The notes beneath the pieces were generated by a model. The model worked only from the letters and a program-made list of their open reading frames with translations, was not told where the DNA came from and ran no database searches. Below, in pieces: positions 1-64,000 of a stretch of 64,000 nucleotides of DNA (within the stretch, counting starts at the first letter, position 1; each line of letters starts with the position of its first letter). The DNA is taken from positions 76,422 to 140,421 of the forward strand of contig DAHXOO010000002.1 of the NCBI GenBank assembly GCA_027364845.1, given 5' to 3'. Made by a program: the position numbers and the translations under genes. Origin of the DNA: Pseudomonadota bacterium. GTDB taxonomy: Bacteria > Pseudomonadota > Gammaproteobacteria > Acidiferrobacterales > UBA6901.

Positions 1-495
1 GGCGAATAGAATCTTCGGTTTTGGCGCAAATGCGCGGGCAATCGCCACACGCTGCTGCTCGCCGCCGGACAGCTGGTTGGGGTAGTGACGCAAACGATTC
101 GCTAGGCCGACGCGCGCGAGAACCTCCCGTGCCGTGCGCCCCGCTGCCGGGCTACCGACTAGCTCCAACGGAAGCATGACGTTTTCCAGAGCGGTAAGAG
201 CAGGCAGCAGCTGGAATGACTGGAACACGAAACCCACACGTCCGGCACGTAGCCGCGCGCGCCCATCCTCGTCGAGCGTGTCCAGATCGACACCGTCCAG
301 CACAACGCGTCCGGCGCTTGGCGCATCGAGTCCTGCGAGCAGACCCAGCAAGGTCGACTTTCCTGATCCGGATGCACCAACTATGGCGCAGGCTTCGCCC
401 GCGGCGACTGCCAGGTCGACCTCATCGAGCAGCGTCAGTGTTCCCTCGGGGCTCGCCACACGCTTGCAGAGCTTTTGCGCCTGCACCATGTACAT
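1..495 (-). CDS. ABC transporter ATP-binding protein (YbbA/LolD-like); N-terminal ~165 codons only, 3' end runs off the window
   Basis: Absent from the ORF track because it is truncated. Reverse-strand translation from ATG at 495 (alt 489) reads [13 protein letters not shown]...[25 protein letters not shown] (Walker A). Near 40-95 it reads [16 protein letters not shown] (ABC signature). It is divergent from a tesA-like gene. Confidence 0.8.
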
Positions 496-509
496 GATGT
501 AATGTCCCC

Positions 510-1157
510 GTGACGAAACGAGTCCTGTTCTTGGCATTGCTACTGTTTGCCGGCAATGCCGTGGCCGCGGCACCGGTCATACTGATTCTGGGCGACAGCC
601 TGAGCGCAGGTTACGGCATAGTTCTGAGCTCTGGCTGGCCCACCCTGCTCCAGCAGCGACTCGAACACCAAGGCTATCCCTACCATGTAGTGAATGCCAG
701 CATCAGCGGCGATACGACCAGCAGCGGGCGCCAACGCCTTCCTGCGACGCTGACGCGCCACCGCCCCCGGATCGTCATCATTGAGCTCGGGGCCAATGAC
801 GGTCTGCGCGGGCTACCGCTGACAGAGATGCGCGCCAACCTGTCGGCGATGATCGCTATGGCGCTTCATCACGGAGCACGGGTGCTTCTGGTCGGCATGT
901 ACCTCCCGACCAATTACGGCCAGGCCTACACGGAAAAATTCCACCAGGTCTATCCGGATCTTGCGCGAGAATATCACGTGCCGCTGGTTCCGTTCTTGCT
1001 CCAAGGGGTGGCTTTGCAACCGCGACTGATACAGCCGGATGGGCTGCATCCACGCGCGGCCGGGGAACCACAGGTGCTCGCCAACGTCTGGCGCGTGCTG
1101 AAGCCGATGCTGCGTGCTCCGTCCACGCCTGCGGCACGAGCGGCCGGGGCCAGATAG
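510..1157 (+). CDS. tesA: SGNH/GDSL hydrolase, TesA-like arylesterase / acyl-CoA thioesterase I (secreted)
   Basis: Signal peptide [18 protein letters not shown] blocks [17 protein letters not shown] and DGLHP are present. GTG start. Confidence 0.85.
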
Positions 1158-1380
1158 GGATTACCGGCTCACGCGCCGATCACAGAATATCATCCGCGAT
1201 GCGTACCGCCAGATGCCGCTCGCGACAGGTCTGGAAGACAGCAAGTGGGTCGGCGCGATGGGCTGCGCACGAGCATCGCGGTAATCCTGTATCAGCTTGA
1301 GCGGCTCGCCACCTTGCATGGCCCCGGGGTGCACCACCCAGTCGACGCACTCGATTGGGCGCATCCAGCCATGCAGCAAT

Positions 1381-2448
1381 TCAGCGCAGCTTTGCCCGTT
1401 CGTACTGCACCGGCCATGGCAGGTCGAAACCGAGGGCGCGGGCGGCGTGCAGCGGCCAATACGGATCGCGCAGCAGCTGGCGAGCAAGCAATACGGCGTC
1501 GGCAAGGCCGGTCGCGACGATCTGCTCGGCCTGAAACGGCTCGGTGACGAATCCCACGGCGCCCGTGGCGATTTCCGCGTCGTTCCGGATCGCGGTTGCG
1601 AACGGAACCTGGAATCCCGGACCTGGCGCGATGCGTGCGTCGGGAATGACTCCGCCGCTGGAGCAATCGATGAGGTCAATACCCAACGCTTTCAGCCGGC
1701 GCGCTAGCTGCACCGACTGCACGAGGTCCCAGCCGCCTTCGACCCAGTCCGTTGCGGAAATACGCACGAACACCGGCAGGTCCTGAGGCCAAACCTCGCG
1801 CACCACGCGCGCGAGACGGAGCGGAAACCGCCACCGGGTTTCCAGGCTGCCTCCGTACTCGTCAGCGCGACGGTTGCTGAGCGGTGACAGGAATTCATGC
1901 AGCAGGTAGCCGTGCGCCATGTGAATCTCGGCCACCCTGAAGCCGGCGTCAAGGCTGCGGCGCGCCGCATCCGCAAATTCCTCGACCACGCGGTCGATGT
2001 CCGCACCACCGAGTGCAGCAGGAACCGGAGAGTCCGGAGCAAACGACGACGGGCTCGGCGCAAGCGGCTGCCATCCTCCCTCGCTGGCAAGGACCGGATG
2101 ACCACCGCGCCACGGCACATTGGTAGATGCCTTGCGTCCAGCATGCGCCAGCTGGATTGCGGGCACCGCCCCACAATCACTGATGAAGCGCGTGATGGGC
2201 GCCAATGCCCCGGCATGCGCATCAGACCAGATCCCGAGATCCTGCGGCGAAATGCGGCCGGCTTGGCTCACCGCAGCCGCCTCGCTCATTACCAGGGCGG
2301 CGCCGCCGACGGCACGGCTGCCGAGATGCACCAGATGCCAGGAAGTGGCGAGTCCACCTGGCGCTGAGTACTGGCACATAGGGGAAACAAAGATGCGGTT
2401 CTTGAACTCCAGTCCGCGCAGTTTCAAAGGCGAGAACAACCGGCTCAT
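1381..2448 (-). CDS. NADH:flavin oxidoreductase, Old Yellow Enzyme family (YqjM/NamA-like)
   Basis: 355 aa. Motifs NRIFVSPMCQYSA and HMAHGYLLHEFLSPLSNRRADEYGGSLE are typical of OYE TIM-barrel flavoenzymes. Confidence 0.9.
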   Translation of the reverse strand: MSRLFSPLKLRGLEFKNRIFVSPMCQYSAPGGLATSWHLVHLGSRAVGGAALVMSEAAAVSQAGRISPQDLGIWSDAHAGALAPITRFISDCGAVPAIQLAHAGRKASTNVPWRGGHPVLASEGGWQPLAPSPSSFAPDSPVPAALGGADIDRVVEEFADAARRSLDAGFRVAEIHMAHGYLLHEFLSPLSNRRADEYGGSLETRWRFPLRLARVVREVWPQDLPVFVRISATDWVEGGWDLVQSVQLARRLKALGIDLIDCSSGGVIPDARIAPGPGFQVPFATAIRNDAEIATGAVGFVTEPFQAEQIVATGLADAVLLARQLLRDPYWPLHAARALGFDLPWPVQYERAKLR

Positions 2449-2577
2449 CGCAAACGCTCCGTAAGGAAACCGCTATGTCGGCTGGCGCGCCGCCTGCCGG
2501 TAGCGAAATTTCAGCAGCTTTGGCATGACAGCGCAATGGCGAAGTCGCCGGCGGATGCCGTACAATCCAGGCGAACC

Positions 2578-3516
2578 ATGAACGCCAAATCCCGAGTGCA
2601 ATCCGCGACCGTGCGCGAGCTGGTCCTGTGGGGCGAACAGCGGCTGCGCGAAGCCGGCATTGCATTCGGCCACGGCACCGACAACGCTCTCGACGAAGCG
2701 GCGTGGCTGGTGGGAACAACCGTTGGCGTTACGCCGGTCGATCTTGACAGCCAGCTGGACCGGCCTGTGAATACGTCGCAGCTAGCCGCAGTGCGGCAGA
2801 TCATAAAAAGGCGCATTGATACACGCAAGCCCGCCGCATATCTCCTGCGCGAAGCCTGGTTCGCGGGCCTACGGTTCTACATAGACGAACGAGTCATCGT
2901 GCCGCGCTCTCTGATCGGAGAATTTGTCCTGGATGAATTTCAGCCGTGGATCGACAAGCAGCGCGTGCGCCACGTACTCGATCTATGCACCGGCAGCGGC
3001 TGCATCGCCGTTGCAGTGGCGAGGATTTTTCAGCAAGCGCAGGTGGATGCGGCGGATATCTCAGCGGAGGCACTCGAGGTGGCGCGGATTAACGTCGCGG
3101 CTCATGAGCTGGAAACACGTGTGCGGCTGGTTCGATCGGACCTGTTCAGCGCGCTTGCCGGCGAGCATTACAACCTCATCGTGAGCAATCCGCCATATGT
3201 TGCGGCCGACGAGATGGCGGCGCTGCCGGCCGAGTATCACCACGAACCGAAACTGGCGCTCGCCTCGGGAATGGATGGCCTGGAGGCGGTTACGCGCATC
3301 CTTGCGCAGGCGCAGGATCACCTAGCGCCCGGGGGAATTCTTGTCGTAGAGGTCGGCAATAGCCGCGACGCACTGGAACAGCGATTCCCGCACGTGCCCT
3401 TCGTATGGCTATCCACGCGCAGCGGCGATGAAAGCGTTTTCCTTCTGGACTGCGCCGAACTTGCGCGCCAGCGCGCCACCTTGCAGGAAGCCTTCAATAT
3501 CCCCGACTGCAGGTAA
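2578..3516 (+). CDS. prmB: 50S ribosomal protein L3 glutamine N5-methyltransferase PrmB
   Basis: GHGTDNALDEAAWLV N-terminal block, SAM-binding LDLCTGSGCIA and catalytic NPPY (VSNPPYV). ATG at 2578 gives an E. coli-like length; the ORF track starts at 2536. Confidence 0.85.
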   Translation: MNAKSRVQSATVRELVLWGEQRLREAGIAFGHGTDNALDEAAWLVGTTVGVTPVDLDSQLDRPVNTSQLAAVRQIIKRRIDTRKPAAYLLREAWFAGLRFYIDERVIVPRSLIGEFVLDEFQPWIDKQRVRHVLDLCTGSGCIAVAVARIFQQAQVDAADISAEALEVARINVAAHELETRVRLVRSDLFSALAGEHYNLIVSNPPYVAADEMAALPAEYHHEPKLALASGMDGLEAVTRILAQAQDHLAPGGILVVEVGNSRDALEQRFPHVPFVWLSTRSGDESVFLLDCAELARQRATLQEAFNIPDCR

Positions 3517-3572
3517 GTGGGTTCGGTGCCTGCCCGGCGATGATTGTGGACGTTGCCGTCGAGTGACCGCGG

Positions 3573-5300
3573 CTAACGACACAGATCCTGGCGGCGATAC
3601 ATTTCCTCGATCTCCCTGGCAAAGCGCTCCTCGACCTTGCTCCGGCGCAGCTTGAGTGTCGGCGTAAGCAGATCATTCTCTACCGTCCAAGGTTCGGCGA
3701 TGCGCACGATATGACATATCCGCGCGTAACCCGGGAAAGCCCGCAACTGGATGTTGGCGCGCTGGCACAGGGCGCGCTCGTCATCGAGCCTGCTAACGAC
3801 CAGAAGACCAAGATGCGCGCGGCCTTCGCCCACCACCATCACCTGCTGGAAGACCGGATCGAGCATTATCGCCTGCTCAGCATCAGCCGGCGGGACTTTT
3901 TCTCCGTTGCTGAGCACGATGATCTCCTTGGCACGCCCGACAATGTAAATTCGCCCGCCCTCGATGCGTACCACATCACCGGTGTGCAACCAGCCTTCGG
4001 CGTCGATCATGGCGTCTGTCGCTACCGGGTTATTCCAGTAACCGAGCATCACTCCCGGGCCGCGCACCAACAGCTCGCCGTCGTCCAGAGTCCTGATCTC
4101 GACTCCGGTGAGCGGTCGCCCGACCGAGGCAGGATCGTTATCCCCGAGGCGGTTGCAGCTCACCACAGGTGAAAACTCGGTGAGTCCATATCCTTGCAAC
4201 AGGGGCAGCCCAAGCCCAAGAAAGGTGCGCGACAGCTGCGGTGCAAGCGCCGCGGCGCCGGACACGATCAGGCGCATGCGCCCGCCCAACCGCCGGCGCA
4301 GCTTGCGCGCAACAAGCGCATCGAGCAGAGGCCAAAGGAATCTGTCGCCCCACCGCGCCTGTCCGGCAAACCGCCTCCACCCGACATCGATCGCCTGTTC
4401 CAACAGGCGCCGGCGCCAGCACCCGAGCGGCAGGTTTTCGTACATGCGCGCATAGATGCGTTCGAATATGCGCGGCACGCACACCAGGATCGTTGGGCGT
4501 TGACTCAGCAGATCCTGCGAGAGCTCCGAGATGCTGCGCGCAAAAACGGTGCGGGCGCCGACGCACATGCACAGGTAATAACCCACGGTGCGCTCGAACA
4601 TGTGCGAAAGTGGCAGAAAAGACAGAAACAGATCATCGGCGTTCACGTCTGGCACCGCATCCAGACCGGCGCTGACGTTGCTCACGATATTGCGGTGGCT
4701 CAGCATCACACCCTTGGGGCGGCCGGTGGTGCCCGATGTGTACACCAGCGTCGCCAGATCCGCGGCACGTGCAGGACCGGCATCCAGGGCTTCACCTTGT
4801 GCCGGCAGCCATCCGGACACGGCCACTGCGATCGCGTCACCCACGGGCACGTCGTTGATGCAGATCACGCGCGCAAGCGCCGGAATCTGCCCGCGCAGCC
4901 CGCTCCAGAGCGACCCATCCTCGAGCAGGAGCAGCCGCACACCGGCGTCATTCATGCACCAGGCCATGTTGTCCGGCCTGTCGTTGTAGAACAACGGTAC
5001 CACGACCAGCCCGAGGCTGAGCGCCGCCTGATCAAAGAGAATCCATTCGATCCGGTTCCGCATACAAAGCGCCACACGATCCCCCGGCTTGAGACCCTCG
5101 TTGCGCAGCGCCGCGCGCCAGCATCCCGTCTCGCGTCCCGCTTCTGCCCAGTCGATGTCCTGCCATCGGCCGCGATGCACGTCCTGGGGGGCGCTGGGAT
5201 CTGCGTGAAACTGGCGGTAGGCCAGTTTGCTCGGCGTATTCTGGATACGGGCCAGGAACAACTGCGGCAGGGTTGTCTGTTCAGTAATCGGGACCCGCAT
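3573..5300 (-). CDS. Acyl-CoA synthetase / long-chain-fatty-acid--CoA ligase (FadD/FadK-like, AMP-forming)
   Basis: AMP-binding signature YTSGTTGRPKGVMLSHRN plus LLQGYGLTE and GWLHTGD. ATG at 5300 is preceded by GGAG; the track uses TTG at 5306. It starts 2 nt after the upstream gene's stop. Confidence 0.9.
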   Translation of the reverse strand: MRVPITEQTTLPQLFLARIQNTPSKLAYRQFHADPSAPQDVHRGRWQDIDWAEAGRETGCWRAALRNEGLKPGDRVALCMRNRIEWILFDQAALSLGLVVVPLFYNDRPDNMAWCMNDAGVRLLLLEDGSLWSGLRGQIPALARVICINDVPVGDAIAVAVSGWLPAQGEALDAGPARAADLATLVYTSGTTGRPKGVMLSHRNIVSNVSAGLDAVPDVNADDLFLSFLPLSHMFERTVGYYLCMCVGARTVFARSISELSQDLLSQRPTILVCVPRIFERIYARMYENLPLGCWRRRLLEQAIDVGWRRFAGQARWGDRFLWPLLDALVARKLRRRLGGRMRLIVSGAAALAPQLSRTFLGLGLPLLQGYGLTEFSPVVSCNRLGDNDPASVGRPLTGVEIRTLDDGELLVRGPGVMLGYWNNPVATDAMIDAEGWLHTGDVVRIEGGRIYIVGRAKEIIVLSNGEKVPPADAEQAIMLDPVFQQVMVVGEGRAHLGLLVVSRLDDERALCQRANIQLRAFPGYARICHIVRIAEPWTVENDLLTPTLKLRRSKVEERFAREIEEMYRRQDLCR

Positions 5301-5302
5301 GG

Positions 5303-7348
5303 TCAACTCCGCGGAACAGTATGATGTGTCAACAGATCCGACCTAGCCCATGCCTCATCGGGCTCGAAGCGCGGGCCATATTCCTGCGCCAACCGCCTGA
5401 GACTACTGGCAATGCCGACCTCCCCCAGGGCCTCGGCATAGCGCATGGGTCCGCCCAGATAGGGCGCAAACCCTGTCCCGAAGACCATTCCGACGTCAAC
5501 GGAATCAGGGTCATCGACCACGCCTTCACGAAGGCAGGCGGCCGCTTCGTTCAACATACGCAGGATCAGCCGCTCGATAACAGGTGTATCGGTATGCCCA
5601 CGGACCGCGCGGTGGCGAGGCCTGCCGGATCTGTCGAAGACATAGAAGCCGCGCCCCGACTTTTTTCCAAGATCACCGCGCTCGACGGCCTCACGCAGGC
5701 GATCCGGTACCGAAATGCCGAGTGGCCCGGAAAGCATTTCCGCCACTGACAGGCAGATATCCAGACCCACTGTGTCGGCCAGCAGCACCGGGCCCATGGG
5801 CATTCCAAAGCGCGTCGCCGCCTGATCGATCTGCTCGATCGGAATCCCTTCCTGCGCCAGGGTCATCGCCTCGATGAGATACGGCATCAGCACGCGATTA
5901 ACCAGGAATCCCGGGCTGCTCCGGACATCGAGAGGAAGGCGCTCGATTGCGACGGTAAAAGCCCGGGCACGCTCCAGAGCGGAGTCGCTGGTTTGCTTCC
6001 CGCGTACAATCTCGACGAGCTGCATTTGCGCCACCGGATTGAAGAAGTGCAGCCCGACGAGACGTGACGGATCTTTGAGCGCCTCACCCAGCACCTCCAG
6101 AGGGATGCTCGAGGTATTGGTTGCAAGCAGGGCACCCGGACGCACTATGCTTTCGATGGTCCGAAATAGCCCGCGTTTAACGTCCGCATTCTCGACTATG
6201 GCCTCGATGACAAGATCGGCCCGGCGCAGGCCGTTACCACCCGCGTCCGGCATCAATCGATCCATCGCATTTTGAATTGCTACCGGCTTTTTGAGTTTCT
6301 TTCTGTAGAATCCGTAGGCTTTCTTGACAGTGCGCGCGAGCGCCTCCGGCTGCTGGTCCTGCAGGCTCACACGGAAACCCTTGAACGCGGCCCAGATGGC
6401 TATATCCGCACCCATGGTACCGGCGCCGATTACGTGGAGGTGCGCGATGCCATGCGGGTTGCGGCGCCCGTTGCGCTTCAACTCCTCACCAAGCAGAAAG
6501 ATGCTTACCAGGTTGCGGCTGGTGCGCCCAACAAGCAGCTCTCCCAGCGATAGCGCTTCCTCCTCCTGCGAGGCAGCCCGACGCCACAGATCGAGCACCC
6601 GGTACGGGGCCGGATAATGGTCAGGGTTCGCCTTTTTATGCAGTTGCCGCTGCAGCAGGCGAAAAACCGGCTGGCGCAGGAATGGCCACGACGGTGCGCG
6701 CTTCCACCAGGTGGCGCGCCTGCGGTGCGGGTGGCGAGCAATGAACGCGTGCGCGGCATTCAACAGATGGCGCTCCGGCACGGTTTCGTCTACAAGCCCC
6801 AGCGCAAATGCCTGGCGCGCGCTCACCGTGCGACCGGTTAGCATGAGATCGAGCGCCGCTAGATCGCCGATCAGGGGCGGCAACCGCACGCTTCCGGCGA
6901 AACCTGGATGAATACCCAGCCGCACTTCGGGTAACCCCAGCCGCGTAGCCTCATCCTCGCGCGCAATTCGATAGGTGCAGGCCAGAGCCAGTTCCAGGCC
7001 CCCGCCCAGACAATTGCCGTGAATCAGCGCTACACTGGGAAACGGCAATCCTGCAAGCCGGTTGAATACGGTCTGGCCAGCGCGCGCGAGGGCAGCGGCT
7101 TGCGTCGAGTCGACGATCTTCTGGAACTCGTTAACATCCGCGCCCACGATGAAGCCGTTGACCTTCGCTGAACGAATGACCAGGCCCTGGAGTGGACGGC
7201 TTTCAATCTGCCCGAGGATGCGGTCGAATTCTTCCAACACCGTGGAAGACAACGCGTTTGCGCGCTGTCCGGCCACGTCGAGTGTCAGCACGATGGTTTC
7301 GTCGGCTTCCTCCATACGCCAGTTGACAACGTCGATGTCCACGCTCAT
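5303..7348 (-). CDS. Fatty-acid oxidation multifunctional enzyme alpha subunit (enoyl-CoA hydratase / 3-hydroxyacyl-CoA dehydrogenase, FadJ/FadB-like)
   Basis: N-terminal crotonase fold followed by the NAD-binding HVIGAGTMGADIAIWAA. Start MSVDIDVV at 7348 makes an ATGA overlap with the thiolase stop; the track start at 7405 is probably an over-extension. Confidence 0.9.
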   Translation of the reverse strand: MSVDIDVVNWRMEEADETIVLTLDVAGQRANALSSTVLEEFDRILGQIESRPLQGLVIRSAKVNGFIVGADVNEFQKIVDSTQAAALARAGQTVFNRLAGLPFPSVALIHGNCLGGGLELALACTYRIAREDEATRLGLPEVRLGIHPGFAGSVRLPPLIGDLAALDLMLTGRTVSARQAFALGLVDETVPERHLLNAAHAFIARHPHRRRATWWKRAPSWPFLRQPVFRLLQRQLHKKANPDHYPAPYRVLDLWRRAASQEEEALSLGELLVGRTSRNLVSIFLLGEELKRNGRRNPHGIAHLHVIGAGTMGADIAIWAAFKGFRVSLQDQQPEALARTVKKAYGFYRKKLKKPVAIQNAMDRLMPDAGGNGLRRADLVIEAIVENADVKRGLFRTIESIVRPGALLATNTSSIPLEVLGEALKDPSRLVGLHFFNPVAQMQLVEIVRGKQTSDSALERARAFTVAIERLPLDVRSSPGFLVNRVLMPYLIEAMTLAQEGIPIEQIDQAATRFGMPMGPVLLADTVGLDICLSVAEMLSGPLGISVPDRLREAVERGDLGKKSGRGFYVFDRSGRPRHRAVRGHTDTPVIERLILRMLNEAAACLREGVVDDPDSVDVGMVFGTGFAPYLGGPMRYAEALGEVGIASSLRRLAQEYGPRFEPDEAWARSDLLTHHTVPRS

Positions 7349-8643
7349 GCCGGTTCTCCTTCCACACGCACCAGCATCGCGCCACCCTGACCGCCGCCGA
7401 TGCAAAGGGTTGCGACACCAAGCCCTCCTCCGTGGCGGCGCAGCGAGCGCAGCAGATGTAAGACGATGCGTGCGCCGCTTGCCCCGACGGGATGGCCGAT
7501 CGCGACCGCACCGCCTTCGGTGTTCAGACGCGCCGGCTCCATGGGGCCGAGCGGGACGTCGAGATCGAGTTCGTCGCGGGCATATTCAGCGCTCGCCCAT
7601 GCTGCCTGGCAGGCAAGCACCTGTGCGGCAAATGCCTCGTTGAGTTCCATCTGCCGGATATCCTCCATGCTAAGCTCGAACCGGGCTAGCAATTTCGCCA
7701 CAGCATGCACCGGCCCGAGGCCCATCTGACTGGGATCGACACCAGCCCAATCTTCGCCGAGCAGCTCGCCCAGCACCGGCAGACTGTAGCGCTCCACGGC
7801 GGTTTCGCTCGCCAGTATTAGCATCGCCGCTCCGTCGGTCACCTGCGAGCTGTTGCCCGAGGTCACCACACCGTACTTCCGGTCGAACACTGGCCTGAGT
7901 TTGGCGAGCTGGTTCATGTCGGTATCCCTGCGCAAACCGCTGTCCTCCTGGTGGATGCGGCCGCGGGTATCGTATAGCGGCTCGATCTCATCGCGCATCT
8001 GCCCGGCGTCATAGGCTGCCGACAGGCGCTGATGACTGGCGAGCGCATAGGTATCCTGTTCAGCGCGCGTAATACCGAAGCGATGCGCAACAATCTCCGC
8101 GGTCTGGCCCATATTCAGCTTTACCAGCGGGTCGGTCAGTCCCAACAGCAACGTGTATACCGGCACCAGATGCGACAACCGGAAGGCGGCTATCGCGCGA
8201 AGGCGCGCAATCGGATTGCGGGCACGCAGTACTCCGGCAAGCCAGCCGGTCATGGCGGTATTCCACTGGATCGGCGCGCGGCTCATCGCTTCGGTGCCAC
8301 CAGCGAGAATTAGATGCGCGTGACCCTGGGCAATCCGCTCGCGCGCGCTTGCCAACGCCTGCAGCCCGGAAGCACAGTTGCGCTGGACCGTAAAGGCTGG
8401 GACGGCTTTACCGCAGCCGAGGCGCAGCCCGATGATGCGTGCAACATTCGCCTCGTCCGGCGCCGGAATCACACAGCCCACGATAACTTCGTCTATTTGC
8501 TCCGGAGCAAATGGCGCACGCGCCAGCAGCGGGCGGGCGGCGGCTACCGCCAGGTCAGCAGCACTGAACTCGTTTGGCTGGCCGCGCGCCTTGAGAAACG
8601 GCGTGCGTGCACCATCGACGACGTAAACCTTTGCATCTGACAT
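7345..8643 (-). CDS. 3-ketoacyl-CoA thiolase (acetyl-CoA C-acyltransferase, FadI-like with lid insertion)
   Basis: Active-site RNCASGLQAL and C-terminal CIGGGQGGAMLV. Strong SD (AGGAGG) upstream of ATG at 8643. Thiolase placed before the multifunctional enzyme matches fadIJ order. Confidence 0.9.
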   Translation of the reverse strand: MSDAKVYVVDGARTPFLKARGQPNEFSAADLAVAAARPLLARAPFAPEQIDEVIVGCVIPAPDEANVARIIGLRLGCGKAVPAFTVQRNCASGLQALASARERIAQGHAHLILAGGTEAMSRAPIQWNTAMTGWLAGVLRARNPIARLRAIAAFRLSHLVPVYTLLLGLTDPLVKLNMGQTAEIVAHRFGITRAEQDTYALASHQRLSAAYDAGQMRDEIEPLYDTRGRIHQEDSGLRRDTDMNQLAKLRPVFDRKYGVVTSGNSSQVTDGAAMLILASETAVERYSLPVLGELLGEDWAGVDPSQMGLGPVHAVAKLLARFELSMEDIRQMELNEAFAAQVLACQAAWASAEYARDELDLDVPLGPMEPARLNTEGGAVAIGHPVGASGARIVLHLLRSLRRHGGGLGVATLCIGGGQGGAMLVRVEGEPA

Positions 8644-8798
8644 TGCTGCCTCCTAATCGACTGCAGTGGCGGAAAGCCGTTGCACCACCCTGTCTGCCTC
8701 AATCCTACCCGGGAAACAGCCGGGGCCAGAAACCACGGAATGTGCGCGGCCCGGTGCTGCGCTCCGGCAGTGCGCCAGCGGGCATCCATGCCTGTCAT

Positions 8799-11700
8799 CT
8801 AGACGCTCTGTACAGCAGCATCGGCCGTCAAGGATCGCACCAGTGCCGGCACCCACTCCAAGAGGTCGCCGACACAGCAGATTACATGCGGTCCCGGATT
8901 CTGACGCGACCAACTGAAGATCGGTGCATCCGGATCGCGATTGATGGCAACCACTACGGCACCCCGATCGATCCAACCCATATGCTGCGGTGCCCCGGAA
9001 ACGCCCAGTGCCAACAGCAGCGTCGGCGCCACCGGGACGCCAGTCTGGCCGATCTGGCGGTCGGTCGGCAGAAGCTTGAGCTCCTGCGTTACCTTGCGTG
9101 TTGCCCCGAGCTCCACGGCCGTACCGCTAAGACGTTCGAGCGCCACACATAGCGGCGGAACCAGCTCTTTGTATGTCGACTGGTTTGCAATGCCGAGTCC
9201 CACGTCCACAATGATCTTCGCCGCCGCCAGGCCACCAATCGCAGCGGCGGAATGCGCCCGAGCGCGCACCAGGGCCGAACTTCGCAGGCGCGCAACCGGC
9301 AGCATCGTGACAAGGATCGGCGTGGATGCCGGGGCGGCCAGTTCCACTTTTGGACCGGCACGGTTTATGATCAGCAGCGCGGCGCGCGGCAGCGGGTAAT
9401 CCGCCTCGTAACCGTCATGGGAACAGGTCACCGCATCGGGCGTTACCCTGATGACTTCGTCAAACAGCGGTATTCCAAGGCGTGCTGCCAGCACCGCCCC
9501 GAGTGCACGGTGTTCCGCGCCCAACACGATGCGTTGGGGCACACCGATATGTGCCGCCAGCACGTCAGCCAAAGCCCCCCACAGCACTTCGCCCTGTACC
9601 GGCAGCTGCCATAGCCCGGCAAATCCCGGCTGGGCCAGCACAAACGAACCCGGCGATGGCGTCTGACCGACCCGATGCCAAGTGAGTACGCCAAATCCCG
9701 CACCGAGTACAACGAGTGCCCGCAGTGCCGGTGCCCGGCTGGCGCCGGTCAGCATGTCCGCCGAAGTCAGCCACAGATTAGGGCCGGCGAGTGGTACCTG
9801 TGCGGGCCGCATCGCCGCCGGCTTATCGGCGATAGCAGCCGTACCGAACCGGCCTTTGATCCAGGTGGCCAGCTCGTCGGCGTCGTCGAAGCGCCGCGGC
9901 AAATCGCCGGCCGGCAGTGGGGACAGTGGTCGTACTGCTGCTGCCAACAGCTGCGCGCTGATTTCGCTGCCTTTTAGTTCTGTGCGCAGCACCGCCAGCC
10001 AATCGCGCACACCGTAGTGCCCGGTGCGACCGTTGGGCTTCAAATCCCAGACAAATGCGGTACGACGTTGGTCGGCGATGAACCACCGCTTCCAGGATGC
10101 ATCCTCCATCCACAGGCCGCGCGCGACAGCACCTACGGCAGTCGCGCCCTCAACGAGATCGATGCCGAGCAGCCGCCCCATGTTGGCAACAAAGCCGTGA
10201 TCGCGCACGCTGGATGCGGCACATCCGAAGGCCCAGCGCCGCACCTGCGGCCAGGCGTGCATAATAGCCTGCGCGGCACCGGCCATGTCGGCGGCACCGG
10301 CCGGCTGAGCGAGGTGCAGAACCTCTGCGCCTGCCGCCTGCAGGCAACGCAACGGGTCGTCGATACCGTGCGGCGCGATTGCGGCGACTTTCACCTGCAG
10401 CGCCGGAAACCGGTCCGACCAGCACAGCAGGCGATCCAAGACCGCAAGATCCGCCGGATTCCACCCGACCCAATCGAGTCCACGCGCACCGGATTCGAAG
10501 CGGCTGCGCAGCACGACAGCCCACTCTCCACCCAGCCCGCCCACTGCCACCGGGCCGTCATCCGCTGGCGCCGGCGCGGCCAGTGCCACGCGCGCTAGTG
10601 TCAGGGCAGCCTCACTGGGATCCTCCTCACCGCGCTCGGCCCGCTCGAAATCCGCGCACACCATTCGGGCCACATCCTGCACATGCTGCGTGATGCTGAC
10701 TTCGCTCGCACGCAGGCGCGCGATATTCTCGCGGTCCACAGGGTCACCGTGAAAATCAAGCAGGCGGATGCGCTCGTGCAGCGCCGACCAGCTGTAAAGC
10801 TCGGCCGCCCAGTCGACCACGGGGAACCAGCGCGCCTGAAAGTCCGGATTCTGCCAAACCGCGGAACCGAGTCGCGCGACACGCACCGCAACGAAGTCGC
10901 GGAATGTCTGCAGCGCGGCATCGAGCTGCGCATTGTCCACAACCGGAGTGGCCTGCTCGCGCAGTAGGTTCGGCAGATCCTTGAGCACGAGAAAGCGCTG
11001 GACCTCGTTTGTCCCTTCGTAGATGTTCAGGATGCGTATATCGCGCCGCCATTTTTCCAGCATCACCTCGCGTGCGGCTGCCATCGGTCCATAGAGCTTC
11101 TCAAGCCAGCCGAGAATACGGTGCGCACCTTCGGAAGCGAGGTACTTTGAAAACGCCGCCTCGATGCGAAAGTCTCCACGCTGCAGGTTGGACCGGTCCA
11201 TCAGGCCCATCAGACGCGCGGCCAACGTTTGCAGCCGGTCACACTCTGCCTGGGCCGCAGCGTGCAGTATCGGATCCTTCTGCCACACCGGCAAAAACTC
11301 GTGCAGCACGCGCTCAGCAAGAGTGGCACAGCTCATGACGAGACCACCACGCCCCACGCTCAGCGTCTCGAGTGCGTTCACCTGCCCATGGCCCGCGAAG
11401 CCGATCACCTGATCGGCGCCCACGCGCACCCGGTCCAGAGTCAATTCGTTGGTCGGCGAGGCGCGTTGGCCGAGCTTGTTCTCGTTCGGCCCGATGCGCA
11501 GGCCTTCGGAACGGCGCTCGAGCATGAAACCGGTTTCGCCGAGCGCGGTCTGCGCGTACAAGCAGTAACGATCCGCGACCGATCCGTTGGTGATCCACAT
11601 CTTGTTTCCAGACAGTTCCCAGTAGCGATAGAAGGTCTTGCCATTCGTGACGACAACGGTGCCTATGTCGTCATAGGGATAGGCGTGCTCGCCGACGCAA

Positions 11701-14700
11701 ATCCGGCGGCAGCCGCTGTTGCGTGCCATGTCCCAGTCACTGTCATCGAGGCTGGCTAAACTGCCGTCCGGAAGACGAAAAAACGCCTGGCGCGATTCGA
11801 ACACCAGTCGCGCCGCATCCAGCAGTACACGCGGCTTCTCGGTGCCGGCAGCAATGAAGCGGTACAGCCCTTGTGCGTCAACCTGCGCTTCCACCTCACG
11901 CAGTACAGCGCGCGTCTGAATGCCTCCAGTGTCAGAACCCGCCGCCGGCTCCGTCAGCGCAAAAGCGCTGATCTGTCCACAGGCGAGAAACTGCAGGAAG
12001 CGCCCGTGTGCATGCTCGCGGGCGTCGAGTTCCTGCTGTTCATCCGTAAGCCGCGCACGCACTGCCGGCAACCCGTCCCGGCACTGCCTCAGGCCCGCGC
12101 CGAATGCATTCAGGTCGCGCGCCTTGGCGGCTTCCACCGTCTGCTGCACAAGTGCGAGAAAATCGCGTATCAGGTACTTGAGCGTCGAGCCCGGGAAGAG
12201 GAACATGCTCTGTATCTGCGCGCCCAAGCGCTCCAGTGCCCGACGCAACGGCTTGGGCTCCGGACGCTCGACCATGGTGATGAGTTGGTCCAGGCTATCC
12301 ACCAATGCCCGCCATCCCGGCATGTCGGCCAAGAACGCGCCGATCTCCCGGCGCAACCGCGGCAGATCCTTTTCGCGGCCCAGCAGCACCGGCATAGTGC
12401 CGATGCTGGTGCTGGCCATGACCAGCAGTCCAGTGGCCGTATCCTTTTCGCCCATGCACAGGTTAGTGAGCACCGAGTACTGGGCCTTGCTCCAGCCCTT
12501 TCCCCCGAGTTCCTTGGGCACGATGGTCGCAAAGGCATTGAAGTCGCGCAGCAGCTGGACGTCGCGTTGCGGCATTCCGTGCAGGGAATCTATGTAGCGG
12601 CCATAAGGTTCATCCCTGCGCGGGCTGCGAAAGCCGCGGCGCAACAACCGCAAAACTTCGGCGCGCGTGCGGCGCAGCAGTGGATCGCGCCGATAGTGCT
12701 CGGAGACCAGCAACTCATCGGGCGCGAGCAAGCGGCCGTTCAGAAAGCTACCGCTCTGGTAGATAAATTTCTCGTGCGCCTGCCACGCGAGCGAGTAGCG
12801 CGGTCGCAGCGGCTTGTGCCGCTGCGGATCGGCGTTCGATGGGTGCAATGCACGGATGCGTCGGCGCCCGTTCGCGAACTGCAACAGGCTTTCGGCTACA
12901 ACGTAGTCGATCCCCGGCAGCGTCTGCGCCAGCAATCGTGCTGCAAAATCCGGGTCTTCATTTCCTAGCTCGCGTGATCCCGGCCACTGGCTGAACAGGA
13001 TCGCGTCGCGGTAGCGCGGCGCGAGAATATCTTCCTCCGAATATGCCATGCCCCCGAAGATCTGGCCGGCGAGCCAAGGCACAGCATCCATCCACGGACC
13101 CATGCACTCGCGCACAAACGACAATACCTGGTCCGGCTCACGCTGACACCAGCGACGCGCCAGACCAAGCAGCGTGTACGCATACTCGATGCCCGCCAGC
13201 ATCTGCTTGACTACTCCGAACTTGGCGATGCTATCGCGCCCCTCGATGTCCTGCAGTTCGCCGCGGAACTGAACCCGGGTAGCGGCATATTCGAGCGCGC
13301 GACGGCGTAGTACCGCTGCCTGGCCGAGGGCCAGTGCAACACTCAGCTCGGCCATCGCAGCCGTGACCACAAAGTTGCGAAGATCCGCCTCGACACGCCT
13401 GCGTACCGGCTGGGCAGCATCGGCACCAGCACCGTGCGCAATGATCTCGCCAGCGGATTTCACGCCACCGTGCGGGTCGATAAGCCGCTCGGCGGCAGCC
13501 GACAACCAGTTTGAATTGCCATCCTCCTCGCGCCACAAGGGTGCAGCCAGGGCATCCTCGATCGTGCGCCCGGCGTATTCTTCGGCCAGGTAGTGGCCGG
13601 CGGCGATCCACGCCAGTGCACTCGACCAAGACGCCAACCATTCCACCGCAGTGCCACGGTGCGTGCGTGCAGCGACTATCCAGTCGCAAAGGGCACGTCG
13701 GTCTGATTGTTCCCAGGGCGCGCGCACCAGCGATTTGAGCCTTTCCGGCAAGAAATGAACCTTGAGCTTCTCCCACATGAATTCGTACCGCCGCAGCCGA
13801 TGCGCATGGGGATCACACACATTGCGCTCGTCGATTGGCAACGCCTGCGCCTGCTCCAGCAGGGCATGCACTTCGGTTTCCATCGAGCCGTAAGCATTGC
13901 GCTGCAGCCACGAGCTGACGCGCGCGCGGGTTGATTGCGTCAATTCGCCAGGGGAAATCTCTTTGAGCAGCTTCGTCCAGGCGCGCGGCCACTCCCAGGC
14001 CACCATCGCCGGCCGCGCGCGCAGAGACCGATACAGGCTTTGCCACGAACCGCGCTCAACATCGCTCAAGTGCAGTGGCTCTATCGGGGCAAGTTCCAAC
14101 GCGGAAGTCACGGAAGAGTCCGGACCGCTTCGGGCATTTCCCGGTATCCGATAGACAAACCGATGGCCACTGTTCCGATTCCAGTCCACCCCAGGCACTG
14201 TCACGCGGCAGGATTCGCACTTGATACAGTTTTCGTGCTGGCTCGCGACCCCACCCAGCTGGCTGACCAGGCTGTAGACTTCCGCTGGACAGACGTTGCG
14301 CAGCTGTTGCGCCGAGGCGCCGAGGTGCAGGGGTACAGTCACGTGTCGTGGATCAGGTTGGTGCCGCACAAGCGGGGCGATCCAGGTTGTAGGCGAAGCA
14401 GCGCTGCGGTGCGCCCTGACCCAGTCAAGCTGACTACGCGTGCTGTCCTCATAGCGATGGTAAGGCCGCAGGAGCAATGCGCGCAGCGGTACACGGCCGG
14501 TCTTGTATGCCGCGAGATCACTGAGCAGCGATGCGCCGCCGGATAACGCGCTCAGGCCCAGACCGGCGATGCGAGGAAGCACCAACGGCAAGCGCGCCAT
14601 GCTACGCCAGACCATCGCCACGCGATCGGCGAATGCCGGCAGACGCCGGCCGTAGAAATGGCCGATGGCCTTGGCAGCCAGCGCCAACACGGGATCGTCC

Positions 14701-16103
14701 TGGACCACAATTTCCGCCGGCGCATTGCCGGCATGTGCCACCAGGAAACGCACCTGCAGTGGCACCGCCGTCCGTGCTGCATGCAGACGCGGGCCAAATC
14801 CGCGGGCCAGGCGCAAAGCCTGTGCCGCATCGCGGCGCAGATGGGCGAGTTGAACGCCAAGAGCACGCCGCCGCTGGGCGCAGCGAGCGCCGGGCGGCAG
14901 GTAGTCGGCATCGATCATCTGACCAAGCATGGCGGGCAGGTGGTCAAACAGAGCCGGACCACCGTGGATTGCGCTGGGCCAACGCCGTATAAGCGCGGCA
15001 TTGCGAAAATCGTCGGTATTGCGCAATGCCTCGGCATATTCATGCTCCAGATTTTCACGCGTATAGTCAGAACCATTCCGGCGTATGCGCAATACTGCAT
15101 CGGCAAAGGTCAACGCACTGGTGATGGCAGGCGCAATGAAATTCGGGTAGGGCACCTCTTGCCCGATACCAAGACTGCCGCCGCCAACAGCCAGCCCATC
15201 GCGCACCCACTCCGGCGTTTCGTCGACCCCACCGGAACGAATTACTTTGGCACCATAGGCAATCTGCTGCGCGCCCTCGAGGTAGGATGCAATCACCGGC
15301 AAGTTGCGCACGCGTTCGAAAAGATGCGGGTGATCGGCGATGCTTGCCTGTGCCAGGCGCTCAAGTGGAAGCACCAGGCCAAGCGAGAGCGAGTCGTGGT
15401 TCGTGTACAAGAAGGCGGTCATGTTGAGCCGCGTCGGGCGACCGGCGAGCTGACCGTTGCGTAGCAGCCACTCCTGCGCCACTCCCTCGTCCGATTGCAG
15501 CTGAAATCGCTTTTCGATTTCCGGCGGCGGCAGGCGGAACAGCGCCTTGATGCCTTGGGCATAATGCGGGAGCTTTTTGCGCTCAATGCCTTCGCGCGTC
15601 AGCAAGCCGGCGGCGTCACCTTCGGCGAGAAACACCACGGGAGCCTCCACTGGCCCGCGGTCGGTATTGACACCAACCACACGGTCGCCGTGATAGCGCA
15701 GACCCGTTACCGTGGTGGCAGTGATCAGCGTAGCGCCGAAATCGATGGCGCGACTCGCGAGCCAGCGATCGAGCTTGGGGCGCAGAACCGTCCATGCTTC
15801 GCCGTAATCGTTGCCGGCATGGGCCCGAGCCTCGAAACCGGCAGCATTGATGCCGTCATGCAGAAACAGGCTGCGTGCGACGATACGCCGCTCCTTCGGC
15901 GCCTGCCGCCACAGTTCCTGCCCCAGGACATCTTCGCGCAGCAGGCCCTCAGCATGATAGACGCAACCGGACCAGTTCTCAGCACCCGCATACTCTGCGC
16001 CCTCGAGCACCATCACTGATACTCCGGCGCGGACCAGCCGCAGCGCCGCCGCAATCCCAGCGGGTCCAGCGCCTACGATAAGGACTTCGGGCGAGGAGGG
16101 CAT
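8799..16103 (-). CDS. Giant 2434-aa fusion protein: FixC-like ETF-quinone oxidoreductase + FixX-like ferredoxin + degenerate ACAD-like unit + acyl-CoA dehydrogenase + ETF-beta-like + ETF-alpha-like
   Basis: One uninterrupted 7305-nt ORF with family motifs in one frame along its whole length. They are VLIVGAGPAG (aa 7-16), CPAEVY...ENCIKCESC (aa 605-632) and QIFGGMAYSEED...FSQWPGS (aa 1014-1043). They continue with ALTEPAAGSDTGG (aa 1382-1394), GNKMWITNG, IYEGTNEVQR (aa 1694-1703), LALGVSGAPQHMGW, VAINRDPDAPIF and CCVGDLLEWVPAL (aa 2365-2421). Confidence 0.9.
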   Translation of the reverse strand: MPSSPEVLIVGAGPAGIAAALRLVRAGVSVMVLEGAEYAGAENWSGCVYHAEGLLREDVLGQELWRQAPKERRIVARSLFLHDGINAAGFEARAHAGNDYGEAWTVLRPKLDRWLASRAIDFGATLITATTVTGLRYHGDRVVGVNTDRGPVEAPVVFLAEGDAAGLLTREGIERKKLPHYAQGIKALFRLPPPEIEKRFQLQSDEGVAQEWLLRNGQLAGRPTRLNMTAFLYTNHDSLSLGLVLPLERLAQASIADHPHLFERVRNLPVIASYLEGAQQIAYGAKVIRSGGVDETPEWVRDGLAVGGGSLGIGQEVPYPNFIAPAITSALTFADAVLRIRRNGSDYTRENLEHEYAEALRNTDDFRNAALIRRWPSAIHGGPALFDHLPAMLGQMIDADYLPPGARCAQRRRALGVQLAHLRRDAAQALRLARGFGPRLHAARTAVPLQVRFLVAHAGNAPAEIVVQDDPVLALAAKAIGHFYGRRLPAFADRVAMVWRSMARLPLVLPRIAGLGLSALSGGASLLSDLAAYKTGRVPLRALLLRPYHRYEDSTRSQLDWVRAHRSAASPTTWIAPLVRHQPDPRHVTVPLHLGASAQQLRNVCPAEVYSLVSQLGGVASQHENCIKCESCRVTVPGVDWNRNSGHRFVYRIPGNARSGPDSSVTSALELAPIEPLHLSDVERGSWQSLYRSLRARPAMVAWEWPRAWTKLLKEISPGELTQSTRARVSSWLQRNAYGSMETEVHALLEQAQALPIDERNVCDPHAHRLRRYEFMWEKLKVHFLPERLKSLVRAPWEQSDRRALCDWIVAARTHRGTAVEWLASWSSALAWIAAGHYLAEEYAGRTIEDALAAPLWREEDGNSNWLSAAAERLIDPHGGVKSAGEIIAHGAGADAAQPVRRRVEADLRNFVVTAAMAELSVALALGQAAVLRRRALEYAATRVQFRGELQDIEGRDSIAKFGVVKQMLAGIEYAYTLLGLARRWCQREPDQVLSFVRECMGPWMDAVPWLAGQIFGGMAYSEEDILAPRYRDAILFSQWPGSRELGNEDPDFAARLLAQTLPGIDYVVAESLLQFANGRRRIRALHPSNADPQRHKPLRPRYSLAWQAHEKFIYQSGSFLNGRLLAPDELLVSEHYRRDPLLRRTRAEVLRLLRRGFRSPRRDEPYGRYIDSLHGMPQRDVQLLRDFNAFATIVPKELGGKGWSKAQYSVLTNLCMGEKDTATGLLVMASTSIGTMPVLLGREKDLPRLRREIGAFLADMPGWRALVDSLDQLITMVERPEPKPLRRALERLGAQIQSMFLFPGSTLKYLIRDFLALVQQTVEAAKARDLNAFGAGLRQCRDGLPAVRARLTDEQQELDAREHAHGRFLQFLACGQISAFALTEPAAGSDTGGIQTRAVLREVEAQVDAQGLYRFIAAGTEKPRVLLDAARLVFESRQAFFRLPDGSLASLDDSDWDMARNSGCRRICVGEHAYPYDDIGTVVVTNGKTFYRYWELSGNKMWITNGSVADRYCLYAQTALGETGFMLERRSEGLRIGPNENKLGQRASPTNELTLDRVRVGADQVIGFAGHGQVNALETLSVGRGGLVMSCATLAERVLHEFLPVWQKDPILHAAAQAECDRLQTLAARLMGLMDRSNLQRGDFRIEAAFSKYLASEGAHRILGWLEKLYGPMAAAREVMLEKWRRDIRILNIYEGTNEVQRFLVLKDLPNLLREQATPVVDNAQLDAALQTFRDFVAVRVARLGSAVWQNPDFQARWFPVVDWAAELYSWSALHERIRLLDFHGDPVDRENIARLRASEVSITQHVQDVARMVCADFERAERGEEDPSEAALTLARVALAAPAPADDGPVAVGGLGGEWAVVLRSRFESGARGLDWVGWNPADLAVLDRLLCWSDRFPALQVKVAAIAPHGIDDPLRCLQAAGAEVLHLAQPAGAADMAGAAQAIMHAWPQVRRWAFGCAASSVRDHGFVANMGRLLGIDLVEGATAVGAVARGLWMEDASWKRWFIADQRRTAFVWDLKPNGRTGHYGVRDWLAVLRTELKGSEISAQLLAAAVRPLSPLPAGDLPRRFDDADELATWIKGRFGTAAIADKPAAMRPAQVPLAGPNLWLTSADMLTGASRAPALRALVVLGAGFGVLTWHRVGQTPSPGSFVLAQPGFAGLWQLPVQGEVLWGALADVLAAHIGVPQRIVLGAEHRALGAVLAARLGIPLFDEVIRVTPDAVTCSHDGYEADYPLPRAALLIINRAGPKVELAAPASTPILVTMLPVARLRSSALVRARAHSAAAIGGLAAAKIIVDVGLGIANQSTYKELVPPLCVALERLSGTAVELGATRKVTQELKLLPTDRQIGQTGVPVAPTLLLALGVSGAPQHMGWIDRGAVVVAINRDPDAPIFSWSRQNPGPHVICCVGDLLEWVPALVRSLTADAAVQSV
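8829..9731 (-). other. Domain of giant ORF: ETF alpha (FixB/YdiR)-like module including the FAD-binding C-terminal domain (aa ~2125-2425)
   Basis: IIVDVGLG...ELGATRKV...RQIGQTGVPVAPTLLLALGVSGAPQHMGW...VVVAINRDPDAPIF...VGDLLEWVPAL matches the conserved ETF-alpha C-terminal FAD-binding region. Confidence 0.85.
9924..10532 (-). other. Domain of giant ORF: ETF beta (FixA/YdiQ)-like module (aa ~1858-2060)
   Basis: WAVVLRS...WNPADLAVLDRLLCW...VKVAAIAPHGIDDPLRCLQAAGAEVLHL follows the ETF-beta pattern (beta strand, N-x-x-D-x-x-A-[LV]-[ED], then G-x-x-x-x-x-x-L-R-x-x-x-A-x-G-A-[DE]). The assignment is weaker than for the alpha module. Confidence 0.55.
10974..12611 (-). other. Domain of giant ORF: complete acyl-CoA dehydrogenase (N, beta and C domains, with insertions; aa ~1165-1710)
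   Basis: ACAD signature 1 ALTEPAAGSDTGG, GNKMWITNGSVADRY, LGQRASPTNELTLDRVRV and the C-terminal IYEGTNEVQR, which retains the catalytic Glu. Confidence 0.85.
12984..13391 (-). other. Domain of giant ORF: degenerate acyl-CoA dehydrogenase C-terminal helical domain lacking the catalytic Glu (aa ~905-1040)
   Basis: LEYAATRVQFRGEL and QIFGGMAYSEEDILAPRYRDAILFSQWPGS align to the ACAD C-terminal pattern (Y-A-x-x-R-x-x-F-G ... Q-x-x-G-G-x-G-[YF] ... I-Y-E-G-T). The YEGT position reads WPGS here. Confidence 0.6.
14139..14351 (-). other. Domain of giant ORF: FixX/YdiT-like ferredoxin (aa ~585-655)
   Basis: CPAEVY followed by the C-x2-C-x2-C cluster ENCIKCESC, as in FixX-type 4Fe-4S ferredoxin-like proteins. 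Confidence 0.7.
14910..16088 (-). other. Domain of giant ORF: FixC/YdiS-like FAD-dependent ETF:quinone oxidoreductase (aa ~6-398)
   Basis: N-terminal Rossmann GxGxxG (VGAGPAGIAAA). Length and sequence run match FixC-type proteins (DRWLASRA..GATL, FLAEGDAAGLL, LAVGGGSLG). Confidence 0.8.
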
Positions 16104-16419
16104 AATTTTTATTGTTCCGTATATGGTTAGTTATAGCAAAGGTCGGCGTGGCGGGTGTTGGCACATTGCTGGCATCGGATTGACTGCCCGGGGTGGGCGC
16201 CGCCAGGGGGCGTTTTTTGGAGTATGAAGCGGAGCGATTCGCATCTGGCCGCGTGCAACATCGGCGGGTTACGGTGACTTGGCTGATACACTGAGAGGAG
16301 GAATCGCCGGCGGAGCGGGTGCCGCACGCTTCATTCCGAACCTGAACAACGCGACTTGTCGCGCATCCTGGTCGTGGCCCGCATACGAAGCGCCCGGTGC
16401 CGGCTTCGTGGCCAGCATG

Positions 16420-16446
16420 GAAAAAGCGGTGCCTGATTGCTCAGGC
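16420..16446 (-). terminator. Candidate rho-independent terminator after the tlpA-like gene
   Basis: The minus strand reads GCCTGA-GCAA-TCAGGC (6-bp stem), then ACCGCTTTTTCC (T5). Confidence 0.4.
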
Positions 16447-16586
16447 AATTGACCCCGCCAAGGAAGATTTGTTGCACAGACAGGGCGAGACCCGGGTCTG
16501 CGGCGACGGCGAGCGCGTCCCAAGTCTCTCAGACTCATCGGCACGGAGCACGGGCCAGTTTGGCCACGCCCGCATACCGCGACAAA

Positions 16587-17141
16587 TCAGCCCGGCGCTG
16601 GCGCCCTATGCCGGTGTGAAACCGTCGGGGCCGAGGGAGCAGGACGCGGCAGCAGCTGCATCAGGCGCGCCTGCAGCTTCGGGGCCGACCAGTCCCTGCC
16701 GCCGACCAGGACATCGACCAAGCGTCCGTGCGGGTCGATTACGTAACTTGTTGGCAGCCCGACCATCCCCCACTTCCTGCTGACCGCGGCATTCTGGTCA
16801 AGCAGGATCGGGTATGTGATCTTCATTTGTGCGGCGAAGGGCTGCACTATGCTCCATCCCTCGCCGACTTCCACCCCGAGAATCACGAACCCTCTGTCCT
16901 TAAACTTTTCGTAGGTGCGCTCCATAGAAGGAATCTCAATGAGGCATGGCGGGCACCATGTCGCCCAAAAATTCACGATGACGAGCTTGCCGCGATAATT
17001 TGTAAGATGCCGCACTTTGCCATTGAGATCCTTTAGGGAGAAATTCGGAGCGACGCGTGCTGCCGTAGATACGGCCGGCACGGCATGGCCGGCGGGCACA
17101 GCGGCGAGCCACACGATTGCGGCGGCAGCGAAGCGCGTCAT
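16587..17141 (-). CDS. Periplasmic thiol:disulfide oxidoreductase, TlpA/ResA/redoxin family
   Basis: WATWCPPC thioredoxin motif. Signal peptide MTRFAAAAIVWLAAVPAGHA from ATG at 17141; the track start at 17198 is likely over-extended. Confidence 0.85.
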   Translation of the reverse strand: MTRFAAAAIVWLAAVPAGHAVPAVSTAARVAPNFSLKDLNGKVRHLTNYRGKLVIVNFWATWCPPCLIEIPSMERTYEKFKDRGFVILGVEVGEGWSIVQPFAAQMKITYPILLDQNAAVSRKWGMVGLPTSYVIDPHGRLVDVLVGGRDWSAPKLQARLMQLLPRPAPSAPTVSHRHRAPAPG

Positions 17142-17146
17142 CACGG

Positions 17147-17767
17147 TTACTTCTCCATCGCTGAACGAGTGGCAGAGCATAACACGTTGCGCACCCATGC
17201 CTGTTCTGGTACGCCGTTTTCGGTCCAGCGGACCTGCAGATCGAAGCGCTGGCCGGGACCCAGGTTGGCGGTAACCATTCCCTGCAGCCAGTCGCCGCCA
17301 CCAAGCCGCTCCACGGTCGGAAGCATGGCGTAGCGGAAAGCGATCTGCGCCGAGGGTGCGACCCGCTCCTTACCCCATTGTCGGTGCCAGTCTGCTTCGA
17401 GGCGAAGCTGGTTCTTGTGGCCGTCGGCAACCACCCGCCAATCACCGAGATTGATCCGGATCGTCCTGGCTGCGGACAGGTTCTTCACAACGACCGCCAT
17501 TACGCAGGCATCAGCGATCTGCCGTGAAACGCTGGGTGTGAAGCCGCGCCCCTGGAAAAACGCCTCGGTCAGATCGATAGGGCGCTGGACAAGCTCGACG
17601 GCCAGTCCGTCCTGCCGGGCTACTGCCCAGTGCGGCAATGCGGTTTGGGACAGAGGACTGGAGGCGTTCGCCGTTGCCGCATAGCCCGCAACAAAAGCGA
17701 CTACCAAGAGCGTCAACACCATCCTGCAGCGGCACGAACCGCGTATGTCGCGAAAGATGCCGACCAT
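17147..17767 (-). CDS. Hypothetical secreted protein (~206 aa), unknown family
   Basis: The C-terminal 206 codons of track ORF 17147-18253 start at ATG 17767 and carry a signal-like MVLTLLVVAFVAGYAATANA. The upstream 160 codons are Arg/Pro-rich junk. I recognise no family motif. Confidence 0.6.
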   Translation of the reverse strand: MVGIFRDIRGSCRCRMVLTLLVVAFVAGYAATANASSPLSQTALPHWAVARQDGLAVELVQRPIDLTEAFFQGRGFTPSVSRQIADACVMAVVVKNLSAARTIRINLGDWRVVADGHKNQLRLEADWHRQWGKERVAPSAQIAFRYAMLPTVERLGGGDWLQGMVTANLGPGQRFDLQVRWTENGVPEQAWVRNVLCSATRSAMEK

Positions 17768-18204
17768 CGAATCTGCCCCCGTCAATCTTAGCCCGCGCTG
17801 GTAGCGGGAGTTTGCGGCATCACTGCCGACATAAAGAAACTCGCGCTGGGCGCAGCGCTGGCTGCCATTGGGTGGCGCGAACCTTCCACTTCGATTGGGT
17901 CTTGCCCGCCAAGGATGGGGCCCGCCGTTCTGCCAATACTCGATATGTGCCCGGTTGCAGGCCGCCACTGTCCGGGACTCGGCCACGGGCAAGGATCGGG
18001 ACGACTTTGGACGCAATAGCGGGTGGCATGTATTGATCTGGTTCTTCGCCCAAGAATCAGCGCTGCGCTGGGTCCTGGTTCGATTCAAAATCGTGGATCC
18101 CCGGTGACGACAGCGGCGTTTGCAAAAAAACGCACGTTGTCCGAACAAGCGCCGGTTAGGTCGACGGCAACTCATAGTGATTCCGTCACCACGAAGAGCG
18201 CTGG

Positions 18205-18879
18205 TCATTTTCTGTAACTCGTAGTCTCGACTGGCAGCCCCGCCTCGCGCCACTCCGGAAACCCATCCTGCAGCCGCCGCGCCTGAAACCCCGCCTGGCG
18301 CAGGCGCTCCACCGCCTCATAGGCAAGCACACAGTGCGGTCCGCGACAATACGCGACGATTTCCTGGTCGTGCGGCAAGTCGTTGAGTCGTTGCTCGAGA
18401 TCTTTCACCGACACGTTGATAGCCCCCGGAACATGGCCCGACGCGTACTCCTCTTGCGGACGAACGTCCATCACCGTCACCAGTCCGCGGCGCGCGCGGT
18501 CAAGCAGCTCGGCGCGCGGGATCGGCTCCAGCTCATCCTTGACGGTCAGGTAGGTGCGAACCAGGCGCTCGACTTCGGCGAGGTGCGTCTCGGCAAGCTT
18601 ACGCATGCTCGCGAGCAGTCGAACAACTTCATCGTCCACGATGCTGTAGGAGACGTACTGCCCCTCCTTGCGTGCTTTGACGAGGCCGCTCTGGCGCATA
18701 ACCTGAAGGTGCTGTGAGGTATTGGCCACGGAGATGCCCGCGAGCTTCGCCAGTACCTCGACGGTGCGCTCCCCTTGGGCGAGATACTCGAGCAGTTCTA
18801 GTCGGTAGCCGTGGCAAACGGCCCTGCCAATGCGAGCAATCTCGCGGTAGAGCTGCTGCTTGAGTGAGGGACTTGACAT
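18205..18879 (-). CDS. ArsR/SmtB-family transcriptional regulator fused to a C-terminal rhodanese domain
   Basis: Winged-helix block RLELLEYLAQGERTVEVLAKLAGISVANTSQHLQVMRQSGLV. Rhodanese block VMDVRPQEEYASGHVPGAINV...AYCRGPHCVLA contains the active-site Cys. The first ATG at 18879 has AGGA 7 nt upstream; the track uses TTG at 18906. Confidence 0.9.
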   Translation of the reverse strand: MSSPSLKQQLYREIARIGRAVCHGYRLELLEYLAQGERTVEVLAKLAGISVANTSQHLQVMRQSGLVKARKEGQYVSYSIVDDEVVRLLASMRKLAETHLAEVERLVRTYLTVKDELEPIPRAELLDRARRGLVTVMDVRPQEEYASGHVPGAINVSVKDLEQRLNDLPHDQEIVAYCRGPHCVLAYEAVERLRQAGFQARRLQDGFPEWREAGLPVETTSYRK

Positions 18880-18896
18880 GATGATCCTGCAGAAAG

Positions 18897-18924
18897 TAGT
18901 ATTCAATTGAATGATTGAATACTA
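18897..18924. promoter_or_regulatory. Candidate operator: perfect 10-bp inverted repeat TAGTATTCAA-N8-TTGAATACTA with a nested 12-bp palindrome ATTCAATTGAAT
   Basis: Read directly: 18897-18906 is the reverse complement of 18915-18924, and 18901-18912 is self-complementary. It lies in the AT-rich divergent region between the ArsR-rhodanese gene (18879) and the plus-strand operon (18984). Confidence 0.6.
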
Positions 18925-18983
18925 GCAGATCGGAAGCAAATCTTCCAAATCCGGATGTTTTGTTCGTCGCCCACGGGGGTATT

Positions 18984-19835
18984 ATGCTTGAAATCGTTCT
19001 GCAGCACGCCATGGTCCTGCGGTTAGGTATGTTTTTCGGGATCCTGGTCGCCATGATACTGTTGGAGCTTGCCGCGCCACGCCGCCCGCTTTCTGTGTCC
19101 CGGCTTCGCCGCTGGGCAAGCAACCTGGGTATCGTGTTTCTCAACAGCATCCTGCTGCGCCTGCTTTTACCGCTGGCCGCCACCGGATTTGCGCTGCTAG
19201 CGGCGGACCGGGGATGGGGGCTTTTCAACCTGTTCCTCGTTCCTTCCCGGGTTCTGGTCATCGCCTCGATCATCCTCCTTGATTTGGCGATCTACCTGCA
19301 GCACGTACTGTTCCATGCGGTCCCGGCATTGTGGCGGCTGCACCGCATGCACCATGCCGACCTCGATGTCGACGTCACTACCGGAGCCCGCTTTCATCCG
19401 ATCGAGATCCTGCTTTCGATGTTGATCAAATTTGCGGTCATTGCACTCCTCGGCGCCCCGGCGGCAGCCGTGATGATTTTTGAAGTGCTGCTCAACGCCA
19501 CCGCCATGTTCAATCACGGCAATGTGCGGCTGCCGCTTGGCCTTGACCGTGTGCTGCGACTGTTCGTCGTCACGCCGGACATGCACCGGGTGCATCACTC
19601 CATCGAGGACCACGAGACCAACAGCAATTTCGGCTTCAACCTGCCCTGGTGGGACCACCTGTTCGGCACCTACAAGGCCCAGCCCAACGCCGGGCACGAG
19701 GCTATGACCCTCGGCATCCGCGACTACCGCGCGCCGAAGCTCACCACCGACCTGCCCGGCATGCTGATCCTGCCGTTCCTCGGACGCGTTACCGGCTACG
19801 CCATCAACCGCCGCGAATGGAGCCGCTCTTCGTGA
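18984..19835 (+). CDS. Fatty acid hydroxylase / sterol desaturase superfamily membrane protein
   Basis: Histidine boxes HAVPALWRLHRMHH and PDMHRVHHS, with several TM segments. ATG at 18984 is preferred over the track TTG at 18915, which sits inside the palindrome. Confidence 0.8.
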   Translation: MLEIVLQHAMVLRLGMFFGILVAMILLELAAPRRPLSVSRLRRWASNLGIVFLNSILLRLLLPLAATGFALLAADRGWGLFNLFLVPSRVLVIASIILLDLAIYLQHVLFHAVPALWRLHRMHHADLDVDVTTGARFHPIEILLSMLIKFAVIALLGAPAAAVMIFEVLLNATAMFNHGNVRLPLGLDRVLRLFVVTPDMHRVHHSIEDHETNSNFGFNLPWWDHLFGTYKAQPNAGHEAMTLGIRDYRAPKLTTDLPGMLILPFLGRVTGYAINRREWSRSS

Positions 19836-20845
19836 AACGGAAATCGGTTTCCCGCATTGCTTTGTTCGCCGCTCTCGCGGCGGCGATTGCCCTTGCTTAT
19901 GCCTACCGCGGTCTGCTGAATGTCGCGGCGCTTGAGGGTTGGGTCAACAATGCGGGCGCGCTCGGTCCCCTGCTGTACATGGCGGTGTACGCCATCGCCA
20001 CCGTGCTGTTCCTGCCCGGCTCGGTGATCACGCTCGCCGGCGGCGCACTGTTCGGTCCGGTCTGGGGCACGTTCTACAGCCTGACCGGCGCCACCGTGGG
20101 TGCCACGATTGCGTTCCTGATCGCGCGCTATCTCGCCTCTGATTGGGTGCATCACAAGGCGGGCGGCTGGACCAAGCAACTGATCGAAGGCGTGGAGCAG
20201 GAGGGCTGGCGCTTTATCGCGTTCGTGCGGCTGGTGCCGCTGTTCCCGTTCAACCTGCTCAACTACGCGCTCGGGCTCACGCGCATCGGGCTGCTGTCCT
20301 ACGTCGTCGGCTCCTACATATTCATGCTGCCGGGCGCGCTTGCCTACACCTATCTCGGCTACGTGGGGCGCGAGGCGGTTGCCGGCGGCGAGGGTCTGAT
20401 CCAAAAGGGACTGCTGGCGCTGGCGCTGCTCAGCGTGGTGGCCTTTCTGCCGAGCCTCATCAAGCGCCTGCGGGGCGCGCCCACGGCAGCCGCAGGGAAA
20501 CTATCCAGCGCGGACCTCAAGCAACGGATCGAGCGGCACGACGATATCGCCGTGCTCGATGTCCGCCCCGGCAAGGATTACACCGGCCCCCTCGGGCACA
20601 TCGCTGGCTCGCGCAACATCCCCATCGATGAGCTGCCACGGCGGTTGGCCGAACTCGACGTGTATCGTGACCGTCCGCTCGCCGTGATCTGCCGCACCAA
20701 CCGCATGTCCGGCAAAGCGGTCGAGCTGCTGTACGCCGAGGGCTTCACCCAGACGCTGCTGGTCAGCGATGGCATGGTCGGGTGGAAGAAGCATGGGTTT
20801 GACACCCACGAAAACGGTGTTGGGCAGGAACAGAAAGCAGATTAA
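19817..20845 (+). CDS. TVP38/TMEM64 (DedA/SNARE-associated superfamily) membrane protein fused to a C-terminal rhodanese domain
   Basis: VLFLPGSVITLAGGALFGPVWGTFYSLTGATVGATIAFLIARYL is the TVP38 core. The C-terminus VLDVRPGKDYTGPLGHIAGSRNIP...VICRTNRMSG is a rhodanese with a catalytic Cys. ATG at 19817 (alt GTG 19832, a GTGA overlap). The track start at 19649 is an Arg/Pro-rich extension overlapping the previous gene. Confidence 0.85.
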   Translation: MEPLFVKRKSVSRIALFAALAAAIALAYAYRGLLNVAALEGWVNNAGALGPLLYMAVYAIATVLFLPGSVITLAGGALFGPVWGTFYSLTGATVGATIAFLIARYLASDWVHHKAGGWTKQLIEGVEQEGWRFIAFVRLVPLFPFNLLNYALGLTRIGLLSYVVGSYIFMLPGALAYTYLGYVGREAVAGGEGLIQKGLLALALLSVVAFLPSLIKRLRGAPTAAAGKLSSADLKQRIERHDDIAVLDVRPGKDYTGPLGHIAGSRNIPIDELPRRLAELDVYRDRPLAVICRTNRMSGKAVELLYAEGFTQTLLVSDGMVGWKKHGFDTHENGVGQEQKAD

Positions 20846-20883
20846 ACGAAGGGCAGCGTGCACTTTGACGCAATGACGACGCC

Positions 20884-21672
20884 ATGTGCGAATTGTTCGG
20901 ATTAAGTAGTGATCTGGCACTGCAGCCGCGGGAACTCCTGTGCCGCTTCGGCACGCACGGCGGCGGCGTCGCCGACAACCCGGATGGCTGGGGCCTCGCC
21001 TGGATCGAGGGCACATCGGTCCATATTGAAAAGGAACCACAGGCGGCAGCTCGCAGTGCCCGCTTCCACGAATTGTGTGTACACACCCGCGCGCCGCTCA
21101 TCCTGGGACACGTGCGCAAAGCCAACCCACCCACGGCACGCGTAGCTGCCAACACGCATCCGTTCCGTCACGTCTGCTGCGGGCGCGAGTGGGTGTTTGC
21201 ACACAACGGGATCATCCCCGACGATGCGATGCCCGCGGCGGCGGACACGGCACCGTTGTGCGTGCCTGCCGGCGACACCGATTCCGAACATGCTTTCTGC
21301 GTGGTACTGGAGCGCATCGCCACGGCACTTTCCCCGCCGCAGGCTGCGCACGAAGGGCTGTGGCTCGATGCGCTAGCCGGAGTCGCCGAGATGCTCGCTT
21401 CACGCGGGCGCTTCAATTTTCTGATGTCCGATGGCGTGCATCTCATCGCCTACGGCCATGACCGGCTGTGCAGGCTGGTCAATGCGGCCGCCGCCTGCTG
21501 CGAAGGCACGGCGTCGGCGATTGCAGTGATCGCCAGCGAACCGCTTACCGATGCAAGGGCGTGGTCAGCCTTCGAGCCGGGCGAGCTCCGGGTCTATCGG
21601 GCCGGGAAGCAGGTTGCGCGCTTCGTCACCCGGCCACGCGGCTTCGGATCGAAAGCTACGGCACCGGTATGA
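20884..21672 (+). CDS. Class II (Ntn) glutamine amidotransferase, YafJ/EgtC-like
   Basis: Starts MCELFG, with the nucleophile Cys at position 2. DGWGLAW and HVRKAN...NTHPF blocks are present. Confidence 0.8.
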   Translation: MCELFGLSSDLALQPRELLCRFGTHGGGVADNPDGWGLAWIEGTSVHIEKEPQAAARSARFHELCVHTRAPLILGHVRKANPPTARVAANTHPFRHVCCGREWVFAHNGIIPDDAMPAAADTAPLCVPAGDTDSEHAFCVVLERIATALSPPQAAHEGLWLDALAGVAEMLASRGRFNFLMSDGVHLIAYGHDRLCRLVNAAAACCEGTASAIAVIASEPLTDARAWSAFEPGELRVYRAGKQVARFVTRPRGFGSKATAPV

Positions 21673-21764
21673 TTATTCGCCCGCAGCCTAATGAACAATA
21701 ACGCCAGGCGCCGCAAACTGTGCGCGATACTGGACGATAACGAGAAATCTTCGGAGACATCGGA

Positions 21765-23102
21765 ATGAGGGTCAGGACCGCGGTGATTTGGACGCTGGCG
21801 GCGACTGCAGCGATATTTCTCGGTTGGCGCATGCTGCGGCCGCTGGAGATTTTTTCGATTTCCAAGCGCTTTGAGAATCCGCTGCCGGCGACCCCGGTTC
21901 CATCTCTAGGCACGCTCAGCGCACGCCACTGTGGCACCTGCCACCGAGCCAATTATCGCGAATGGAGCACGACCATACACAGGCGTGCCTGGACCGATTC
22001 CTATTTTCAGGCCGACTGGCGCGCCGAGGGACGCAAACAGATCTGTCTCGAATGTCATACTCCTCTAACCACACAGCAGAGGTACCGGGTGTTGGGCTAT
22101 CATGGAGGCAACCGGTGGGATCCAGCGCTGGCGCCCAACCCAGCCTTCAAACAGACGCTGCGCCAACAAGGGGTAAACTGTGCCGCCTGCCACGTCCGAC
22201 ACGGCGTGATCTACGGACCGTTTGCGAATCTCAACGCGCCGCATCCGGTCGCACGCTGGAATAACGACAATGAAGCCTGCGTCCGTTGCCACGTCGTCAA
22301 CAACCGTCACCGCGATGTGTTTTACCGAATGCCGCCCTGCGGTACCGTGACGGAGATTACGCGCACGCGTCGCCGTTTCCAGCTGGAGGGCCTGCCGATT
22401 CATGCCTTGCTGTCCGCAACGTCGCCGGACCCTTTGGCAGGTGTGCCCCGCTACGTTGGGGAACGGCAAGCGCCGCCTGCACGCCGCGCAGTTGATGATG
22501 ATGGCTACGGCGTGGCATTGCCGGCCCGCGCCCTTGCGGCGCTCAAATGCGTGGAGTGCCATATGCCGTCGGTCAACCGCCCGCTGGTGCCCGGTGGCAA
22601 GGTGCGGCCAGGCCGACGGCACCTGTGGCGCGGTGGTCATGATCCGCGCATGGTCAGGGACGCCCTGAATGTCAGTTTTGCCGAGGCACTGACCTCCACT
22701 TCCGGTCGCGAACGCTACATCCTGACCCTCACCGACACCGGTGCCGAACACTACATTCCCACTGGAGTTCCTGACCGGCATCTGACTGTGAAGCTGCGCG
22801 TGCTCGATGCCGGCGGACATACCCTGAAATCACGGACTTTCACCCTGGAACGCCGCGTACTTTGGCGGCCGTTCATCGTTGAGCTGCACGATACGCGGCT
22901 GCGCCCCCTTGAGCCGCGCATCTACGGCATTGGACTCTCCACCCGCACTCACCCCCGCCCAACAGCAGTGGAGGCAGTGGTACGCTACTGGCTGATGGGC
23001 AAGTCGCACCGCGCGCATCTCCACTACCCGGCACCCATTTCCTACGTGCTGTTCCGCAGTCGTATTCCGCTTGTGGGCGGGAACGCGTCTGGTGCCTCAT
23101 GA
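21765..23102 (+). CDS. Membrane-anchored pentaheme c-type cytochrome
   Basis: Five CxxCH motifs: CGTCH, CLECH, CAACH, CVRCH, CVECH. N-terminal TM/signal anchor AVIWTLAATAAIFLGW. Confidence 0.85.
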   Translation: MRVRTAVIWTLAATAAIFLGWRMLRPLEIFSISKRFENPLPATPVPSLGTLSARHCGTCHRANYREWSTTIHRRAWTDSYFQADWRAEGRKQICLECHTPLTTQQRYRVLGYHGGNRWDPALAPNPAFKQTLRQQGVNCAACHVRHGVIYGPFANLNAPHPVARWNNDNEACVRCHVVNNRHRDVFYRMPPCGTVTEITRTRRRFQLEGLPIHALLSATSPDPLAGVPRYVGERQAPPARRAVDDDGYGVALPARALAALKCVECHMPSVNRPLVPGGKVRPGRRHLWRGGHDPRMVRDALNVSFAEALTSTSGRERYILTLTDTGAEHYIPTGVPDRHLTVKLRVLDAGGHTLKSRTFTLERRVLWRPFIVELHDTRLRPLEPRIYGIGLSTRTHPRPTAVEAVVRYWLMGKSHRAHLHYPAPISYVLFRSRIPLVGGNASGAS

Positions 23103-24514
23103 CACGGCGTGATCTGGCGGTGATTGGCGGCGGCGCTGGGGGGCTGGTCGTGGCAAGCGTGGCGGCGCAGCTCGGTTTGAAAGTGACTCTGGTAGAAAAG
23201 TCCGGCCGCCTCGGCGGCGACTGTTTGCACCACGGCTGCGTACCGAGCAAGACGCTCATCCACGCCGCCAAGGTAGCCGCGCTGATGCGCCGCGCTGCCC
23301 AGTTCGGCCTGCCGGAGCAGCCACTGCAGGTGGATCTAGCCGCTGTCAACGCACGCGTGCAGGAGGTGATTGCCCGCATCCAGGTGCATGACGATCCGGA
23401 GCGCTTCCGCGGCTACGGATGCGAAGTCCTGCTGGGCGAACCTGCGGTATTCGTTTCGCCACAGGAACTGCGCGTCGGCGAGAAATCGATGCATGCGCGA
23501 CGCTTCGTCATTGCCACCGGTTCCCGTCCAGCGCTGCCGCCCGTGCCGGGTCTCGAGTCGGCTGGCTACCTCACCAATCTGGACGTGTTTAGCCTGAGCG
23601 TACTGCCACGGCGGCTAGTGGTGCTAGGGGGCGGACCGATCGGCGTTGAATTGGCGCAGGCGTTCGGCCGCCTGGGGAGCCGCGTCACGCTTATCGAACG
23701 GCTGCCTCAGCTGCTGCCGCTTGAAGACAGCGAACTGTCCGGGATGCTGCGCCAAAGCCTGGAGGCAGAACACATTTCCGTTCACACAGGAACAAACGTC
23801 GAGCGCGTGGAGCAGCGCGACGGCACTAAGATCATATACTGTACCGGCGTACCGGCGCTGGAGGCGGATGCGATTCTTGTCGCTGCCGGCCGGCGCCCGA
23901 ACCTCGATGAGCTCGGGCTGGACGCTGCCGGCGTGCGTTACGGCGCGCGCGGCATCGAAGTTGACAGGCGGTTGCGTAGCTCGCAACGCCATATATATGC
24001 CTGCGGTGATGTCTGCGGACCGCATGCCTTTACGCACATGGCTGAATACCAGGCCGGTATTATCATCGCCAATGCCATATTCCGGCTCCCGCGAAAGGCG
24101 GACTACCGCGTGGTACCGCGGGTGACGTTCAGCGATCCGGAGCTTGCGCAGGTGGGGCTTACCGAAGGCGAGGCACGCAGCCGAGGTATAGATGTGAAGG
24201 TCCTGAGCTTTCCCTTCTCCCAGATCGATCGCGCCCTTGCCGAGCATGAAGAGCAGGGGCTTCTGAAGCTCGTCACGCACCGCGGTAAGCTGCTTGGCGC
24301 TTCGCTTCTCGGGCCGCATGCAGGGGAACTCGTTCACGAGCTGGTGCTGGCGATGAGAGCCGGCGTGTCGGTGGCAACGCTCTCCGCCACGATTCACGCC
24401 TATCCCACACTTGCCCAGATCCACCGCCGCGCCGCCAACGCGGCTTTCGCACCGACGCTTTTCAGCCCCGCGACGCGCCGCCTCGTACGCTGGCTGCAGC
24501 GTTTGGTACCATAA
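23099..24514 (+). CDS. FAD-dependent pyridine nucleotide-disulfide oxidoreductase (class I; dihydrolipoamide dehydrogenase / mercuric-reductase-like, no MerA C-terminal Cys pair)
   Basis: VIGGGAGG, the redox-active disulfide GGDCLHHGCVPSK, a second Rossmann VVLGGGPIGVE, and the dimerisation-domain HAYPT. ATGA overlap with the cytochrome gene. Confidence 0.9.
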   Translation: MTRRDLAVIGGGAGGLVVASVAAQLGLKVTLVEKSGRLGGDCLHHGCVPSKTLIHAAKVAALMRRAAQFGLPEQPLQVDLAAVNARVQEVIARIQVHDDPERFRGYGCEVLLGEPAVFVSPQELRVGEKSMHARRFVIATGSRPALPPVPGLESAGYLTNLDVFSLSVLPRRLVVLGGGPIGVELAQAFGRLGSRVTLIERLPQLLPLEDSELSGMLRQSLEAEHISVHTGTNVERVEQRDGTKIIYCTGVPALEADAILVAAGRRPNLDELGLDAAGVRYGARGIEVDRRLRSSQRHIYACGDVCGPHAFTHMAEYQAGIIIANAIFRLPRKADYRVVPRVTFSDPELAQVGLTEGEARSRGIDVKVLSFPFSQIDRALAEHEEQGLLKLVTHRGKLLGASLLGPHAGELVHELVLAMRAGVSVATLSATIHAYPTLAQIHRRAANAAFAPTLFSPATRRLVRWLQRLVP

Positions 24515-24552
24515 ATATAGAGTGCAATTTCGCGACCGGTCTTTATCGATCG

Positions 24553-25515
24553 ATGCACGCCACGCTGCCTTCGCTAAAAAATACCGATTTTCCAACGCTT
24601 GCGCGCGGCTCCCTGGAGACCCTGCAGGTCAACCTCGGGTATCGCTGCAATCAATCCTGCCTGCATTGCCATGTAAATGCCGGGCCGTCGCGCAAGGAAC
24701 AAATGTCGCGCGAAACGATCGCGGACGTGCTGGCTTTCCTGGACGCGACGACCGTACGCAACCTGGACCTGACGGGCGGCGCGCCGGAGCTCAACACGCA
24801 TTTCCGGGCGCTGGTCACTGAGGCACGCCGGCGGGGCGTTCACGTCATTGACCGCTGCAATCTTACCGTTCTGTTTGAACCGGGACAGGAGGGGCTGGCT
24901 GAATTCCTGGCACAACAGTGCGTCGAGATCACAGCTTCCCTGCCGTGTTATCTGCAGACCAACGTAGATGCCCAGCGTGGAACCGGAGTCTTTCCGAAGA
25001 GCATCGCCGCACTTCGGCGATTGAACGATCTCGGGTACGGCCACAATGCCGACCTCGTGCTGAATCTCGTTTACAACCCCGGCGGGGCCACACTGCCTCC
25101 GCCGCAGGGTGCGCTCGAGGACACATACCGCAGTGAACTCGGCAAGCACTATGGCATCGTTTTCAACCATCTTTACACTATTGCCAATATGCCGATCCAG
25201 CGCTTCGGAAGCACGCTGATCTCGCGTGGGGAATTCCATGCCTATATGGACGCGCTTCGTAGCGCGCACCAGCCGGAGAATCTGGCTTCAGTCATGTGCC
25301 GCTCGCTTGTGAGCGTCGACTGGCAGGGCTGGGTCTACGATTGCGACTTCAATCAGATGCTTGGACTTCCGATGCGCCTGGGAGACCATCCGCGGGTGCG
25401 CCTGCGCGAGCTCGTCCACGTCGACCTCGCCGGCAATCCGATCGCAGTTGCGGACCATTGCTATGGCTGCACGGCGGGCCAGGGTTCTGGCTGCGGCGGG
25501 GCACTGGGTAGCTGA
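24553..25515 (+). CDS. Radical SAM / Cys-rich-domain protein, ArsS-like (arsenosugar-biosynthesis radical SAM family)
   Basis: The N-terminal LQVNLGYRCNQSCLHCH radical-SAM cluster motif is the variant typical of this family. The C-terminal Cys-rich tail is CYGCTAGQGSGCGGA. Confidence 0.75.
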   Translation: MHATLPSLKNTDFPTLARGSLETLQVNLGYRCNQSCLHCHVNAGPSRKEQMSRETIADVLAFLDATTVRNLDLTGGAPELNTHFRALVTEARRRGVHVIDRCNLTVLFEPGQEGLAEFLAQQCVEITASLPCYLQTNVDAQRGTGVFPKSIAALRRLNDLGYGHNADLVLNLVYNPGGATLPPPQGALEDTYRSELGKHYGIVFNHLYTIANMPIQRFGSTLISRGEFHAYMDALRSAHQPENLASVMCRSLVSVDWQGWVYDCDFNQMLGLPMRLGDHPRVRLRELVHVDLAGNPIAVADHCYGCTAGQGSGCGGALGS

Positions 25516-25581
25516 CACGTCCTGTCGCAGAACAGCCAGAGCGCGGACACCACAAAGTTCCGATCCCAGCGAAAAGGTGAA

Positions 25582-25607
25582 CCCGGGCCGGGAACGTCCT
25601 TTTTTTT
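25582..25607 (+). terminator. Possible weak terminator between the radical SAM gene and the C_GCAxxG_C_C gene
   Basis: T8 run at 25600-25607 preceded by a GC-rich segment (CCCGGGCCGGG) that can form only a short stem. Confidence 0.3.
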
Positions 25608-25763
25608 GGACTTCGATGGCGACCCGGTCCCGCAATGCGTGGAGCTCTAGTCGGCTGGCAACACAGTAAGGCGTTCAGTTTTGCACTGCACAGCGGAAAT
25701 GGATATGGCCGTCAACCTACCCTATACTTATATCAGAGATTTCTAATATACGCGGAGGATGGC

Positions 25764-26246
25764 GTGACGAACTCAGACAGACAGATCCTGGCGGAACAGG
25801 CCTATTGCAAGGCTTTGCGCTATGAACTCGATTACGGCTGTTGCCCACAGTGCGTGCTAGCAACGGTCCAAGAAACGATAGGCATCGTAGACGATGCCAC
25901 CATCAAGGCAAGCCATGGGCTGTCCGGGGGCGGCGCTCTGACGGGCAAGGGCACGTGCGGCGCCTTGACCGGCGGGCTCATGGCCTTGAGCGCCAAGCGC
26001 GGCCGCGACCGCGACAAGCTCGACCAGGGCCGCGGCATGAACAATTTCCAGAAAAGCCGCGAACTGGTCTACCGTTTTCGGGCCGAATTCGGTGGCGTCA
26101 CTTGCGAGGAACTGCAGCAGCGCTTCGCGGGCCGCACCTATGACATGTGGAACCCGGCCGAGTACACGGCCTTCAGCGAGGCACGCGGTGACCAGTGCGC
26201 TCGCGCCACGGCGACCGTAACCCGCTGGGTCGTCGAAATGCTTTGA
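25764..26246 (+). CDS. C_GCAxxG_C_C family protein (putative redox-active)
   Basis: The ordered Cys pattern CPQC ... GTCGALTGG ... VTCEE ... DQCA fits C-GCAxxG-C-C. GTG at 25764 is preceded by GGAGGA; the track start at 25635 adds a non-conserved extension. Confidence 0.75.
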   Translation: MTNSDRQILAEQAYCKALRYELDYGCCPQCVLATVQETIGIVDDATIKASHGLSGGGALTGKGTCGALTGGLMALSAKRGRDRDKLDQGRGMNNFQKSRELVYRFRAEFGGVTCEELQQRFAGRTYDMWNPAEYTAFSEARGDQCARATATVTRWVVEML

Positions 26247-27012
26247 GGCCCGCTCCGGCGCAGGCGTGCCGCTGCCAGGTCTCGAGCGCGTGGCAGGTCA
26301 GGGCGCTGACCCGGGTCACCCCGATGGCGTGCGATCGCAAGGTGCGTTTTCATCTTTTCATCGACCCTGTGAATCTGGCAACGCCACCCGCGCAGCTCTG
26401 GCCAATGCGACCGTTCGCCGGCTTCAGTATCCAGTCACCCGGCTCGTTCACGGATTCTCTTGGCTACTCGGACGGTGCGATCTGCGACAGCACTGTGTCC
26501 CGCCAGACTCTCTTCGCTGGTCAGACCGGCTCAAGCATCGACTCCGGATCACTGGCCTGCGCAGATAGCATGGCAAGCCGTTGCCGCCATGAGATGGCGC
26601 CGGGCATTCACTACTGAAGAAACATCCTGGGCTACGCCGCACACGCTCTGTTGCGGCGCACGCCGGGATTGGCGGCAAGATTCTTTTCATCGGACGCGAA
26701 CTGGAGACCGGCTTTACACATACCATTTTTTTACGCCGAAGCGCTGGCCTAGTCCTGTTGCGTGAGGCTGCGTCCTGCACTTCTGGCACGGGGCATAATG
26801 GAGACCCGCTCCAGCACATCCGCCGTGGTATTTGGAGAAGTTCGAGCCGGGCATGAACAGTGCCCGCCACCGAATATCATCACATTGATCGATTTCGGAA
26901 AGAATAACGATAGCGACCACATGCGGCGGACACAGGCGCGTGTGGCGAAGCGCCATGCGTTTGGATTACATTAGCGGCTCTTCCGACCGGCCGGATCGAG
27001 GGTTCATCGCCC

Positions 27013-27816
27013 ATGACAGTACGCAGATCGCGAATTCGTATCTTCGCACTCACCCTTGGACTACTGGCCGCAGTCCAGATTCCGGTGCACGCCGCTCCAA
27101 TCGGCAGACATAGCACGAATAGCGGTAGCGTGGTCGATGTCGCAGTCGCGGCTGATTTCATTCACACCCTGCAGGATCTGGGCACGGCCTTTGCCAGCGC
27201 CGGCGGCGGGCATATTGTGATCAGCGCTGGATCGACTGGCAAGCTGTACGCGCAGATCCATGCCGGCGCCCCCTATGACGTATTGCTTGCGGCCGATGTC
27301 TCCACTCCGCGCCTGCTGGTCAAGCAGGGATTGGGCGTGGCCGCCAGCCGCTTCACTTACGCGCGCGGCCGAATTGCGCTCTGGAGCCGTTCACCGCGGC
27401 GCGTAGACAACAAGGGGCTGGTGTTGAGGAACGGGAAATTCCGCCACCTTGCCATCGCCAACCCCAAAACTGCACCGTACGGGGCGGCGGCACGTGAGGT
27501 GCTGCAACATCTGGGGCTATGGCAAACCTTGCGCACCCGCATCGTTCGCGGAGACGACATCGGGCAGACCTTCCAGTTCGCGGCCAGCGGCAACGCCGGG
27601 CTCGCATTCGTGGCACTGGCGCAGCTCAAGGACCCAGCGTTCCCGGCCAGCGGATCCTACTGGATCGTGCCGCAAAAGCTGTATGCCCCCATTGATCAGC
27701 AGGCGGTGCTTCTCGAGCGCGCCCGTAATAACGCCGCGGCCATTGCGTTCGTAAAGTTTCTGCACAGCCACCGGGCACGAACGATCATTCGCCGCTATGG
27801 CTACAACGTCGACTGA
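27013..27816 (+). CDS. modA: Molybdate ABC transporter substrate-binding protein ModA
   Basis: Signal peptide, then SAGSTGKLYAQIHAGAPYDVLLAAD and IANPKTAPYG blocks. Followed by modB and modC. Confidence 0.9.
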   Translation: MTVRRSRIRIFALTLGLLAAVQIPVHAAPIGRHSTNSGSVVDVAVAADFIHTLQDLGTAFASAGGGHIVISAGSTGKLYAQIHAGAPYDVLLAADVSTPRLLVKQGLGVAASRFTYARGRIALWSRSPRRVDNKGLVLRNGKFRHLAIANPKTAPYGAAAREVLQHLGLWQTLRTRIVRGDDIGQTFQFAASGNAGLAFVALAQLKDPAFPASGSYWIVPQKLYAPIDQQAVLLERARNNAAAIAFVKFLHSHRARTIIRRYGYNVD

Positions 27817-27872
27817 GCATACGCAGCAAGCCATCCGGGCCGCCGACCCCGATTCCGAGGACGGGATACAGT

Positions 27873-28556
27873 ATGAATGCATTGGCGATCGATTTTACCC
27901 CGGTCTGGCTCACGCTGCGTCTTGCCCTGACCTCGACGGCGATTCTGCTCATCATTGGAACACCTGTCGCGTGGTGGCTTGCACGCACAAGCTCGTTCTG
28001 CAAGCTGCCGGTCGAATCCATTGTCGCGCTGCCGCTGGTGCTTCCTCCCACCGTGCTCGGCTTCTATTTGTTGATCGCGCTTGCGCCCACCGGGCCACTG
28101 GGTAGAGTCTGGCACGCGATCAGCGGCGGTTCGCTGGCGTTCAGTTTTTCTGGTCTGGTAATCGGGTCGGTTCTGTACTCGCTGCCGTTTGTGGTGCAGC
28201 CATTGCAGAATGCCTTCGAGGCGATCGGCGAGCGCCCGCTCAAGGTGGCTGCAATGCTGGGTGCCGGGCCCGTGGACCGGTTTTTTACCGTCGCCCTGCC
28301 GCTCGCGCGGCGCGGACTGGTCACGGCGATTACCCTCGGCTTCGCCCATACCGTGGGCGAGTTTGGGGTGGTGCTCATGATCGGCGGCAACATTCCGGGG
28401 AAAACTCAGGTGCTGTCTATCTCGATCTATGACCATGTGGAAGCGCTCGAATACGGACGCGCTCACGTGCTGTCGGCAGGATTGCTGGCCTTTTCGTTCC
28501 TCGTGCTGTTCGTTGTCCACCTCACCAACCGGCGCCTGCAGGCGCGCGGCTTATGA
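27873..28556 (+). CDS. modB: Molybdate ABC transporter permease ModB
   Basis: 227-aa permease with five or six TM segments. LPLVLPPTVLGFYLL and the EAA-like loop AAMLGAGPVDRFFTVALP. Confidence 0.9.
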   Translation: MNALAIDFTPVWLTLRLALTSTAILLIIGTPVAWWLARTSSFCKLPVESIVALPLVLPPTVLGFYLLIALAPTGPLGRVWHAISGGSLAFSFSGLVIGSVLYSLPFVVQPLQNAFEAIGERPLKVAAMLGAGPVDRFFTVALPLARRGLVTAITLGFAHTVGEFGVVLMIGGNIPGKTQVLSISIYDHVEALEYGRAHVLSAGLLAFSFLVLFVVHLTNRRLQARGL

Positions 28557-29629
28557 GCGATATCGACGCGCATCTTGTTCTGCGGCGCGGCGAGTTTGTG
28601 CTCGATGCTACGTTCCAGACACCAGCGCGCGGCATCACCGCGCTGTTCGGGCCTTCGGGGTGCGGCAAGTCCACGCTGCTGCATTGTATCGCTGGTCTGG
28701 AACCCGCGGTGCGCGGCACGCTGCGGGTCAATGACGAACTCTGGCAGGATAGCGAATTGCACGTCTTTGTGCCCGCGCACCGACGCAGGGTGGGATACGT
28801 ATTTCAGGACGCCGGGATGCTCGCCCATCTGAGCGTGCGCGGCAACCTTGAATACGGAATGAGGCGCGCGCGGCGCGCGCGTTCCGGGCCAGCGTTTGCC
28901 CAGACCGTAGAGTGGGCCGGCATTGGTCCGCTGCTTGGACGCCGCGTCCAGGGACTGTCCGGAGGAGAACGCAGTCGCGTAGCGATGGCCTGTGCGCTGC
29001 TGACAGACCCGGTGATGCTGCTTATGGATGAGCCGCTGGCCGCGCTGGATGCCCGGTCGCGAGCCGAGATGCTGCCGTATCTCGAACGCCTGCACAGCGA
29101 GTTGTCGATCCCCGTGCTTTATGTGAGTCATGCCATCGACGAGGTGGCACGGCTCGCCGACCATCTGATAAGCCTCGAACCAGGGCGCGTCGTAGCCTGC
29201 GGTGCCTTGCGCGAAATGCTCACGCGCCTAGATCTGCCGTTTGCCCGCAGCGACGAGGCAGCGGCTATCCTCGATGCGGTAGTGACCGGATACGATGAGC
29301 AATTCCAGCTGGCGCTGCTCGCATTTCCCGGCGGCCGCCTGGCGATACCGCAGCGGCGGCTGCCCGCAGGAACTGCAGTGCGCGTGCGCATTCTGGCGCG
29401 TGACGTGAGCCTGAGTCTGGCACATCATCACGATACCAGCATTCTCAATATCTTCCCGGCGCGCGTGCTGGATATAACGGAGGATCGGCCGGCACAGGCC
29501 GTGGTCAGACTGGATGCCGCCGGCGCCGTTTTCCTCGCCCGGGTCACGCGGCGATCGGTGCACTCGCTCGGCCTTAAGCCAGACGCCGAAATCTACGCCC
29601 AGATCAAGAGTGTCGCGCTCTTGCGCTGA
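28553..29629 (+). CDS. modC: Molybdate ABC transporter ATP-binding protein ModC (with C-terminal TOBE/Mop domains)
   Basis: Walker A GPSGCGKST, signature LSGGERSRVAMA, Walker B LLMDEPLAALD. The C-terminal ~130 aa is TOBE-like. ATGA overlap with modB. Confidence 0.9.
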   Translation: MSDIDAHLVLRRGEFVLDATFQTPARGITALFGPSGCGKSTLLHCIAGLEPAVRGTLRVNDELWQDSELHVFVPAHRRRVGYVFQDAGMLAHLSVRGNLEYGMRRARRARSGPAFAQTVEWAGIGPLLGRRVQGLSGGERSRVAMACALLTDPVMLLMDEPLAALDARSRAEMLPYLERLHSELSIPVLYVSHAIDEVARLADHLISLEPGRVVACGALREMLTRLDLPFARSDEAAAILDAVVTGYDEQFQLALLAFPGGRLAIPQRRLPAGTAVRVRILARDVSLSLAHHHDTSILNIFPARVLDITEDRPAQAVVRLDAAGAVFLARVTRRSVHSLGLKPDAEIYAQIKSVALLR

Positions 29630-30065
29630 CCTGTGCCCCCCTGGGTCGCTCGAAGAAATCCCGCAACGCCCGAGTACGCAGGACCAGGCTCAGTGCCACA
29701 AACAGGCAGCCGGCAAACAGCCCCATGACAACGCTCGGCGAACGCAGCGAACGCATTGCATCCATACGCTCGAGCCGCGCCGACCAGAATGCGGTCAGCG
29801 CCGGAAGCACGCCGATGATCGCTGCCAGCGCCAGATTCCACCAGAAAGCCATGCTGCGGCTCCACCAGCTGCGGCGCAGCAACCCGAAAACACCGACCGC
29901 CGTGTACAGCGCCGCAAAGCCGAGCAGTCCGGCATACACTAGCCGTGATCCCGCCACTGGCAAGTTCCAGGTGCGCGCGGAATAGACCTCAAGTGCCGCA
30001 TGCGCCAAGGCAATGTCGGTCCAAAGATACAGCACGACGTTGATCCAGATGACCAGTCGTTTCAC
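29604..30065 (-). CDS. Hypothetical integral membrane protein (about 4 TM)
   Basis: 153 aa, hydrophobic, GTG start. I recognise no family motif. Its 3' end overlaps modC convergently by 26 nt. Confidence 0.55.
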   Translation of the reverse strand: MKRLVIWINVVLYLWTDIALAHAALEVYSARTWNLPVAGSRLVYAGLLGFAALYTAVGVFGLLRRSWWSRSMAFWWNLALAAIIGVLPALTAFWSARLERMDAMRSLRSPSVVMGLFAGCLFVALSLVLRTRALRDFFERPRGAQVSARARHS

Positions 30066-30480
30066 GCGACCCTGCTATCTAAACAACATTGTGCACGAAA
30101 GTGCGCACGGCTTTGTGCCGCACCGCATGTCCGTGACTGGCGCCTTGCCTGTCCGCTTATGCGCTGACAGACTTGCCTTCCCGTATAAACCCACGGCAGG
30201 TAATTTTCAAGGTTCTTTGCGGCATTCCGGTCACGATCGTGAATTGTCCCCCATTGCGGGCAAGTCCCTGTTTCGATAGTCGCGCCCTAGCGACGAGCAC
30301 ATCCGACTGGAGGGTAGTTCTTGCGCAAATCGACACACCCGGAGCCAGGTCTCTCACCGCCACCTAGCCACATTTCGACGTGGACGCGCAACGTGGACCT
30401 TCAATTCGGCTCGCATCCGGATACGATGCACTGCGCAATAGTGCCTGGCGGAGCCGCCGCCTTCGGCCAACTAGTGCGTA

Positions 30481-30819
30481 TCAGAGCAGCTCGGGCAACT
30501 TGGGTTTGGCGAAGACCAGCTTGATCAGCGGGATGTAGCCTTCGGAATTGGTGTGATCGAACAGAAGTCCGACCCCATCGTTAGTCGCGTGCACGACCTG
30601 GGCATGAAAGCGCCTCATCGGCCGCGCCTTGGATGACGGCATTTTCACCATCAATTCCACCGGTCCCGTCGGATACGGCTTCGCTCCATGGGTCTGCACG
30701 AATACCCCGTTCAGACTGATGTCGCGGGTCTTGCACGGCTGCAAGCTGCGCCCACCGCCATTGATCACCGCTTCCAGCGAATATGGGATACGTGGCGCGT
30801 CACGGCGTTCACTCGACAT
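30481..30819 (-). CDS. PilZ domain protein (c-di-GMP receptor)
   Basis: RRDAPR (RxxxR) and DISLNG (DxSxxG) motifs with correct spacing. ATG at 30819 follows GGGGGA. Confidence 0.8.
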   Translation of the reverse strand: MSSERRDAPRIPYSLEAVINGGGRSLQPCKTRDISLNGVFVQTHGAKPYPTGPVELMVKMPSSKARPMRRFHAQVVHATNDGVGLLFDHTNSEGYIPLIKLVFAKPKLPELL

Positions 30820-30898
30820 ATATTCCCCCAACTTCCTGCAAAGCCATGACTGATCTTACTCTAAGGGCGCGCCCCGCGAAACCGATCGTTCATCCCGG

Positions 30899-32275
30899 CT
30901 AGGACTGCGAGGCACATGCCCGGTCCTGGGCGTGCGTGCCGGACTGAATCAGAACCGGTCGCGTTGCAGCGACCATGACATGAGGTGGCGGCACCGAGCG
31001 GGCGTCTTCCGCGGCGTTCCCAACCCGTGCCACCAGGGTCGCGGCATCCTCACCGGTCGAAAGCAGGCCAACGGCGCAGACGAATGACGGCAGTGCGAGG
31101 CTTTCTCCGTCCAGGGCAAGGTGGGTCTCGGCTGCGCGCTTCTGCGCTTTGGCCAGGGCCCGCACCGCCCCGTCGCGTTCGGTACCCGGAAACATGACCG
31201 CGAACCGATGACGATCGTAGCAGGCAATAAAATCATAGGTACGAAACCCGGCTAGAATCTCCTCCGCATAACAACGCAGAACTGCGCCCTCGGCATCTTC
31301 GCCATGGCGAGCGGTGAACGTGTCCAAGTCCTCGATGCCAATCACAGCCACCGCCAGCGAGCCGCTATGGCGGCGTACGCGCTCGATTTCGGTCGCAAGC
31401 TGCTGCAGGAAAACCTCGCGTCTGGGCAGCGCCACTGACCGTTTCGCACGCTTGGCGCCGGCGCGGGTTGTGGTGAGTTGCCGCGGGGCCTTGGTGCCAC
31501 GCCGGAGTGCCTCGTCGAGCTCCGCGCGCAGGCGTTCACGATCGGACTCGATCGACTTGATTCGACCTTCAGCGCTGCTCAGCTGTTCCTCGAGCTCCAT
31601 GCGCTCGCGCCGCAGCTCGTCGAGACTGTTGACCCAAAGCTGCTTGAGACTCTTGAAGTCCTTCATCGCGCCGTAGATCGCGCGCCAGGCATCGAGTTCA
31701 GACCTGCGCAGTGCCTCATAGCGTCTTTCGCCGGCCGAACCACCCTGGTCATCAACCAGCGACTTTTCGACCCACCCCGCCAGGTCTGTGCTGGCATCGG
31801 TTTCCTGTGCAATTCCGGCTTCGAGGGAGGAAGTTGGTGACACGTCTTCGACTTCCGCAGTCACACTGATCGGCGGGTGTGGGCGGCGGTCGACAGCCAC
31901 ACGCTCGACCGGCACTGGTGGCGGTCCCGCTCCGATTCTGTTTATGACGTCAATATAGGACTGAAACGGGTTGTGCAGCGTCGGGATACCGGCATCTGCC
32001 CCGAGATAGGGGACAAGATGCTGCTGGATCACGCGCGCCTTGATGCGCAACGCCGGCAGATTGTCGCTATCGGAAGCAAATGTCCCCAGCTGGGCATGCA
32101 AGTAGCTTACTGCGGCACGGTTAATCGGCAGGCCTGCCGCCCCACCCTGGTCCAGCCCACGCTCCAGCAGCCGCGTGAGTCCAGAGCCATCGCCACTGCG
32201 CCTGAGGCCTTCGAGATGACGGCGGATGGTCTGCACCAGGGTCGGATCCGCAGACACAAATTCACTGACAGACAA
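30899..32275 (-). CDS. Coiled-coil protein with a C-terminal degenerate GGDEF-like domain
   Basis: The C-terminal ~160 aa follow the GGDEF fold pattern (LAVAVIGIEDLDTFTARHGEDAEGAVL...), but the active-site position reads YDRHRF. The central region is a heptad-rich coiled coil (LDELRRERMELEEQLSSAEGRIKSIESDRERLRAELDEAL). Confidence 0.65.
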   Translation of the reverse strand: MSVSEFVSADPTLVQTIRRHLEGLRRSGDGSGLTRLLERGLDQGGAAGLPINRAAVSYLHAQLGTFASDSDNLPALRIKARVIQQHLVPYLGADAGIPTLHNPFQSYIDVINRIGAGPPPVPVERVAVDRRPHPPISVTAEVEDVSPTSSLEAGIAQETDASTDLAGWVEKSLVDDQGGSAGERRYEALRRSELDAWRAIYGAMKDFKSLKQLWVNSLDELRRERMELEEQLSSAEGRIKSIESDRERLRAELDEALRRGTKAPRQLTTTRAGAKRAKRSVALPRREVFLQQLATEIERVRRHSGSLAVAVIGIEDLDTFTARHGEDAEGAVLRCYAEEILAGFRTYDFIACYDRHRFAVMFPGTERDGAVRALAKAQKRAAETHLALDGESLALPSFVCAVGLLSTGEDAATLVARVGNAAEDARSVPPPHVMVAATRPVLIQSGTHAQDRACASQS

Positions 32276-32488
32276 TTGGCTGTCTCCTCAGGGCCCTGGA
32301 GTTGGCTGGATTCTCTCCAACAGAATGTACCTCTGCATGCCGGAAATAACAATACGTTGGGTACTGACGTTCATCGGGGCCAGCGATTGCCTCAGATTTA
32401 CGCCGCCGCATGACTGGCGACCCCCCGGCGATACGCGTCGGCATCATCGATCGTCGCGCGCCGGCATGGCGCTTGTTATCATGCCAAT

Positions 32489-34687
32489 ATGGATGTATCG
32501 CATCTTCTTGACAACCTGAACGACGCACAGCGTCACGCGGTCGCGGCGGCGCCTGGGCCCATGCTGGTCTTGGCGGGCGCCGGAAGCGGCAAAACTCGGG
32601 TGCTGACCCATCGCATTGCGTGGCTGGTTCAAACCCAGGGCGTTTCGCCACAGGCAATCCTGGCTGTGACGTTTACCAACAAGGCTGCCCACGAGATGCG
32701 CGGGCGCATCGAAGCGATGCTCGGATTTTCAGTATCCGGAATGTGGGTCGGGACTTTCCATGGCCTTTCGCATCGCCTGCTGCGTGCACACTTCCGCGAA
32801 GCCGGGTTGCCCCAGAACTTTCAGATTCTCGATAGTGATGACCAGTTCCGCCTGATTCGTCGTGTACTCAAGAACCTCGAATTCGATGAGGCGTACTGGC
32901 CACCGCGTCAGGCCCAGTGGTTCATCAATGGCCACAAGGAGGCCGGGCGCCGGCCTCAGCATTTGGGAGCGGCGGACGATCCGCAGTCACGGCAATGGGC
33001 ACGGGTATACCAAGCCTACGAGGACGCGTGCCGGCGCGCTGGCCTTGTCGACTTCGGGGAGTTGCTGCTGCGCGCTTATGAGCTGCTGCGCGACGACGTT
33101 CGGTTGCGCGCGCACTATCAGTCGCGGTTCGGACACGTCCTCGTGGATGAGTTCCAGGACACCAATGCGATTCAGTACAGCTGGCTCAAGCTTTTTGCCG
33201 GGGCTAACGATAACTTGGTCGTCGTCGGCGACGACGACCAGTCCATCTACGGATGGCGCGGTGCGATGGTCGAGAACATCCTCCGATTCGAAAAGGACCA
33301 CCCCGGCACCGTCCTGATCAGGCTGGAACAGAACTACCGGTCCACAGCGACCATTCTGGATGCCGCCAACAGCGTCATCCGGAATAACGCCGGACGCCTG
33401 GGAAAGGATCTGTGGACCCAGGGCGCCAAGGGGGCACCGGTCCGGATCTATGGTGCTTACCACGATCTCGACGAGGCCCGGTTCGTCGTGGACCGCATCG
33501 AATCATGGGTGGCCGCCGGTCGCCGGCGCTCCGAAGTGGCGGTGTTGTACCGCTCCAACGCCCAGTCGCGGGTATTCGAGGAAACCCTGGTCAACGCCGC
33601 TGTTCCCTATCGTGTCTATGGAGGACTGAGGTTCTTCGAGCGCGCCGAGATCAAGGATGCGCTTGCCTATCTGCGCCTTATTGCCAGCCGCCACGATGAT
33701 CCGTCCTTCGAGAGGGTAGCCAATGTCCCGACACGCGGTGTCGGCGGGCGCACCTTGGAGGCGCTTCGCGTCCATGCGCGCGCGCAATCGCTGTCATTGT
33801 GGGATGCAGCCACCGAGCTGACTGCAGCCACAGGGCTGGGCAGTCGCGCGATCAAGGCGCTGCGCGCTTTCATGAACCTGATCGAACAAATGGCCGCTGG
33901 GACCGAGGGCAACTCGCTGGCGAACCAGATCGAGCAGATGTTGCGGCTGAGCGGCCTGATGGACTTTCATCGCAACGACAAAAGTGAAAAGGCCGAAATG
34001 CGGGTCGAGAATCTGGAGGAACTGGTCAATGCGGCGCGCAACTATCGGCACGACGAGGGCACGGGGCTTGATCCGCTGTCTTCCTTTCTGGCGCATGCCG
34101 CTTTGGAGGCGGGAGAAGGCGAGGCCGAAAGCTGGGAGGACTGTGTCCAGCTTATGAGCCTGCACTCGGCCAAGGGTCTCGAATTTCCGCTGGTTTTCCT
34201 CACCGGCATGGAAGAAGGGCTGTTTCCGCACCAACGTTCGCTGCAGGAGCCGGGGCGGCTCGAGGAAGAGCGGCGGCTGTGCTATGTCGGCATGACGCGC
34301 GCCATGAGCGAGCTGTATCTGACTTATGCCGAGGTCCGCCGCCTTTATGGCAGCGAGCATTACACCAGTCCATCCCGCTTTCTCGCGGAGATCCCTCAGA
34401 ACCTGACCGAGGAGATACGGGCACAGCCGGTCACAGACTGGCGCCACCGGGTGGCGGCGGCACCGGCTGGCGAATGGGGCGGCCCTGGCCCTGTCCAGGA
34501 GGAGCCCGGGACTGCCACCAGTGGGCGCGCCCTGCGCCTCGGAGGGCGCGTGCACCACGACAAGTTTGGCGAGGGCGTCGTGCTCAACGTCGAGGGCCGG
34601 GGCGAACACACCCGAGTTCACGTCAACTTCCAGGATACAGGAGCGAAGTGGCTGGTCGCAGCCTACGCCAATCTGCGTCCGCTCTGA
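32489..34687 (+). CDS. uvrD: DNA helicase II UvrD
   Basis: AGAGSGKTRVLTHRIAWL (motif I), VDEFQDTN (motif II) and VGDDDQSIYGWRGA. 732 aa. Confidence 0.9.
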   Translation: MDVSHLLDNLNDAQRHAVAAAPGPMLVLAGAGSGKTRVLTHRIAWLVQTQGVSPQAILAVTFTNKAAHEMRGRIEAMLGFSVSGMWVGTFHGLSHRLLRAHFREAGLPQNFQILDSDDQFRLIRRVLKNLEFDEAYWPPRQAQWFINGHKEAGRRPQHLGAADDPQSRQWARVYQAYEDACRRAGLVDFGELLLRAYELLRDDVRLRAHYQSRFGHVLVDEFQDTNAIQYSWLKLFAGANDNLVVVGDDDQSIYGWRGAMVENILRFEKDHPGTVLIRLEQNYRSTATILDAANSVIRNNAGRLGKDLWTQGAKGAPVRIYGAYHDLDEARFVVDRIESWVAAGRRRSEVAVLYRSNAQSRVFEETLVNAAVPYRVYGGLRFFERAEIKDALAYLRLIASRHDDPSFERVANVPTRGVGGRTLEALRVHARAQSLSLWDAATELTAATGLGSRAIKALRAFMNLIEQMAAGTEGNSLANQIEQMLRLSGLMDFHRNDKSEKAEMRVENLEELVNAARNYRHDEGTGLDPLSSFLAHAALEAGEGEAESWEDCVQLMSLHSAKGLEFPLVFLTGMEEGLFPHQRSLQEPGRLEEERRLCYVGMTRAMSELYLTYAEVRRLYGSEHYTSPSRFLAEIPQNLTEEIRAQPVTDWRHRVAAAPAGEWGGPGPVQEEPGTATSGRALRLGGRVHHDKFGEGVVLNVEGRGEHTRVHVNFQDTGAKWLVAAYANLRPL

Positions 34688-34827
34688 GGCGCGTCGTACA
34701 GCCGCTGATTTGACACTTCGCTGGCGGCAGGCCAATCTGTTGGGTGGAAACAGATCATTTTTCTGGGGGGCGGTCCAGTGGGGACAGCCTCGGGTAGTCG
34801 GGTTCTTCGTCCACAGCGGGGTAAACC

Positions 34828-35601
34828 ATGCCGAGTCATGCTGAAAAAACATCCGATGGGACGCGGTCCAAAGTGCTGTCGCTGCTCGCAGTCGCAGTGG
34901 CCATCGTCGTCGGGAGCGTAGCAATCAACTTGCTGATCGTTTATGCCGGGCAGACAGCCAGACCGCCGTTCGAGCTGATTTTCGGGGGATCGGCCCTGAT
35001 GGCCGGGATATTGGTGCCCATAGTCTATGGCCTGATAATGACCCCTATGGCGCGCGACTATGACCGGCGTTTGAAGACAAGCGGCATCGTCGACACCAAC
35101 CGCTCGGCTGTAACCGATGAGGTGACACGCTTGGCCAATCGCCGCGGCATCACTTCCAGTCTTATCGAGGCGATGGCCCAGGCGGAACGCTACGGCGATC
35201 CCCTGTCAGTGGCGATAGCGGAAGTCGACGGCTTCGAACGGCTGACAGAAGCCCACGGGCGCAAGGCAGCCGAACAGGTGCTGCAAGCTGTTGCCGCTGT
35301 GCTCGGGGAAACCCTGCGCATGCCCGACCACGCGGGCCGCTACGGTGAAAAGGAATTTCTCATCCTTTTGCCGCATACATCGCTCAAGGACGCCAGCAAG
35401 ATCACCGAACGCGTCCGGCGGGGCGTAGCGACTTCGGCACTTTCTCTGGGAGGACAGAAACTCAAAATCAGCGTAACCCTCGGGGCGACGCAGTTTCGCA
35501 AGGGTGAGGACCTCGAGCAGGTTCTCACCCGCGTGGAGCGTGCGGCGTCCGGCACCGTCAAGCCGACCGCCGGCCGTGCCGGAGGCAAGAAGTCCGCCTA
35601 G
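34828..35601 (+). CDS. Membrane-anchored GGDEF-domain protein with a non-canonical active site (GEKEF)
   Basis: Two N-terminal TM segments. The GGDEF fold contains LANRRG...VAIAEVDGFERLTEAHGRKAAEQVL and RYGEKEF in place of GG[DE]EF. Confidence 0.75.
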   Translation: MPSHAEKTSDGTRSKVLSLLAVAVAIVVGSVAINLLIVYAGQTARPPFELIFGGSALMAGILVPIVYGLIMTPMARDYDRRLKTSGIVDTNRSAVTDEVTRLANRRGITSSLIEAMAQAERYGDPLSVAIAEVDGFERLTEAHGRKAAEQVLQAVAAVLGETLRMPDHAGRYGEKEFLILLPHTSLKDASKITERVRRGVATSALSLGGQKLKISVTLGATQFRKGEDLEQVLTRVERAASGTVKPTAGRAGGKKSA

Positions 35602-35623
35602 CGGTCCTGCCAGCCCTGCCCAT

Positions 35624-36562
35624 TCACCGGATCATCGCCTCCGCCACTGCGGTCCAGGCCCGGGCAAGGTTGTCGTGATCGTAGCCTCCGCCCCCCATGG
35701 CCACCATGCGCCCTTGGCAATAGTCGTCGGCCATCTGACGCAAGCGCCCGGCGACGAAGCCGTGCACCGCAGTGGTGTAATTCAGATGTGTGAGCGGATC
35801 CCCGGCGATGCTGTCGGCGCCGGCCTGCAGCAGGATGAACTGCGGTTTTCCAGCACGAAGGAATTCTTCCACCCGCGGCCATACGCGGTGAAAAGCTAAG
35901 TCATCGGCACCCGGAGCCATCGGAATGTTGATTTTCGTCCCACGCCCGGCGCCGGTGCCGGTTTCGTCTGCGGCGCCTGAACCGGGGTAGAGAAAGTGGC
36001 CATCCTCGTGCACATCCGCAATCAGCAGGTCCGGGTCGTCCTGGTAGGTATAGAAGACCCCATCACCGTGATGGGCGTCAATATCGACGTAGGCGATGCG
36101 GCGGATCTGGTGGACACTGCGAAGCGTCTCGATTGCCACGCCGATGTCGTTGAAGACACAGAAGCCAGCGGCGGAATCACGTCGGGCATGGTGTAAGCCG
36201 CCGATCGGCAGGAAGCTGCGCGCGCGACCGCCCGTAACGGCCTGATTGACCGCATCCACGGTGGAACCGACCACGTAGGACGCGGCTTCGAACACGCCAG
36301 GAAATGCCGGCGTATCGCCGCTGTCCAGATAGCCGCCCTCACCGTGCGAAAGCCGCCGTACACGCTCGATGTACTCGGGCGTATGAAAGCGCAGCAGATC
36401 TGACTCCTCGGCGAGCACCGGCGCTGCGACCTCCACCCGCTCAGCTAGCCCGCTACTCACACACAGCCGCCAAAACGCGTCCAGCCGGTCGGTCCCAAAG
36501 GGATGACCGCCACCGAAACCGTAGCGCGCCAGTTCCGCACCGAAATACAGTCGCAGTCGCAT
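35624..36562 (-). CDS. Histone deacetylase-family protein (AcuC/acetoin-utilisation / deacetylase-like)
   Basis: Classic HDAC blocks GGLHHARRDSAAGFCVFND and YVDIDAHHGDGV. ATG at 36562 is chosen because a terminator for the upstream gene lies inside the track's extension (to 36649). Confidence 0.85.
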   Translation of the reverse strand: MRLRLYFGAELARYGFGGGHPFGTDRLDAFWRLCVSSGLAERVEVAAPVLAEESDLLRFHTPEYIERVRRLSHGEGGYLDSGDTPAFPGVFEAASYVVGSTVDAVNQAVTGGRARSFLPIGGLHHARRDSAAGFCVFNDIGVAIETLRSVHQIRRIAYVDIDAHHGDGVFYTYQDDPDLLIADVHEDGHFLYPGSGAADETGTGAGRGTKINIPMAPGADDLAFHRVWPRVEEFLRAGKPQFILLQAGADSIAGDPLTHLNYTTAVHGFVAGRLRQMADDYCQGRMVAMGGGGYDHDNLARAWTAVAEAMIR

Positions 36563-36619
36563 ATCGCTTGTGCCTCGCCGCCGACTCACCGTGATCATCT
36601 CACTCTGACACGCCGCCGG

Positions 36620-36646
36620 AAAAAAAACGGCCACAAGCGTGGCCGT
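36620..36646 (-). terminator. Rho-independent terminator downstream of the membrane-protein gene
   Basis: The minus strand reads ACGGCCAC-GCTT-GTGGCCGT followed by T8. Confidence 0.75.
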
Positions 36647-36672
36647 CAATACAGTTTAAGACTTTGTTGTTG

Positions 36673-37452
36673 TTAACTGAACACGTCCTCATAGCTGCGG
36701 TACAGTCCGCCGACGAAAAACGGCAGTGTGATCAGGCCGAGAACGAACAGGACAAGATAATCCTTCGGGAAATCAAGCGCAAAGTACAGCAGATCTGTGA
36801 TGGTACTGATGATCGCGAACGGCAACCCGAACACGACAAGTGGCAGGGCGTTGTGCATGCAGGCGCGAAAACTCTTTTCGATCGCAGGCAGTGGATGCTC
36901 CTTCTTGAACAGCACTAAAGGGACTGCATAGAAGATAGCCATTACCAAAGCAACCTGCAACGCCAAGACGATCAACAGGCTCAGCAACGCCGGCAACCAG
37001 ACCGCCGGCCCGACGCTGCCGGCGATCATCGCCGGGAGTGCCGGCCCGCCAACCTTGAGCAGCTGCGCGAGGATCTCAATGATCACCGCTGCACTCAACG
37101 TGAGCGTACTGATCACCATAATCGGAAGCAGCTCATCTTCCCGGGTGAAGCCGCTGAACAGCTGGCGGACGGCGCAATGCAAATGACCCCGCGCTCCGCG
37201 CGCGTCCCTGATGTTCGCCCCGTGAACCAGCGCCTCGAGATCCCGGGCACCGTGCAGCACACCGGCAAGCATTGCCGGACTGATCAAGATAAGGATAAGC
37301 ACCCCAATGAAAGGAATCATCTTGAGTGCGACGGCAATGACCATGTAAACGAGGGTCATCCCCAGCCAGAGCGCCCAGTCCTTGCGCAGAAGACTCCAGC
37401 TCCCAACGATCCACGACCAGCCACGCCGGGCCGCATTACTCTTCGGTTTCAA
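36673..37452 (-). CDS. Hypothetical multi-pass integral membrane protein
   Basis: 259 aa with about six hydrophobic segments. No family motif I can name with confidence. Confidence 0.6.
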   Translation of the reverse strand: MKPKSNAARRGWSWIVGSWSLLRKDWALWLGMTLVYMVIAVALKMIPFIGVLILILISPAMLAGVLHGARDLEALVHGANIRDARGARGHLHCAVRQLFSGFTREDELLPIMVISTLTLSAAVIIEILAQLLKVGGPALPAMIAGSVGPAVWLPALLSLLIVLALQVALVMAIFYAVPLVLFKKEHPLPAIEKSFRACMHNALPLVVFGLPFAIISTITDLLYFALDFPKDYLVLFVLGLITLPFFVGGLYRSYEDVFS

Positions 37453-37510
37453 CGCTGCGCCTCCTCAAAACATCGGGTGCCTTGGACAGACGCAGGCCCG
37501 CTCCTGCAGT

Positions 37511-38521
37511 TTATCTGTGTTCAGTTGACTGCGACCCGCCCGGCCAGACCTCGCGCACCATAGATTCGTTGTCGATACGATCCAGGAGGATGCGCCTTGA
37601 CACCTCTGAATCCCTGCCGAATGCACCCCACCCCGGACGCGGAACGTATGTATCGTAAAGCCCGGACAGCCAGCTGTGCAAGGCGGCAGTGCGCAGCAGC
37701 ACCGACCAGGCTCCACGTTCGAGCGCGCCCAGGGGACGCTGCGCGTGGTAGGCTTCGAGAATCGCCCGCACCAAATGTTCGTCCATCGCGCCATCGGGAC
37801 AGCTGCACCAATCGTTCACGGCAAGCGCGAGATCATACAGCAGAACGTCGGCGCGGAAATGGGGAACACCGACCACGCTGCTGATACGACCGTCGTCGAA
37901 CAGAACGTGGTCTCGGACCAAGTCCCCATGAATGATACCGTGCGGTAAGTCGGAAAAGCGGTAAAGCGCCTGAAAACCCAGCTCACTGTCCAGCAGTTTT
38001 GCATCATCGCGGCCCAGTCGGTCACGCACGCGATGTGCGGCATCCCGCCAGACGTGCGGCCGGTGATCCTCGGGCAATTGCGGCGAAAAGCTCCGGCCGA
38101 CGACATGCAGTCGTGCCAGCATAGCTCCAGCGGCAGCGCAATGGAGCGGCTCGGGCGAAGTCTGCAGGCTGCCGCGAACACGCTCGGACAGGGTGGCAGG
38201 CGTCTTGTGCAGGATTCCGATGCGCTCGCCCAAGCTGTTTCGAAGCGGCCGCGGACAGGGGAGCTGTTGGCGGGCAAGGTAGTCGGTTAGGTCCGGAATC
38301 AGCGCAATTTCGCCTGCCACAGTCGCTCCGAACATGGTGAGCACGTAATTGCCGTGCTCCGCGGCAACGAGAAAATTTCGGCTATCGGAAAGCGACGGAA
38401 TTCCGTGGCAGGAGTGCACGGTGCCTGCCCCATAATCGTCGAGGAAAAACTGCAGTGCGCTGTGATCGATGGGAACAGGACCCGTCACGGCCCCGGCGCT
38501 CAAAAACGCTTGATCACCCAC
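37511..38521 (-). CDS. thrB: Homoserine kinase, type II (protein-kinase/APH fold, Pseudomonas-type ThrB)
   Basis: APH-fold catalytic block GIIHGDLVRDHVLFDDG. The size and its position next to DUF2782 and polA match Pseudomonas thrB. GTG start. Confidence 0.75.
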   Translation of the reverse strand: MGDQAFLSAGAVTGPVPIDHSALQFFLDDYGAGTVHSCHGIPSLSDSRNFLVAAEHGNYVLTMFGATVAGEIALIPDLTDYLARQQLPCPRPLRNSLGERIGILHKTPATLSERVRGSLQTSPEPLHCAAAGAMLARLHVVGRSFSPQLPEDHRPHVWRDAAHRVRDRLGRDDAKLLDSELGFQALYRFSDLPHGIIHGDLVRDHVLFDDGRISSVVGVPHFRADVLLYDLALAVNDWCSCPDGAMDEHLVRAILEAYHAQRPLGALERGAWSVLLRTAALHSWLSGLYDTYVPRPGWGAFGRDSEVSRRILLDRIDNESMVREVWPGGSQSTEHR

Positions 38522-38850
38522 ATCGGGGGCGATAGGCGAGGCGCAATATTGCTGCGGCTTAACTGCCCAGTGCCGCCCCTGTCGATCAGATAATAGGGCG
38601 GGCCCTTGGCCGGGATCACCTCAACCATGTACAGCACACCGCCGATACGATACTCCTTGTAGCGGGTCGTCCCGCGGGTCGTGATGGTAACCTGCGGAGC
38701 AGGCAACCGGTCAGTGGACTCCGCAGGCGGATGCGGTGGGGGAAATTTCGCGGCCGGCGGCGATTGCGTATCGTTCGTACTGCTGTCAGCGGCATACGTT
38801 GCGCCGCACGGCAGGAGCAGAAGAACAACCAGCAGCCAGTGTGTGCGCAT
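38500..38850 (-). CDS. DUF2782-like periplasmic protein
   Basis: Signal peptide MRTHWLLVVLLLLPCGATYA. Core YKEYRIGGVLYMVEVIPAKGPPYYLID. It occupies the same thrB-polA slot as the Pseudomonas DUF2782 gene. Confidence 0.65.
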   Translation of the reverse strand: MRTHWLLVVLLLLPCGATYAADSSTNDTQSPPAAKFPPPHPPAESTDRLPAPQVTITTRGTTRYKEYRIGGVLYMVEVIPAKGPPYYLIDRGGTGQLSRSNIAPRLSPPMWVIKRF

Positions 38851-38879
38851 CGAAAACCCCGCACCTATGGCGCGTCGAT

Positions 38880-39614
38880 TCACAGGTCAAGCTCCTTCTC
38901 GCGTTCTTCGGCGGATAGTCCGAATCCGCCGCGTCCCTCATAATACCGGAATATGGCATCCAAGACATCCTGCGGCCCGTCGGCCAGAACAAACAACCCC
39001 AGGTCATCCGCGCTGATTGTGCCCTCAGCCACCAGGGTGTCCTTGAACCAATTCACGAGCCCGTTCCAGAAGGGCCGGTGCACCAGGATGATTGGAATAC
39101 GCTTGCCTTTGCCAGTCTGGACCAGAGTGAGAATTTCGGCGAGTTCGTCAAGCGTGCCGAAGCCGCCGGGCAAGACAACGTACGCCGAGGCATATTTCAC
39201 AAACATGACCTTACGCGCGAAGAAGTGGCGGAAGCTCAGGCTGATGTTCTGATACGGGTTGGTGTGCTGCTCATGAGGAAGCTTGATGTTCAACCCGACA
39301 CTCGCGGACTTTCCGGCGAAGGCTCCCTTGTTGGCTGCCTCCATGATTCCGGGACCGCCTCCGCTCACCACGGAGAATCCAGCATCCGACAGCAGGCGCG
39401 AGATCTCCTCGGCTGCGGTGTAGTACGGATGCCCGGGCGGGATGCGCGCGGATCCGAATATGCTCACGGACGGGCGAATGAGGGCAAGTCGCTCGAACCC
39501 CTCGACGAATTCGGCCATGATCTGGAAAACCTTCCAGGACTCGCGCGAGAGCGTGGAGGACGAGGTGGTGAACGAGTCGGCAGGTTTCTGGGATGCGGGG
39601 AATTCGTTTTTCAT
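38880..39614 (-). CDS. LOG family protein (TIGR00730; nucleotide 5'-monophosphate nucleosidase / 'lysine decarboxylase-like')
   Basis: VSGGGPGIMEAANKGA and PGGFGTLDE motifs. ATG at 39614; the track extension to 39899 overlaps polA in antisense. Confidence 0.85.
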   Translation of the reverse strand: MKNEFPASQKPADSFTTSSSTLSRESWKVFQIMAEFVEGFERLALIRPSVSIFGSARIPPGHPYYTAAEEISRLLSDAGFSVVSGGGPGIMEAANKGAFAGKSASVGLNIKLPHEQHTNPYQNISLSFRHFFARKVMFVKYASAYVVLPGGFGTLDELAEILTLVQTGKGKRIPIILVHRPFWNGLVNWFKDTLVAEGTISADDLGLFVLADGPQDVLDAIFRYYEGRGGFGLSAEEREKELDL

Positions 39615-39658
39615 GGTTATGGTTGCCTTTGTAGCACAAAGCGGGAGATCCTCACAGC

Positions 39659-42355
39659 ATGACCGAGCGCAAGCCTTTGGTATTGGTTGATGGTTCGTCC
39701 TACCTGTATCGGGCATATCATGCCATGCCCAACCTGACCAACTCCCACGGGCAACATACCGGGGCCGTATATGGGGTCGCCAACATGCTGCGTAAGCTGC
39801 TTTCGGACTACGATCCGCAGTATATTGCCGTGGTATTCGACGCGCCCGGGGGGACCTTTCGCGACAAGATCTACAGCGAGTATAAAGCCAACCGGCCACC
39901 CATGCCGACGGAGCTGAGCGCGCAGATTGCGCCGCTGCATGCCGTCGTGCGGGCCATGGGCCTGGCGCTGCTGATGATCGAAGGAGTGGAAGCGGACGAC
40001 GTCATCGCCACGCTTGCCGACCAGGCGGTGGCCTCGGGCATGGACACCGTTATTTCCACCGGCGACAAGGACCTGGCTCAGCTCGTCAACGATCACGTCA
40101 CACTCATCGACACGATGACCAATACAAGCTACGACCGCGCCGCGGTCGTGGAAAAGTTCGGCGTGCCACCTGAACGAATAGTCGATTATCTCGCGCTGGT
40201 GGGCGACCCGGTCGACAACATACCAGGCGTGCCCAAAGTCGGCCCCAAAACCGCCAGCCGTTGGCTGCAACAATACGGATCGCTGGAAGCAGTCAAGGCG
40301 CATGCCGCGGAGATCAGCGGCAAAGTCGGAGATAGCCTGCGCGCGTCCCTGGGGACCGTGGATCTGTCGCATCAGCTGGCCACGGTAAACCGCGATGTGG
40401 AGCTTGGCATGACCGTGCAGGATCTTCAGCGCCGCGCGCCCGATACCAGCCAGCTGCGTGTGCTGTACAGGGACCTGGAGTTCAAAAGCTGGCTGTCCGC
40501 ACTCGGGGGGGTCAACCGGACCGGCGATGTAGAGACGTCAGTAAGCGCTGCCCGCTACACCACGGTGCTGGAACTGGCGCAACTGGATACCTGGATCGCG
40601 CGCCTGCATGCTACTGATCTGTTTGCGGTCGACACCGAGACCACTGACCTCAATGTCATGAATGCCGAACTCGTGGGTCTGTCGTTCACCGATCGCTGCG
40701 GCGAGGGCGCCTACGTGCCACTCAGGCACGAATACCCGGGAGCGGAAGTGCAGCTCGACCGCGATCTGGTGCTGCATAAACTGAAGAGTCTCCTCGAAGA
40801 CCCGCGGAAAAAAAAGGTGGGGCAGAACCTCAAGTACGACTTGGGTGTGCTGGCAAATCACGGAATCGAACTTCGCGGCATCGAATTCGATACGATGCTG
40901 GAGTCCTATGTGCTGGACAGCACTGGCTCGCGCCATGACATGGACGGCTTGGCTCTGAAATACCTGGGCTACAAGACCATCAAGTACGAAGAGGTCACCG
41001 GCAAGGGGAAGAGCCAGATCAATTTCCGCGAAGTCCCAATAGATAAGGCTGCTCAGTATGCCGCAGAGGACGCTGACATCACTCTGCGTCTGCACCAGAA
41101 CCTGTGGCCGCGGCTCGAGCAGGTGCCGTCTCTCGCCAGACTGTTTCGGGATATCGAGATGCCGCTCGTTCCGGTACTGTCTCGAATAGAACGCCATGGC
41201 GTCAGGATCGACACCGACATGCTGCGCCGCCAGAGTGGCGAGCTGGCCCAGCGGCTGGTGGAACTAGAGCAGGAAGCTCACCGGCTCGCGGGGCAGCCGT
41301 TCAATCTCGCCTCGCCGCTTCAGATCCAGGGGGTGCTGTTCACCGAGCTGAAGCTGCCAGTTCTCAAGAAAACCCCCAAGGGACAGCCTTCGACCGCCGA
41401 AGATGTGTTGCAGGAGCTTTCGCTGAGCTATGCGCTGCCGCGCGTGATCCTGGAGCACCGCGGCATCGCCAAGCTGAAATCGACGTACGCCGACAAACTG
41501 CCGGAGATGGTCAACCCGCGCACCGGCCGCGTCCATACCTCCTACCACCAGGCAGTGGCTGCCACCGGCCGGCTTTCGTCCTCCGATCCGAACCTGCAGA
41601 ATATTCCGGTGCGCACGGCCGAAGGCCGTCGCATTCGTCAGGCATTTGTTCCGGAACCCGGCAACAGGCTGCTGTCGGCAGATTATTCACAGATCGAGCT
41701 GCGCATCATGGCGCACCTTTCGAGCGATCATGGGCTGCTGGTGGCCTTCGAGCAGGGTTCGGATGTACACAGGGCGACGGCTGCGGAAGTGTTTGGAGTG
41801 TCGCCGGAGCAGGTTACGGAGGAAATGCGGCGCAATGCCAAGGCGATCAACTTCGGTCTCATCTACGGCATGTCCGCCTTCGGCCTGGCGCAGCAGCTGA
41901 AAATCGACCGCAATGCCGCCCAGGACTATATCGACCTGTATTTCGCGCGTTACCCCGGCGTTAAGGACTTTATGGAACGCACGCGCACCCAGGCGCATGC
42001 GCTCGGTTACGTTGAAACCGTGTTCGGACGGCGGCTGTACCTGCCGGAGATCAACGCCGCAAACCAGGCGCGGCGGCAGTATGCCGAGCGCACCGCGATC
42101 AATGCCCCCATGCAGGGCACAGCCGCCGATCTCATCAAGCTCGCTATGCTAGCGGTGGATTCGTGGCTTTTCAGGTCAGGCGCCCGGACAAGAATGATCA
42201 TGCAGGTGCATGATGAGCTCGTCTTCGAGGTTCCGGAAGCTGAACTGGAGGCCGCTACCCAGCAGATCCGCCAGTGCATGACCGGAGTAGCGCGCCTGGC
42301 CGTGCCTTTGGTGGTCGATATCGGCACGGGCATGAACTGGGATGAGGCCCACTGA
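39659..42355 (+). CDS. polA: DNA polymerase I
   Basis: 898 aa. The 5'-nuclease N-terminus is LVDGSSYLYRAYHA. Polymerase motifs ADYSQIELRIMAH and QVHDELVFE. Confidence 0.95.
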   Translation: MTERKPLVLVDGSSYLYRAYHAMPNLTNSHGQHTGAVYGVANMLRKLLSDYDPQYIAVVFDAPGGTFRDKIYSEYKANRPPMPTELSAQIAPLHAVVRAMGLALLMIEGVEADDVIATLADQAVASGMDTVISTGDKDLAQLVNDHVTLIDTMTNTSYDRAAVVEKFGVPPERIVDYLALVGDPVDNIPGVPKVGPKTASRWLQQYGSLEAVKAHAAEISGKVGDSLRASLGTVDLSHQLATVNRDVELGMTVQDLQRRAPDTSQLRVLYRDLEFKSWLSALGGVNRTGDVETSVSAARYTTVLELAQLDTWIARLHATDLFAVDTETTDLNVMNAELVGLSFTDRCGEGAYVPLRHEYPGAEVQLDRDLVLHKLKSLLEDPRKKKVGQNLKYDLGVLANHGIELRGIEFDTMLESYVLDSTGSRHDMDGLALKYLGYKTIKYEEVTGKGKSQINFREVPIDKAAQYAAEDADITLRLHQNLWPRLEQVPSLARLFRDIEMPLVPVLSRIERHGVRIDTDMLRRQSGELAQRLVELEQEAHRLAGQPFNLASPLQIQGVLFTELKLPVLKKTPKGQPSTAEDVLQELSLSYALPRVILEHRGIAKLKSTYADKLPEMVNPRTGRVHTSYHQAVAATGRLSSSDPNLQNIPVRTAEGRRIRQAFVPEPGNRLLSADYSQIELRIMAHLSSDHGLLVAFEQGSDVHRATAAEVFGVSPEQVTEEMRRNAKAINFGLIYGMSAFGLAQQLKIDRNAAQDYIDLYFARYPGVKDFMERTRTQAHALGYVETVFGRRLYLPEINAANQARRQYAERTAINAPMQGTAADLIKLAMLAVDSWLFRSGARTRMIMQVHDELVFEVPEAELEAATQQIRQCMTGVARLAVPLVVDIGTGMNWDEAH

Positions 42356-42471
42356 AGACGTTGAAATGCAGGCGCAGCTGTTGCGTGCGATACCAGACCG
42401 GAAGGCGGTCTCGCGTCGTCGGAACTTTTTCTGGTCCGCGGAGTCTATGGAGGTATGGACGCTAACGCGTC

Positions 42472-43230
42472 CTACCCGCTCCTCCTCCCTGAGCGGGGAA
42501 AATCTCGGAGATTTTTCCGGGATTGCTTATAGGCCCCGGACTCTCTCCCCTTGTTTCCGGGGCTTTTTTTATCCTGGTTACCAGCAGCGCCAAGCCAGTC
42601 GAGAACGAGGGTCCGGGCTTCGCTCACCCCTTCGCGATTGTTCGCCGAAAACAGCTGCACCGACACCGCCATTCCAGTCTCATCCAGTGTCTTACGTACG
42701 GCGGCAAGCGCGCGTGCCGCCGCGCCACGGCTCAGCTTATCGCTCTTGCTTAGAAGCAGATGAACGGGCAACCGCGCATTCTGGCACCATGTCAGCATTT
42801 GACTGTCCAGCGGCGTCAGCAACTGTCTAATGTCTACAACCATGATCGCACCACGCAGGCAACGCCGTTGATTGAGAAAAACTGCCATCGACTCCTGCCA
42901 ACGCTCCCTGACCGATGCTGGGACCTTGGCGTAGCCGTACCCGGGCAAATCCACCAGACGACACGACGGGTTCACAGCGAAGAAGTTGATCAGCCGGGTT
43001 CTACCCGGGGTCTTGCTGGTGCGGGCGAGCGTTCGCCGCCCGGCGATCGCATTGAGCGCGCTGGATTTTCCAGCATTGGAACGACCCGCAAAGGCCACTT
43101 CGGCACCGTGGTCAGGGGGCAACTGTTCCGGGGTATCGACGCTTAGGAGAAAGGTCACCTCGGGGAAAAAAATGTCGATAACTTGCGTTCGCAAATTGAC
43201 CTCGGGACGGGCTCTTGGTATATAAGGCAC
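42472..43230 (-). CDS. engB: Ribosome-biogenesis GTPase EngB/YihA
   Basis: G1 motif GRSNAGKSS, DLPGYGYA, and LLSKSDK (NKxD-like). The start is uncertain; a GTG about 25 codons downstream is possible. It has a basic C-terminal tail. Confidence 0.85.
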   Translation of the reverse strand: MPYIPRARPEVNLRTQVIDIFFPEVTFLLSVDTPEQLPPDHGAEVAFAGRSNAGKSSALNAIAGRRTLARTSKTPGRTRLINFFAVNPSCRLVDLPGYGYAKVPASVRERWQESMAVFLNQRRCLRGAIMVVDIRQLLTPLDSQMLTWCQNARLPVHLLLSKSDKLSRGAAARALAAVRKTLDETGMAVSVQLFSANNREGVSEARTLVLDWLGAAGNQDKKSPGNKGRESGAYKQSRKNLRDFPRSGRRSG

Positions 43231-43406
43231 CGCTGATCAGACCTGACTGGCCCATTCCTGTCAGGGGCCGGCCGACGCCCGAATCGCGCAAGCTTTTCGT
43301 CCTGGGGCAAGCCACCTGTGTTCAACAGTGTAGCATTGCGGGGAGGGTTCCTGCCCGTCTGATGCGGCTCGGGGACTTTGTGGGCGGAATATCTGAAGGG
43401 GGTACT

Positions 43407-44015
43407 ATGCACAAGCGAGTAGCGCTGTTTCTGGGTTTGTTCGTTGTCGGCTCTTTAACCTTGGCCCATGCCGCGGGCAATGCGGCGGCGGGCAAGGTAA
43501 AGTCCGTGGCGTGTCAGGCATGCCATGGAACTGACGGAAACAGCGTCAATCCGGCCTATCCCAAGCTTGCCGGCCAAAGTGCCGGCTACCTCGTCAAAGA
43601 ACTGACCGATTTCAAGGATGGCAAGCGCACAAACCCGATCATGTCGGGCATGGCGGCGTCCCTCTCAACTCAGGACATGGAAGACATCGCCAGCTATTTC
43701 TCGAGCCAAACACCGGCTGCGGCGGCCACCAAGGCGGATCCGGATACGATCAAACTGGGGGCGCGTCTTTATCGCGGCGGCAACCGGAAGTTCGGAATTT
43801 CTGCGTGCATGAGCTGCCACGGGCCAGCAGGCGACGGCATACCGCCGCGCTTCCCGCGCCTCGCAGGACAGCATGCTACCTACGTCGAGACACAGCTTCT
43901 GGCCTTCAAGAACGGCCAGCGCAAGAACGATGACCACATCATGCAGAGCATCGCATTCCGCATGTCGCTGGCGCAGATCGACGCGGTCGCCCAATATATC
44001 CAGGGCCTGCACTGA
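43407..44015 (+). CDS. Diheme cytochrome c4
   Basis: Signal peptide, then two CxxCH sites (CQACHG, CMSCHG) with the c4-type repeat PKLAGQ / PRLAGQ. The start at 43407 is taken from the signal peptide. Confidence 0.9.
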   Translation: MHKRVALFLGLFVVGSLTLAHAAGNAAAGKVKSVACQACHGTDGNSVNPAYPKLAGQSAGYLVKELTDFKDGKRTNPIMSGMAASLSTQDMEDIASYFSSQTPAAAATKADPDTIKLGARLYRGGNRKFGISACMSCHGPAGDGIPPRFPRLAGQHATYVETQLLAFKNGQRKNDDHIMQSIAFRMSLAQIDAVAQYIQGLH

Positions 44016-44077
44016 AGACCATCGCCTAACCGCGCCCGGGTCCAGCGACGGATACCGGGCAGGCTCCAGTCTCGCGT

Positions 44078-44103
44078 AATGCCGTGAGTTCCGTCACGGC
44101 ATT
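44078..44103 (+). terminator. Perfect 10-bp-stem hairpin after cytochrome c4 (no U tract)
   Basis: AATGCCGTGA-GTTCCG-TCACGGCATT read directly. Its function as a terminator or a binding site is uncertain. Confidence 0.3.
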
Positions 44104-44322
44104 GCCCATACACGTCACTCCTGCCCCGGCGTGCATCCCGTAAAGGGTGCGGACTTCTCCTTTGCGGGACGCTTGAACCTCGGTAAATCAATATGTTGCG
44201 AGCTATTTCTATCCTGGCACAGCTCTTGCTCGTATCTTAGCCAAGGCAATCGAAACAGTACGCCACGACGGCAAAGTGCGGCAGGACGTGCCGCTGGGCC
44301 GGAACCAACAGGAGTAGCCAAC

Positions 44323-44559
44323 ATGCTCAGCTTTATTGTCAGCCTGGTAAGCAGCTACGAGAAAAACCACGGGGTTCGACCCAACCTGGTTTACATGAAC
44401 GAGACGCACTACGGCTATCTGCGCGAAGAGCTTCCCGGCGTACGGGATCATGAGGACGTAACCGCGATCCTGGGCGTCGATATCGCGTTGAGCGACGAAA
44501 CCCTGCGCCCACATGTGGCCGCGGTGAGGTTCGGTGACGAATACATACTTTCTAGCTGA
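44323..44559 (+). CDS. Small hypothetical protein (78 aa)
   Basis: ATG at 44323 is preceded by AGGAG. The ORF is followed by a strong terminator. I recognise no family. Confidence 0.5.
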   Translation: MLSFIVSLVSSYEKNHGVRPNLVYMNETHYGYLREELPGVRDHEDVTAILGVDIALSDETLRPHVAAVRFGDEYILSS

Positions 44560-44618
44560 GTCAGGGAAACGAGGGGAACAATAAACCAGGACCAGCGAGC
44601 CGGGGTGTGGGCGTGAAA

Positions 44619-44647
44619 GGCCGGGGCTTCGTCCCGGCCTTTTTTTT
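44619..44647 (+). terminator. Rho-independent terminator shared by the convergent small ORF and hemL
   Basis: GGCCGGG-GCTTCGT-CCCGGCC followed by T8; AAAGG lies on the 5' side. Confidence 0.8.
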
Positions 44648-45938
44648 ATTTCAGGCTGCGGAAAACAGCGGCGGCGGCGGCGACCGATGCCTCGATATCC
44701 GCGTCGCTGTGGGCCGCTGATACGAAACCGGCTTCGAACGCGGAAGGTGCCAGGTAAACACCGGCTGCGAGCATCCCGTGGAAAAAGCGCCGGAAACGCC
44801 CGACATCGCAAGCCATGACTTGGGAAAAGTGCGTAATCCGGTCTGCTGCAGTGAAAAACAGTCCGAACATCCCCCCTACCGCTTGCGCCAGAAATGGGAT
44901 ACCGGCAGCGCGTGCGTGCGACTGCAGGCCGTCGCAGAATGCATGCGTCCTGGCGGCCAGCGCCTCATGGAACCCCGGCCGTGCCACCGCCTGCAGAGTG
45001 GCAAGTCCCGCAGCCATTGCCAGCGGATTGCCGGAGAGCGTACCGGCCTGGTAGACCGGCCCATCCGGAGCAATCCAGTCCATAATCTGCGCACGGCCGC
45101 CGAAGGCACCGACCGGCAACCCCCCTCCGATCACTTTGCCCAAAGTGGTCAGGTCCGGCCTGACGCCATACAGAGCCTGGGCTCCGCCCAGCGCCACGCG
45201 GAAACCGGTCATGACCTCATCGAAGATCAGGACCGCACCGTGCAGATCGCAGACGCTGCGCAATTCCTCGAGAAAACCGGGTATTGGAGGCACACAGTTC
45301 ATATTGCCGGCTACCGGCTCGACGATGATACAGGCGATATCCGCGCCCTGCTCGGAGAACGTCGTGCGCACTTGCTCGACATTGTTGTATTCAAGCGTCA
45401 GGGTGTTGCGGGCAAGCGCCACCGGCACGCCCGGGGAGGTCGGAACGCCCAGCGTCAGCGCCCCCGAGCCGGCCTTGACCAAAAGAGAGTCTGAATGGCC
45501 GTGATAGCAGCCCTCGAACTTGACGATCTTATCCCGGCCGGTAAAGCCACGCGCCAGGCGAATGGCGCTCATGGTCGCTTCGGTTCCCGAACTCACCATG
45601 CGAACTTTCTCCAGCGAGGGAACAAGCGAACACACCAGCTCCGCCATTTCCGTTTCGATACGGGTCGGTGCGCCGAAACCCAGTCCATTGTCGGCCGCGT
45701 TCTTGACGGCTTCCACAACCTGCGGGTCGGCATGGCCCAATATTATCGGCCCCCACGAAGCCACGTAGTCAATGTAGCGCCGCCCGTCTTCATCCCACAA
45801 GTAGGCGCCGCGGCCGCGGGCAAAGAATACCGGGTCTCCGCCGACGGCCTTGAAAGCGCGCACCGGCGAGTTGACCCCACCAGGTATGCGGTGACGCGCT
45901 TCCTGGAATAGCAGGCTGGATGTGCTGAATTTAGTCAT
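44646..45938 (-). CDS. hemL: Glutamate-1-semialdehyde 2,1-aminomutase
   Basis: 430 aa, class III aminotransferase. Motifs [24 protein letters not shown] and [13 protein letters not shown]. Confidence 0.95.
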
Positions 45939-45964
45939 GGTGGTTCGTGGTCGGGTTCGCGCCG

Positions 45965-46645
45965 TCAGCGGGGGAACAGCCGAGCGTAGGCGTTGGCAGC
46001 CGCGCGGATATCGGCTTCGCCGAAGACCCCCGCGATGACCGCCAGCGCGTCGGCGCCGGCCTCGATCAAGGCCGCGCCATTCTCCGGCTTAATCCCGCCG
46101 ATCGCAACCACCGCCAAGTCGAGCTCCGCCTTTGCCCGGCGCAACAGCTCGTGGCTGGCATGCACCGCCTGCGGTTTGGTCCATGACGCATACACGCTGC
46201 CGAAGGCGACGTAGTCGGCACCGGCGTCCGCCGCGCGCACGGCACGTTCAAATTCGTTGTAGCAGGACACACCTATGATGGCGTCCGCACCCAGGACAGC
46301 ACGCGCGTCCGCTGCGTCTCCGTCGTCACGACCCAGGTGCACGCCGTGCGCACCCGCGTCGAGCGCGAGCCGGGGATCGTCGTTGACGATAAACGGAACG
46401 GCATAGCGCTCGCAGAGACGCGCAAGGCCAGTGGCGTGCCGGTAGCGCACGCCGCAATCCGCGTCTTTGTCGCGGTACTGCACGACGCTCGCCCCGCCCT
46501 GCAGCGCCAACTCGACTGCTGGCGCAAGCCGCTGCGCGCTAAGATAGGCGCCGTCAGCAATGGCATACAGGCCACGCACCCGCGGCCGGCTGCGGACCGG
46601 TGGTGCGGAAAGCGGATCGGGAATTGGCGGCAGCTCAATCGCCAT
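45965..46645 (-). CDS. thiE: Thiamine-phosphate synthase ThiE
   Basis: GLYAIAD..., VQYRDK, GVHLG and AIGGI blocks. ATG at 46645 overlaps the thiD stop by 11 nt; the track start at 46840 is an extension inside thiD. Confidence 0.85.
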
Positions 46646-47459
46646 GCTCGTCGTGCGCGTCTTCCTCTTCCGAACGTGCCCAGTACAGACGGTCCGGGAG
46701 ATACTGCCCCATGCCGAGGCGTTGCCCATGCTTGATCGCGCTCCATGTATAGTTCTGTGCTTCCGCCACGGCATCGATCGGGTCGAAACCGTGCGCAAAC
46801 GTCGCGGCACAGGCCGCGGCGAGCGTGCATCCGGAACCATGGTAGCTGCCGGGCAGGCGATCCCAGGTAAACGTATCGAGCAGCCGGCGGTTACCGTAGA
46901 AGCGGTTGATGACCTGGGGTGTGTTCTCGTGCGTCCCAGTGATCAGCACGAACTGGCAGCCGTCCGATAGCAGCTGCTGAGCGCAGGCATCAAGCGTATC
47001 GGCGTCGGGCGCAAGGTGCCGTGCCTCCAGGCTGTTTGGCGTGATCAGCGTGGCCCGCGGAATGAGCAGTGCACGCAACGCGTCTTCAATGGGTTCCTCC
47101 ACAAGCGCCTCGCCGTGGCCAGACGCCATGACCGGATCCACGATCAGCGGGATCTTCGGGTAATCCTCGACGATCCCGGCAATCGCGGTGAGATTCGCGA
47201 TACTGCCAAGCATGCCGGTCTTAAATGCCGCCACCGGCATGTCCTCGAGCACGGCACGTGCCTGCGCGATGACCAGTCCGGATTCAATCGAGCTGAACTG
47301 CTTCATGCCTATCGTGTCCTGAACCGTAATGGCGGTAATCACCGGCGCAGGGTGACAGCCCAGGCTCGTTAGGGTCTGAATATCGGCCTGTATGCCGGCA
47401 CCGCCGGTTGCATCATTGCCGGCGAATACCAGGACTACCGGGAGGTGTGACATGGTCAT
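46635..47459 (-). CDS. thiD: Hydroxymethylpyrimidine/phosphomethylpyrimidine kinase ThiD
   Basis: AGNDATGGAGIQADI N-terminal motif and GSGCTLAAA near the C-terminus. ATGA overlap with hemH. Confidence 0.9.
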   Translation of the reverse strand: MTMSHLPVVLVFAGNDATGGAGIQADIQTLTSLGCHPAPVITAITVQDTIGMKQFSSIESGLVIAQARAVLEDMPVAAFKTGMLGSIANLTAIAGIVEDYPKIPLIVDPVMASGHGEALVEEPIEDALRALLIPRATLITPNSLEARHLAPDADTLDACAQQLLSDGCQFVLITGTHENTPQVINRFYGNRRLLDTFTWDRLPGSYHGSGCTLAAACAATFAHGFDPIDAVAEAQNYTWSAIKHGQRLGMGQYLPDRLYWARSEEEDAHDEHGD

Positions 47460-48430
47460 AGTTGCTGGGCCTCGGCAAGAATGAGCTTTTCCAGGGCACG
47501 GATCAATAGCGGATGGTCGTTGAGCGCTGGCGTGACCCGGTAATGCTCAATGCCGCAATCCGTCGCGAGCTCGCAGTAGAGGATGCCAAGCTCGTACAGG
47601 GTTTCGGTGTGATCCGATACGAAGGCGATCGGGTAGATCAGCATCTGCCGGGTACCGCCACGGGCCTTTTCGCGGATAACCTCGTCGGTATATGGTTGTA
47701 GCCACTTGAGCGGACCGACACGGCTTTGATAGCAGAGCATCACGTCTGGCCAGGCGAGCTCTTGGCGCAAAGCATCGAATGTGGCACGGATCTGCTGCTC
47801 GTAGGGATCGCCGCGATCGACGACTTTCTGCGGCAGGCCGTGCGCCGAGAACAGCAACGAGACGTGGGCCGGGTCCGGATCGGGGAACTTGGCAAGTTCT
47901 GCATAGATGCTGCTGATGATCGCCTGCTGATAGTCGTGCGCGTCGTACCATTCGTGAATGAGCCTGGTTACCGCGTGGTAGTTCTGACGCTCGCATTCAC
48001 GCACGAACTCGTTGTAGGAGCTTCCGGTTGTCGTAATCGAGTACTGCGGATAGAGCGGCAAAAGAACGATACGGGCATAGCCGCGCTCCTTGAGCCGCGA
48101 GACAACCTCGGTCGCACGCGGCTCCCAATACCGCATGCAGATGAACACCTCGAAGGCGCCATGCGCCTGCAGCGACTGCTGCAGGGCATCGGCCTGTTTG
48201 TGCGTGTTGTCCAGCAGCGGGGATCTGCCGCCGATCGCGGCGTATCCGGCGCGTGCTGCCGGCTCGCGCCGGCGGGACAGGATTCGGGCAAAGACACTCT
48301 GGGTGAGAAACGCCAACGGCAACCTGAAAATGTCGGGGTCGGAAAACAGATTGAACAGGAACGGTCTGACCGCATCCAGAGAGCCGGGGCCACCCAGATT
48401 AAAGAGCACTACGGCTGTTTTGCTTTCCAT
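47456..48430 (-). CDS. hemH: Ferrochelatase
   Basis: VVLFNLGGP, MRYWEP and LLPLYPQYS motifs. The start at 48430 (MESKTAVV) gives ~324 aa; the track start at 48805 adds 125 non-homologous codons overlapping rubredoxin in antisense. Confidence 0.9.
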   Translation of the reverse strand: MESKTAVVLFNLGGPGSLDAVRPFLFNLFSDPDIFRLPLAFLTQSVFARILSRRREPAARAGYAAIGGRSPLLDNTHKQADALQQSLQAHGAFEVFICMRYWEPRATEVVSRLKERGYARIVLLPLYPQYSITTTGSSYNEFVRECERQNYHAVTRLIHEWYDAHDYQQAIISSIYAELAKFPDPDPAHVSLLFSAHGLPQKVVDRGDPYEQQIRATFDALRQELAWPDVMLCYQSRVGPLKWLQPYTDEVIREKARGGTRQMLIYPIAFVSDHTETLYELGILYCELATDCGIEHYRVTPALNDHPLLIRALEKLILAEAQQL

Positions 48431-48633
48431 GTGCGGGCACGCGGCAGCGGTTGGAGTGGTATTGTACCGCGGGCCGCCAATGCATTTCACCCGCAGGCAA
48501 AACATGCCAGAATTTTGTACCTGCCCGGATCCGGCTGCCAAGCAGCTTGTACCGGGCAGGCCTGGAAACAGGCAGTAGTGGCCCGGGTGAGTCCGTGCCG
48601 CAACAAAACTCCGGAGGGGATTTGAGGAACAGC

Positions 48634-48798
48634 ATGAAGGCGTACATGTGCGTGATTTGTGGATTCGTTTACGAGGAGGGAAAGGGGATCCCGGACCAAG
48701 GAATTCCGGCGGGCACCGTTTGGGAGGACGTCCCGGAAACCTGGAAGTGCCCGGACTGTGGCGCGACCAAGGACGAATTTGAAATGATCGAGATCTGA
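48634..48798 (+). CDS. Rubredoxin
   Basis: 54 aa: MKAYMCVICGFVYEE...WKCPDCGATKDEFEMIEI, with two CxxCG knuckles. Confidence 0.9.
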   Translation: MKAYMCVICGFVYEEGKGIPDQGIPAGTVWEDVPETWKCPDCGATKDEFEMIEI

Positions 48799-49530
48799 GT
48801 GCCACCCCTCAGCGCCTTTTCCGAGATCCAAGAACTGGACTGCGACGGCATTCGGCTGCGCTACGCCCTCCGGTTCAGCCCGCGTCGCTCGACGTTATGC
48901 GTGCAGGTGTTACCCGGCGGCGAAGTCCGGGTGGCTGCTCCGTCAGCAGTGCGGCGTGCTGACATCGACACCTTTCTGCGCGCGCATTGGGATTGGATCC
49001 GATCGAAGCAACAGAGGCTAAGCGAAAGAACACGGCCTGCGCCGCGGATGCCGGTTGGCGATGGAGCGCAGCTGCCTCTGCTCGATGAGAGGCTCGTCGT
49101 GCGGCAACGGCTGGCGGCAGGGACAAGACCCGCGGCCATGCGTTGCGGTTCGGAGCTAATCGTCTGCGCGCCAGCCCCGGCACAAGTGCCGGGGCTGGTT
49201 GTGGCCTGGTACCGGACCGTGGCGCGGCACCATGTATCGGAGCGCATTCGGCACTTTGCAGCGCTGGTCGGACGCGCACCGGCGCGTCTGAGCATCCGTG
49301 GACAGAAAACCCGCTGGGGCAGTTGCTCGGCACTCGGCACTATCAGCATCAACTGGCGACTAATGCAGGCTTCGCCCGAAATCCTGGATTACGTAGTTGT
49401 ACACGAGCTATGCCATCTGCTGCATCGCAATCATTCGCCGCGGTTCTGGCGGGAAGTCCAGGGCATCTTGCCGGACTACGCGCGACTGCGGCGCGAGCTG
49501 CGGACATTCGGGTTGAACCTCGCTTTCTAG
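48799..49530 (+). CDS. DUF45/YgjP-like (M48/SprT-like) zinc metallohydrolase
   Basis: HExxH in VVHELCHLLHRNHSPRFW, with TRWGSC upstream. GTG start immediately after the rubredoxin stop. Confidence 0.75.
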   Translation: MPPLSAFSEIQELDCDGIRLRYALRFSPRRSTLCVQVLPGGEVRVAAPSAVRRADIDTFLRAHWDWIRSKQQRLSERTRPAPRMPVGDGAQLPLLDERLVVRQRLAAGTRPAAMRCGSELIVCAPAPAQVPGLVVAWYRTVARHHVSERIRHFAALVGRAPARLSIRGQKTRWGSCSALGTISINWRLMQASPEILDYVVVHELCHLLHRNHSPRFWREVQGILPDYARLRRELRTFGLNLAF

Positions 49531-49832
49531 TCACCCGGCAGACTGATGCCAGGCGCGGGATCGCAGCGAGACCGTGTCCAGGCTGGCGCGCATCTTACGT
49601 CATCATAGAATCATGTGTTCCGATACCCAGCCCCAAATATCGAGGATCGCCAAGCCATTCTCGACGCGCTACGCCGCCCCGGACACCAGGCTGACATGCT
49701 GATCGAGCGCTACCTGGGCTTCCCTAACAGCGCCAAGAGGTGCCGACCCTATGCCCAGAACATGGAAACGGCCCTGTCGCTGTTGCCGCCGGGCGTGTTT
49801 TTCCACTGCGGGCGTTTCGCGGAAGGTACAGA

Positions 49833-50747
49833 TTAAAGATTCAACGGTATGTTCGCGGTGGAAAGATTGCCGAAATGGGTGATTGTATCCGCCATGATTT
49901 CGCACGACACTCCCACGTATTGGGCGATGCTTTTGACCATTTTCAGGCTGGCCTGATATTGAACGCACTTCGTTATTTCCGCGGGCTGCCACCCGATCTT
50001 TCCCATGAATTCCCGGCGCATCTGGCTCCAGAGCTTGATTCCTTCGCGGATGAGGGGACCCATGTCCGCTTCCAGCGGCGTCAACTGACCGTTCCAGCCG
50101 CAGACACTGAGCGCGTAAAACTGCGCCTGTGACTGCAGCATGAACCCGCTATCCGGATCGATTTTTGGCCCCATGATCGCTGCCGCACTAACATCGCCGA
50201 GACCCAGCCCAAAAGCAAGCTTGAGGAATTCGCGGCGATCCCGACTCTGTTTGAAGGTATCAATGGCCAGGCGCGTATACCGCCAGGCCTTCTCGCCGGT
50301 CACAACCAGCCCGCGTCTCACCTGGCCGGTTGCAATGAGGGTGTCCATCACATGAATCCCGTTCATGAAACCGTGACAGGCGTTCGTGATGTCGAAGCCG
50401 ACTGCGTGATGCGCCTGGAGCTTGTTTTGAATGACGTGAGCGGTTGCCGGTTCTAGGAAATCCCTGTTCATTCTGGCATAGATGATCGCGTGGATTTTCG
50501 AGGCGCTGATTCCGGCGGTGGCATCGCTTCTTGCGCCGCCTGTGCAGCCATATCAGAAGGCTTGAGATGCTCTGGCGCGATGCGCCGCTTTTTGACCGCC
50601 GGTAATGCGCTCGAGCCAGTCATAGGGAACGTCAAATCGGTCCTCGGAGTTGATGAGTTCCATGATTTCGCGCGAGCTGATGTGTTCTTCTGGAATGCAC
50701 GCTCCGGTACTGATGAGACGGGAATGTCCCTGGGTATACATGTACAT
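49833..50747 (-). pseudogene. KAS III (FabH)-like condensing enzyme, disrupted by two compensating frameshifts and apparently 3'-truncated
   Basis: The N-terminus SRLISTGACIPEEHISSREIMEL...DWLERITG is in the frame of ORF 50553-50792. The next ~26 codons VKKRRIAPEHLKPSDMAAQAAQEA are readable only in the frame of ORF 50468-50971. The text TAGISASKIHAIIYARMNRDFLEPATAHVIQNKL...DITNACHGF...HFGNLSTANIPLNL returns to the first frame (ORF 49833-50471). Shifts are near 50594-50602 and 50515-50525. Confidence 0.7.
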
Positions 50748-51265
50748 GCTGCCCTCCATGTGCTTGAAATGACGAATGGGCCGGGCGGGCACTGTGGCGC
50801 CGGCTTCGGTTCCCGCGCCGCCGCGTGATGAGTTGCCTGGACCGGTCTCGCCGGTACTGCCCTGTGGGTCGTCACATCATTCGATATTTTGAATGCATTC
50901 TTGGATAGTTTCGGTATATCAATACGATGTAGACACATCTCCGTGTCCAAACCAGAGCTTTCTTTGCGCATTGACAGAAAGGAGAGCGTTGCCGAGGACC
51001 CTGGCGACGGAAAGCCGACGGGATTGCGTGAACCAGGTCATGACACACGACCACCGTTCTTGGGGCAGACATCGGGATCGTGCCGTTTTACAAGAATTTG
51101 CGCAGGGTCGGAGCCATGCCGGGGAATCCGCAGGGGGGCGACGACCTGTGCCGGCAACCCGAAGAAAACGTGCTTTGAGGCACGTCCGGCGCAACCGACC
51201 ATTTTCCCGCACACACGTGGCCGTCAACCGGCTGGCTGCAGACAAGACGTTGTGCCAAAAGCTTT

Positions 51266-54200
51266 CTACCTGGAGGCGGTCTTGCGCAGCCAATCAGTGA
51301 GTTCCGTGGCGGCCAGGGCTGGACTGAATAGGTATCCTTGCGCCTCGTCGCACTGGTGCGCTCGCAGAAACTCGAACTGGGCGGGTGTCTCGACCCCCTC
51401 GGCAATCAGTTTGAGCTTGAGGCTTTTGGCGAGCGCGATGATTCCGGCCGTGATCGCGGCGCAATCCGGATTGGTGTCGACATTCTCGATGAACGACCGG
51501 TCGATCTTGATCACATCGATGGGCAAACGCCTGAGATAGCTGAGGCTGGAATAACCAGTGCCGAAATCATCAATGGCGATCGAAATGCCCATCTGCTTTA
51601 CACTGCGCAGCACATCGAGTGTCCGCGTCAGATCCTGCATAACCAGCCCCTCCGTCAGCTCAATCTCCAACCATTCCGGCCGGCATCCGGCATCACGCAA
51701 GGCGGTTTTGATGCTGTCAAGCAGGCCAGGATGGCGGAACTGACGGGCCGAGATATTGACCGCCACGCGCAGCTGCATTCCACCTTGGTCGTTCCAGGCG
51801 CGCGCCTGAACGCAGGCCGTGCGCAACGCCCATTTGCCGATCGGCACGATGAGCCCAGTCTCCTCCGCAAGCGGAATGAACTCCGCGGGCGAAACCAGGC
51901 CCATTTCTGGATGCTGCCAACGAATCAAGGCTTCCACGCCGACTGCGGCACGGCTTTCAATGGCGACCTGCGGCTGGTAGTAAAGGCGGAATTCTTCGCG
52001 CTCGAGCGCGCGCCGCAGCGCGTTTTCCAGCGTCAGTCGCTGCAGCGACTGAGCGTTCATCTCGGCACTGTAGAACTGGAAATTGTTGCGGCCCTCGTCT
52101 TTAGCGTGGTACATGGCCGCGTCGGCATTGCGGAACAGGGTTTCCATGTCGCGGTCATCGAACGGATAGAGGGTGATACCGATGCTGCAGCTGACAAACA
52201 GCTCACGGCTTTCCACGCGGAACGGACACGAGAAGCTCTCCATGATCTTCTGTGCTATGCGCGATACGTTATCCACGTGTTCGATGCCGGCAAGCACGAT
52301 GATGAACTCGTCTCCACCCGGGCGTGAAACAGTATCCCCGGCACGCACGGCTTCCTTCAGACGCCCGGCGACAGCCTTGAGCAACAGATCGCCTTTGTCG
52401 TGGCCCAAGGTATCGTTGATGGTTTTAAAGCGGTCTAGGTCCAGGAACAGCAAGGCGACCAGGCGCTCATGGCGCTCGGCATCGATCAGCGCCTGCAGCA
52501 GCCGGTCCTGCAGTAGCGCGCGGTTGGGTAAGCCGGTCAGCGCGTCATGGTAGGCCATGATCGAAAGCGATCGGCGGTCCTGGTATTTCTCGATCGCCAT
52601 GCCGGCCAACCGGGCAACACGATCAAGCAGCTCACGGTCGGCAGCGGAGGGCACAGCCAGGTCGCATCCGTAAATCGCGATTTCTCCCAGTATTTCGCGC
52701 CTGGCAGAAAAGATCGGCAATGCCCAGCGGGATTTCAGTCCGTAACGGTGCACCTCTTCGCGCGCCGACGCGAAGCGGTGGTCGGCCGCGACCGCGGTAA
52801 CTGTCTCCCAGGGAATTCCCGGCAGCATGCCGTCGGCCGCGAGCAAGTTCAGCTTGTGCTTGAAACTATCTGGCAGACTTTGGGCTCCGCCCAGGTACAG
52901 AAGCTTGCGGTTGGAGTCGTACGCCGAGATCGAGGCAAACTTGCCGCTTGGGTGCTGCAGTTCGTAGATCTCGGCCAGCGCATCGAGGACGTCGGGCAGC
53001 GGCTCCTCATGTGCCTGCATCTCCAGCACCCGCTTCTCGCCTGCGAGCAGTGTTTCCTGGCGCTTGCGCCCGCCGATGTCCTCGAAGATGCCGATGTAAT
53101 AGGAGGGCTGGCCCTGCCAGTCGCGTATCAGCGACCCACTCAAGTGCATCCAGCCGGTCGCGCCGTCTTTGCGCAGGTAGCGGATTTCGATGACATAGCT
53201 TTGCGCCGCGGTCGCCAGCTGACGCGTACGTTCAGCGAACGCCCCGGCAACGTCGTCCGGGTGGGCGATATCCCGAATGCATTTGGATAGCAGTTCTTCC
53301 CGGGTATAACCCAGCATGTCGCAACAACTGCGATTGACCAACCGGAAGCGGTCCTGCAGGTCAACGACCACCATACCGACGGCCGCCTGCTCAAAGATGG
53401 CACGAAAGCGTTGCTCACTGTCCTGCAATGCCCCCTCGGCCCGCTTGAGCACGACACGCGTGCACAGCGCACCAAGACCATAGGCAAGGTCGTCAGCAAG
53501 TTGTGCGAGAAGGTTCAGTTCCTCGGTGTCGAAGGCGTCGGCCTCGGCCGCACATACATTAATCACCCACGAAGCCCGCCCGGCTACGATCAGCGGAAGC
53601 GCCGCCCAAGCGGCGTAGCCGCAGCGCCGCGCCCTGGGGCGCAACAGAGGGTACGCGGGGTCGGCGAGGATGTTGCGCGCCACCGCCGGTCTAGCTAGGC
53701 TCAACGCGAGGGCATCCGGGTCTGCTTCGTTCTCGGGTTCGGAGCGCGCTGTCGGAACGCTCTCCATGCAGCCGTCGTCCACGTCCGCGCTCGCAGCGAT
53801 ACGCAGATCACCGCTTTCAATGGGTTCGCCATGCCCGGCCCAGGCGAGCTGGTAACCACCCGCTGCAACCATGATCTGACAGACTTCGCGCAGCAACGCG
53901 ACCCCATCAGAGGCACGCACCAGCGCCTGGGTACAGCGCTTCATGGCTTCACGTACATTGTCGATCCGGCGCAGCCTCTGTTCAAGGCGCCGCTGCTTGG
54001 TAACATCTTCGGCCATTCCGACCACGCTTGTTATCTGCCCCTCTTCGTAGAGGGGAGCGCCGCTCAGGCTTACGGTGCGCCGCGCGCCGTCTGCACGGAT
54101 CAGTTCGGCTTCATAGTGGAAAATGGTTTCGCCGTTCAGCATCACTCGCTTGAATTGGTCGTTTACGTCCATCAGCTTTTCGGGCGCAAACAGCTTCGCG

Positions 54201-54772
54201 AAAGAGCTTCCGATCAACTCGGCGGAGACGTATCCGGAGATCTCAGTTGCAGCACGGTTGACGAGCGTGAAGCGGCCTTCGGAATCAAGCGCAAAAATTG
54301 CATTGGTGACCTGATTCAGGACCTGGTCGCGAAAACGGTTCTCTACCGCAAGTCTGCGTTCGACCGCTTTGCGCTCGCTGACGTCATTCACTACGGCCAG
54401 GCTTAACCGCCGGCCCTGCTGCTCGAAGACGTAGCGCGTGACGCGCACGTCGACCATTCGGCCGTCCTTGCAGCGATGACGCCATTCGCATTTGTAATGC
54501 CGGGAGGCCCGGTCCGCGTGCAGATGCTCGAGAAGCCGGTGGACGTCTCCGTCGCGGTGGATGTCGGTTAGACGCAATCGCAAGAATTCCGAGCGCGTGT
54601 AGCCATAGTGCTTGACGGCTGTGGCGTTCACATCCAGAAACTGCAGCGAGTCCATGTCATAAAGCAGTATCGGATGCTCCCCCTGAATGCAGAGGCCATG
54701 CAAAGTGCGGGCGTCGTCAGGTGTGAGGCACCCAAGGGTGGACTGGCAGCTTGCAAACAGTGCTGATTCCAT
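51266..54772 (-). CDS. Multidomain c-di-GMP signalling protein: PAS-PAS-GAF-PAS-(GAF-like)-GGDEF-EAL
   Basis: 1168 aa with repeated PAS blocks. Intact GGDEF site (SRPGGDEFIIVLAG) and EAL domain (EALIRW, DDFGTGYSSLSYL, KIDRSF). Confidence 0.9.
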   Translation of the reverse strand: MESALFASCQSTLGCLTPDDARTLHGLCIQGEHPILLYDMDSLQFLDVNATAVKHYGYTRSEFLRLRLTDIHRDGDVHRLLEHLHADRASRHYKCEWRHRCKDGRMVDVRVTRYVFEQQGRRLSLAVVNDVSERKAVERRLAVENRFRDQVLNQVTNAIFALDSEGRFTLVNRAATEISGYVSAELIGSSFAKLFAPEKLMDVNDQFKRVMLNGETIFHYEAELIRADGARRTVSLSGAPLYEEGQITSVVGMAEDVTKQRRLEQRLRRIDNVREAMKRCTQALVRASDGVALLREVCQIMVAAGGYQLAWAGHGEPIESGDLRIAASADVDDGCMESVPTARSEPENEADPDALALSLARPAVARNILADPAYPLLRPRARRCGYAAWAALPLIVAGRASWVINVCAAEADAFDTEELNLLAQLADDLAYGLGALCTRVVLKRAEGALQDSEQRFRAIFEQAAVGMVVVDLQDRFRLVNRSCCDMLGYTREELLSKCIRDIAHPDDVAGAFAERTRQLATAAQSYVIEIRYLRKDGATGWMHLSGSLIRDWQGQPSYYIGIFEDIGGRKRQETLLAGEKRVLEMQAHEEPLPDVLDALAEIYELQHPSGKFASISAYDSNRKLLYLGGAQSLPDSFKHKLNLLAADGMLPGIPWETVTAVAADHRFASAREEVHRYGLKSRWALPIFSARREILGEIAIYGCDLAVPSAADRELLDRVARLAGMAIEKYQDRRSLSIMAYHDALTGLPNRALLQDRLLQALIDAERHERLVALLFLDLDRFKTINDTLGHDKGDLLLKAVAGRLKEAVRAGDTVSRPGGDEFIIVLAGIEHVDNVSRIAQKIMESFSCPFRVESRELFVSCSIGITLYPFDDRDMETLFRNADAAMYHAKDEGRNNFQFYSAEMNAQSLQRLTLENALRRALEREEFRLYYQPQVAIESRAAVGVEALIRWQHPEMGLVSPAEFIPLAEETGLIVPIGKWALRTACVQARAWNDQGGMQLRVAVNISARQFRHPGLLDSIKTALRDAGCRPEWLEIELTEGLVMQDLTRTLDVLRSVKQMGISIAIDDFGTGYSSLSYLRRLPIDVIKIDRSFIENVDTNPDCAAITAGIIALAKSLKLKLIAEGVETPAQFEFLRAHQCDEAQGYLFSPALAATELTDWLRKTASR

Positions 54773-55032
54773 GGTCGGTGTCCGGGCCGCATCGTCTGCG
54801 GATACATTCTAATTGAGAGATGACCGGTCGTAATTGGCCTGCCGTCCGTGGCTACGGTCCTCGTGGCGGTGCGTGACTCATCGGAACCGGGCCACCATGC
54901 CGGAACCTCGGAGATTCAGTCGATTGGAAGGTGCAAGATTGGTGCCACACGATATTGATCTACATCAATAATCAGGGCTGCCCCAAGCAAACGCGACCTG
55001 CGATTAGCGTATCTATGTCCGACTTTGGGTAG

Positions 55033-55600
55033 TGCCCGATCGGCATCGTCCGCGGAGCGTATTTCGATGAGCTTTTCGGCGTGGACTTGGCCAATCCGGC
55101 CTATGCGTTGGATTGCGCAACGATCGATTTGTTTTTGTCGCTAGTTATCGTAGGTGCCCCTTCGCTCGACCAAGGCGTTGAGGTGAAGATGCCTGCGCTG
55201 CTGGATCTGCGTGGCAACATTCCGCGCTGCATTCACATCAGCGACGGCAAGCTGCACGATGTCAACATCCTTGATCAGCTGATTGCCGAAGCCAAGGCGT
55301 TCTACGTCATGAATCGCCACTACGTTGATTTGGCCAGGGTGAACGCAGCGGCCCCATGACACGATGGAACAGCCACGCTAAAACGGGTGACTGCTCCGGA
55401 TCGGCCCGGCTTTTTACCCCACCGGGTTCCGAAAGACAAGTGCCGAAACCGGAGATTGCGACATACGGTGTGCGTTTGCCTGTCCTGACTGTGCCAAAGC
55501 GGCTGCCGACGCAGCGCGCTCCTCGACAAACAGAAGCGACAGGTCCAGTTCAGCCTCTGGCGATACCGGATCGTGGAATTTGTCTTCTTCCACGGCAGAG
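55033..55600 (+). mobile_element. Decayed IS4-family DDE transposase remnant (internal fragment, stops and frame breaks)
   Basis: Translation ...GAYFDELFGVDLANPAYALDCATIDLFLSL...ALLDLRGNIPRCIHISDGKLHDVNILDQLIAEAKAFYVMNRHYVDL matches the conserved IS4 core (YALDSTTIDLCLS...LLDLRGNIP..I.ISDGK.HDVN.LD...GAFYVMDRGY.DF). There is a stop just upstream at 55030. Weaker similarity continues in another frame to about 55600. No terminal repeats were identified. Confidence 0.7.
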
Positions 55601-55760
55601 CGTCATATTGCCCGCCAGAAGCCGGCAGCAATGACCACGCTGACCAGAGCCCAGCCGCTGGCGGCGGGGGTCCATACCTGCGCCACATACGCCAGCACAA
55701 TAGCGAGACCCACCGACAGGATATTACGTACATCCCCAAAGATCAGCTGCAGGAGCTTTT

Positions 55761-56507
55761 TCATATGCCGCTGCCCTCGGTCGCGGCTACGGCCGGCAGA
55801 CGCAACCTGAATCCAATGAACCTGCCGGCCACCGCGTACACCGCGAACAGCAGGGGCAGCGTAACGTCACCCAGGGGCCAGACTGCGTGTTCGCCCATGA
55901 GCCCGCTCAGGCTCCAGAAGCTACCAAAGGCCAGAAGCGCACAAGCTACGGTGAATTTGAGGGCATTCTCCGGAACCCGGGTAAGGGGTGTACGCAGCAT
56001 CAGTCCCATCATGATGACGGCAAGCAGCGCTGCCAACGCGCTGCCACTGGCCTGCACATAGCTAAGCGTGTGGCCCAGCGCGACCACCAGCAACCATACT
56101 TCCAGTCCTTCGAGCAACACACCTTTGAACGCAATGAGCCAGGCCGCGTGCGCTTCGGCGTGTGCAAGATGTTCGCGCGTCTCACTGAATTCCCTGGCTT
56201 CATCGTGCAGGGCAGTACGACCGGCGTAGCGGCGTATGGCCTTTACGTACCAGCGCAGGCCGAACAGCAGCAAGAACACGCCGATAGCGGCACGGATCCG
56301 GTTGATGTCGGCCTGCACTACCGTCAGTCCGATTCCGGTCACGGCCACGAGTCCCGCCACCACCGCAAGCGCGGCAAGCGCCGCAAACGTGGCCCGCCTC
56401 CACCCGATGGTCAATGCCACTGCTAGCACGATGGTGAAGGCCTCCACCCACTCGACGGCGGATGCCAGAAATATCGCGCTCATACCACCCCATTGCGTTG
56501 CATTCAT
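55761..56507 (-). CDS. Integral membrane protein of unknown function (about 6 TM), last gene of the uptake operon
   Basis: The 248 hydrophobic C-terminal codons of track ORF 55761-57182 contain two similar acidic helices (VEWVEAFTIVLAV and LEGLEVWLLVVAL). ATG at 56507 makes an ATGA overlap with the ABC ATPase stop. Confidence 0.7.
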   Translation of the reverse strand: MNATQWGGMSAIFLASAVEWVEAFTIVLAVALTIGWRRATFAALAALAVVAGLVAVTGIGLTVVQADINRIRAAIGVFLLLFGLRWYVKAIRRYAGRTALHDEAREFSETREHLAHAEAHAAWLIAFKGVLLEGLEVWLLVVALGHTLSYVQASGSALAALLAVIMMGLMLRTPLTRVPENALKFTVACALLAFGSFWSLSGLMGEHAVWPLGDVTLPLLFAVYAVAGRFIGFRLRLPAVAATEGSGI

Positions 56508-57577
56508 GCTGACAAGCTCTCCTGCTCGGTTCCATGAGAATAGAGTAGGGACTGTGCCGGGTCTATGGCCAGCACCAACTCGGCGCCGACGGGCAGCGCC
56601 TCGGCAATCGGCAGTCGCAGCGTAACACCGTGCAGATCGCAGCGCAGTTCCACACCAGCGCCTGTCACGACACTGCTTAATACCCGAGCGCGCGCTTGCC
56701 AGAGTGCGTGCGTCGGAGCCTCGAGGCGCAGTGCCTGCGCACGCAGGTACAATCGCACGCTGCCGTCCGGCGGCGCTTTTGTCGGCCCGGAGCTCAACAG
56801 GCAAGCGCCCCAGGGTGCATGCAGGCTTCCGCCCTCGATCTGTGCCGACCACGGGCCGAAGGCGTCGGTGAAACGTGCCACCGCTTCGCAGTGCGGGTGG
56901 CGCCAAAGCTCGCGCGGCGTATCGATCTGCAGCAGTCGCCCTGCTTCCATCACGCCCACGCGGTCGGCCAAGGCCAGAGCCTCGCGCCGGTCGTGGGTAA
57001 TGGTGAGAGCGGATAGCCCGTGCTCGCGAACCACGCTTCCGATGAGCTCCCGCAATTCCTCGCGCAGGCCGGCGTCGAGGCTGGACAATGGTTCGTCGCA
57101 CAGCAGTAGCCTCGGGCGAACCGCCAATGCCCGAGCCAGGGCCACACGCTGCTGCTGTCCGCCTGAGAGTTCGTGCGGACACCGCTCCTCGAGTCCTCCT
57201 AAACCCACCCGCTCGAGCATGCGGAGTGCATGACGGTGCGCGTCACGGCCATCGCGCACCCGCAGCGGCAAGGCGACGTTATCGAGTGCGGTCAGATGCG
57301 GCCACAGCGCATAATCCTGAAATACCATACCGAGCCGGCGTTTTTCGGGTGGCAAACCCTGGGTCCCCGGCGCATCCACCAGTGCGCCGTTCAGAACGAT
57401 GCGTCCGGAATCCACTCGCTCCAGGCCAGCCACGAGGCGCAGCAATGTGGTCTTGCCCGAACCCGACGCCCCCAGCAGAGTGACGATTTCGCCGCGACCG
57501 ACGGTCAGCGTGAGGCCACACAGCGCGTCGTGCTGGCCGTAGCGTTTGTGTACGGTGTCGATTTCCAGAAGCGTCAT
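56504..57577 (-). CDS. ABC importer ATP-binding protein (FbpC/PotA-like, with C-terminal TOBE-like domain)
   Basis: Walker A GASGSGKTT, signature LSGGQQQRVALARAL, Walker B LLLCDEPLSSLD. ATG at 57577 (MTLLEIDTV). Confidence 0.9.
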   Translation of the reverse strand: MTLLEIDTVHKRYGQHDALCGLTLTVGRGEIVTLLGASGSGKTTLLRLVAGLERVDSGRIVLNGALVDAPGTQGLPPEKRRLGMVFQDYALWPHLTALDNVALPLRVRDGRDAHRHALRMLERVGLGGLEERCPHELSGGQQQRVALARALAVRPRLLLCDEPLSSLDAGLREELRELIGSVVREHGLSALTITHDRREALALADRVGVMEAGRLLQIDTPRELWRHPHCEAVARFTDAFGPWSAQIEGGSLHAPWGACLLSSGPTKAPPDGSVRLYLRAQALRLEAPTHALWQARARVLSSVVTGAGVELRCDLHGVTLRLPIAEALPVGAELVLAIDPAQSLLYSHGTEQESLSA

Positions 57578-57584
57578 CCATTCC

Positions 57585-59333
57585 TCATCGCGGTGCTGCC
57601 GCGGAGACGACGTAGCCACGACCGAATGAAAGCCGCACGAAGACGGTGCGGGCCAGCACGGCGAAGGTCAACAGCAGCGCCATGCCGAGTAGTTGCAGCC
57701 GGGCCTGCTGGTGCAACTGAACCCCGCTCACCGAATCCAGCAGGGCCACGGCCAGCGGCGGATGTCCTGCAGGATAGAGCAACTCCGAGGCCGGCAGTTC
57801 GAAAGCCACGTGCAGCACGGACAGCAACCAGGCCGAGAACAGCGGCCGCGCCAACAGCGGCAGCTCCACATGGCGCAGCGACTGCAGACGCGAAAGACCA
57901 TGCACGCGCGCCGCCTCGCCGAACCGGTGATGCAGCTGCGTCACTGGGCCCTGCAGCACCTTCGTCGCCGCCGGCAGCGCCAGCGCCACATAAGCCATCG
58001 CCAGAAGACCACTCCCTCCATATAACGGGGTATAGGGCTGGTTGTAGGCCAGCACGTAGGCTGCAGAAAGTACGATGCCCGGCAACGCCATCACTGCCAG
58101 CAGCGCGAAGTCCAGGATCCTGGCGACACGACCACGCTTCGTCACCGCCATGGCCACTGGCCATGCCAGCGTGACCGTGACGCTGGCCGCCAGAACCGCC
58201 AGCTCCAGCGAGTAGCTGAACGCCGGCAGCACGGCGCGCAGCATTGCCATCAGATCCGCGGGATCTGCCCCGCTGTGGGCCAGACTGCCGGCGGCGAGCA
58301 AGGGCACGCCCACGCCCAGCGCTGCCAGACTGCCGGCGGCGAGCGTGTGTGCCGTGGCAGCCCGGCGCGTCAGACGCAGCGGGGCTGCAGGCCGGAAGCG
58401 CGGACCCAGACTGCACCGGCTCGCAGCATGCTTGCCGAGCCACGCCTGGAGCATCAGCGCGGGCACAATCAGCGCGAGCAACAGCCAGGAACCGGCCGCG
58501 GCCACGGGAAAGTTAAGAGGCATTGCATTGACCGACTGCTCGATCGCGTACGTGGCCAAAACGATTCCGCTTCCAGCGCCGAGCGTGGCGGCCACCGTGA
58601 AGTCACTCATGGACTCCGCGAACGCAGCGGCAAAGCCAGCCGCAAGCCCGGGCAGCAGCAGCCCGACCGCCAGCCCCAGTCGCCGCCAGCGCGACAGTCC
58701 CAATACCCGCGCCGCCTCGTCTGGTGCGGCGCTGACCGACCGGAGACTGGATTGCATTGCGAGGAAGGTGAAGGGCAACGCCTTGAGCGTCAGCGTCAGT
58801 ACGATGCCGACCGGCCCGAGCAGGTTCTGGACAAGGCTCAGCAGCCACGGCCAGTGCGCCAGAGGACCGACGGGTGCGGCCAGCAATATCCAGCCGGAGG
58901 CCAGAAAATAACCCGGCATCACCAGCAGCAGCCATATCCCGGGCTCGATCCAGCCACGCCATGCCAGCAGGCTGCGCACCTGTAGCCAGGCCAGCCACGA
59001 ACCGAGCGGCAATGCAATCAGTGCGGCGGCAAGGGCAACCATCAGCGAGTTGCGCAGTGCCAATGCCATTCCACCATGCAGCGCCTGAACAAAAGGCCGG
59101 AAACTCGGGGTTAGTCCGCCGTGCAGCAACCCTGGAATGAAGGCGCACAGCAGGAAGCTCAGGAGCGGCCAGCCCCACAGCGCACAGGCTGCAAATCCCA
59201 GCACGACAATGCCGGTGATCTCGCCGGTGCTCCGGTGCCGCCGCGCTGCAGCCGGTTGTAACACGGCCACTGGCGAATCCGCCATCGAATAGCTATACGG
59301 CTGGGGATCCGTGCTCAGTTCAGTGAGCGACAT
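57585..59333 (-). CDS. ABC importer permease, fused two-domain type (FbpB-like)
   Basis: 582 aa, about 12 TM, with two EAA-like loops (DEAARVLGLSRWRRL and GEAARVHGLSRLQSL). Confidence 0.85.
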   Translation of the reverse strand: MSLTELSTDPQPYSYSMADSPVAVLQPAAARRHRSTGEITGIVVLGFAACALWGWPLLSFLLCAFIPGLLHGGLTPSFRPFVQALHGGMALALRNSLMVALAAALIALPLGSWLAWLQVRSLLAWRGWIEPGIWLLLVMPGYFLASGWILLAAPVGPLAHWPWLLSLVQNLLGPVGIVLTLTLKALPFTFLAMQSSLRSVSAAPDEAARVLGLSRWRRLGLAVGLLLPGLAAGFAAAFAESMSDFTVAATLGAGSGIVLATYAIEQSVNAMPLNFPVAAAGSWLLLALIVPALMLQAWLGKHAASRCSLGPRFRPAAPLRLTRRAATAHTLAAGSLAALGVGVPLLAAGSLAHSGADPADLMAMLRAVLPAFSYSLELAVLAASVTVTLAWPVAMAVTKRGRVARILDFALLAVMALPGIVLSAAYVLAYNQPYTPLYGGSGLLAMAYVALALPAATKVLQGPVTQLHHRFGEAARVHGLSRLQSLRHVELPLLARPLFSAWLLSVLHVAFELPASELLYPAGHPPLAVALLDSVSGVQLHQQARLQLLGMALLLTFAVLARTVFVRLSFGRGYVVSAAAPR

Positions 59334-60360
59334 GGGCCGTGAACCAGTACACGACTGTTGGCTCTCGTGGCCCCCACTGGGCCGCGCTCAGCACCAGCGG
59401 CTGCACACCCGCCAGTCCAGCCAGCGCAGACACGGCCCCAACACCAGCGAGCAGCGGCTGATAATTCGAATCGGCCGAACTATCGCCGGCCTGGAGCACC
59501 TTCTGACCGGCTGGCGAGAGCACGAACTGCACGAAGCGGCGTGCCGACTGAAGCATCCCGCCGGTGACGTGCGCACCGATGGCGATATCGGAGGGCAGCT
59601 CGACGCTGGGCGCCGCCGCGACGACACGTAACCCCGGCTGCCGCTGGGCAAGGCCCAGTGCCGCCGAACTCTGCACCACCGCGACATCGATCTGCCCGTA
59701 CTGCAGCGCGCGCAGGGTCACGCTGTTGCGGGGGAAAACCTTGAGCCCATTGGCATTGAGCCGCTCGAAATACCGCTCACCGGCTGCCAATCCGAGGTGC
59801 TGCATCATGCCCGCGACGAAAGGGTAGGTCGGCCCGGAAATCGCAGGATTGTCCATGCCCACCCTGCCGCGCAATGCCGGCTTTACAAGGTCGCCCCAGC
59901 GCTTCGGCCAATCGCCCTGGGGCAGACGCCGGGTATCGACCAGCATGACGCCGGCATAGGTCACGCCCACCGGAAGATAGCACCGGTCGGCCGGCACCAG
60001 CGCCTGGCCTTGTGGCGTGTAGCGCACCGGGGGCAGCCATCCGCAACTCAGTTGGCGACTTCTGGCAAATTCGCGCATCGCCAGATTGCCGTCGAACCAC
60101 AGCACATCCCATTGTGAATGCGCGCCCTCGGCCTGTACCCGCGCCAGTAGTGGACCGGTGCTCAAGTGCACAAGGTTGACCCGGATGCCGGTGGCACGTG
60201 TAAATGCCTGGGCAACCTTTCGGTCGTAACCCATGGCAGCGTAGACGGTGAGCGTGGCGGCGCGCACCTGCGCTACCACACCCAGAATGGAAATCAGCCC
60301 GAATAACACTAGGCGCAAGATTCTCGAGAGAGACGGTGGCGGCATGGATGAAGTTCTCAT
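59320..60360 (-). CDS. ABC importer periplasmic substrate-binding protein (Fe(III)/FbpA-AfuA-like family; substrate not certain)
   Basis: Signal peptide LVLFGLISILGVVAQVRA, then TLTVYAAMGYD. ATG at 60360 makes an ATGA overlap with the tonB stop. Confidence 0.8.
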   Translation of the reverse strand: MRTSSMPPPSLSRILRLVLFGLISILGVVAQVRAATLTVYAAMGYDRKVAQAFTRATGIRVNLVHLSTGPLLARVQAEGAHSQWDVLWFDGNLAMREFARSRQLSCGWLPPVRYTPQGQALVPADRCYLPVGVTYAGVMLVDTRRLPQGDWPKRWGDLVKPALRGRVGMDNPAISGPTYPFVAGMMQHLGLAAGERYFERLNANGLKVFPRNSVTLRALQYGQIDVAVVQSSAALGLAQRQPGLRVVAAAPSVELPSDIAIGAHVTGGMLQSARRFVQFVLSPAGQKVLQAGDSSADSNYQPLLAGVGAVSALAGLAGVQPLVLSAAQWGPREPTVVYWFTAHVAH

Positions 60361-61067
60361 GGGTTGGGCAATCGAAAGCGTACCCGGATCTGGAAGGCCA
60401 TGCGTTGACCTTGGAGTTCCGCGGGCGTCGTGGGATAGGGCGCATCGCGCACCGCTTGCACAGCGGCATGGTCCAGCATCCCGATCCCGCAACTGCGCGC
60501 CACGCGCACCGCGCTGATTCGTCCATCGCGATATTGGAACGCCACCACGGTGCTTCCAGTCAGCCGCATTAGGCCCGCCGCAACTGGGTAGCGCACTGCG
60601 GCCTGAATAGCACTGCGCAGCGCTGCTTCGAAGCTGGCCCGGACCGACGCAAGTTCGCGCGCGGGCGGGCTGACCGGTATCAGCGGCTGAGTTTCGGCGA
60701 TCGGGGCAGACGCAGGAGCAACCCTAGGCTGCGGCAGCATCCGAGGTGGCACCAAAGGTTCGGGCGGAGCGCGATGCAACCGCTTGTGCGCCACCGGCCG
60801 CGGCCGCGGTTTCTCGACCGGCTGCAGCACGGGAGGAGACGGACGGGGCTGGGGTGGCGCCACAGTCTGGCGCGCCGGCCTCGGTGCCTCCAATACGATC
60901 GCGACCACTGGGGGCAGTGGTGGCGTGGTAGTCGACCGCGCCCACCAGAGTACTGCAGCGACGATCACGGATTCGAGGGCCAGGGCCAGGGCGGCGGCGG
61001 CCGACCAGCGTCGAGGGTCATTCGATCCGGTCCGGGACGATGCCGGGCCGTGCATCACGGCGCTCAT
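60357..61067 (-). CDS. TonB-family energy transducer
   Basis: N-terminal TM anchor, a Pro-rich spacer (PPLPPV...PPQPRPSPPVLQPVEKPRPRP), and a C-terminal TonB domain (YPVAAGLMRLTGSTVVAFQ...). Confidence 0.85.
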   Translation of the reverse strand: MSAVMHGPASSRTGSNDPRRWSAAAALALALESVIVAAVLWWARSTTTPPLPPVVAIVLEAPRPARQTVAPPQPRPSPPVLQPVEKPRPRPVAHKRLHRAPPEPLVPPRMLPQPRVAPASAPIAETQPLIPVSPPARELASVRASFEAALRSAIQAAVRYPVAAGLMRLTGSTVVAFQYRDGRISAVRVARSCGIGMLDHAAVQAVRDAPYPTTPAELQGQRMAFQIRVRFRLPNP

Positions 61068-61222
61068 TCGCCGCTGTCTATACAGTGGGTAGATATCCGG
61101 CAGATGTCGGACCTATCGCAGCGTGAGGCATGTATCATCGATCTTTCCTTTTTTGCGGCTAGCAAATGCTCCCGCGCACTGATCCGACGGCACACCGGGA
61201 TCATAGACAACAGCCCCGAAGC

Positions 61223-61246
61223 GGCGACATCCGTGTCGCCTTTTTT
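61223..61246 (+). terminator. Orphan plus-strand intrinsic-terminator-like hairpin in the receptor-tonB gap
   Basis: GGCGACA-TCCG-TGTCGCC followed by T6 on the plus strand. Both flanking genes are on the minus strand. Confidence 0.5.
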
Positions 61247-61399
61247 GTCTTGCCGATGCCGGGCATCGTAACTTTCCGTAATGCACAACCCCATGTCGAG
61301 CGCGCCGGCCCATCAACGCCCGCGACGCATTATCGCCAGTCTTGTACTCCGCCAAGCCGACGGAGCTTTGCGGTCCCGGCTCGATGGTCGCGCAGCCGC

Positions 61400-63769
61400 T
61401 CAGAAATCGGCGGCGATGCTTATGTACTCGGTCCTCGGGGCACCAGGCAGTGCGAGAACTTGTCCTTGCGAACTGGGGCCAAGAAAACCGCCGCTGGTGA
61501 TGTATTCGAAAGGGTTGTACTGCTTGTCGAACACGTTCAGTACATCGAAGCTGATCTTCACGTCGCGCAATTCGGGACCCGGATGGGGGATTGTCGTATC
61601 GAGACCCAAATTGAACGTGCCATAGGCGGGGATTTTCTGCTGGGTCGGGATACCCAGGTTGTTGTTGAACATGGTCTGCTGGCCGATGTACTGGTACCAG
61701 GCACGCGGTACGTACAGGATTCCAGCTGCATAGTATTTGTACGCCGCGCCCAGGTTGAAAGTGCTGTCGGGCACATTCGAGACGGGCAGCCCCGAATAGC
61801 TCACGCCTCCGGTCGTGTAATTGTTGAAGGTCGCTTTTTCAATATTCAGATTACTGAAGACATGCAGGTTGTAAAGGGGATCATCCGCGAGCGCGATATT
61901 GACGCCTTTGTAGACGGAATCGCCGTCGGCGTCACCAAGGAAGTTACCATTGGCATCGGTCAGTGCGATGAACTGGTTGCTGAAGTTCAGGTGATAATAC
62001 GAGACGCTCAGCAGGAAGTTCCGCAGGACACCATGATTCCGCAGTTGCGTTTTGAAGCCGATATTATAGTCCTCGCTCTTTTCGAGGTTGTAGATGGGCG
62101 GCAACGACTGGAACAGGCCGCCGCCACCACCGACCTGCGGTTCCTTATAGGCAACGGCATAATTTCCGAACAGCGCCAGCCAGCGCCGTGCGCGCCAGTT
62201 GAGGTCGATCGAAGGTTCGGCCTTGGCATGCGATACGTTGGCAGCAGGCAACGTCCCCTGGTCGTTTGCGGGATTGAGCGCATAGGCCTGCGGGAAATCC
62301 GCCTGGCCCCCGGGAAAGTAGCTCGTTTCATAGGTGATGAAGCGCACTCCCGGCGTGGCTTCGAAGTTAGGCGTGGGGCTGATCCGGTCCTGCACGAAAG
62401 CAGCGAGGTCGGTCTGATCCCAGTAGTCGCTGCGGAAATGCGCGTTTGGCACCGCCTGGCTGCCGAAGTAGGGAGCGTAGGGATTGTAGAATGACTGCCG
62501 CGTGTTGTATTGGCTCTTCAGAAAGAAGCCGCCCGCGCTGACCAGGTTGTACGGAAGCTTGATATCTGTCCAAGCCTTCTCGCCGTAAACCGAAGTGCGT
62601 GGATCGTTGTATTCATACAGATTGCCCGGATTGCTCAGCCCGTAGTTGGCGTAGTGCTGATGAAGGCGTTCGCCCAGACGGTACCAGATCAGGTTGTGGA
62701 AAGTCAGCGTCGAGTCCAGGTCGACATTGAGCTTGTTGTAGATCAGTCGGGTCCTGTTGGTATCCTGCTTGTACCACACGCTGGGAGATATGGCGCCGTA
62801 AAAACCTGAAGTCGGCTGGCTATAAAGCGGAGAACTGGCGGCCCCGGTCTCGGTCACCCCGGCAGTCGGGGCGACCGGAATCATCACCGGCCGGTAGCCC
62901 TGGCCCTCCGCTTGATACAGACCGATCGACATGTTGCCGGTGTCAAAGGTTTTGCGTGTCTTGAGAAAATACGCGTAGTTGCTGCTTGGGTTATTGAATC
63001 CGTCGGGTGTATTGCGATAGCTGTTCGACTTGCCATGCCCTCCGGCCACAACGGTCGACCAGCCGTCATGGCTGCCGGTGTCGGCGGCAAAGAACTCATT
63101 CTGCGCGCCGTAGTTGCCGGCGGCCATGCCAATCGTTCCTCCGGCCTTTTTTGTCGGCTGCATCGGCACGAAATCGATCTGCCCCGCAATGTTGTTATAC
63201 CAGCGGTCCACGGGATTGCCCGGGCCATAGGTGATTCCGATTCCCTGCAGCAATTGGAGTTGCGGGACTTGTGGGGTCGCCCACAATCCGCTCGAGGGGT
63301 TAACCATCGGCACACCGTCGAAGGTCACGGACAGCGCCCCATTGTCGATTTGTCCTGCGGAAAACCCGCCCCAGCCCTGCTTCAGGCCGTTGATGCTAAT
63401 AGAGTTCTTGGTCGATCCGGTCGACCCGTAACCGGTGACCGCCACGCCGGGAGCGACGGACAAGGCTTGCGCCGCACCCGCCACCGGGCCTACCGCCCTG
63501 AGTTCGTGCTTGTCGACAACCTTGACTGACTGTCCGGTGCGAAACTGGTGCTTTTGTTTAAGATTTTTGCTTTCCTGGGACTGTTGTTGCTGGGGTGGCC
63601 CTTCCTGGCCTGCGGCCTGCACCGTGCCGAGGCTCGTAGGCGCGCCAGCGGCGAGCGCGGTAGCGGCGCGCGCCCCCGCCATCACCACCAGCAGTACCTG
63701 GGAAATCCGGCTGGGTTTGAATACATGACGGTCGGTACGGCTAGGCATGTGATCCTCCGCGCTGTTCAT
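61400..63769 (-). CDS. TonB-dependent outer-membrane receptor
   Basis: 789 aa with a signal peptide, a plug region and a long beta-barrel ending in the aromatic terminus ...ISIAADF. An alternative start lies at 63748. Confidence 0.9.
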   Translation of the reverse strand: MNSAEDHMPSRTDRHVFKPSRISQVLLVVMAGARAATALAAGAPTSLGTVQAAGQEGPPQQQQSQESKNLKQKHQFRTGQSVKVVDKHELRAVGPVAGAAQALSVAPGVAVTGYGSTGSTKNSISINGLKQGWGGFSAGQIDNGALSVTFDGVPMVNPSSGLWATPQVPQLQLLQGIGITYGPGNPVDRWYNNIAGQIDFVPMQPTKKAGGTIGMAAGNYGAQNEFFAADTGSHDGWSTVVAGGHGKSNSYRNTPDGFNNPSSNYAYFLKTRKTFDTGNMSIGLYQAEGQGYRPVMIPVAPTAGVTETGAASSPLYSQPTSGFYGAISPSVWYKQDTNRTRLIYNKLNVDLDSTLTFHNLIWYRLGERLHQHYANYGLSNPGNLYEYNDPRTSVYGEKAWTDIKLPYNLVSAGGFFLKSQYNTRQSFYNPYAPYFGSQAVPNAHFRSDYWDQTDLAAFVQDRISPTPNFEATPGVRFITYETSYFPGGQADFPQAYALNPANDQGTLPAANVSHAKAEPSIDLNWRARRWLALFGNYAVAYKEPQVGGGGGLFQSLPPIYNLEKSEDYNIGFKTQLRNHGVLRNFLLSVSYYHLNFSNQFIALTDANGNFLGDADGDSVYKGVNIALADDPLYNLHVFSNLNIEKATFNNYTTGGVSYSGLPVSNVPDSTFNLGAAYKYYAAGILYVPRAWYQYIGQQTMFNNNLGIPTQQKIPAYGTFNLGLDTTIPHPGPELRDVKISFDVLNVFDKQYNPFEYITSGGFLGPSSQGQVLALPGAPRTEYISIAADF

Positions 63770-64000
63770 TAAGAGTGTTGTTGTGTGTTGCCTTGGCTCG
63801 CGTGACAGCCCGGCAACGGGACGGCATCGTAGGCGACGGATATGAAGGCGAGGTTACGGGAACTTGACCGATTTTTTACCAGATCAGCAACGAAGGGATG
63901 GGGCCGGGGCCGGAGAGATTGGGCCTTGCGGTGCGGCTTTGCGAAGCGGAGCACGGAGGAACTGACGGAAACATCATGGCAATTTTACTTGCTGGCTGGT

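Follow-up and report, generated by a model that had tools for sequence, protein, structure and literature searches.

A 2434-residue putative single-chain acyl-CoA:quinone oxidoreductase encoded in a four-gene beta-oxidation operon

Gene arrangement and its conservation

The window—the whole 64-kb stretch of DNA analysed here—holds four co-oriented genes on the minus strand between positions 3573 and 16103, which the list of open reading frames places in the order fusion protein, thiolase, multifunctional enzyme, and acyl-CoA synthetase. As called mechanically, the reading frames span 8799..16103 (2434 aa, with an ATG start), 7345..8643 (432 aa), 5303..7405, and 3573..5306. The TGA stop codon of the thiolase (7345-7347) shares bases with an ATG at 7348-7346, and the multifunctional enzyme is therefore assigned to 5303..7348, which gives a protein of 681 aa, the length of its ortholog at the related locus L087. 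The stop codon of this third gene (5303-5305) is followed by a 2-nt spacer and by the ATG of the ligase (5300-5298). In the direction of transcription, the elements of the locus are:

16430..16447, minus strand: hairpin resembling a terminator, behind the AhpC/TSA-type gene upstream (terminator scan, upstream gene identity)
16104..16141, minus strand: AT-rich block cTTTGCTATAACTAACCATATACGGAACAATAAAAATT, candidate promoter or operator and leader (sequence, upstream-region alignment)
8799..16103, minus strand: gene 1, 2434-aa fusion, putative single-chain acyl-CoA:quinone oxidoreductase (ORF, translation, homologs, domain matches)
8644..8798, minus strand: intergenic spacer of 155 nt, with the 3' end TAGGAGG-N5-ATG
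7345..8643, minus strand: gene 2, thiolase, 432 aa (Thiolase_N, Thiolase_C; NF006030)
5303..7348, minus strand: gene 3, multifunctional enoyl-CoA hydratase/3-hydroxyacyl-CoA dehydrogenase of the FadJ/FadB family, 681 aa (ECH_1, 3HCDH_N, 3HCDH)
3573..5300, minus strand: gene 4, acyl-CoA synthetase (AMP-forming ligase), 575 aa (AMP-binding, AMP-binding_C_3; junction)

The first-pass annotation of this DNA had described the same four genes, with the thiolase ahead of the multifunctional enzyme as in fadIJ, and the same junctions (a 155-nt gap, an ATGA overlap at 7345-7348, and a 2-nt spacer at 5301-5302). The genes and their order were recovered from the reading frames together with their Pfam and NCBIfam identities (thiolase, ECH plus 3HCDH, AMP-ligase), and the junctions by reading the sequence. 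Since a ligase, an acyl-CoA dehydrogenase (ACAD), a hydratase, a 3-hydroxyacyl-CoA dehydrogenase, and a thiolase are encoded together and in the same orientation, the locus comprises the set of a beta-oxidation operon.

The 155-nt gap terminates in gatTAGGAGGcagcaATG; the terminator scan found no terminator in it, and its predicted RNA fold is not significant (z=+1.5). In relatives, the junction between the fusion and the thiolase measures 126 nt or 55 nt, or is an overlap of 11 or 4 nt. As the same junctions are short or overlapping in relatives, and the gap lacks both a terminator and a significant structure, co-transcription of the four genes is indirectly supported. Upstream, the AT-rich block adjoins the start codon of gene 1 and is kept in L087, where the remaining intergenic region has diverged in the alignment. 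This block holds no Shine-Dalgarno sequence for the gene 1 start, the sigma-70 scan placed its sole match inside gene 1 and none upstream of the operon, and no inverted repeats or operator-like palindromes were found near the operon start or in the 155-nt gap. The hairpin at 16430..16447 bounds the transcription unit on its 5' side. A TesA-like GDSL lipase gene, syntenic in relatives, is located a few genes away.

The partner enzymes belong to broad families of beta-oxidation proteins. The thiolase passes the acetyl-CoA acetyltransferase model NF006030 (650.1 bits, above the cut-off of 593) and stays below the cut-offs of the FadI models (NF006516, 346.7 against 560; TIGR02446, 283.4 against 711.55), being nearer to the FadI than to the FadA type (265 bits with the FadA model). 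The multifunctional enzyme has the ECH plus 3HCDH domain content of FadJ, and it remains below the cut-offs for FadJ (NF008363, 541.2 against 869; TIGR02440, 474 against 968) and for FadB (463 against 870). The best NCBIfam matches of the ligase, all below cut-off, are FadD11 and long-chain ligases; no FadK model appears among the best 25, and identity to FadK itself is 26% over 457 aa.

Homologs of the fusion number at least 280, measure 2280-2740 aa, and occur in several phyla. Among 59 homologs that are 41-100% identical, 49 cover 99-100% of the query; with such a family behind it, the large reading frame is a real gene, and an assembly or frameshift artefact is ruled out by these 49 relatives. 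The operon is conserved within an Acidiferrobacterales-type clade (loci L081, L087, L088, and L089), even where identity between the fusion proteins has dropped to 41%. L002, from an unrelated and distant lineage, carries thiolase, multifunctional enzyme, and fusion on one strand in a different order, and this independent linkage also argues for tying the fusion to beta-oxidation. DNA context covered eight loci of relatives; the fusion gene is solitary at three of them (in Verrucomicrobiae, in Leptospirillia, and in the P0116 genome), and at a fourth, L001, tblastn found no thiolase, multifunctional enzyme, or ligase within 10 kb. A scan of genome contigs with the family alignment keyed on generic ACAD peptides (IYEGTNE, FALTEPxAGS) and matched mostly ordinary ACADs; its full-length relatives are only L001 and L002, and it does not serve as a taxonomic census.

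Domain architecture of the fusion protein

The 2434-aa protein holds, from the N- to the C-terminus, a FixC-type flavoprotein, a linker with a hydrophobic helix, a [4Fe-4S] motif, a non-catalytic ACAD-like module, a catalytic ACAD, an EtfB domain, and an EtfA domain. It thus joins an ACAD, an electron-transfer flavoprotein (ETF), and a quinone reductase, which are normally three separate proteins. That the redox part is fused had been noted from the sequence, and homologs of ACAD, EtfBA, and FixCX do lie in one chain; the locked stoichiometry proposed at the same time follows, since fused components are present at 1:1:1. Separate etfAB, etf-QO, and fadE genes had been said to be absent from the window, which holds for homologs of the fusion's own domains: a tblastn search of the 64 kb with the 2434-aa protein (E<=1e-3) returned only the gene itself, and no other ACAD, ETF, or FixC homolog. 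AlphaFold models were obtained for aa 641-1840 (pLDDT 87.8, pTM 0.86) and aa 1841-2434 (pLDDT 91.5, pTM 0.88), and motif conservation was counted across 30 aligned members of the family. The domains are:

14889..16103, minus strand: FixC/YdiS-type FAD-dependent ETF:quinone oxidoreductase domain, aa 1-405 (GxGxxG at aa 11-16; FixC matches)
14310..14888, minus strand: family-specific linker from FixC to the Fe-S motif, aa 406-598 (~200 aa), matching no library
14514..14600, minus strand: hydrophobic helix, aa ~502-530, candidate monotopic or re-entrant membrane anchor (hydropathy, conserved position)
14139..14309, minus strand: FixX/ETF-QO-type single [4Fe-4S] motif, VC605PAEVY...ENC626IKC629ESC632, aa 599-655 (four Cys, PF05187, 7koe_D)
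12849..14063, minus strand: module 1, non-catalytic ACAD-like (helical, small beta, helical), aa ~681-1085 (profile against PDB, AF2 secondary structure, motifs)
10965..12749, minus strand: module 2, catalytic VLCAD-type ACAD with N, beta, and C domains and two insertions, aa ~1119-1713 (Pfam ACAD_M, ACAD_C; VLCAD alignment; Foldseek)
10584..10931, minus strand: C-terminal helical extension of the ACAD, aa ~1725-1840 (AF2 helices, model residues 1085-1199)
9807..10550, minus strand: EtfB-type domain (ETF domain III), nucleotide-binding loop degenerate, aa ~1852-2099 (profile against PDB, Foldseek, PF01012)
8802..9806, minus strand: EtfA, aa ~2100-2434, with domain I followed by the FAD-binding domain II (aa ~2277-2434) at the extreme C-terminus (profile, PF00766, Foldseek)

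The FixC domain matches the FixC chain 7koe_C with E=2e-26 as a single sequence and 2e-53 with the family profile, is 30% identical to YdiS over 404 aa (BLAST), and keeps G11, G13, and G16 invariant in the family alignment. Model NF007542 (FixC) covers aa 7-393 with 157 bits, below its cut-off of 610, as expected for a fusion. In the linker that follows, the aligned position of the hydrophobic helix is the most hydrophobic 19-mer of the protein in 14 of 15 distant members (KD 1.95-2.7), and is weaker in the window's clade (KD 1.3-1.8). Classification as a transmembrane protein was rejected for the window protein, for which the prediction of TM helices was negative; contact of the fusion with the membrane or with quinone is only something that we infer. 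The Fe-S motif consists of a single set of four cysteines (C605, C626, C629, and C632), invariant in all 30 members and predicted to bind the cluster. PF05187 (Fer4_ETF_QO) is detected here in distant members, the FixX chain 7koe_D matches aa 603-648, and YdiT is 31% identical over the 36 residues of aa 599-634.

Two ACAD-like modules occupy the centre of the protein; the first-pass annotation was silent on the non-catalytic one, as it was on the degeneration of EtfB. Comparison of module 1 with module 2 by hhalign gave no match beyond a terminal YRD stretch; the ACAD nature of module 1 was shown instead by a sub-alignment profile against the PDB, which matches the ACAD C-terminal domain of 1buc_A (residues 250-362, E=4e-7). 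Module 1 retains R943-x-Q-F and Q1014-x-F-G-G in 30 of 30 members, keeps a YRD after the second motif, and is devoid of the catalytic YEG; its beta domain is much reduced in the window's clade. Its occurrence is limited to 75 representative clusters, of which the long ones are fusion proteins.

Module 2 combines the ACAD fold with the FAD and substrate motifs and a predicted catalytic glutamate. TEPxAGSD, KMWITNG, GQRxSPTNE, and IYEGTNE are invariant in all 30 members, and a three-segment alignment brings Glu1696 of IYEGTNE, the predicted catalytic residue, into register with IFEGTND of VLCAD (2uxw). In this alignment, VLCAD carries 'RTQFGEKIHNFG' as an insertion relative to the family profile. 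The Foldseek matches span TMt 0.65-0.79, those to VLCAD and ACAD9 0.65-0.72. The best fold matches of the ACAD region are long ACADs with a C-terminal extension, and the profile matches to 2z1q and 3owa run past the core. The ACAD also carries two large insertions specific to the family.

Module 2 lacks RxxFG and QxxGG, so that the mutual supply of both motifs within a homodimer or homotetramer does not apply to it. In MCAD structures, these residues reach the FAD of the partner subunit, and the predicted role in trans for R943 and Q1014 depends on this parallel. As the two modules have degenerated in complementary ways, they suggest an intramolecular heterodimer with one FAD.

The nucleotide site of EtfB, a G(K/R)QxIDxDxxQxG loop, binds AMP in canonical ETFs and a second FAD in bifurcating ones. 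The EtfB domain of the fusion has the EtfB fold, matching CarD (6fah_B) and 4kpu_B with E~1e-13 by profile against the PDB and EtfB chains with E~1e-7 by Foldseek, and PF01012 is detected in distant members. It lacks this nucleotide site: of the 30 members, none has kept the loop equivalent to GRQAIDGDTAQVG of 4kpu_B, which is either degenerate or deleted, and nowhere is the protein less conserved than in this region, with two invariant columns. EtfA, in turn, is complete, with domains I and II and the residues that bind the electron-transferring FAD (ET-FAD); R2336, QIGQTG, and SGAPQH are invariant in the family alignment. The family profile aligns to residues 13-332 of human ETF-alpha, PF00766 covers aa 2292-2375, Foldseek matches to EtfA chains reach E=7e-17, and YdiR is 30% identical over 246 aa. 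The ETF is embedded in the chain (aa ~1852-2434) instead of forming a free, diffusible heterodimer.

Predicted electron path and alternative readings

The architecture and the operon together make it probable that gene 1 encodes a single-chain acyl-CoA:quinone oxidoreductase, non-bifurcating and catabolic, working within a four-gene beta-oxidation operon of what is, to judge from the names of relatives, an Acidiferrobacterales-type gammaproteobacterium. The ligase would activate the fatty acid, and module 2 would oxidise acyl-CoA to enoyl-CoA on its own FAD, in a site completed in trans by module 1, so that each intramolecular heterodimer would have one active site. Electrons would then move singly to the ET-FAD carried by the mobile, C-terminal domain II of EtfA. 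The next carriers would be the one [4Fe-4S] cluster, bound by the FixX/ETF-QO-type motif, and then the FixC-type domain with its FAD, which would hand the electrons to the membrane quinone; the hydrophobic helix of the FixC-FixX linker might give access to the membrane. The EtfB domain would be a retained scaffold with neither an AMP nor a second-FAD site, and no bifurcation or use of NADH would take place; the predicted content per chain is three FAD and one [4Fe-4S]. The FadJ/FadB-type enzyme would hydrate and oxidise the enoyl-CoA and the thiolase would cleave the product, and the four genes would thus provide activation, all four reactions of the cycle, and an electron sink.

The same single-chain chemistry could act on another substrate, such as the cell's own membrane lipids, storage polymers, or branched or modified acyl-CoA. 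The closest relatives belong to sulfur- and iron-oxidising lineages, generally considered autotrophs, in which one would not readily predict an operon for fatty-acid catabolism; this counts against the main reading, and the hosts nearest to the window are of this lithotrophic type. Such a role would also fit the solitary fusion genes in Verrucomicrobiae, Leptospirillia, and the P0116 genome, as well as the two ACAD insertions and the nearby lipase gene. We nevertheless regard it as unlikely, given that the partners are generic beta-oxidation enzymes, that the affinities of the ligase and the ACAD are of the long-chain and the VLCAD type, and that the operon contains no gene for branched or ring substrates.

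The first-pass annotation had read the operon as a mirror of the E. coli set FadI/FadJ/FadK plus YdiO/YdiQRST, possibly dedicated to low-oxygen or reverse beta-oxidation. The content and the gene order bear the parallel out: the parts list matches that of the ydiO-ydiQRST-fadK cluster with homology detectable for five of six proteins, the thiolase precedes the multifunctional enzyme with FadI and FadJ scores above those of FadA and FadB, and the quinone reductase part is of the FixC/FixX rather than the mitochondrial ETF-QO type. Orthology, in contrast, did not hold for FadI, FadJ, FadK, or YdiO/YdiQRST. Identities are 23-31%, the FadI and FadJ cut-offs are not reached, YdiQ has no BLAST match to the fusion, and the ACAD (23% identical to YdiO) is of the VLCAD/Bacillus-FadE and not of the YdiO/CaiA type; to judge from these comparisons, the relation to YdiO/YdiQRST is homology at the family level only. 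For the low-oxygen or reverse role, the sequence gave no sign: the operon adjoins neither a regulator responsive to oxygen or nitrate nor a marker of anaerobic life, and the presence of the ligase, which points to catabolism of free fatty acids, together with the quinone-reductase module favours the oxidative direction. Reduction of enoyl-CoA (E0' about -10 mV) by ubiquinol (about +100 mV) is moreover unfavourable and would need menaquinol. A pathway of this kind, whether anaerobic or reversed, therefore appears quite improbable.

Bifurcation of the FixABCX or Bcd-EtfAB type, with NADH oxidised at a second FAD in EtfB and electrons delivered to quinone or enoyl-CoA and to ferredoxin or flavodoxin, is very hard to reconcile with the loss of the AMP/FAD loop in 30 of 30 members, which argues against NADH-dependent bifurcation, with four cysteines sufficing for only one cluster, and with the absence of an adjacent ferredoxin or flavodoxin gene here or at the relatives' loci examined, even though the best EtfB matches come from bifurcating complexes (CarD, A. 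fermentans EtfB) and the best structural matches of FixC and EtfA from bifurcating T. maritima EtfABCX.

Comparison with related systems

In the canonical chain of mitochondria and many bacteria, electrons pass from ACAD to EtfAB and to ETF-QO through short-lived, dynamic complexes that resist structural capture, and defects in this transfer cause human multiple acyl-CoA dehydrogenase deficiency. The fusion shares with this chain the ACAD glutamate and FAD motifs, the ET-FAD residues, the CPxxVY...NCxxCxxC motif, and the FixC FAD domain, and the predicted electron path is identical. Unlike the canonical chain, it is one polypeptide of 2434 aa with no diffusible ETF, the AMP site of EtfB is lost, a linker of ~200 aa with a hydrophobic helix separates FixC from the Fe-S motif, and in place of an ACAD homodimer or homotetramer there would be an intramolecular pseudo-heterodimer.

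The nearest relatives of EtfA and of the FixC/FixX part, in sequence and structure, are FixABCX/EtfABCX systems (T. maritima 7koe; E. coli YdiQRST and FixABCX), which consist of four separate subunits and, where characterised, bifurcate electrons from NADH. The fusion differs from them by its degenerate EtfB nucleotide site, its one Cys4 motif, its built-in ACAD, and an identity of ~30%, and it has neither a recognisable EtfB loop for a bifurcating FAD nor a ferredoxin or flavodoxin gene as neighbour.

VLCAD, ACAD9, and Bacillus-type FadE are the best sequence and fold matches of module 2, C-terminal helical extension included. Compared with these long ACADs, however, module 2 is 17-18% identical in structural alignment, has two large insertions, and has lost RxxFG and QxxGG, both of which are kept in their homodimers. 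An analogy is offered by the FadE pairs of Mycobacterium tuberculosis, diverged ACAD paralogs with one FAD and one active site per heterodimer. These alpha2beta2 ACADs (FadE26-27, FadE28-29 / ChsE type), reportedly described by Thomas and Sampson and by Wipperman et al., both in 2013, are said to act on steroid side chains. The complementary loss of cis and trans FAD motifs would imply the same one-site logic in the fusion, although the mycobacterial paralogs are separate polypeptides, whereas the modules of the fusion share one chain and the non-catalytic beta domain is much reduced in the window's clade.

Full-text literature searches yielded no description of the complete fusion, only partial precedents. 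In Fusobacterium nucleatum, an ACAD is fused to EtfA (domain II) and rubredoxin (Bystrom & Wolthers 2024, Biochemistry 63:2352, as cited in PMC12042025 and PMC12630350). As far as these citing accounts go, it is likewise a natural covalent joining of an ACAD with the FAD-carrying domain of an ETF, has no EtfB, EtfA domain I, or quinone reductase, and delivers electrons to O2 via a flavodiiron protein. An example of this type, L030, has 716 aa with ACAD N/M/C, ETF_alpha, and rubredoxin domains and is followed by a flavodiiron protein; the 2434-aa protein is 3.4 times longer and has a complete ETF and a quinone reductase. SaETF, a stand-alone single-chain ETF with two FAD that bifurcates (PMC12042025), has EtfB followed by EtfA in one chain, the order found here. 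In contrast to SaETF, the EtfBA unit of the fusion is one part of a larger multidomain enzyme, with a degenerate nucleotide site in EtfB.

Taken against these systems, the balance tips somewhat towards the family being a distinct, previously undescribed enzyme class, in which the path from ACAD to ETF to ETF-QO would be hard-wired (three FAD, one [4Fe-4S]), with a one-site ACAD pseudo-heterodimer and a cofactor-less EtfB scaffold, taking on the role of the diffusible ETF in several phyla. If so, a tethered ETF can do without the AMP or second-flavin site, and an ACAD dimer can manage with a single active site. A protein that keeps every partner tethered at a set ratio would allow the complete path to be studied directly by cryo-EM and kinetics, down to the swing of the flavin domain of EtfA between donor and acceptor, and the compact four-gene cassette (ligase, fusion, multifunctional enzyme, and thiolase) could serve engineering. 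Members of the family at present carry no label more specific than 'FAD-binding protein' or 'acyl-CoA dehydrogenase family protein', so pathway reconstructions for MAGs of Acidiferrobacterales, Nitrospirota, Leptospirillia, and Verrucomicrobiota may score ETF and ETF-QO as missing.

A fusion of quinone reductase, ACAD and ETF modules

The first gene of the operon, gene 1, encodes a fusion of 2434 residues whose modules are all familiar and whose chemistry is not new. What appears to be undescribed so far is the end-to-end fusion, the putative one-active-site pseudo-heterodimeric acyl-CoA dehydrogenase (ACAD), and the predicted cofactor-less EtfB. Full-text literature searches, whose coverage is incomplete and which are not proof of absence, turned up no account of the whole fusion. 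Its modules are:

aa 1-405: FixC-type flavoprotein (T. maritima FixC 7koe_C, E=2e-26 alone, 2e-53 with the family profile)
aa 599-655: ETF-QO/FixX single-cluster motif, VC605PAEVY...ENC626IKC629ESC632
aa ~681-1085: module 1, ACAD C-terminal-domain homolog (sub-alignment profile, 1buc_A residues 250-362, E=4e-7)
aa ~1119-1713: module 2, complete ACAD with N, beta, and C domains (VLCAD alignment in three segments)
aa ~1852-2099: EtfB domain (CarD and A. fermentans EtfB by profile search, E~1e-13; Foldseek E~1e-7)
aa ~2100-2434: full EtfA (family profile covering human ETF-alpha residues 13-332; Foldseek E=7e-17)

On sequence evidence, the large ORF is a real gene and a member of a protein family. 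A database search found at least 280 homologs with lengths of 2280-2740 aa; 59 of them show identities of 41-100%, and 49 of these 59 cover 99-100% of the query. Those with names come from MAGs of Acidiferrobacterales, Acidiferrobacter, Gammaproteobacteria, Leptospirillia, Verrucomicrobiae, and Betaproteobacteria, and a separate contig scan added a Nitrospirota locus (L001). They are annotated only in general terms, as 'FAD-binding protein', 'acyl-CoA dehydrogenase family protein', or JGI 'ETF-quinone oxidoreductase', a systematic annotation gap across several phyla. The otherwise identical NCBI copy of the protein (P0001, 2404 aa) starts 30 codons late, equivalent to losing 16014-16103 (aa 1-30), which would cut away the invariant GxGxxG FAD-binding motif. 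The ATG at 16103 is therefore the correct start, and the deposited annotation contains a start-codon miscall.

The FixC-type portion shares 30% identity with E. coli YdiS over 404 aa, and is more distant from pig ETF-QO (4e-8). For the linker that follows (aa 406-598) no known match was found. It holds a helix (aa ~502-530) whose aligned site is, in 14 of the 15 distant members compared, the most hydrophobic 19-mer of the whole protein, with Kyte-Doolittle values of 1.95-2.7 in these members and of 1.3-1.8, Gly/Ala-rich, in the window's clade; no true transmembrane helix is predicted for the window protein. The four cysteines of the cluster motif (C605, C626, C629, and C632) are invariant in all 30 aligned members, PF05187 is found for this region in distant members, and FixX (7koe_D) and YdiT match it weakly.

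The AlphaFold model of the ACAD portion (aa 641-1840) is confident (pLDDT 87.8, pTM 0.86). Module 1, whose profile match 1buc_A is a butyryl-CoA dehydrogenase, is modeled as helical, small-beta, helical, and longer relatives hold a fuller beta-domain-like stretch. The best folds for module 2 are VLCAD, ACAD9, and long bacterial ACADs (TM 0.65-0.72 to the target), Bacillus-type FadE ranks first in NCBIfam, and Glu1696 (IYEGTNE) is in register with the catalytic Glu of VLCAD. This module bears two large insertions specific to the family, one in the N-terminal domain that forms a bundle of long helices (aa 1237-1374, nt ~11982-12395) and a beta-rich stretch of ~90 aa in the middle domain (aa 1400-1490, nt ~11634-11906), possibly serving ETF/FixC docking or a substrate tunnel, and is followed by a C-terminal helical extension (aa ~1725-1840).

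The two modules have degenerated in complementary ways, which the first-pass annotation had not noticed. Module 1 retains R943-x-Q945-F946 and Q1014-x-F-G-G1018...Y-R-D in 30/30 members, and ends ahead of any YEG catalytic motif. Module 2 keeps TEPxAGSD, KMWITNG, GQRxSPTNE, and IYEGTNE, likewise in 30/30, and the motif check of the family alignment found neither RxxFG nor QxxGG in it; the RxxFG region of VLCAD ('RTQFGEKIHNFG') aligns as an insertion against the profile of the family. In homodimeric ACADs, as seen in MCAD structures, the RxxFG Arg and the QxxGG residues cross the dimer interface to the FAD of the partner. Taken with the complementary motif loss, this implies that the two modules would pair obligately within the chain, as an intramolecular heterodimer that has one FAD and one active site. 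The pairing logic matches that of the M. tuberculosis alpha2beta2 FadE pairs, in which one active site forms per heterodimer. Module 1 is also specific to the family: among 1.84 billion representatives, searched exhaustively, it occurs in 75 clusters only, its long hits being nearly all proteins of 2000-2900 aa matched at the same relative position, with no ordinary ACAD length class.

The ETF portion (aa 1841-2434) is also modeled with confidence (pLDDT 91.5, pTM 0.88). PF01012 is found in the EtfB region of distant members, and EtfA superposes best on FixB of 7koe (TM 0.68). In EtfA domain II, the ET-FAD residues (R2336, QIGQTG, SGAPQH) are invariant. The EtfB nucleotide loop (GRQAIDGDTAQVG in 4kpu_B), which binds AMP in canonical ETFs and the second FAD in those that bifurcate, has been deleted or can no longer be recognised in 30/30 members, and no part of the protein is less conserved than its region. 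This apparent loss of the EtfB site, also missed in the first-pass annotation, makes electron bifurcation by the gene 1 protein unlikely.

The operon and its conservation

The ORF list and the reading of the junctions agree on the four genes as first described:

8799-16103, minus strand: gene 1, 2434-aa fusion (ORF)
7345-8643, minus strand: gene 2, thiolase, 432 aa (ORF; Pfam and NCBIfam)
5303-7348, minus strand: gene 3, multifunctional enzyme (MFE), 681 aa (start set by ATGA overlap; Pfam and NCBIfam)
3573-5300, minus strand: gene 4, AMP-forming ligase (ATG at 5300; Pfam and NCBIfam)

The gap of 155 nt between genes 1 and 2 (8644-8798) ends in TAGGAGG-N5-ATG, and terminator, repeat, and RNA-fold scans found no terminator, inverted repeat, or significant structure in it. 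The thiolase stop and the MFE start overlap as ATGA (7345-7348), so gene 3, which bears enoyl-CoA hydratase and 3-hydroxyacyl-CoA dehydrogenase domains (Pfam, NCBIfam), is taken as 5303-7348; its ortholog in L087, a related locus, is of equal length (681 aa). A spacer of 2 nt (5301-5302) precedes the ligase ATG. The mechanical ORF list opens genes 3 and 4 at TTG codons (5303-7405 and 3573-5306).

The operon is bounded at the 5' side by a terminator-like hairpin (16430-16447) after an AhpC-type gene, and at the 3' side by the convergent gene for a PrmC-like methyltransferase. An AT-rich block of 38 nt, cTTTGCTATAACTAACCATATACGGAACAATAAAAATT (16104-16141), abuts the gene 1 ATG and is nearly identical in L087, the intergenic region beyond it having diverged. 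The block lacks a sigma-70 consensus (promoter scan) and a Shine-Dalgarno sequence, and may be the promoter/operator and leader of the operon.

All relatives examined in the Acidiferrobacterales-type clade keep the order fusion-thiolase-MFE-ligase:

L087: fusion identity 73%, fusion-thiolase gap 126 nt
L088: fusion identity 55%, gap 55 nt
L081 / L082: fusion identity 43%, overlap 4 nt
L089: fusion identity 41%, overlap 11 nt

The distant L002 (34%, uncultured bacterium) holds thiolase-MFE-fusion on one strand (6513-18130), with the partners directly upstream of the fusion; this order differs from that of the window and ties the fusion to beta-oxidation independently. The fusion gene is solitary in L085 (Verrucomicrobiae), L090 (Leptospirillia), and the 3-Mb contig L083, and in L001 tblastn shows no thiolase, MFE, or ligase gene within 10 kb of it.

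Electron path and known systems

The reaction scheme that we infer would begin with activation of the fatty acid by the ligase and oxidation of the acyl-CoA by module 2, completed by module 1. Electrons would pass from the ACAD flavin to the ET-FAD on EtfA domain II, at the extreme C-terminus and, to our knowledge, the domain that moves in every known ETF, and from there through the [4Fe-4S] cluster and the FixC FAD to quinone, met at the membrane surface that the linker helix would reach. MFE and thiolase would complete the beta-oxidation cycle. Three FAD and one [4Fe-4S] are the predicted cofactors, and neither AMP nor a site for NADH is expected. The fusion is an attractive natural protein on which to resolve the entire ACAD-ETF-quinone path.

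The low-oxygen or reverse role first proposed is not supported. The ligase lies within the operon, and reduction of enoyl-CoA (E0' about -10 mV) by ubiquinol (about +100 mV) is unfavourable, both of which count against the reverse direction and favour the oxidative one.

The E. coli cluster ydiO-ydiP-ydiQRST-fadK has the same parts as the operon. Identities to its products are low (YdiS 30%, YdiR 30%, YdiT 31% over 36 aa, YdiO 23%, FadK 26%), and YdiQ gives no BLAST match to the gene 1 protein. Thiolase and MFE score better against FadI/FadJ than against FadA/FadB, yet under the curated NCBIfam cut-offs; the thiolase passes NF006030. The parallel with E. coli is therefore one of content and gene order, not of orthology. 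The earlier interpretation was right about the operon and its fused redox part.

Among partial fusions, SaETF joins EtfB to EtfA (PMC12042025), and Fusobacterium nucleatum has an ACAD-EtfA domain II-rubredoxin fusion (Bystrom & Wolthers 2024, as cited in PMC12042025 and PMC12630350). Unlike gene 1, SaETF does not combine a full ETF with a quinone reductase, and neither does the F. nucleatum fusion as these two articles present it. A Fusobacteriaceae MAG (L030, 9320-12787) encodes a 716-aa fusion of ACAD, ETF_alpha domain II, and rubredoxin, and after it a flavodiiron protein. This is the architecture that those articles relay for F. nucleatum; L054 and L062 are among several other Firmicutes loci resembling it.

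Neighbouring genes

Tblastn with the gene 1 protein matches only itself in the window, and hence there is no second ACAD, ETF, or FixC homolog in the 64 kb, in line with the earlier statement that no further etfAB, etf-QO, or fadE is present. The rest is ordinary chromosome (PolA, UvrD, ferrochelatase, c-di-GMP proteins). Around the operon lie:

510-1157, plus strand: GDSL/TesA-like lipase, downstream
1381-2448, minus strand: OYE-family NADH:flavin oxidoreductase, downstream
2536-3516, plus strand: PrmC-like methyltransferase, just downstream
within 16587-20845: AhpC/TSA-type peroxiredoxin, upstream
18205-18906: ArsR-HTH fused to a rhodanese domain, upstream
18915-19835: fatty-acid hydroxylase-family protein, upstream
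19649-20845: VTT-domain/rhodanese fusion, upstream
21765-25515, plus strand, consecutive: multihaem cytochrome-like protein (c554/c7 hits), pyridine-nucleotide-disulphide oxidoreductase, radical-SAM protein with DUF3641

The methyltransferase and lipase genes are syntenic in L087 and L088, and the OYE enzyme possibly has a dienoyl-CoA reductase-like function; it or the lipase might feed the pathway. The upstream set (16587-20845), from the peroxiredoxin to the VTT-domain/rhodanese fusion, is syntenic in L087, where the disulphide oxidoreductase and radical-SAM/DUF3641 genes are adjacent too. ORF 17147-18253, part of the upstream set, has no Pfam hit. The ferrochelatase ORF as listed (47456-48805) has ~128 residues ahead of its Pfam domain, which probably reflect a mechanical call that opens too early, at a GTG, and not a true extension.

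Follow-up and report, generated by a model that had tools for sequence, protein, structure and literature searches.

A 2434-residue fusion of FixC-, FixX-, acyl-CoA dehydrogenase- and ETF-like modules as a probable single-chain acyl-CoA:quinone oxidoreductase for beta-oxidation

The window (the whole stretch of 64,000 nucleotides that was analysed) contains a stop-free ORF of 2434 aa at 8799..16103, identified from the ORF list and its translation, which begins with an ATG and whose end coordinate counts the stop codon. The coding strand, which the original prediction did not give, is the minus strand. The giant gene heads an operon on the same strand, followed by genes for a thiolase, a FadJ-like protein and an acyl-CoA synthetase. 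The features of the locus are as follows.

8799..16103, minus strand: whole ORF, fused FixC-FixX-pseudoACAD-ACAD-ETFbeta-ETFalpha, 2434 aa plus stop codon, with collinear homologues
14784..16103, minus strand: FixC/ETF-QO-type FAD and quinone-reductase module, aa 1-440 (NF007542; 7koe_C)
14337..14783, minus strand: insert specific to the family, separating FixC from FixX, aa 441-589 (helices in the AF2 model, pLDDT 86-92)
14154..14336, minus strand: FixX/ETF-QO-type segment with one predicted [4Fe-4S] site, aa 590-650 (four Cys; 7koe_D)
13392..14153, minus strand: region without a detectable sequence family, aa 651-904 (AF2: nine helices, then short strands)
12954..13391, minus strand: relic ACAD C-terminal domain, aa 905-1050 (Pfam Acyl-CoA_dh_1; 1buc alignment)
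10968..12668, minus strand: ACAD, catalytically complete by its motifs, aa 1146-1712 (VLCAD match in three stretches)
10527..10967, minus strand: helical C-terminal ACAD extension, aa 1713-1859, as in VLCAD, ACAD9 and long bacterial ACADs
9819..10526, minus strand: ETF-beta-like domain III and recognition-loop region, aa 1860-2095 (segment profile against the PDB)
8802..9818, minus strand: ETF-alpha, domain I and FAD-binding domain II, aa 2096-2434 (1t9g_R; Pfam ETF_alpha)
7345..8643, minus strand: downstream gene 1, FadI-like thiolase (Pfam Thiolase_N, Thiolase_C; NF006030, 650 bits against a cut-off of 593)
5303..7405, minus strand: downstream gene 2, FadJ/FadB-like enoyl-CoA hydratase and 3-hydroxyacyl-CoA dehydrogenase (Pfam ECH_1, 3HCDH_N, 3HCDH)
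3573..5306, minus strand: downstream gene 3, fatty-acid--CoA ligase (Pfam AMP-binding, E 6e-75)
16430..16447, minus strand: terminator-like hairpin separating the giant gene from the upstream AhpC/TSA gene (consensus match only)

The original prediction of a single uninterrupted 2434-aa ORF at this position, joining FixC, FixX, an ACAD C-terminal domain, a full ACAD, ETF-beta and ETF-alpha in that order, was borne out. The translation contains no internal stop, the modules and their order are supported by Pfam, NCBIfam and PDB profiles, and the HMM searches of the individual modules upheld the FixC, ACAD and ETF-alpha assignments. All of the family motifs that it quoted were located in the translation: VLIVGAGPAG at aa 7-16, CPAEVY...CIKCESC at aa 605-632, ALTEPAAGSDTGG at about aa 1382-1394, GNKMWITNG at about aa 1499-1507, IYEGTNEVQR at aa 1694-1703, and LALGVSGAPQHMGW, VAINRDPDAPIF and VGDLLEWVPAL within aa 2363-2425. 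The NCBI gene call for an identical protein (P0001) is 2404 aa long, begins at M31 and loses the Rossmann motif, which is brought back by the ATG at 16103.

More than 100 homologues (at least 120 among the matches listed), 2266-2740 aa long, are collinear and vary little in the lengths of their modules. They occur in Acidiferrobacterales, Nitrospirota/Leptospirillia, Verrucomicrobiae and Betaproteobacteria, all from MAGs or metagenomes. ORFs of ~7.3 kb that fuse five normally separate proteins are unusual, which is the only prior reason to suspect that neighbouring separate genes were joined through a lost stop codon or a frameshift introduced in sequencing or assembly. The chance of such an artefact is negligible: the homologues, at least 120 among the matches listed and 31-100% identical, keep the same order, nearly the same module lengths and conserved linker lengths, and a cluster of 80%-identical proteins is found on many contigs in NCBI, ENA and JGI. 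Because collinear homologues exist and the identical protein is present in three assemblies, on three contigs, a frameshift or assembly artefact is refuted as far as sequence data can do so. The fusion is natural and conserved across several phyla, yet rare. The literature searched contained no paper or curated family describing this architecture and no NCBIfam model reaches its cut-off on the giant protein, so the claim of novelty stands as far as it was checked.

Across homologues of 28-81% identity, the cofactor residues of FixC (GxGxxG), the four Cys, and those of the ACAD and ETF-alpha sites are invariant; thus, all four redox-cofactor sites are invariant in the family. The N-terminal module matched the FixC model NF007542 over aa 7-393 (E 5.7e-46), and a family profile matched the FixC chain 7koe_C in the PDB (E 1.5e-54). 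Two AF2 models were used for structural comparison, one with pLDDT 85.5 and pTM 0.80 that matches VLCAD, and one with pLDDT 79 and pTM 0.65 that matches FixC. The latter superimposes on 7koe_C with a TM score of 0.86 and an rmsd of 3.3, the next fold match being pig ETF-QO (2gmh). The GxGxxG glycines (G11, G13 and G16) are all invariant, as are Y233-T234-N235 in the quinone-domain region. The Pfam ETFQO_UQ-bd model (PF21162) gave a weak match (E 0.002, 19 bits, under the cut-off of 27.7).

The insert that separates FixC from FixX shows low sequence conservation, and AF2 predicts that it contains a 44-residue helix (aa 491-534). Its counterpart in distant clades, near aa 530-570 of those homologues, is strongly hydrophobic (Kyte-Doolittle 2.0-2.7), but in the clade of the window the hydrophobicity is only moderate. 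Taken with the modelled structure, this makes the helix a candidate monotopic membrane anchor.

Four Cys residues of the following segment, C605 (in CPAEVY) and C626, C629 and C632 (in CIKCESC), are the predicted ligands of a [4Fe-4S] cluster and are found in every one of the 120 sequences. The best PDB match to this segment is the FixX chain 7koe_D (E 3.9e-4), and Pfam Fer4_ETF_QO gave weak matches (E 0.002-0.09); the single family assignments are thus weak (E 4e-4 to 0.09), and the AF2 confidence here is low (pLDDT 36-67). For aa 651-904, no Pfam match was found, and no sequence signal was detected against 76 ordinary ACADs. From the modelled helices and strands, this region may be what remains, after decay, of the N-terminal and middle domains of another ACAD-like subunit.

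The domain at aa 905-1050 matched positions 19-139 of Pfam Acyl-CoA_dh_1 at aa 922-1045 (E 1.3e-3), and its family profile outscored all 380 shuffled controls for 68 of the 76 ordinary ACADs. Alignment with butyryl-CoA dehydrogenase (1buc) shows that it retains, as invariant residues, R943-x-Q945-F946 and G1013-Q1014-x-x-G1017-G1018-x-x-x-S-E. These correspond to R281, T283, F284, Q349, G352 and G353 of MCAD, which bind FAD across the dimer. In place of the catalytic YEGT, this relic domain has WPGS.

The second, complete ACAD is nearest to VLCAD and ACAD9 (VLCAD, E 2.7e-58). It has the three-domain fold, with Pfam N, M and C domains and Foldseek TM scores of 0.70 to VLCAD and 0.75-0.82 to short ACADs, and the AF2 model of the ACAD part (pLDDT 85.5) aligns with VLCAD over about 750 columns. 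Together with its helical extension, it is aligned by the family profile to residues 172-528 of 2z1q_A and 177-548 of 3owa_A. It contains TEPxAGSD (T1384, S1390), WITNG (W1503, T1505) and the catalytic E1696; the residues E1696, T1384, S1390, W1503 and T1505 are invariant and equivalent to MCAD E376, T136, S142, W166 and T168. This domain lacks RxxFG and QxxGGxG motifs of its own, having PVWQKDP and KLYGPMAA instead, with a family-wide deletion of 10 residues.

The trans FAD-binding residues are therefore kept in the relic and lost in the active ACAD, and this complementarity of motifs suggests that the two form an intramolecular pseudo-heterodimer. The relic domain would act as the second subunit of the ACAD dimer, providing the residues that hold the ADP-ribose of the FAD in the active domain, so that each chain would be a pseudo-heterodimer with one active site, resembling an alpha-beta pair from the alpha2beta2 ACADs of mycobacteria. 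A precedent is ChsE4-ChsE5 (PMC11153573), whose alpha subunit houses the isoalloxazine together with the catalytic Glu, its beta subunit being in contact with the ADP-ribose of FAD. The motif pattern of the giant protein fits the division of labour in these enzymes (ChsE4-ChsE5, ChsE1-ChsE2, IpdE1-IpdE2). They differ in consisting of two full-length subunits encoded by separate genes, whereas both parts lie in one ORF in the giant protein, where only the C-terminal domain of the putative inactive partner is recognisable by sequence.

The same catalytic mechanism could act on another substrate, a bulky, branched, hydroxylated or lipid-derived acyl-CoA, with the inserts and the asymmetric pseudo-dimer enlarging the pocket, by analogy with the ACADs that act on steroid side chains. 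The active ACAD does contain two inserts specific to the family (about aa 1245-1365 and 1405-1493), and asymmetric ACADs with enlarged cavities are known (PMC11153573); a gene of the fatty-acid hydroxylase family ~3 kb upstream points the same way. We consider such a specialised substrate unlikely, given that the nearest ACADs are VLCAD and ACAD9, that the operon partners are of the generic FadI, FadJ and FadD types, and that linked genes for steroid or aromatic catabolism are absent.

The C-terminal part of the protein is related to ETF. The profile of the ETF-beta segment matched nine ETF-beta chains in the PDB with E-values of 2e-19 to 1.5e-10, including 4kpu_B (2.1e-19), 6fah_B (4.3e-16) and the human chain 1efv_B (5.7e-13), and AF2 predicts a confident alpha/beta fold. 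ETF-alpha aligned with residues 12-332 of the human chain 1t9g_R (E 4.4e-34) and with Pfam ETF_alpha (PF00766, E 1.5e-15). Its domain II contains the invariant residues R2336, Q2350-I-G-Q-x-G, G2367-x-S-G-A-P-Q-H and N2388-x-D. In contrast, domain I of ETF-alpha contains no invariant residue, and in ETF-beta only G1960 is nearly invariant.

The phosphate "zipper" of EtfB reads DGDTAQ in bifurcating (group 2) and DDDxNQ in canonical (group 1) ETFs, and a conserved arginine of EtfA marks both the AMP site and the bifurcating-FAD site (PMC8958531). Neither form of the zipper was found in the giant protein, which has SVRDHG at this position, and the segment is deleted in many members of the family. 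The near-universal EtfA arginine, part of xRPxYAGN, is likewise not conserved, being T2226 in the window protein and variable in the family. Judged by these motifs, the ETF base has neither the bifurcating signature nor the canonical one for nucleotide binding; it would bind no second FAD, perhaps not even AMP, and would therefore not support electron bifurcation.

This bears on the two functions offered in the original prediction, a wire from acyl-CoA to quinone and a bifurcating enzyme like FixABCX. In the latter, NADH would deliver its electrons to a second FAD, located in the ETF base, where they would be split, one passing via the ETF-alpha FAD and the FeS cluster to FixC and quinone, or to the ACAD for enoyl-CoA reduction, and the other to ferredoxin or flavodoxin. 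The quinone-reductase half is indeed nearer to FixC/FixX than to mitochondrial ETF-QO (7koe_C and 7koe_D being the best PDB matches), and the top PDB matches of the ETF-beta segment are the bifurcating EtfBs 4kpu_B, 6fah_B and 5ol2_B. However, the margin between the bifurcating and canonical EtfB matches is small (73 vs 52 bits), and bifurcation is made very unlikely by the absence and frequent deletion of the DGDTAQ zipper (PMC8958531), the lack of conservation of the arginine in contact with the bifurcating flavin or nucleotide, and the scarcity of invariant residues in ETF-alpha domain I and ETF-beta; nor were ferredoxin, flavodoxin or nif genes found nearby. Of the two proposals, the wire is thus favoured, by the beta-oxidation context and the invariant cofactor sites, and bifurcation is disfavoured by the zipper and the EtfA arginine.

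Comparison with characterised ETF systems shows both shared and distinct features. The quinone-reductase half matches FixABCX/EtfABCX (Thermotoga maritima, PDB 7KOE, and Azotobacter) best, in structure as well as in sequence. Like the giant protein, this system joins ETF to FixCX, on which the ETF is docked. It bifurcates the electrons of NADH with a second FAD and contains no ACAD, whereas the giant protein has no bifurcating signature, and its FixX-like part contains only the four Cys of one cluster. The fused EtfB-EtfA of Sulfolobus acidocaldarius (SaETF), a monomeric ETF that has been characterised biochemically (PMC12042025), has the same order of ETF-beta then ETF-alpha in one polypeptide, but is an ETF alone of about 600 aa, with two FAD, reduced by NADH (bifurcating), and without a fused ACAD or quinone reductase. 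In Bcd-EtfAB and CarCDE (PDB 5OL2, 6FAH), an ACAD is stably bound to ETF, and their chains match the ACAD and ETF parts of the giant protein well; they are, however, soluble, bifurcating enoyl-CoA reductases dependent on NADH and ferredoxin, with separate subunits and no quinone reductase.

In the operon, downstream gene 2 matched the FadJ model with an E-value of 3.2e-162, below the model cut-off, and the best NCBIfam matches of downstream gene 3 are fatty-acid and long-chain-fatty-acid CoA ligases. The hairpin upstream suggests a separate transcription unit that begins with the giant gene.

The giant gene and its operon have the same parts list as the proposed anaerobic beta-oxidation set of E. 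coli (YdiO with YdiQ/YdiR/YdiS/YdiT, FadI, FadJ and FadK), sharing an ACAD, ETF-beta-like, ETF-alpha-like, FixC-like and FixX-like proteins, a thiolase, a hydratase/dehydrogenase and an acyl-CoA synthetase. The N-terminus matched the FixC and YdiS-type models with E-values of 1e-45 to 1e-46. The redox part of the E. coli set consists of five polypeptides, as opposed to one chain here, and the giant chain adds the relic ACAD domain, a 150-aa insert between FixC and FixX, and a degenerate ETF nucleotide site.

A reductive role has likewise been proposed for YdiO-YdiQRST. The giant protein could similarly work backwards and reduce enoyl-CoA, serving reverse beta-oxidation or fatty-acid- or PHA-related synthesis, with electrons from quinol or another donor. 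Consistent with this, the components match the YdiO/YdiQRST and FadI/FadJ/FadK set (the YdiS-type model NF007450 is among the FixC matches, the thiolase is FadI-like and the hydratase/dehydrogenase FadJ-like), and many host lineages are, by their names, chemolithoautotrophs with no obvious need for fatty-acid catabolism. With enoyl-CoA at about -10 mV and ubiquinol at about +100 mV, however, enoyl-CoA reduction by ubiquinol is strongly uphill, and the protein offers no bifurcating site to pay for it. The fatty-acid-CoA ligase of the operon is moreover an enzyme that activates free acids for degradation, and linked genes for reductive or biosynthetic partners are absent. We therefore regard reverse operation as quite unlikely.

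Our preferred reading is that the giant ORF encodes a self-contained, non-bifurcating, single-chain acyl-CoA:quinone oxidoreductase for beta-oxidation, with a probability of roughly 0.7; the direction of the reaction, the electron path and the substrate chain length are those that we infer. The VLCAD-like ACAD (aa 1146-1712), with E1696 as the base, would oxidise acyl-CoA to enoyl-CoA on its own FAD. The FAD of ETF-alpha domain II (aa ~2290-2430), sitting on a base formed by ETF-beta and ETF-alpha domain I, would accept the electrons singly. Domain II would then swing over to the FixX-type [4Fe-4S] cluster (C605, C626, C629, C632), from which electrons would pass to the FixC-type FAD (aa 1-440) and reduce quinone at the membrane. 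Menaquinone is possibly used by some of the lineages that carry the gene, and acyl-CoA oxidation with it would lie near or above equilibrium, which counts against this reading.

The proposed path from ACAD FAD to ETF FAD, [4Fe-4S], FAD and quinone is the same as that of the mitochondrial and proteobacterial chain of VLCAD or another ACAD, ETF-alpha/beta and ETF-QO, and ETF-QO also contains a single [4Fe-4S] cluster with C...CxxCxxC ligands. In that chain the three partners are diffusible, the ACAD is a homodimer or tetramer and the ETF contains AMP, whereas everything is tethered in the giant protein, which has lost the ACAD trans-FAD-binding motifs and lacks the canonical DDDxNQ zipper. The first enzyme of fatty-acid breakdown and the two proteins that usually carry its electrons to the quinone pool are thus joined in one chain.

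More tentatively, at somewhat under even odds, evolution has re-engineered the protein beyond concatenation into a tethered minimal respiratory entry module, combining a pseudo-heterodimer with one active site, a nucleotide-free ETF base, shuttling within the chain, and attachment at the membrane by a helix. The ETF-alpha flavin domain would move between donor and acceptor of the same chain, with the family-specific hydrophobic helix at the membrane, and the ETF base might dispense with a structural nucleotide because the covalent linkage replaces it. If this is true, a single particle could capture the route from acyl-CoA to quinone in full, with the swing of the ETF domain.

The gene neighbourhood was compared among relatives. 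The order of the four genes is the same in L083 (44% identity) and L086 (41% identity), and L002 (34% identity) has another order, thiolase-FadB-giant. Several distant homologues stand alone, without beta-oxidation neighbours, and the verrucomicrobial copies adjoin glycerophosphodiesterase and GlpD-like genes.

The stretch at 8799..16103 is occupied by a single ORF on the minus strand (the strand was left unstated in the original prediction), which starts with ATG and encodes a protein of 2434 aa. Its translation contains no internal stop, in agreement with the uninterrupted ORF that had been claimed, and includes every family motif quoted there. The G+C content is uniform over the region, at ~0.63. 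NCBI's annotation of the identical protein (P0001, 2404 aa) begins at M31 and lacks the FAD-binding GxGxxG motif, so other database entries from the same clade may be N-terminally truncated as well. The ATG at 16103 recovers this motif, and the missing part comprises the first 30 residues (window 16014-16103, minus strand).

A protein search revealed at least 120 relatives, nearly all of 2266-2740 aa, with 31-100% identity and almost constant module lengths. Three contigs carry the identical protein, and its 80%-identical cluster is present on many more, drawn from three archives. Within the limits of sequence data, this excludes an artefact of frameshift or assembly. The relatives, their steady module lengths and the identical copies bear out a single-ORF fusion rather than split ordinary genes. 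Named sources among the listed relatives are Acidiferrobacterales, Acidiferrobacter, Gammaproteobacteria, Leptospirillia, Verrucomicrobiae and Betaproteobacteria, and full-length copies are also present in one Nitrospirota MAG and one unclassified MAG. A contig scan with ACAD-wide peptide patterns returned mostly ordinary acyl-CoA dehydrogenases (ACADs), with full-length relatives only at loci L001 and L002. Among 1.84 billion cluster representatives, no more than 80 proteins matched the family-specific middle (aa 395-1130) at E <= 1e-3, and ~45 of these are giant proteins. The family is thus rare, yet spread over several phyla, and its archive names are generic ("FAD-binding protein" or "acyl-CoA dehydrogenase family protein"). 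Four matches of 2006-2330 aa from the same search (P0125, P0129, P0141, P0168) carry the relic ACAD domain ~430 residues closer to the N-terminus, and may be either variants without a FixC module or gene calls that were cut short.

Pfam and NCBIfam comparisons supported the predicted FixC, ACAD and ETF-alpha assignments; no NCBIfam model attained its cut-off against this protein. The matches were:

aa 7-399, FixC-type flavoprotein (NF007542, E 5.7e-46; NF007450, E 3.1e-45)
aa 598-637, ETF-QO/FixX-type Fe-S segment (Pfam, weak)
aa 922-1045, ACAD C-terminal domain, relic copy (Pfam)
aa 1166-1240, ACAD N-terminal domain (Pfam, weak)
aa 1380-1404 and 1494-1559, ACAD middle domain, split (Pfam)
aa 1572-1708, ACAD C-terminal domain, active copy (Pfam)
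aa 2292-2375, ETF-alpha FAD domain (Pfam)

A profile derived from 38 homologues was compared with the PDB, and matched VLCAD (E 2.7e-58), the Thermotoga FixC chain 7koe_C over residues 1-398 (E 1.5e-54) and residues 12-332 of human ETF-alpha (E 4.4e-34). A profile of aa 1715-2175 matched nine ETF-beta chains (4kpu_B, 2.1e-19; human 1efv_B, 5.7e-13), which places ETF-beta at about aa 1860-2095.

The protein was modelled as two overlapping pieces, together spanning aa 1-2079, using an alignment of 32 sequences. The aa 880-2079 model (mean pLDDT 85.5, pTM 0.80) had VLCAD, ACAD9 and the long bacterial ACADs 3owa and 2z1q as its top PDB matches (TM ~0.70, ~750 columns), so that the ACAD also comprises a helical C-terminal extension of the VLCAD type (aa 1713-1859). 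The active ACAD also contains two family-specific inserts (aa 1245-1493; window 11625-12368, minus strand), one of ~120 aa, made up of long helices, that separates the N-terminal from the middle domain and one of ~90 aa within the beta domain, both modelled with high confidence and conserved in length. The aa 1-1130 model (mean pLDDT 79, pTM 0.65) matched FixC 7koe_C first (TM 0.86, rmsd 3.3) and pig ETF-QO next. Its aa 441-589 insert is confidently helical and contains a 44-residue helix (aa 491-534). This helix reaches Kyte-Doolittle values of 2.0-2.7 in distant clades and is less hydrophobic in the clade of the window. That it (aa ~491-534) spans the membrane as a true single-pass segment was rejected, as FixC and FixX would end up across the membrane from each other; the helix may instead be a membrane anchor.

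Cofactor residues were judged for invariance across homologues of 28-81% identity. In the FixC Rossmann motif, G11, G13 and G16 are invariant. The predicted FixX-type cluster was upheld by its cysteines (C605, C626, C629 and C632, in 120/120 sequences) and by its closest solved relative, FixX 7koe_D (E 3.9e-4), with the Pfam match remaining weak. Since no other cysteine is conserved, each chain holds one cluster, as in ETF-QO. The Fe-S segment was poorly modelled, as expected because the cluster is absent from the model. In the active ACAD, T1384, S1390, W1503, T1505 and the catalytic E1696 are all invariant, as are R2336, Q2350-I-G-Q-x-G, G2367-x-S-G-A-P-Q-H and N2388-x-D2390 in ETF-alpha.

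The additional ACAD-like C-terminal helical domain of the original prediction had direct matches (aa 922-1045) no better than E 1.3e-3 to Pfam Acyl-CoA_dh_1 and E 0.028 to butyryl-CoA dehydrogenase 1buc. A family profile of aa 905-1050 was scored against 76 real ACADs from genomic loci and 380 shuffled controls. The best shuffle was outscored by 68 of the 76 ACADs (28 bits in the median, with no shuffle above 7.7), with all alignments on the C-terminal domain of the matched ACAD. The region is a genuine ACAD C-terminal domain, as proposed. Comparison of aa 640-1130 with aa 1130-1860 of the family by hhalign gave no significant internal match, and the wider aa 640-1130 profile scored human MCAD (an approximate sequence) no higher than shuffled sequences. 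The model shows helices at aa 681-844, short strands at aa 853-903 and helices at aa 915-1085. From this predicted secondary structure, aa 675-905 might represent decayed ACAD N-terminal and middle domains; sequence similarity of an aa 675-905 profile to the 76 ordinary ACADs was not found.

The relic domain retains RVQF-G and GQIFGG-AYSE...YRDA, with YEGT replaced by WPGS. In MCAD numbering the retained residues are R281, T283, F284, Q349, G352 and G353, which in the MCAD structure of Kim, Wang and Paschke (1993) reportedly contact the partner subunit's FAD over the dimer interface. In the active ACAD, PVWQKDP stands in place of VLCAD NRTQFGE and KLYGPMAA in place of QIMGGMGF, and the family profile has a 10-residue deletion at the lost FAD motif region. 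The motif losses of the two domains are complementary, which suggests a pseudo-heterodimer formed within the molecule, each chain having a single active site. The same complementary division is seen in the mycobacterial alpha2beta2 ACADs, in which the isoalloxazine and the catalytic Glu reside in the alpha subunit, and the ADP-ribose of FAD is contacted by the beta subunit (PMC11153573).

The EtfB "zipper" reads DGDTAQ among bifurcating ETFs (216 sequences) and DDDxNQ among canonical ones (449 sequences), and 447/449 canonical ETFs retain an EtfA arginine (PMC8958531). The zipper position in the window protein is SVRDHG, and the loop is deleted in many family members; in place of the xRPxYAGN arginine the window protein has T2226, and the rest of the family has K, R, L, T or S. 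The ETF module therefore fails both the bifurcating and the AMP-binding canonical signatures. ETF-alpha domain I has 0 invariant residues and ETF-beta only a nearly invariant G1960, with >20 invariant residues in ETF-alpha domain II. The module most likely keeps the electron-transfer FAD only. The fused EtfB-EtfA of Sulfolobus is a characterised, two-FAD bifurcating ETF and, unlike the giant protein, has no other fused partners (PMC12042025).

The giant gene is followed on the same strand, in this order, by genes for beta-oxidation:

7345..8643, minus strand, FadI-like thiolase (NF006030, 650 bits, exceeding its cut-off)
5303..7405, minus strand, FadJ/FadB-like hydratase-dehydrogenase
3573..5306, minus strand, fatty-acid-CoA ligase

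On its other side, a terminator-like hairpin (16447-16430, minus strand) lies between the giant gene and the upstream AhpC/TSA gene. The identical four-gene order occurs at two other loci, L083 (44% identity) and L086 (41% identity). In the unclassified MAG (L002, 6492-18136, plus strand), a 2716-aa homologue with 34% identity lies in the order thiolase-FadB-giant with overlapping ends, a second, different arrangement tying the fusion to beta-oxidation. Verrucomicrobial copies are placed divergently beside genes for a glycerophosphodiester phosphodiesterase and for a GlpD-like glycerol-3-phosphate dehydrogenase (L084, 15895-18044; L087, 14901-17050), a hint that they may act in phospholipid turnover. 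Two MAGs, one of Leptospirillia and one of Nitrospirota, and a 3.08-Mb genome have copies that stand alone.

The domain identities, conserved motifs and gene context are direct observations, and the best-supported reading is acyl-CoA oxidation with transfer of the electrons to quinone on one chain. We infer the direction, electron path and substrate chain length: acyl-CoA would be oxidised at the ACAD FAD, the ETF-alpha FAD would receive the electrons one at a time, its flavin domain would hand them to the [4Fe-4S] cluster, and the cluster would pass them through the FixC FAD to quinone. Acyl-CoA dehydrogenase, ETF and ETF-QO form a textbook three-protein relay, which works through short-lived complexes that are difficult to trap, and requires the ETF flavin domain to swing over a large distance. 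The VLCAD/ETF/ETF-QO relay is nearest by mechanism, FixCX of 7KOE by structure (for the quinone-reducing half), and E. coli YdiO-YdiQRST with FadI, FadJ and FadK by content. A full-text literature search, with most subscription journals outside its coverage, did not find the fusion described, and absence there is no proof; the parts and pathway are already known, and the full fusion, with two non-trivial adaptations, is undescribed as far as searched.

The conserved fusion is strong "Rosetta-stone" evidence that FixC/FixX-type proteins act in bacterial acyl-CoA oxidation, and bears on YdiO-YdiQRST, whose role is still unsettled. It provides a single-particle cryo-EM target covering a complete electron path, a natural experiment in what tethering makes dispensable (ACAD dimer symmetry, ETF nucleotide), and a compact building block with which beta-oxidation, forward or reversed, could be engineered. 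For Acidiferrobacterales, Nitrospirota/Leptospirillia and Verrucomicrobia, groups mostly known from MAGs, it also helps to complete the picture of lipid catabolism.

Upstream, a 368-aa ORF (17147-18253, minus strand) between the AhpC/TSA and ArsR-rhodanese genes had no match in Pfam or NCBIfam. A sulfur-/lipid-related cluster (window 18205-20845) and three consecutive genes are also present:

18205-18906, minus strand, ArsR-HTH fused to rhodanese
18915-19835, plus strand, fatty-acid hydroxylase family protein
19649-20845, plus strand, VTT-domain protein fused to rhodanese
21765-25515, plus strand, multihaem cytochrome c (C554/C7-like), pyridine-nucleotide-disulfide oxidoreductase and radical-SAM protein with DUF3641

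The remainder of the window is ordinary chromosome (PolA, UvrD, signalling proteins), including a PAS/GAF/GGDEF/EAL signalling protein of 1168 aa (51266-54772, minus strand) that is unrelated to the fusion.

Follow-up and report, generated by a model that had tools for sequence, protein, structure and literature searches.

A conserved but modular gene cluster that joins an ArsR-rhodanese regulator to thiol-redox genes and ArsS

The genes that lie between an ArsR-rhodanese regulator and a C_GCAxxG_C_C protein form a real and conserved cluster, not a chance neighbourhood, but the cluster is a mosaic of modules. All eight genes had been predicted in the window (the whole 64 kb stretch of DNA that we analysed); each was found where predicted and each domain was borne out by Pfam/NCBIfam. 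As a tentative overall reading, we propose a regulated modular system for thiol-reactive "soft" species that ends in an arsenic-alkylating enzyme. The window's gene order is seen again in gammaproteobacterial loci with proteins sharing 45-67% identity with those of the window, as well as in closer relatives and in sibling genomes, the latter retaining the entire arrangement, including the amidotransferase and C_GCAxxG_C_C genes. Every gene tested is under purifying selection (dN/dS 0.05-0.32). The initial annotation had described a single seven-gene unit, which turned out not to be indivisible: its tight core is a trio, defined as the ArsR-rhodanese gene and, divergent from it, the genes for a fatty-acid hydroxylase (FA-hydroxylase) and a TVP38-rhodanese protein, to which an amidotransferase, a cytochrome, a reductase and an ArsS cassette are optional additions. 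Co-conservation in related genomes had been put forward as a check of that unit and, when neighbourhoods were compared, the sub-modules did recur, but the full set is co-conserved only in close relatives.

The regulator (18205..18879, minus strand) is an ArsR/SmtB-type HTH protein fused to a rhodanese (HTH_5, Rhodanese, NF033788), and in 34 of the 55 loci with enough upstream sequence its gene and that of the FA-hydroxylase are divergently oriented. Between the two genes lies a candidate operator, the conserved palindrome TATTCAATTGAATGATTGAATA (TATTCAA-N8-TTGAATA; 18900..18921), which has no second match in the window, against a chance expectation of 0.02 matches. Its exact core, ATTCAA-N8-TTGAAT, occurs once per locus in 42 fetched loci, nearly all of them trio loci, and its intergenic position is unchanged across lineages. 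A sigma-70-like promoter for the plus-strand operon is predicted at 18873..18902 (plus strand; TTGACA, 18 nt, TAGTAT) purely by its match to the consensus (10 of 12 positions), and its -10 hexamer abuts and overlaps the candidate operator. With a conserved palindrome over the -10 element, it is very likely, judging from the sequence, that the regulator controls the divergent operon that it faces, as had been suggested.

Sensing through the rhodanese cysteine had also been suggested, and this fits the conservation pattern: C178 and C183 of the CRGPHC motif are conserved in 98% of 46 homologues (C22 in 7%) and are the only conserved cysteines of the regulator. The same homologue alignment has no conserved cysteines in the ArsR fold itself, which counts against the soft-metalloid reading. 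The arrangement resembles that of the persulfide-sensing repressors BigR and SqrR in that a repressor of the ArsR fold is encoded divergently from the operon it targets, the operator is palindromic, the likely sensor is a conserved pair of cysteines and the regulon includes sulfur-transfer genes. However, the cysteine pair here sits in the appended rhodanese rather than in the ArsR fold, the regulon has other contents, and the regulator scores 40 bits on the BigR model, against a cutoff of 155.

The first gene of the operon (18984..19835, plus strand) encodes a membrane di-iron oxygenase of the fatty-acid hydroxylase/sterol desaturase family (PF04116, 94.6 bits) with four predicted hydrophobic segments and histidine motifs that are invariant in 87 homologues; homologues 75-88% identical occur across many lineages. 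Its stop at 19835 overlaps the start of the next gene (ATG at 19817 or GTG at 19832, to 20845, plus strand), an overlap that had been noted from the sequence and holds. This second gene follows the FA-hydroxylase gene in 28 of 37 loci and encodes a TVP38/VTT (DedA-superfamily) membrane protein with a C-terminal rhodanese (VTT_dom, Rhodanese), whose catalytic Cys287 is invariant and which, from the distribution of positive charges, is probably cytoplasmic. Both proteins belong to lipid-related groups, the FA-hydroxylase family and the DedA superfamily, respectively. On direct reading of the sequence, neither rhodanese loop fits the CX5R arsenate-reductase pattern, a further point against the soft-metalloid reading.

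The next gene (20884..21672, plus strand) encodes a YafJ/EgtC-like amidotransferase of class II (Ntn) that stands alone and has a Cys2 nucleophile (GATase_4, 168.8 bits); it reaches just 60 bits on the EgtC model (cutoff 219), its nearest solved structure is 1te5, and it occupies the same position in seven other loci (L084, L087, L113 and L172-L175). It is followed by a gene (21765..23102, plus strand) for a periplasmic pentahaem cytochrome c with a C-terminal beta-sandwich domain, with five CXXCH motifs and a single isolated cysteine, Cys192, that do not vary among 43 homologues. The best PDB match of the cytochrome model is 5ZE8, the low-potential pentahaem c552 of Thermochromatium tepidum (E 7.8e-12; TM 0.51/0.58 over the full length), for which a role in sulfur metabolism has been suggested (PMC11976967). 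The two proteins have five c-type haems, a C-terminal beta domain and hosts of sulfur-oxidiser type in common, but are only 16% identical in sequence, and the invariant lone Cys192 belongs to the window cytochrome.

The cytochrome stop and the reductase start share an ATGA at 23099-23102, the second overlap that had been noted and that holds. The reductase (23099..24514, plus strand) is a cytoplasmic, PRK06370-like FAD/NAD(P)H disulfide reductase (Pyr_redox_2, Pyr_redox_dim) in which C42 and C47 (C42-x4-C47) and H433 are invariant; the homologue alignment has no C-terminal Cys pair. Its best NCBIfam family is NF004991 (495 bits, cutoff 620), and it scores under the MerA and Lpd cutoffs. Npsr and CoA-persulfide reductases pair a flavoprotein disulfide reductase with a rhodanese in one polypeptide and belong to the single-Cys CoA-disulfide reductase subclass. 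A reductase acting with a rhodanese cysteine is the pairing that we suggest here too, but, set against those descriptions, the window reductase is of the two-Cys, Lpd/MerA-like kind and the rhodanese is on a membrane protein. Other counterparts are the bifunctional TVP38/TMEM64-FAD oxidoreductases ("mercuric reductase-like") of proteobacterial ArsS neighbourhoods, whose two domains correspond to the window's pair: they too have NF004991 as their best family, their VTT domain is 32-43% identical, and both they and the window pair are linked to ArsS. The initial annotation was correct that TVP38 and the reductase are a single protein elsewhere, which is the case in 53 of 80 ArsS loci. In contrast to these fusions, the window has two separate genes, its VTT domain carries a rhodanese in place of the reductase, and its reductase gene is translationally coupled to that of the cytochrome.

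The last gene of the series (24553..25515, plus strand) encodes ArsS, a radical-SAM/DUF3641 protein that is well above the equivalog cutoff (TIGR04167, 449 bits, cutoff 300) and in which the CX3CX2C motif and seven more cysteines are conserved. Adenosylation of DMAs(III) by ArsS has been documented (PMC13598754). In other beta- and gammaproteobacteria, ArsS adjoins the TVP38-reductase fusion and the TIGR04282 and TIGR04283 "arsenosugar" transferases, and a reductase homologue lies beside ArsS in 35 of the 44 ArsS loci that are fully flanked. The combination had been thought to match no known pathway, yet ArsS, TVP38 and the reductase stand within a neighbourhood that NCBIfam labels arsenosugar biosynthesis (TIGR04167, TIGR04282, TIGR04283). 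Four gammaproteobacterial loci (L013, L029, L074 and L078) continue the window's order with an ArsM-like gene, TIGR04283 and TIGR04282; the ArsM-like proteins carry the cysteine motifs CC, YGCG, NCVLNL and WSGC. In a distance tree, ArsS proteins that occur with the trio, an unfused reductase and ArsM largely cluster together. In one sibling genome (L172), the ArsS-ArsM cassette has been swapped at the same position, with the flanking genes still 85-88% identical.

Several further results count against the soft-metalloid reading. The whole 64 kb window contains no ArsM, TIGR04282 or TIGR04283 gene, and no ars resistance genes were seen in its annotated parts. An ArsM-like gene is adjacent in only four of the 44 fully flanked ArsS loci, so that the substrate of ArsS in these bacteria is itself putative. 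The ArsS gene is nevertheless under purifying selection (dN/dS ~0.11) among genomes without an adjacent ArsM. The window ArsS resembles that of the ArsS/ArsM arsenosugar pathway (Synechocystis ArsS) in its score, radical-SAM motif and Cys-rich DUF3641 domain, and sister loci have an ArsM-like gene and both transferases directly 3' of ArsS. However, these three genes are missing here, so that the cluster does not amount to a complete arsenosugar pathway, and its ArsS lies behind a regulator, an oxygenase, a TVP38-rhodanese, an amidohydrolase, a cytochrome and a reductase, which all fall outside the described pathway.

Further genes flank this series. The C_GCAxxG_C_C putative redox protein (25764..26246, plus strand; PF09719, 77.2 bits against a gathering score of 27; 47.0 bits, slightly under the TIGR01909 cutoff of 47.4) had been counted as an operon member. 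It occupies this position in the sibling genomes L172-L174 alone (dN/dS 0.05-0.09) and occurs in none of 80 ArsS-anchored loci, and the 248-bp gap that separates it from ArsS contains a T8 run and a promoter-like site, so that it is probably its own transcription unit. On the other side of the regulator, the genes for a TlpA/ResA-like periplasmic thiol:disulfide oxidoreductase (16587..17198, minus strand; AhpC-TSA, Redoxin, ResA-like) and a secreted protein of ~190-210 amino acids (17147..17716, minus strand) had been proposed as possible members. They are indeed kept together next to the trio in two distant loci (L073 and L108) and in all sibling genomes (L172-L174), and we regard both as possible accessory genes. 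The secreted protein has no match in Pfam or NCBIfam, and its single-sequence structure model (pLDDT 49) is too poor to use.

The most serious alternative, which we nonetheless consider rather unlikely, is a module for sulfane-sulfur (persulfide, polysulfide, elemental sulfur) homeostasis, or an accessory to sulfur oxidation, in sulfur-oxidising bacteria. The regulator would sense persulfide, the rhodaneses, reductase and c552-like cytochrome would move sulfur and electrons, and ArsS would be a passenger sharing the promoter. In a metagenome survey, the trio was widespread and mostly without ArsS, which was present in six of 36 trio loci of at least 6 kb and in two of the ten that extend 8 kb or more downstream, so that arsenic may have no part in the primary signal of the regulator. 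Genes for sulfur transfer and thiol redox recur as neighbours in related loci (DsrE, in one form as a TVP38-rhodanese-DsrE fusion, a NifS-like cysteine desulfurase, a type-III-SQR-like flavoprotein, TlpA and DsbD, the last adjoining the trio together with Redoxin genes in L084 and L175), and the host labels include Acidiferrobacterales, Chromatiales, Thiohalobacter and Sedimenticolaceae. The sulfur-transfer neighbours speak for the soft-metalloid reading as well. The likeness of the cytochrome to T. tepidum c552 points the same way. On the other hand, the window has no canonical sox, dsr or sqr genes next to the cluster, and the TVP38-reductase pairing with ArsS persists in betaproteobacteria that have no trio. 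Furthermore, ArsS, with or without ArsM and the transferases, immediately follows the trio or the reductase in a number of distinct lineages and has been replaced in situ in L172, which argues for functional coupling.

It is improbable that the cluster is dedicated to an organoarsenical (arsenosugar or arsenolipid), with every gene serving the product, the FA-hydroxylase and TVP38 building or flipping an arsenic-containing lipid, and ArsM and the transferases encoded elsewhere in the genome. The ArsS score, the single-operon arrangement of the sister loci, the lipid-related membrane families and the MMPL/HAE3-type exporters near the trio in L175 and L177 speak for it, but ArsM and both transferases are missing from two sibling genomes as well as from the window, the FA-hydroxylase and TVP38-rhodanese genes mostly have no ArsS nearby, and the FA-hydroxylase gene is absent from betaproteobacterial ArsS clusters. 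Selenium or tellurium handling, in which TVP38 would import selenite, the reductase reduce selenotrisulfides, the rhodaneses carry Se and the ArsS homologue make a C-Se bond, seems doubtful to the same degree. The connection between DedA and selenite made in the initial annotation is correct, a DedA protein having been implicated in the uptake of selenite and in resistance to it (Ledgham et al. 2005, as cited in PMC8679861); a TIGR03169 "N-terminal-to-SelD" flavoprotein (418 bits, cutoff 310) occurs in 14 of 80 ArsS loci; and several of the families have selenoprotein variants, going by NCBIfam names. However, such variants are a sign of redox-active cysteine and not of selenium as substrate, neither the annotated parts of the window nor the trio loci showed a selD, selA or other selenium-specific gene, and the characterised ArsS substrate is arsenic. 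Least probable of all is that unrelated genes owe their proximity to common descent within one clade: the full seven- or eight-gene synteny, with flanking beta-oxidation and modABC genes, is restricted to close relatives and the C_GCAxxG_C_C gene to one clade, but the sub-modules keep their order in the divergent lineages with different flanks, the junctions are short or overlapping, the candidate operator is conserved and all genes tested are under purifying selection.

Returning to the reading of a regulated system for soft species, we infer that the module works through thiols and sulfane sulfur and handles soft metalloids, probably methylated or thiolated arsenicals. Sulfane sulfur or a trivalent metalloid would modify the regulator dithiol and derepress the operon; the TVP38-rhodanese and the reductase would take up a metalloid-sulfur species, most likely a methylated or thiolated arsenical, and hold it reduced, with the rhodanese binding the species or removing its sulfur and the reductase recycling the cysteine. 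The amidohydrolase may trim glutathione-type conjugates, and ArsS would trap dimethylarsenite as 5'-deoxy-5'-dimethylarsinoyl-adenosine, whilst lipid or envelope modification and periplasmic electron exchange are candidate roles for the di-iron oxygenase and the cytochrome. There is strong support for an ancient core under the regulator, consisting of the membrane di-iron oxygenase and the TVP38/DedA protein with its rhodanese, and likewise for the addition to the operon, in this lineage, of four genes, namely those for the YafJ/EgtC-type amidohydrolase, the c552-like pentahaem cytochrome, the NAD(P)H disulfide reductase and ArsS.

The cluster is an ArsS neighbourhood of the "arsenosugar" type joined to an ArsR-rhodanese regulon that has not been described before. 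Its genes were identified from the ORF list together with Pfam and NCBIfam scans of the window. A regulator combining an ArsR helix-turn-helix with a rhodanese domain (HTH_5, Rhodanese; 18205-18879, minus strand) faces a plus-strand operon that begins with a FA_hydroxylase-family membrane protein (PF04116; 18984-19835) and a VTT/TVP38 membrane protein carrying its own rhodanese domain (VTT_dom, Rhodanese; 19817 or 19832 to 20845). These are followed by a Cys2 amidotransferase (GATase_4, PF13230; 20884-21672), a cytochrome c with five CXXCH sites by motif count (21765-23102), a flavoprotein disulfide reductase (Pyr_redox_2, C42-x4-C47; 23099-24514), ArsS (24553-25515), and a C_GCAxxG_C_C protein (PF09719; 25764-26246). 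All of the genes named in the initial annotation were therefore present, and the overlapping junctions that it described were borne out by the ORF list. Close homologues are labelled Acidiferrobacterales. Elsewhere, the window contains beta-oxidation genes, modABC, polA, and genes for signalling proteins, and its annotated parts showed no ars, sox, dsr, or sel genes. We found no description of the whole cluster in the literature searched.

The assignment of ArsS to its family is well supported. Over its whole length, the protein lies above the curated equivalog cutoff of TIGR04167 (449.1 bits vs. 300), its CX3CX2C radical-SAM motif (C32, C36, and C39) is invariant, as are C303, C306, and C314, and the C-terminal cysteine-rich DUF3641 domain (PF12345) scored 182 bits. 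ArsS converts DMAs(III) to 5′-deoxy-5′-dimethylarsinoyl-adenosine (PMC13598754), an activity known from the literature rather than assayed for the window protein. This adenosylation is the sole characterized step of the neighbourhood, which is already labelled "arsenosugar biosynthesis" by NCBIfam, and for which no published description was found in the literature searched. Whereas the arsenosugar gene cluster comprises ArsS, ArsM, and the TIGR04282 and TIGR04283 transferases, the window has ArsS alone: three ArsM-like neighbours used as tblastn queries gave no match in the window at E ≤ 1e-3, neither transferase family was matched in the 64 kb, and no ArsM remnant or pseudogene was found between ArsS and modA or elsewhere in the window. 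In genomes without an adjacent ArsM, ArsS is under purifying selection, with a dN/dS of 0.105-0.119 (0.05-0.32 for the other genes tested).

To place ArsS in context, 80 beta- and gammaproteobacterial genome loci were fetched, in which ArsS is 64-70% identical to that of the window. A TVP38-reductase fusion of ~733 aa, whose best NCBIfam family (NF004991) is also that of the window reductase, was found in 53 of the 80. Cultured betaproteobacteria that carry ArsS together with TVP38-reductase include Methyloversatilis sp. MC4-4 (L021) and Zwartia panacis KCTC 42751 (L079). A GT2 transferase (TIGR04283; 273 bits in L029 vs. a cutoff of 182) and a DUF2064 protein (TIGR04282; 195-205 bits, with 205 in L029, vs. 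134) were each present in 49, a secreted DUF547 protein in 23, an ArsM-like methyltransferase in 15, and a TIGR03169 flavoprotein (418 bits vs. 310) in 14. When the count was restricted to the 44 loci in which ArsS has 8 kb or more of flank on each side, a reductase homologue was present in 35, TIGR04283-like and TIGR04282-like proteins in 38 and 37, respectively, an ArsM-like gene in four, and the window-type regulator together with the FA-hydroxylase in four. The link between ArsS and the TVP38 plus reductase pair is well supported as a long-standing one. In a rough neighbour-joining distance tree, which carries no support values, ArsS proteins linked to the regulator and its two divergent membrane-protein genes, to an unfused reductase, and to ArsM mostly cluster, apart from fusion-linked ArsS. 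The same loci also contain an unannotated protein of ~325-349 aa (34/80), with no NCBIfam match and a weak, sub-threshold match to Metallophos_2. In betaproteobacterial clusters among L004-L083 it usually lies directly 3′ of ArsS (e.g., L004 10989-11963 and L011 10959-11906; ~34 loci), and its counterpart is absent from the window.

A second set of 80 loci, from metagenomes, was anchored on the FA-hydroxylase. The tightest unit here was a trio, namely the regulator on the minus strand and, divergent from it, the FA-hydroxylase and TVP38-rhodanese genes. TVP38-rhodanese followed the FA-hydroxylase in 28 of the 37 loci with at least 3 kb downstream, and the regulator was upstream in 34 of the 55 that extend 1 kb or more in that direction. 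No published account of this trio was found in the literature searched, where work on ArsR with rhodanese and persulfide concerned other regulators only. The main rival to an arsenical role for the cluster is that the trio, with its redox partners, might serve in sulfur trafficking, ArsS being an add-on. ArsS was present in 6 of the 36 loci of at least 6 kb, and in 2 of the 10 whose downstream flank was 8 kb or longer. Other genes seen repeatedly near the trio encode DsrE-like proteins (in L175, as a TVP38-rhodanese-DsrE fusion), a NifS-like cysteine desulfurase with a small methyltransferase, a type-III-SQR-like flavoprotein, a GltD-like iron-sulfur flavoprotein, multihaem cytochromes, DsbD and Redoxin, and MMPL/HAE3 exporters with outer-membrane partners. 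In four loci (L073, L097, L116, and L157), ArsS and the two transferases stand directly behind the trio and the reductase is absent. Since this arrangement occurs in several lineages, it is well supported that the cluster is a mosaic of shuffled modules. Thus, of the reading offered by the initial annotation, control of the operon by the regulator and the ArsS family stood, whilst the idea of a fixed seven-gene unit had to be given up.

Sets of lipid or hydrophobe export genes were also seen near the trio (L175 3942-8442, L177 5015-9376, and L087 11772-15746), each combining an MMPL/HAE3 or MacB-type transporter, a TP_0789/DUF1329-like protein, and a porin-like or DUF1302 protein; their presence hints at a hydrophobic substrate or product.

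Loci resembling the window more fully were found under the labels Acidiferrobacterales, Chromatiales, Thiohalobacter, or plain Gammaproteobacteria (L013, L029, L074, and L078). There, the minus-strand regulator is followed by genes for the FA-hydroxylase, TVP38-rhodanese, cytochrome, reductase, ArsS, an ArsM-like protein, TIGR04283, and TIGR04282, in that order, and the proteins are 45-67% identical to those of the window. In closer relatives (L084-L088), a GATase_4 gene is inserted between the TVP38-rhodanese and cytochrome genes, and an ArsM-like gene lies directly 3′ of ArsS; the amidotransferase was found in none of the 80 initial ArsS loci, yet occurs in these relatives. The C_GCAxxG_C_C gene was also found in none of the 80, and the notion that it is not conserved was overturned by copies at the same position in three sibling genomes (L172-L174), which retain the region in full, flanking genes included.

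Among the siblings, the ArsM-like gene occurs in L172 only; it is also found in L084, L087, and gammaproteobacterial loci. The encoded proteins score below the NCBIfam cutoffs (350-360 bits vs. 500 for NF040538, and 180-197 vs. 263 for NF008823), and have CC, YGCG, NCVLNL, and WSGC motifs, the cysteines of which we take to be the As(III)-binding cysteines of ArsM. The L172 ArsS is 67% identical to the window ArsS, vs. 85-88% for the flanking genes, and by this measure of sequence it looks like an ArsS-ArsM cassette was exchanged at the same chromosomal position. The segment in question (L172 15503-18731, corresponding to window 24514-25764) holds ArsS and the ArsM-like gene, with gaps of 494 bp and 605 bp on either side. 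Separately, NCBIfam families NF045669 and NF045667 are named for DVU_1555, a C-GCAxxG-C-C protein, and DVU_1556, a methyltransferase, whose tags are consecutive. The ArsM-like neighbours and small methyltransferases of trio loci match the DVU_1556 family weakly, and in L172 the ArsM-like gene is followed by the C_GCAxxG_C_C gene, so a C_GCAxxG_C_C protein and a methyltransferase may form a recurring partnership.

The regulator-operator-operon logic is well supported. A palindrome, TATTCAATTGAATGATTGAATA, at 18900-18921, inside the 104-bp divergent intergenic region, occurs once in the window (0.02 chance matches expected) and overlaps the -10 element of a promoter-like site, TTGACA-18-TAGTAT. 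Its core, ATTCAA-N8-TTGAAT, was found in exactly one copy per locus in 42 of the fetched loci, almost always in the interval separating the regulator gene from that of the FA-hydroxylase, and was absent from loci that have ArsS but lack the trio. In the trio locus L122, an exact core (13438-13457) lies ~3.4 kb downstream of the FA-hydroxylase gene, instead of in the divergent intergenic region, and may mark a second target promoter.

The sole conserved cysteines of the regulator are C178 and C183, at the two ends of its rhodanese loop, which are kept in 98% of 46 homologues; C22, the only cysteine of the DNA-binding half, is conserved in 7%. The protein belongs to the generic ArsR/SmtB subfamily NF033788 (68 bits vs. 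55). Because its conserved cysteines are confined to the rhodanese loop, it falls outside both the BigR/SqrR-type persulfide sensors (NF040642, 40 bits vs. 155), which have their cysteine pair within the ArsR fold, and the classical As(III)-sensing ArsR proteins, the ArsR domain here being without conserved cysteines. Very plausibly, it nevertheless works as these sensors do, through the rhodanese dithiol. One related contig, L084, has two ArsR-rhodanese paralogues (1-375 and 3723-4382). The distal copy, beside SHOCT, Thioredoxin_2, and DsbD genes, is a close match to the window regulator (80% identity), and is not the one adjoining that contig's cluster.

Several more specific identities were considered for the remaining proteins and rejected. 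Neither rhodanese is an Acr2/Cdc25-type arsenate reductase, as the loops, read directly as CRTNRMS in TVP38-rhodanese and CRGPHC in the regulator, depart from CX5R and lack an arginine at +6. The catalytic Cys287 of TVP38-rhodanese is invariant, and the charge distribution places its rhodanese domain, by prediction, in the cytoplasm. The FA-hydroxylase matches only the general FA_hydroxylase family and is not the ornithine-lipid hydroxylase OlsE (NF052566, 83.4 bits vs. 475). The amidotransferase (GATase_4, 168.8 bits; Cys2 nucleophile) is of the YafJ type, with 1te5 as the closest solved structure, and is not EgtC (TIGR03442, 60.2 bits vs. 218.65). In the reductase, C42, C47, and H433 are invariant, and its distances to solved MerA and Lpd structures are about equal. 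It is not MerA (TIGR02053, 380.6 bits vs. 454), as it begins at the FAD motif and has no C-terminal cysteine pair, nor dihydrolipoyl dehydrogenase (TIGR01350, 384.2 bits vs. 408.8), and its gene is not in a 2-oxoacid dehydrogenase operon.

The five CXXCH motifs of the cytochrome are invariant in 43 homologues. Its structure model is of moderate confidence (mean pLDDT 65.5; >80 in the C-terminal beta domain), and the sole full-length PDB match was 5ZE8, the low-potential pentahaem c552 of Thermochromatium tepidum (Foldseek E 7.8e-12, TM 0.51/0.58), with a weak sequence identity of 16%. As modelled, the window protein would share with c552 both the five haem sites and the overall fold. The T. 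tepidum protein has been proposed to take part in sulfur metabolism (PMC11976967). Because some homologues (L176 and L179) stand alone, with none of the other cluster genes in their vicinity, the cytochrome does not specifically mark the system. A single cysteine outside the CXXCH sites, Cys192 of a PPCGT motif, is likewise invariant in the 43 homologues; by analogy with sulfur-processing cytochromes, it might ligate a haem or serve as a reactive site, in a segment where the model is poor.

An Rfam scan of 16000-30000 gave no match at E ≤ 0.1, and in a terminator scan the region was not enriched relative to shuffled sequence. A T8 run and a promoter-like site lie in the gap that separates ArsS from the C_GCAxxG_C_C gene. 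The ~766 bp from the C_GCAxxG_C_C gene to modA (26247-27012) lack both a convincing gene and an Rfam match, and the sequence ahead of modABC yielded no molybdenum-cofactor riboswitch. For the secreted protein encoded beside a TlpA-like gene (17147-17716, minus strand), the single-sequence structure model was unusable (pLDDT 49). Further along the minus strand, a single ORF of 2434 aa (8799-16103) has an N-terminal FAD-oxidoreductase region of uncertain family, acyl-CoA dehydrogenase middle and C-terminal domains, and an ETF-alpha FAD-binding domain. The sibling genomes conserve it at 2432-2439 aa, and it lies beside genes for thiolase, FadB-like, and acyl-CoA synthetase proteins. It resembles an unusual fusion that would unite acyl-CoA dehydrogenase and electron transfer in one polypeptide.

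Turning to what the cluster might do with arsenicals, the regulator would respond to sulfane sulfur or a trivalent metalloid on its dithiol, TVP38-rhodanese and the reductase would take up metalloid-sulfur species and keep them reduced, the amidohydrolase would trim glutathione-type conjugates, and ArsS would trap DMAs(III). In a chemically coherent version, thiolated methylarsenicals could be stripped of their sulfane sulfur by the rhodanese, a proposal that would explain why ArsM is usually not adjacent. It is a long shot, in our estimation, that the TVP38 module, rhodanese, and disulfide reductase are the missing bacterial system that turns pentavalent methylated and thiolated arsenicals into dimethylarsenite, which ArsS then adenosylates. 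Such a system would act on environmental dimethylarsenate and dimethylmonothioarsenate by sulfane-sulfur abstraction and thiol reduction, would exist in other bacteria as the single TVP38-reductase fusion, and would be under the control of a repressor whose own rhodanese domain senses that chemistry. If true, it would constitute an ArsM-independent route of methylarsenical salvage or detoxification in sulfidic habitats.

ArsS is not confined to cyanobacteria: its homologues abound in beta- and gammaproteobacteria, where they travel with the TVP38-reductase pair. The window cluster is a separable, regulated version of that partnership, and with the operator defined, its regulation is directly testable. 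The trio may be a new regulon that responds to sulfane sulfur or to metalloids and, if the function is confirmed, the cluster would connect arsenic and sulfur chemistry in sulfur-oxidizing bacteria and provide a biochemical role for a member of the DedA/TVP38 family.
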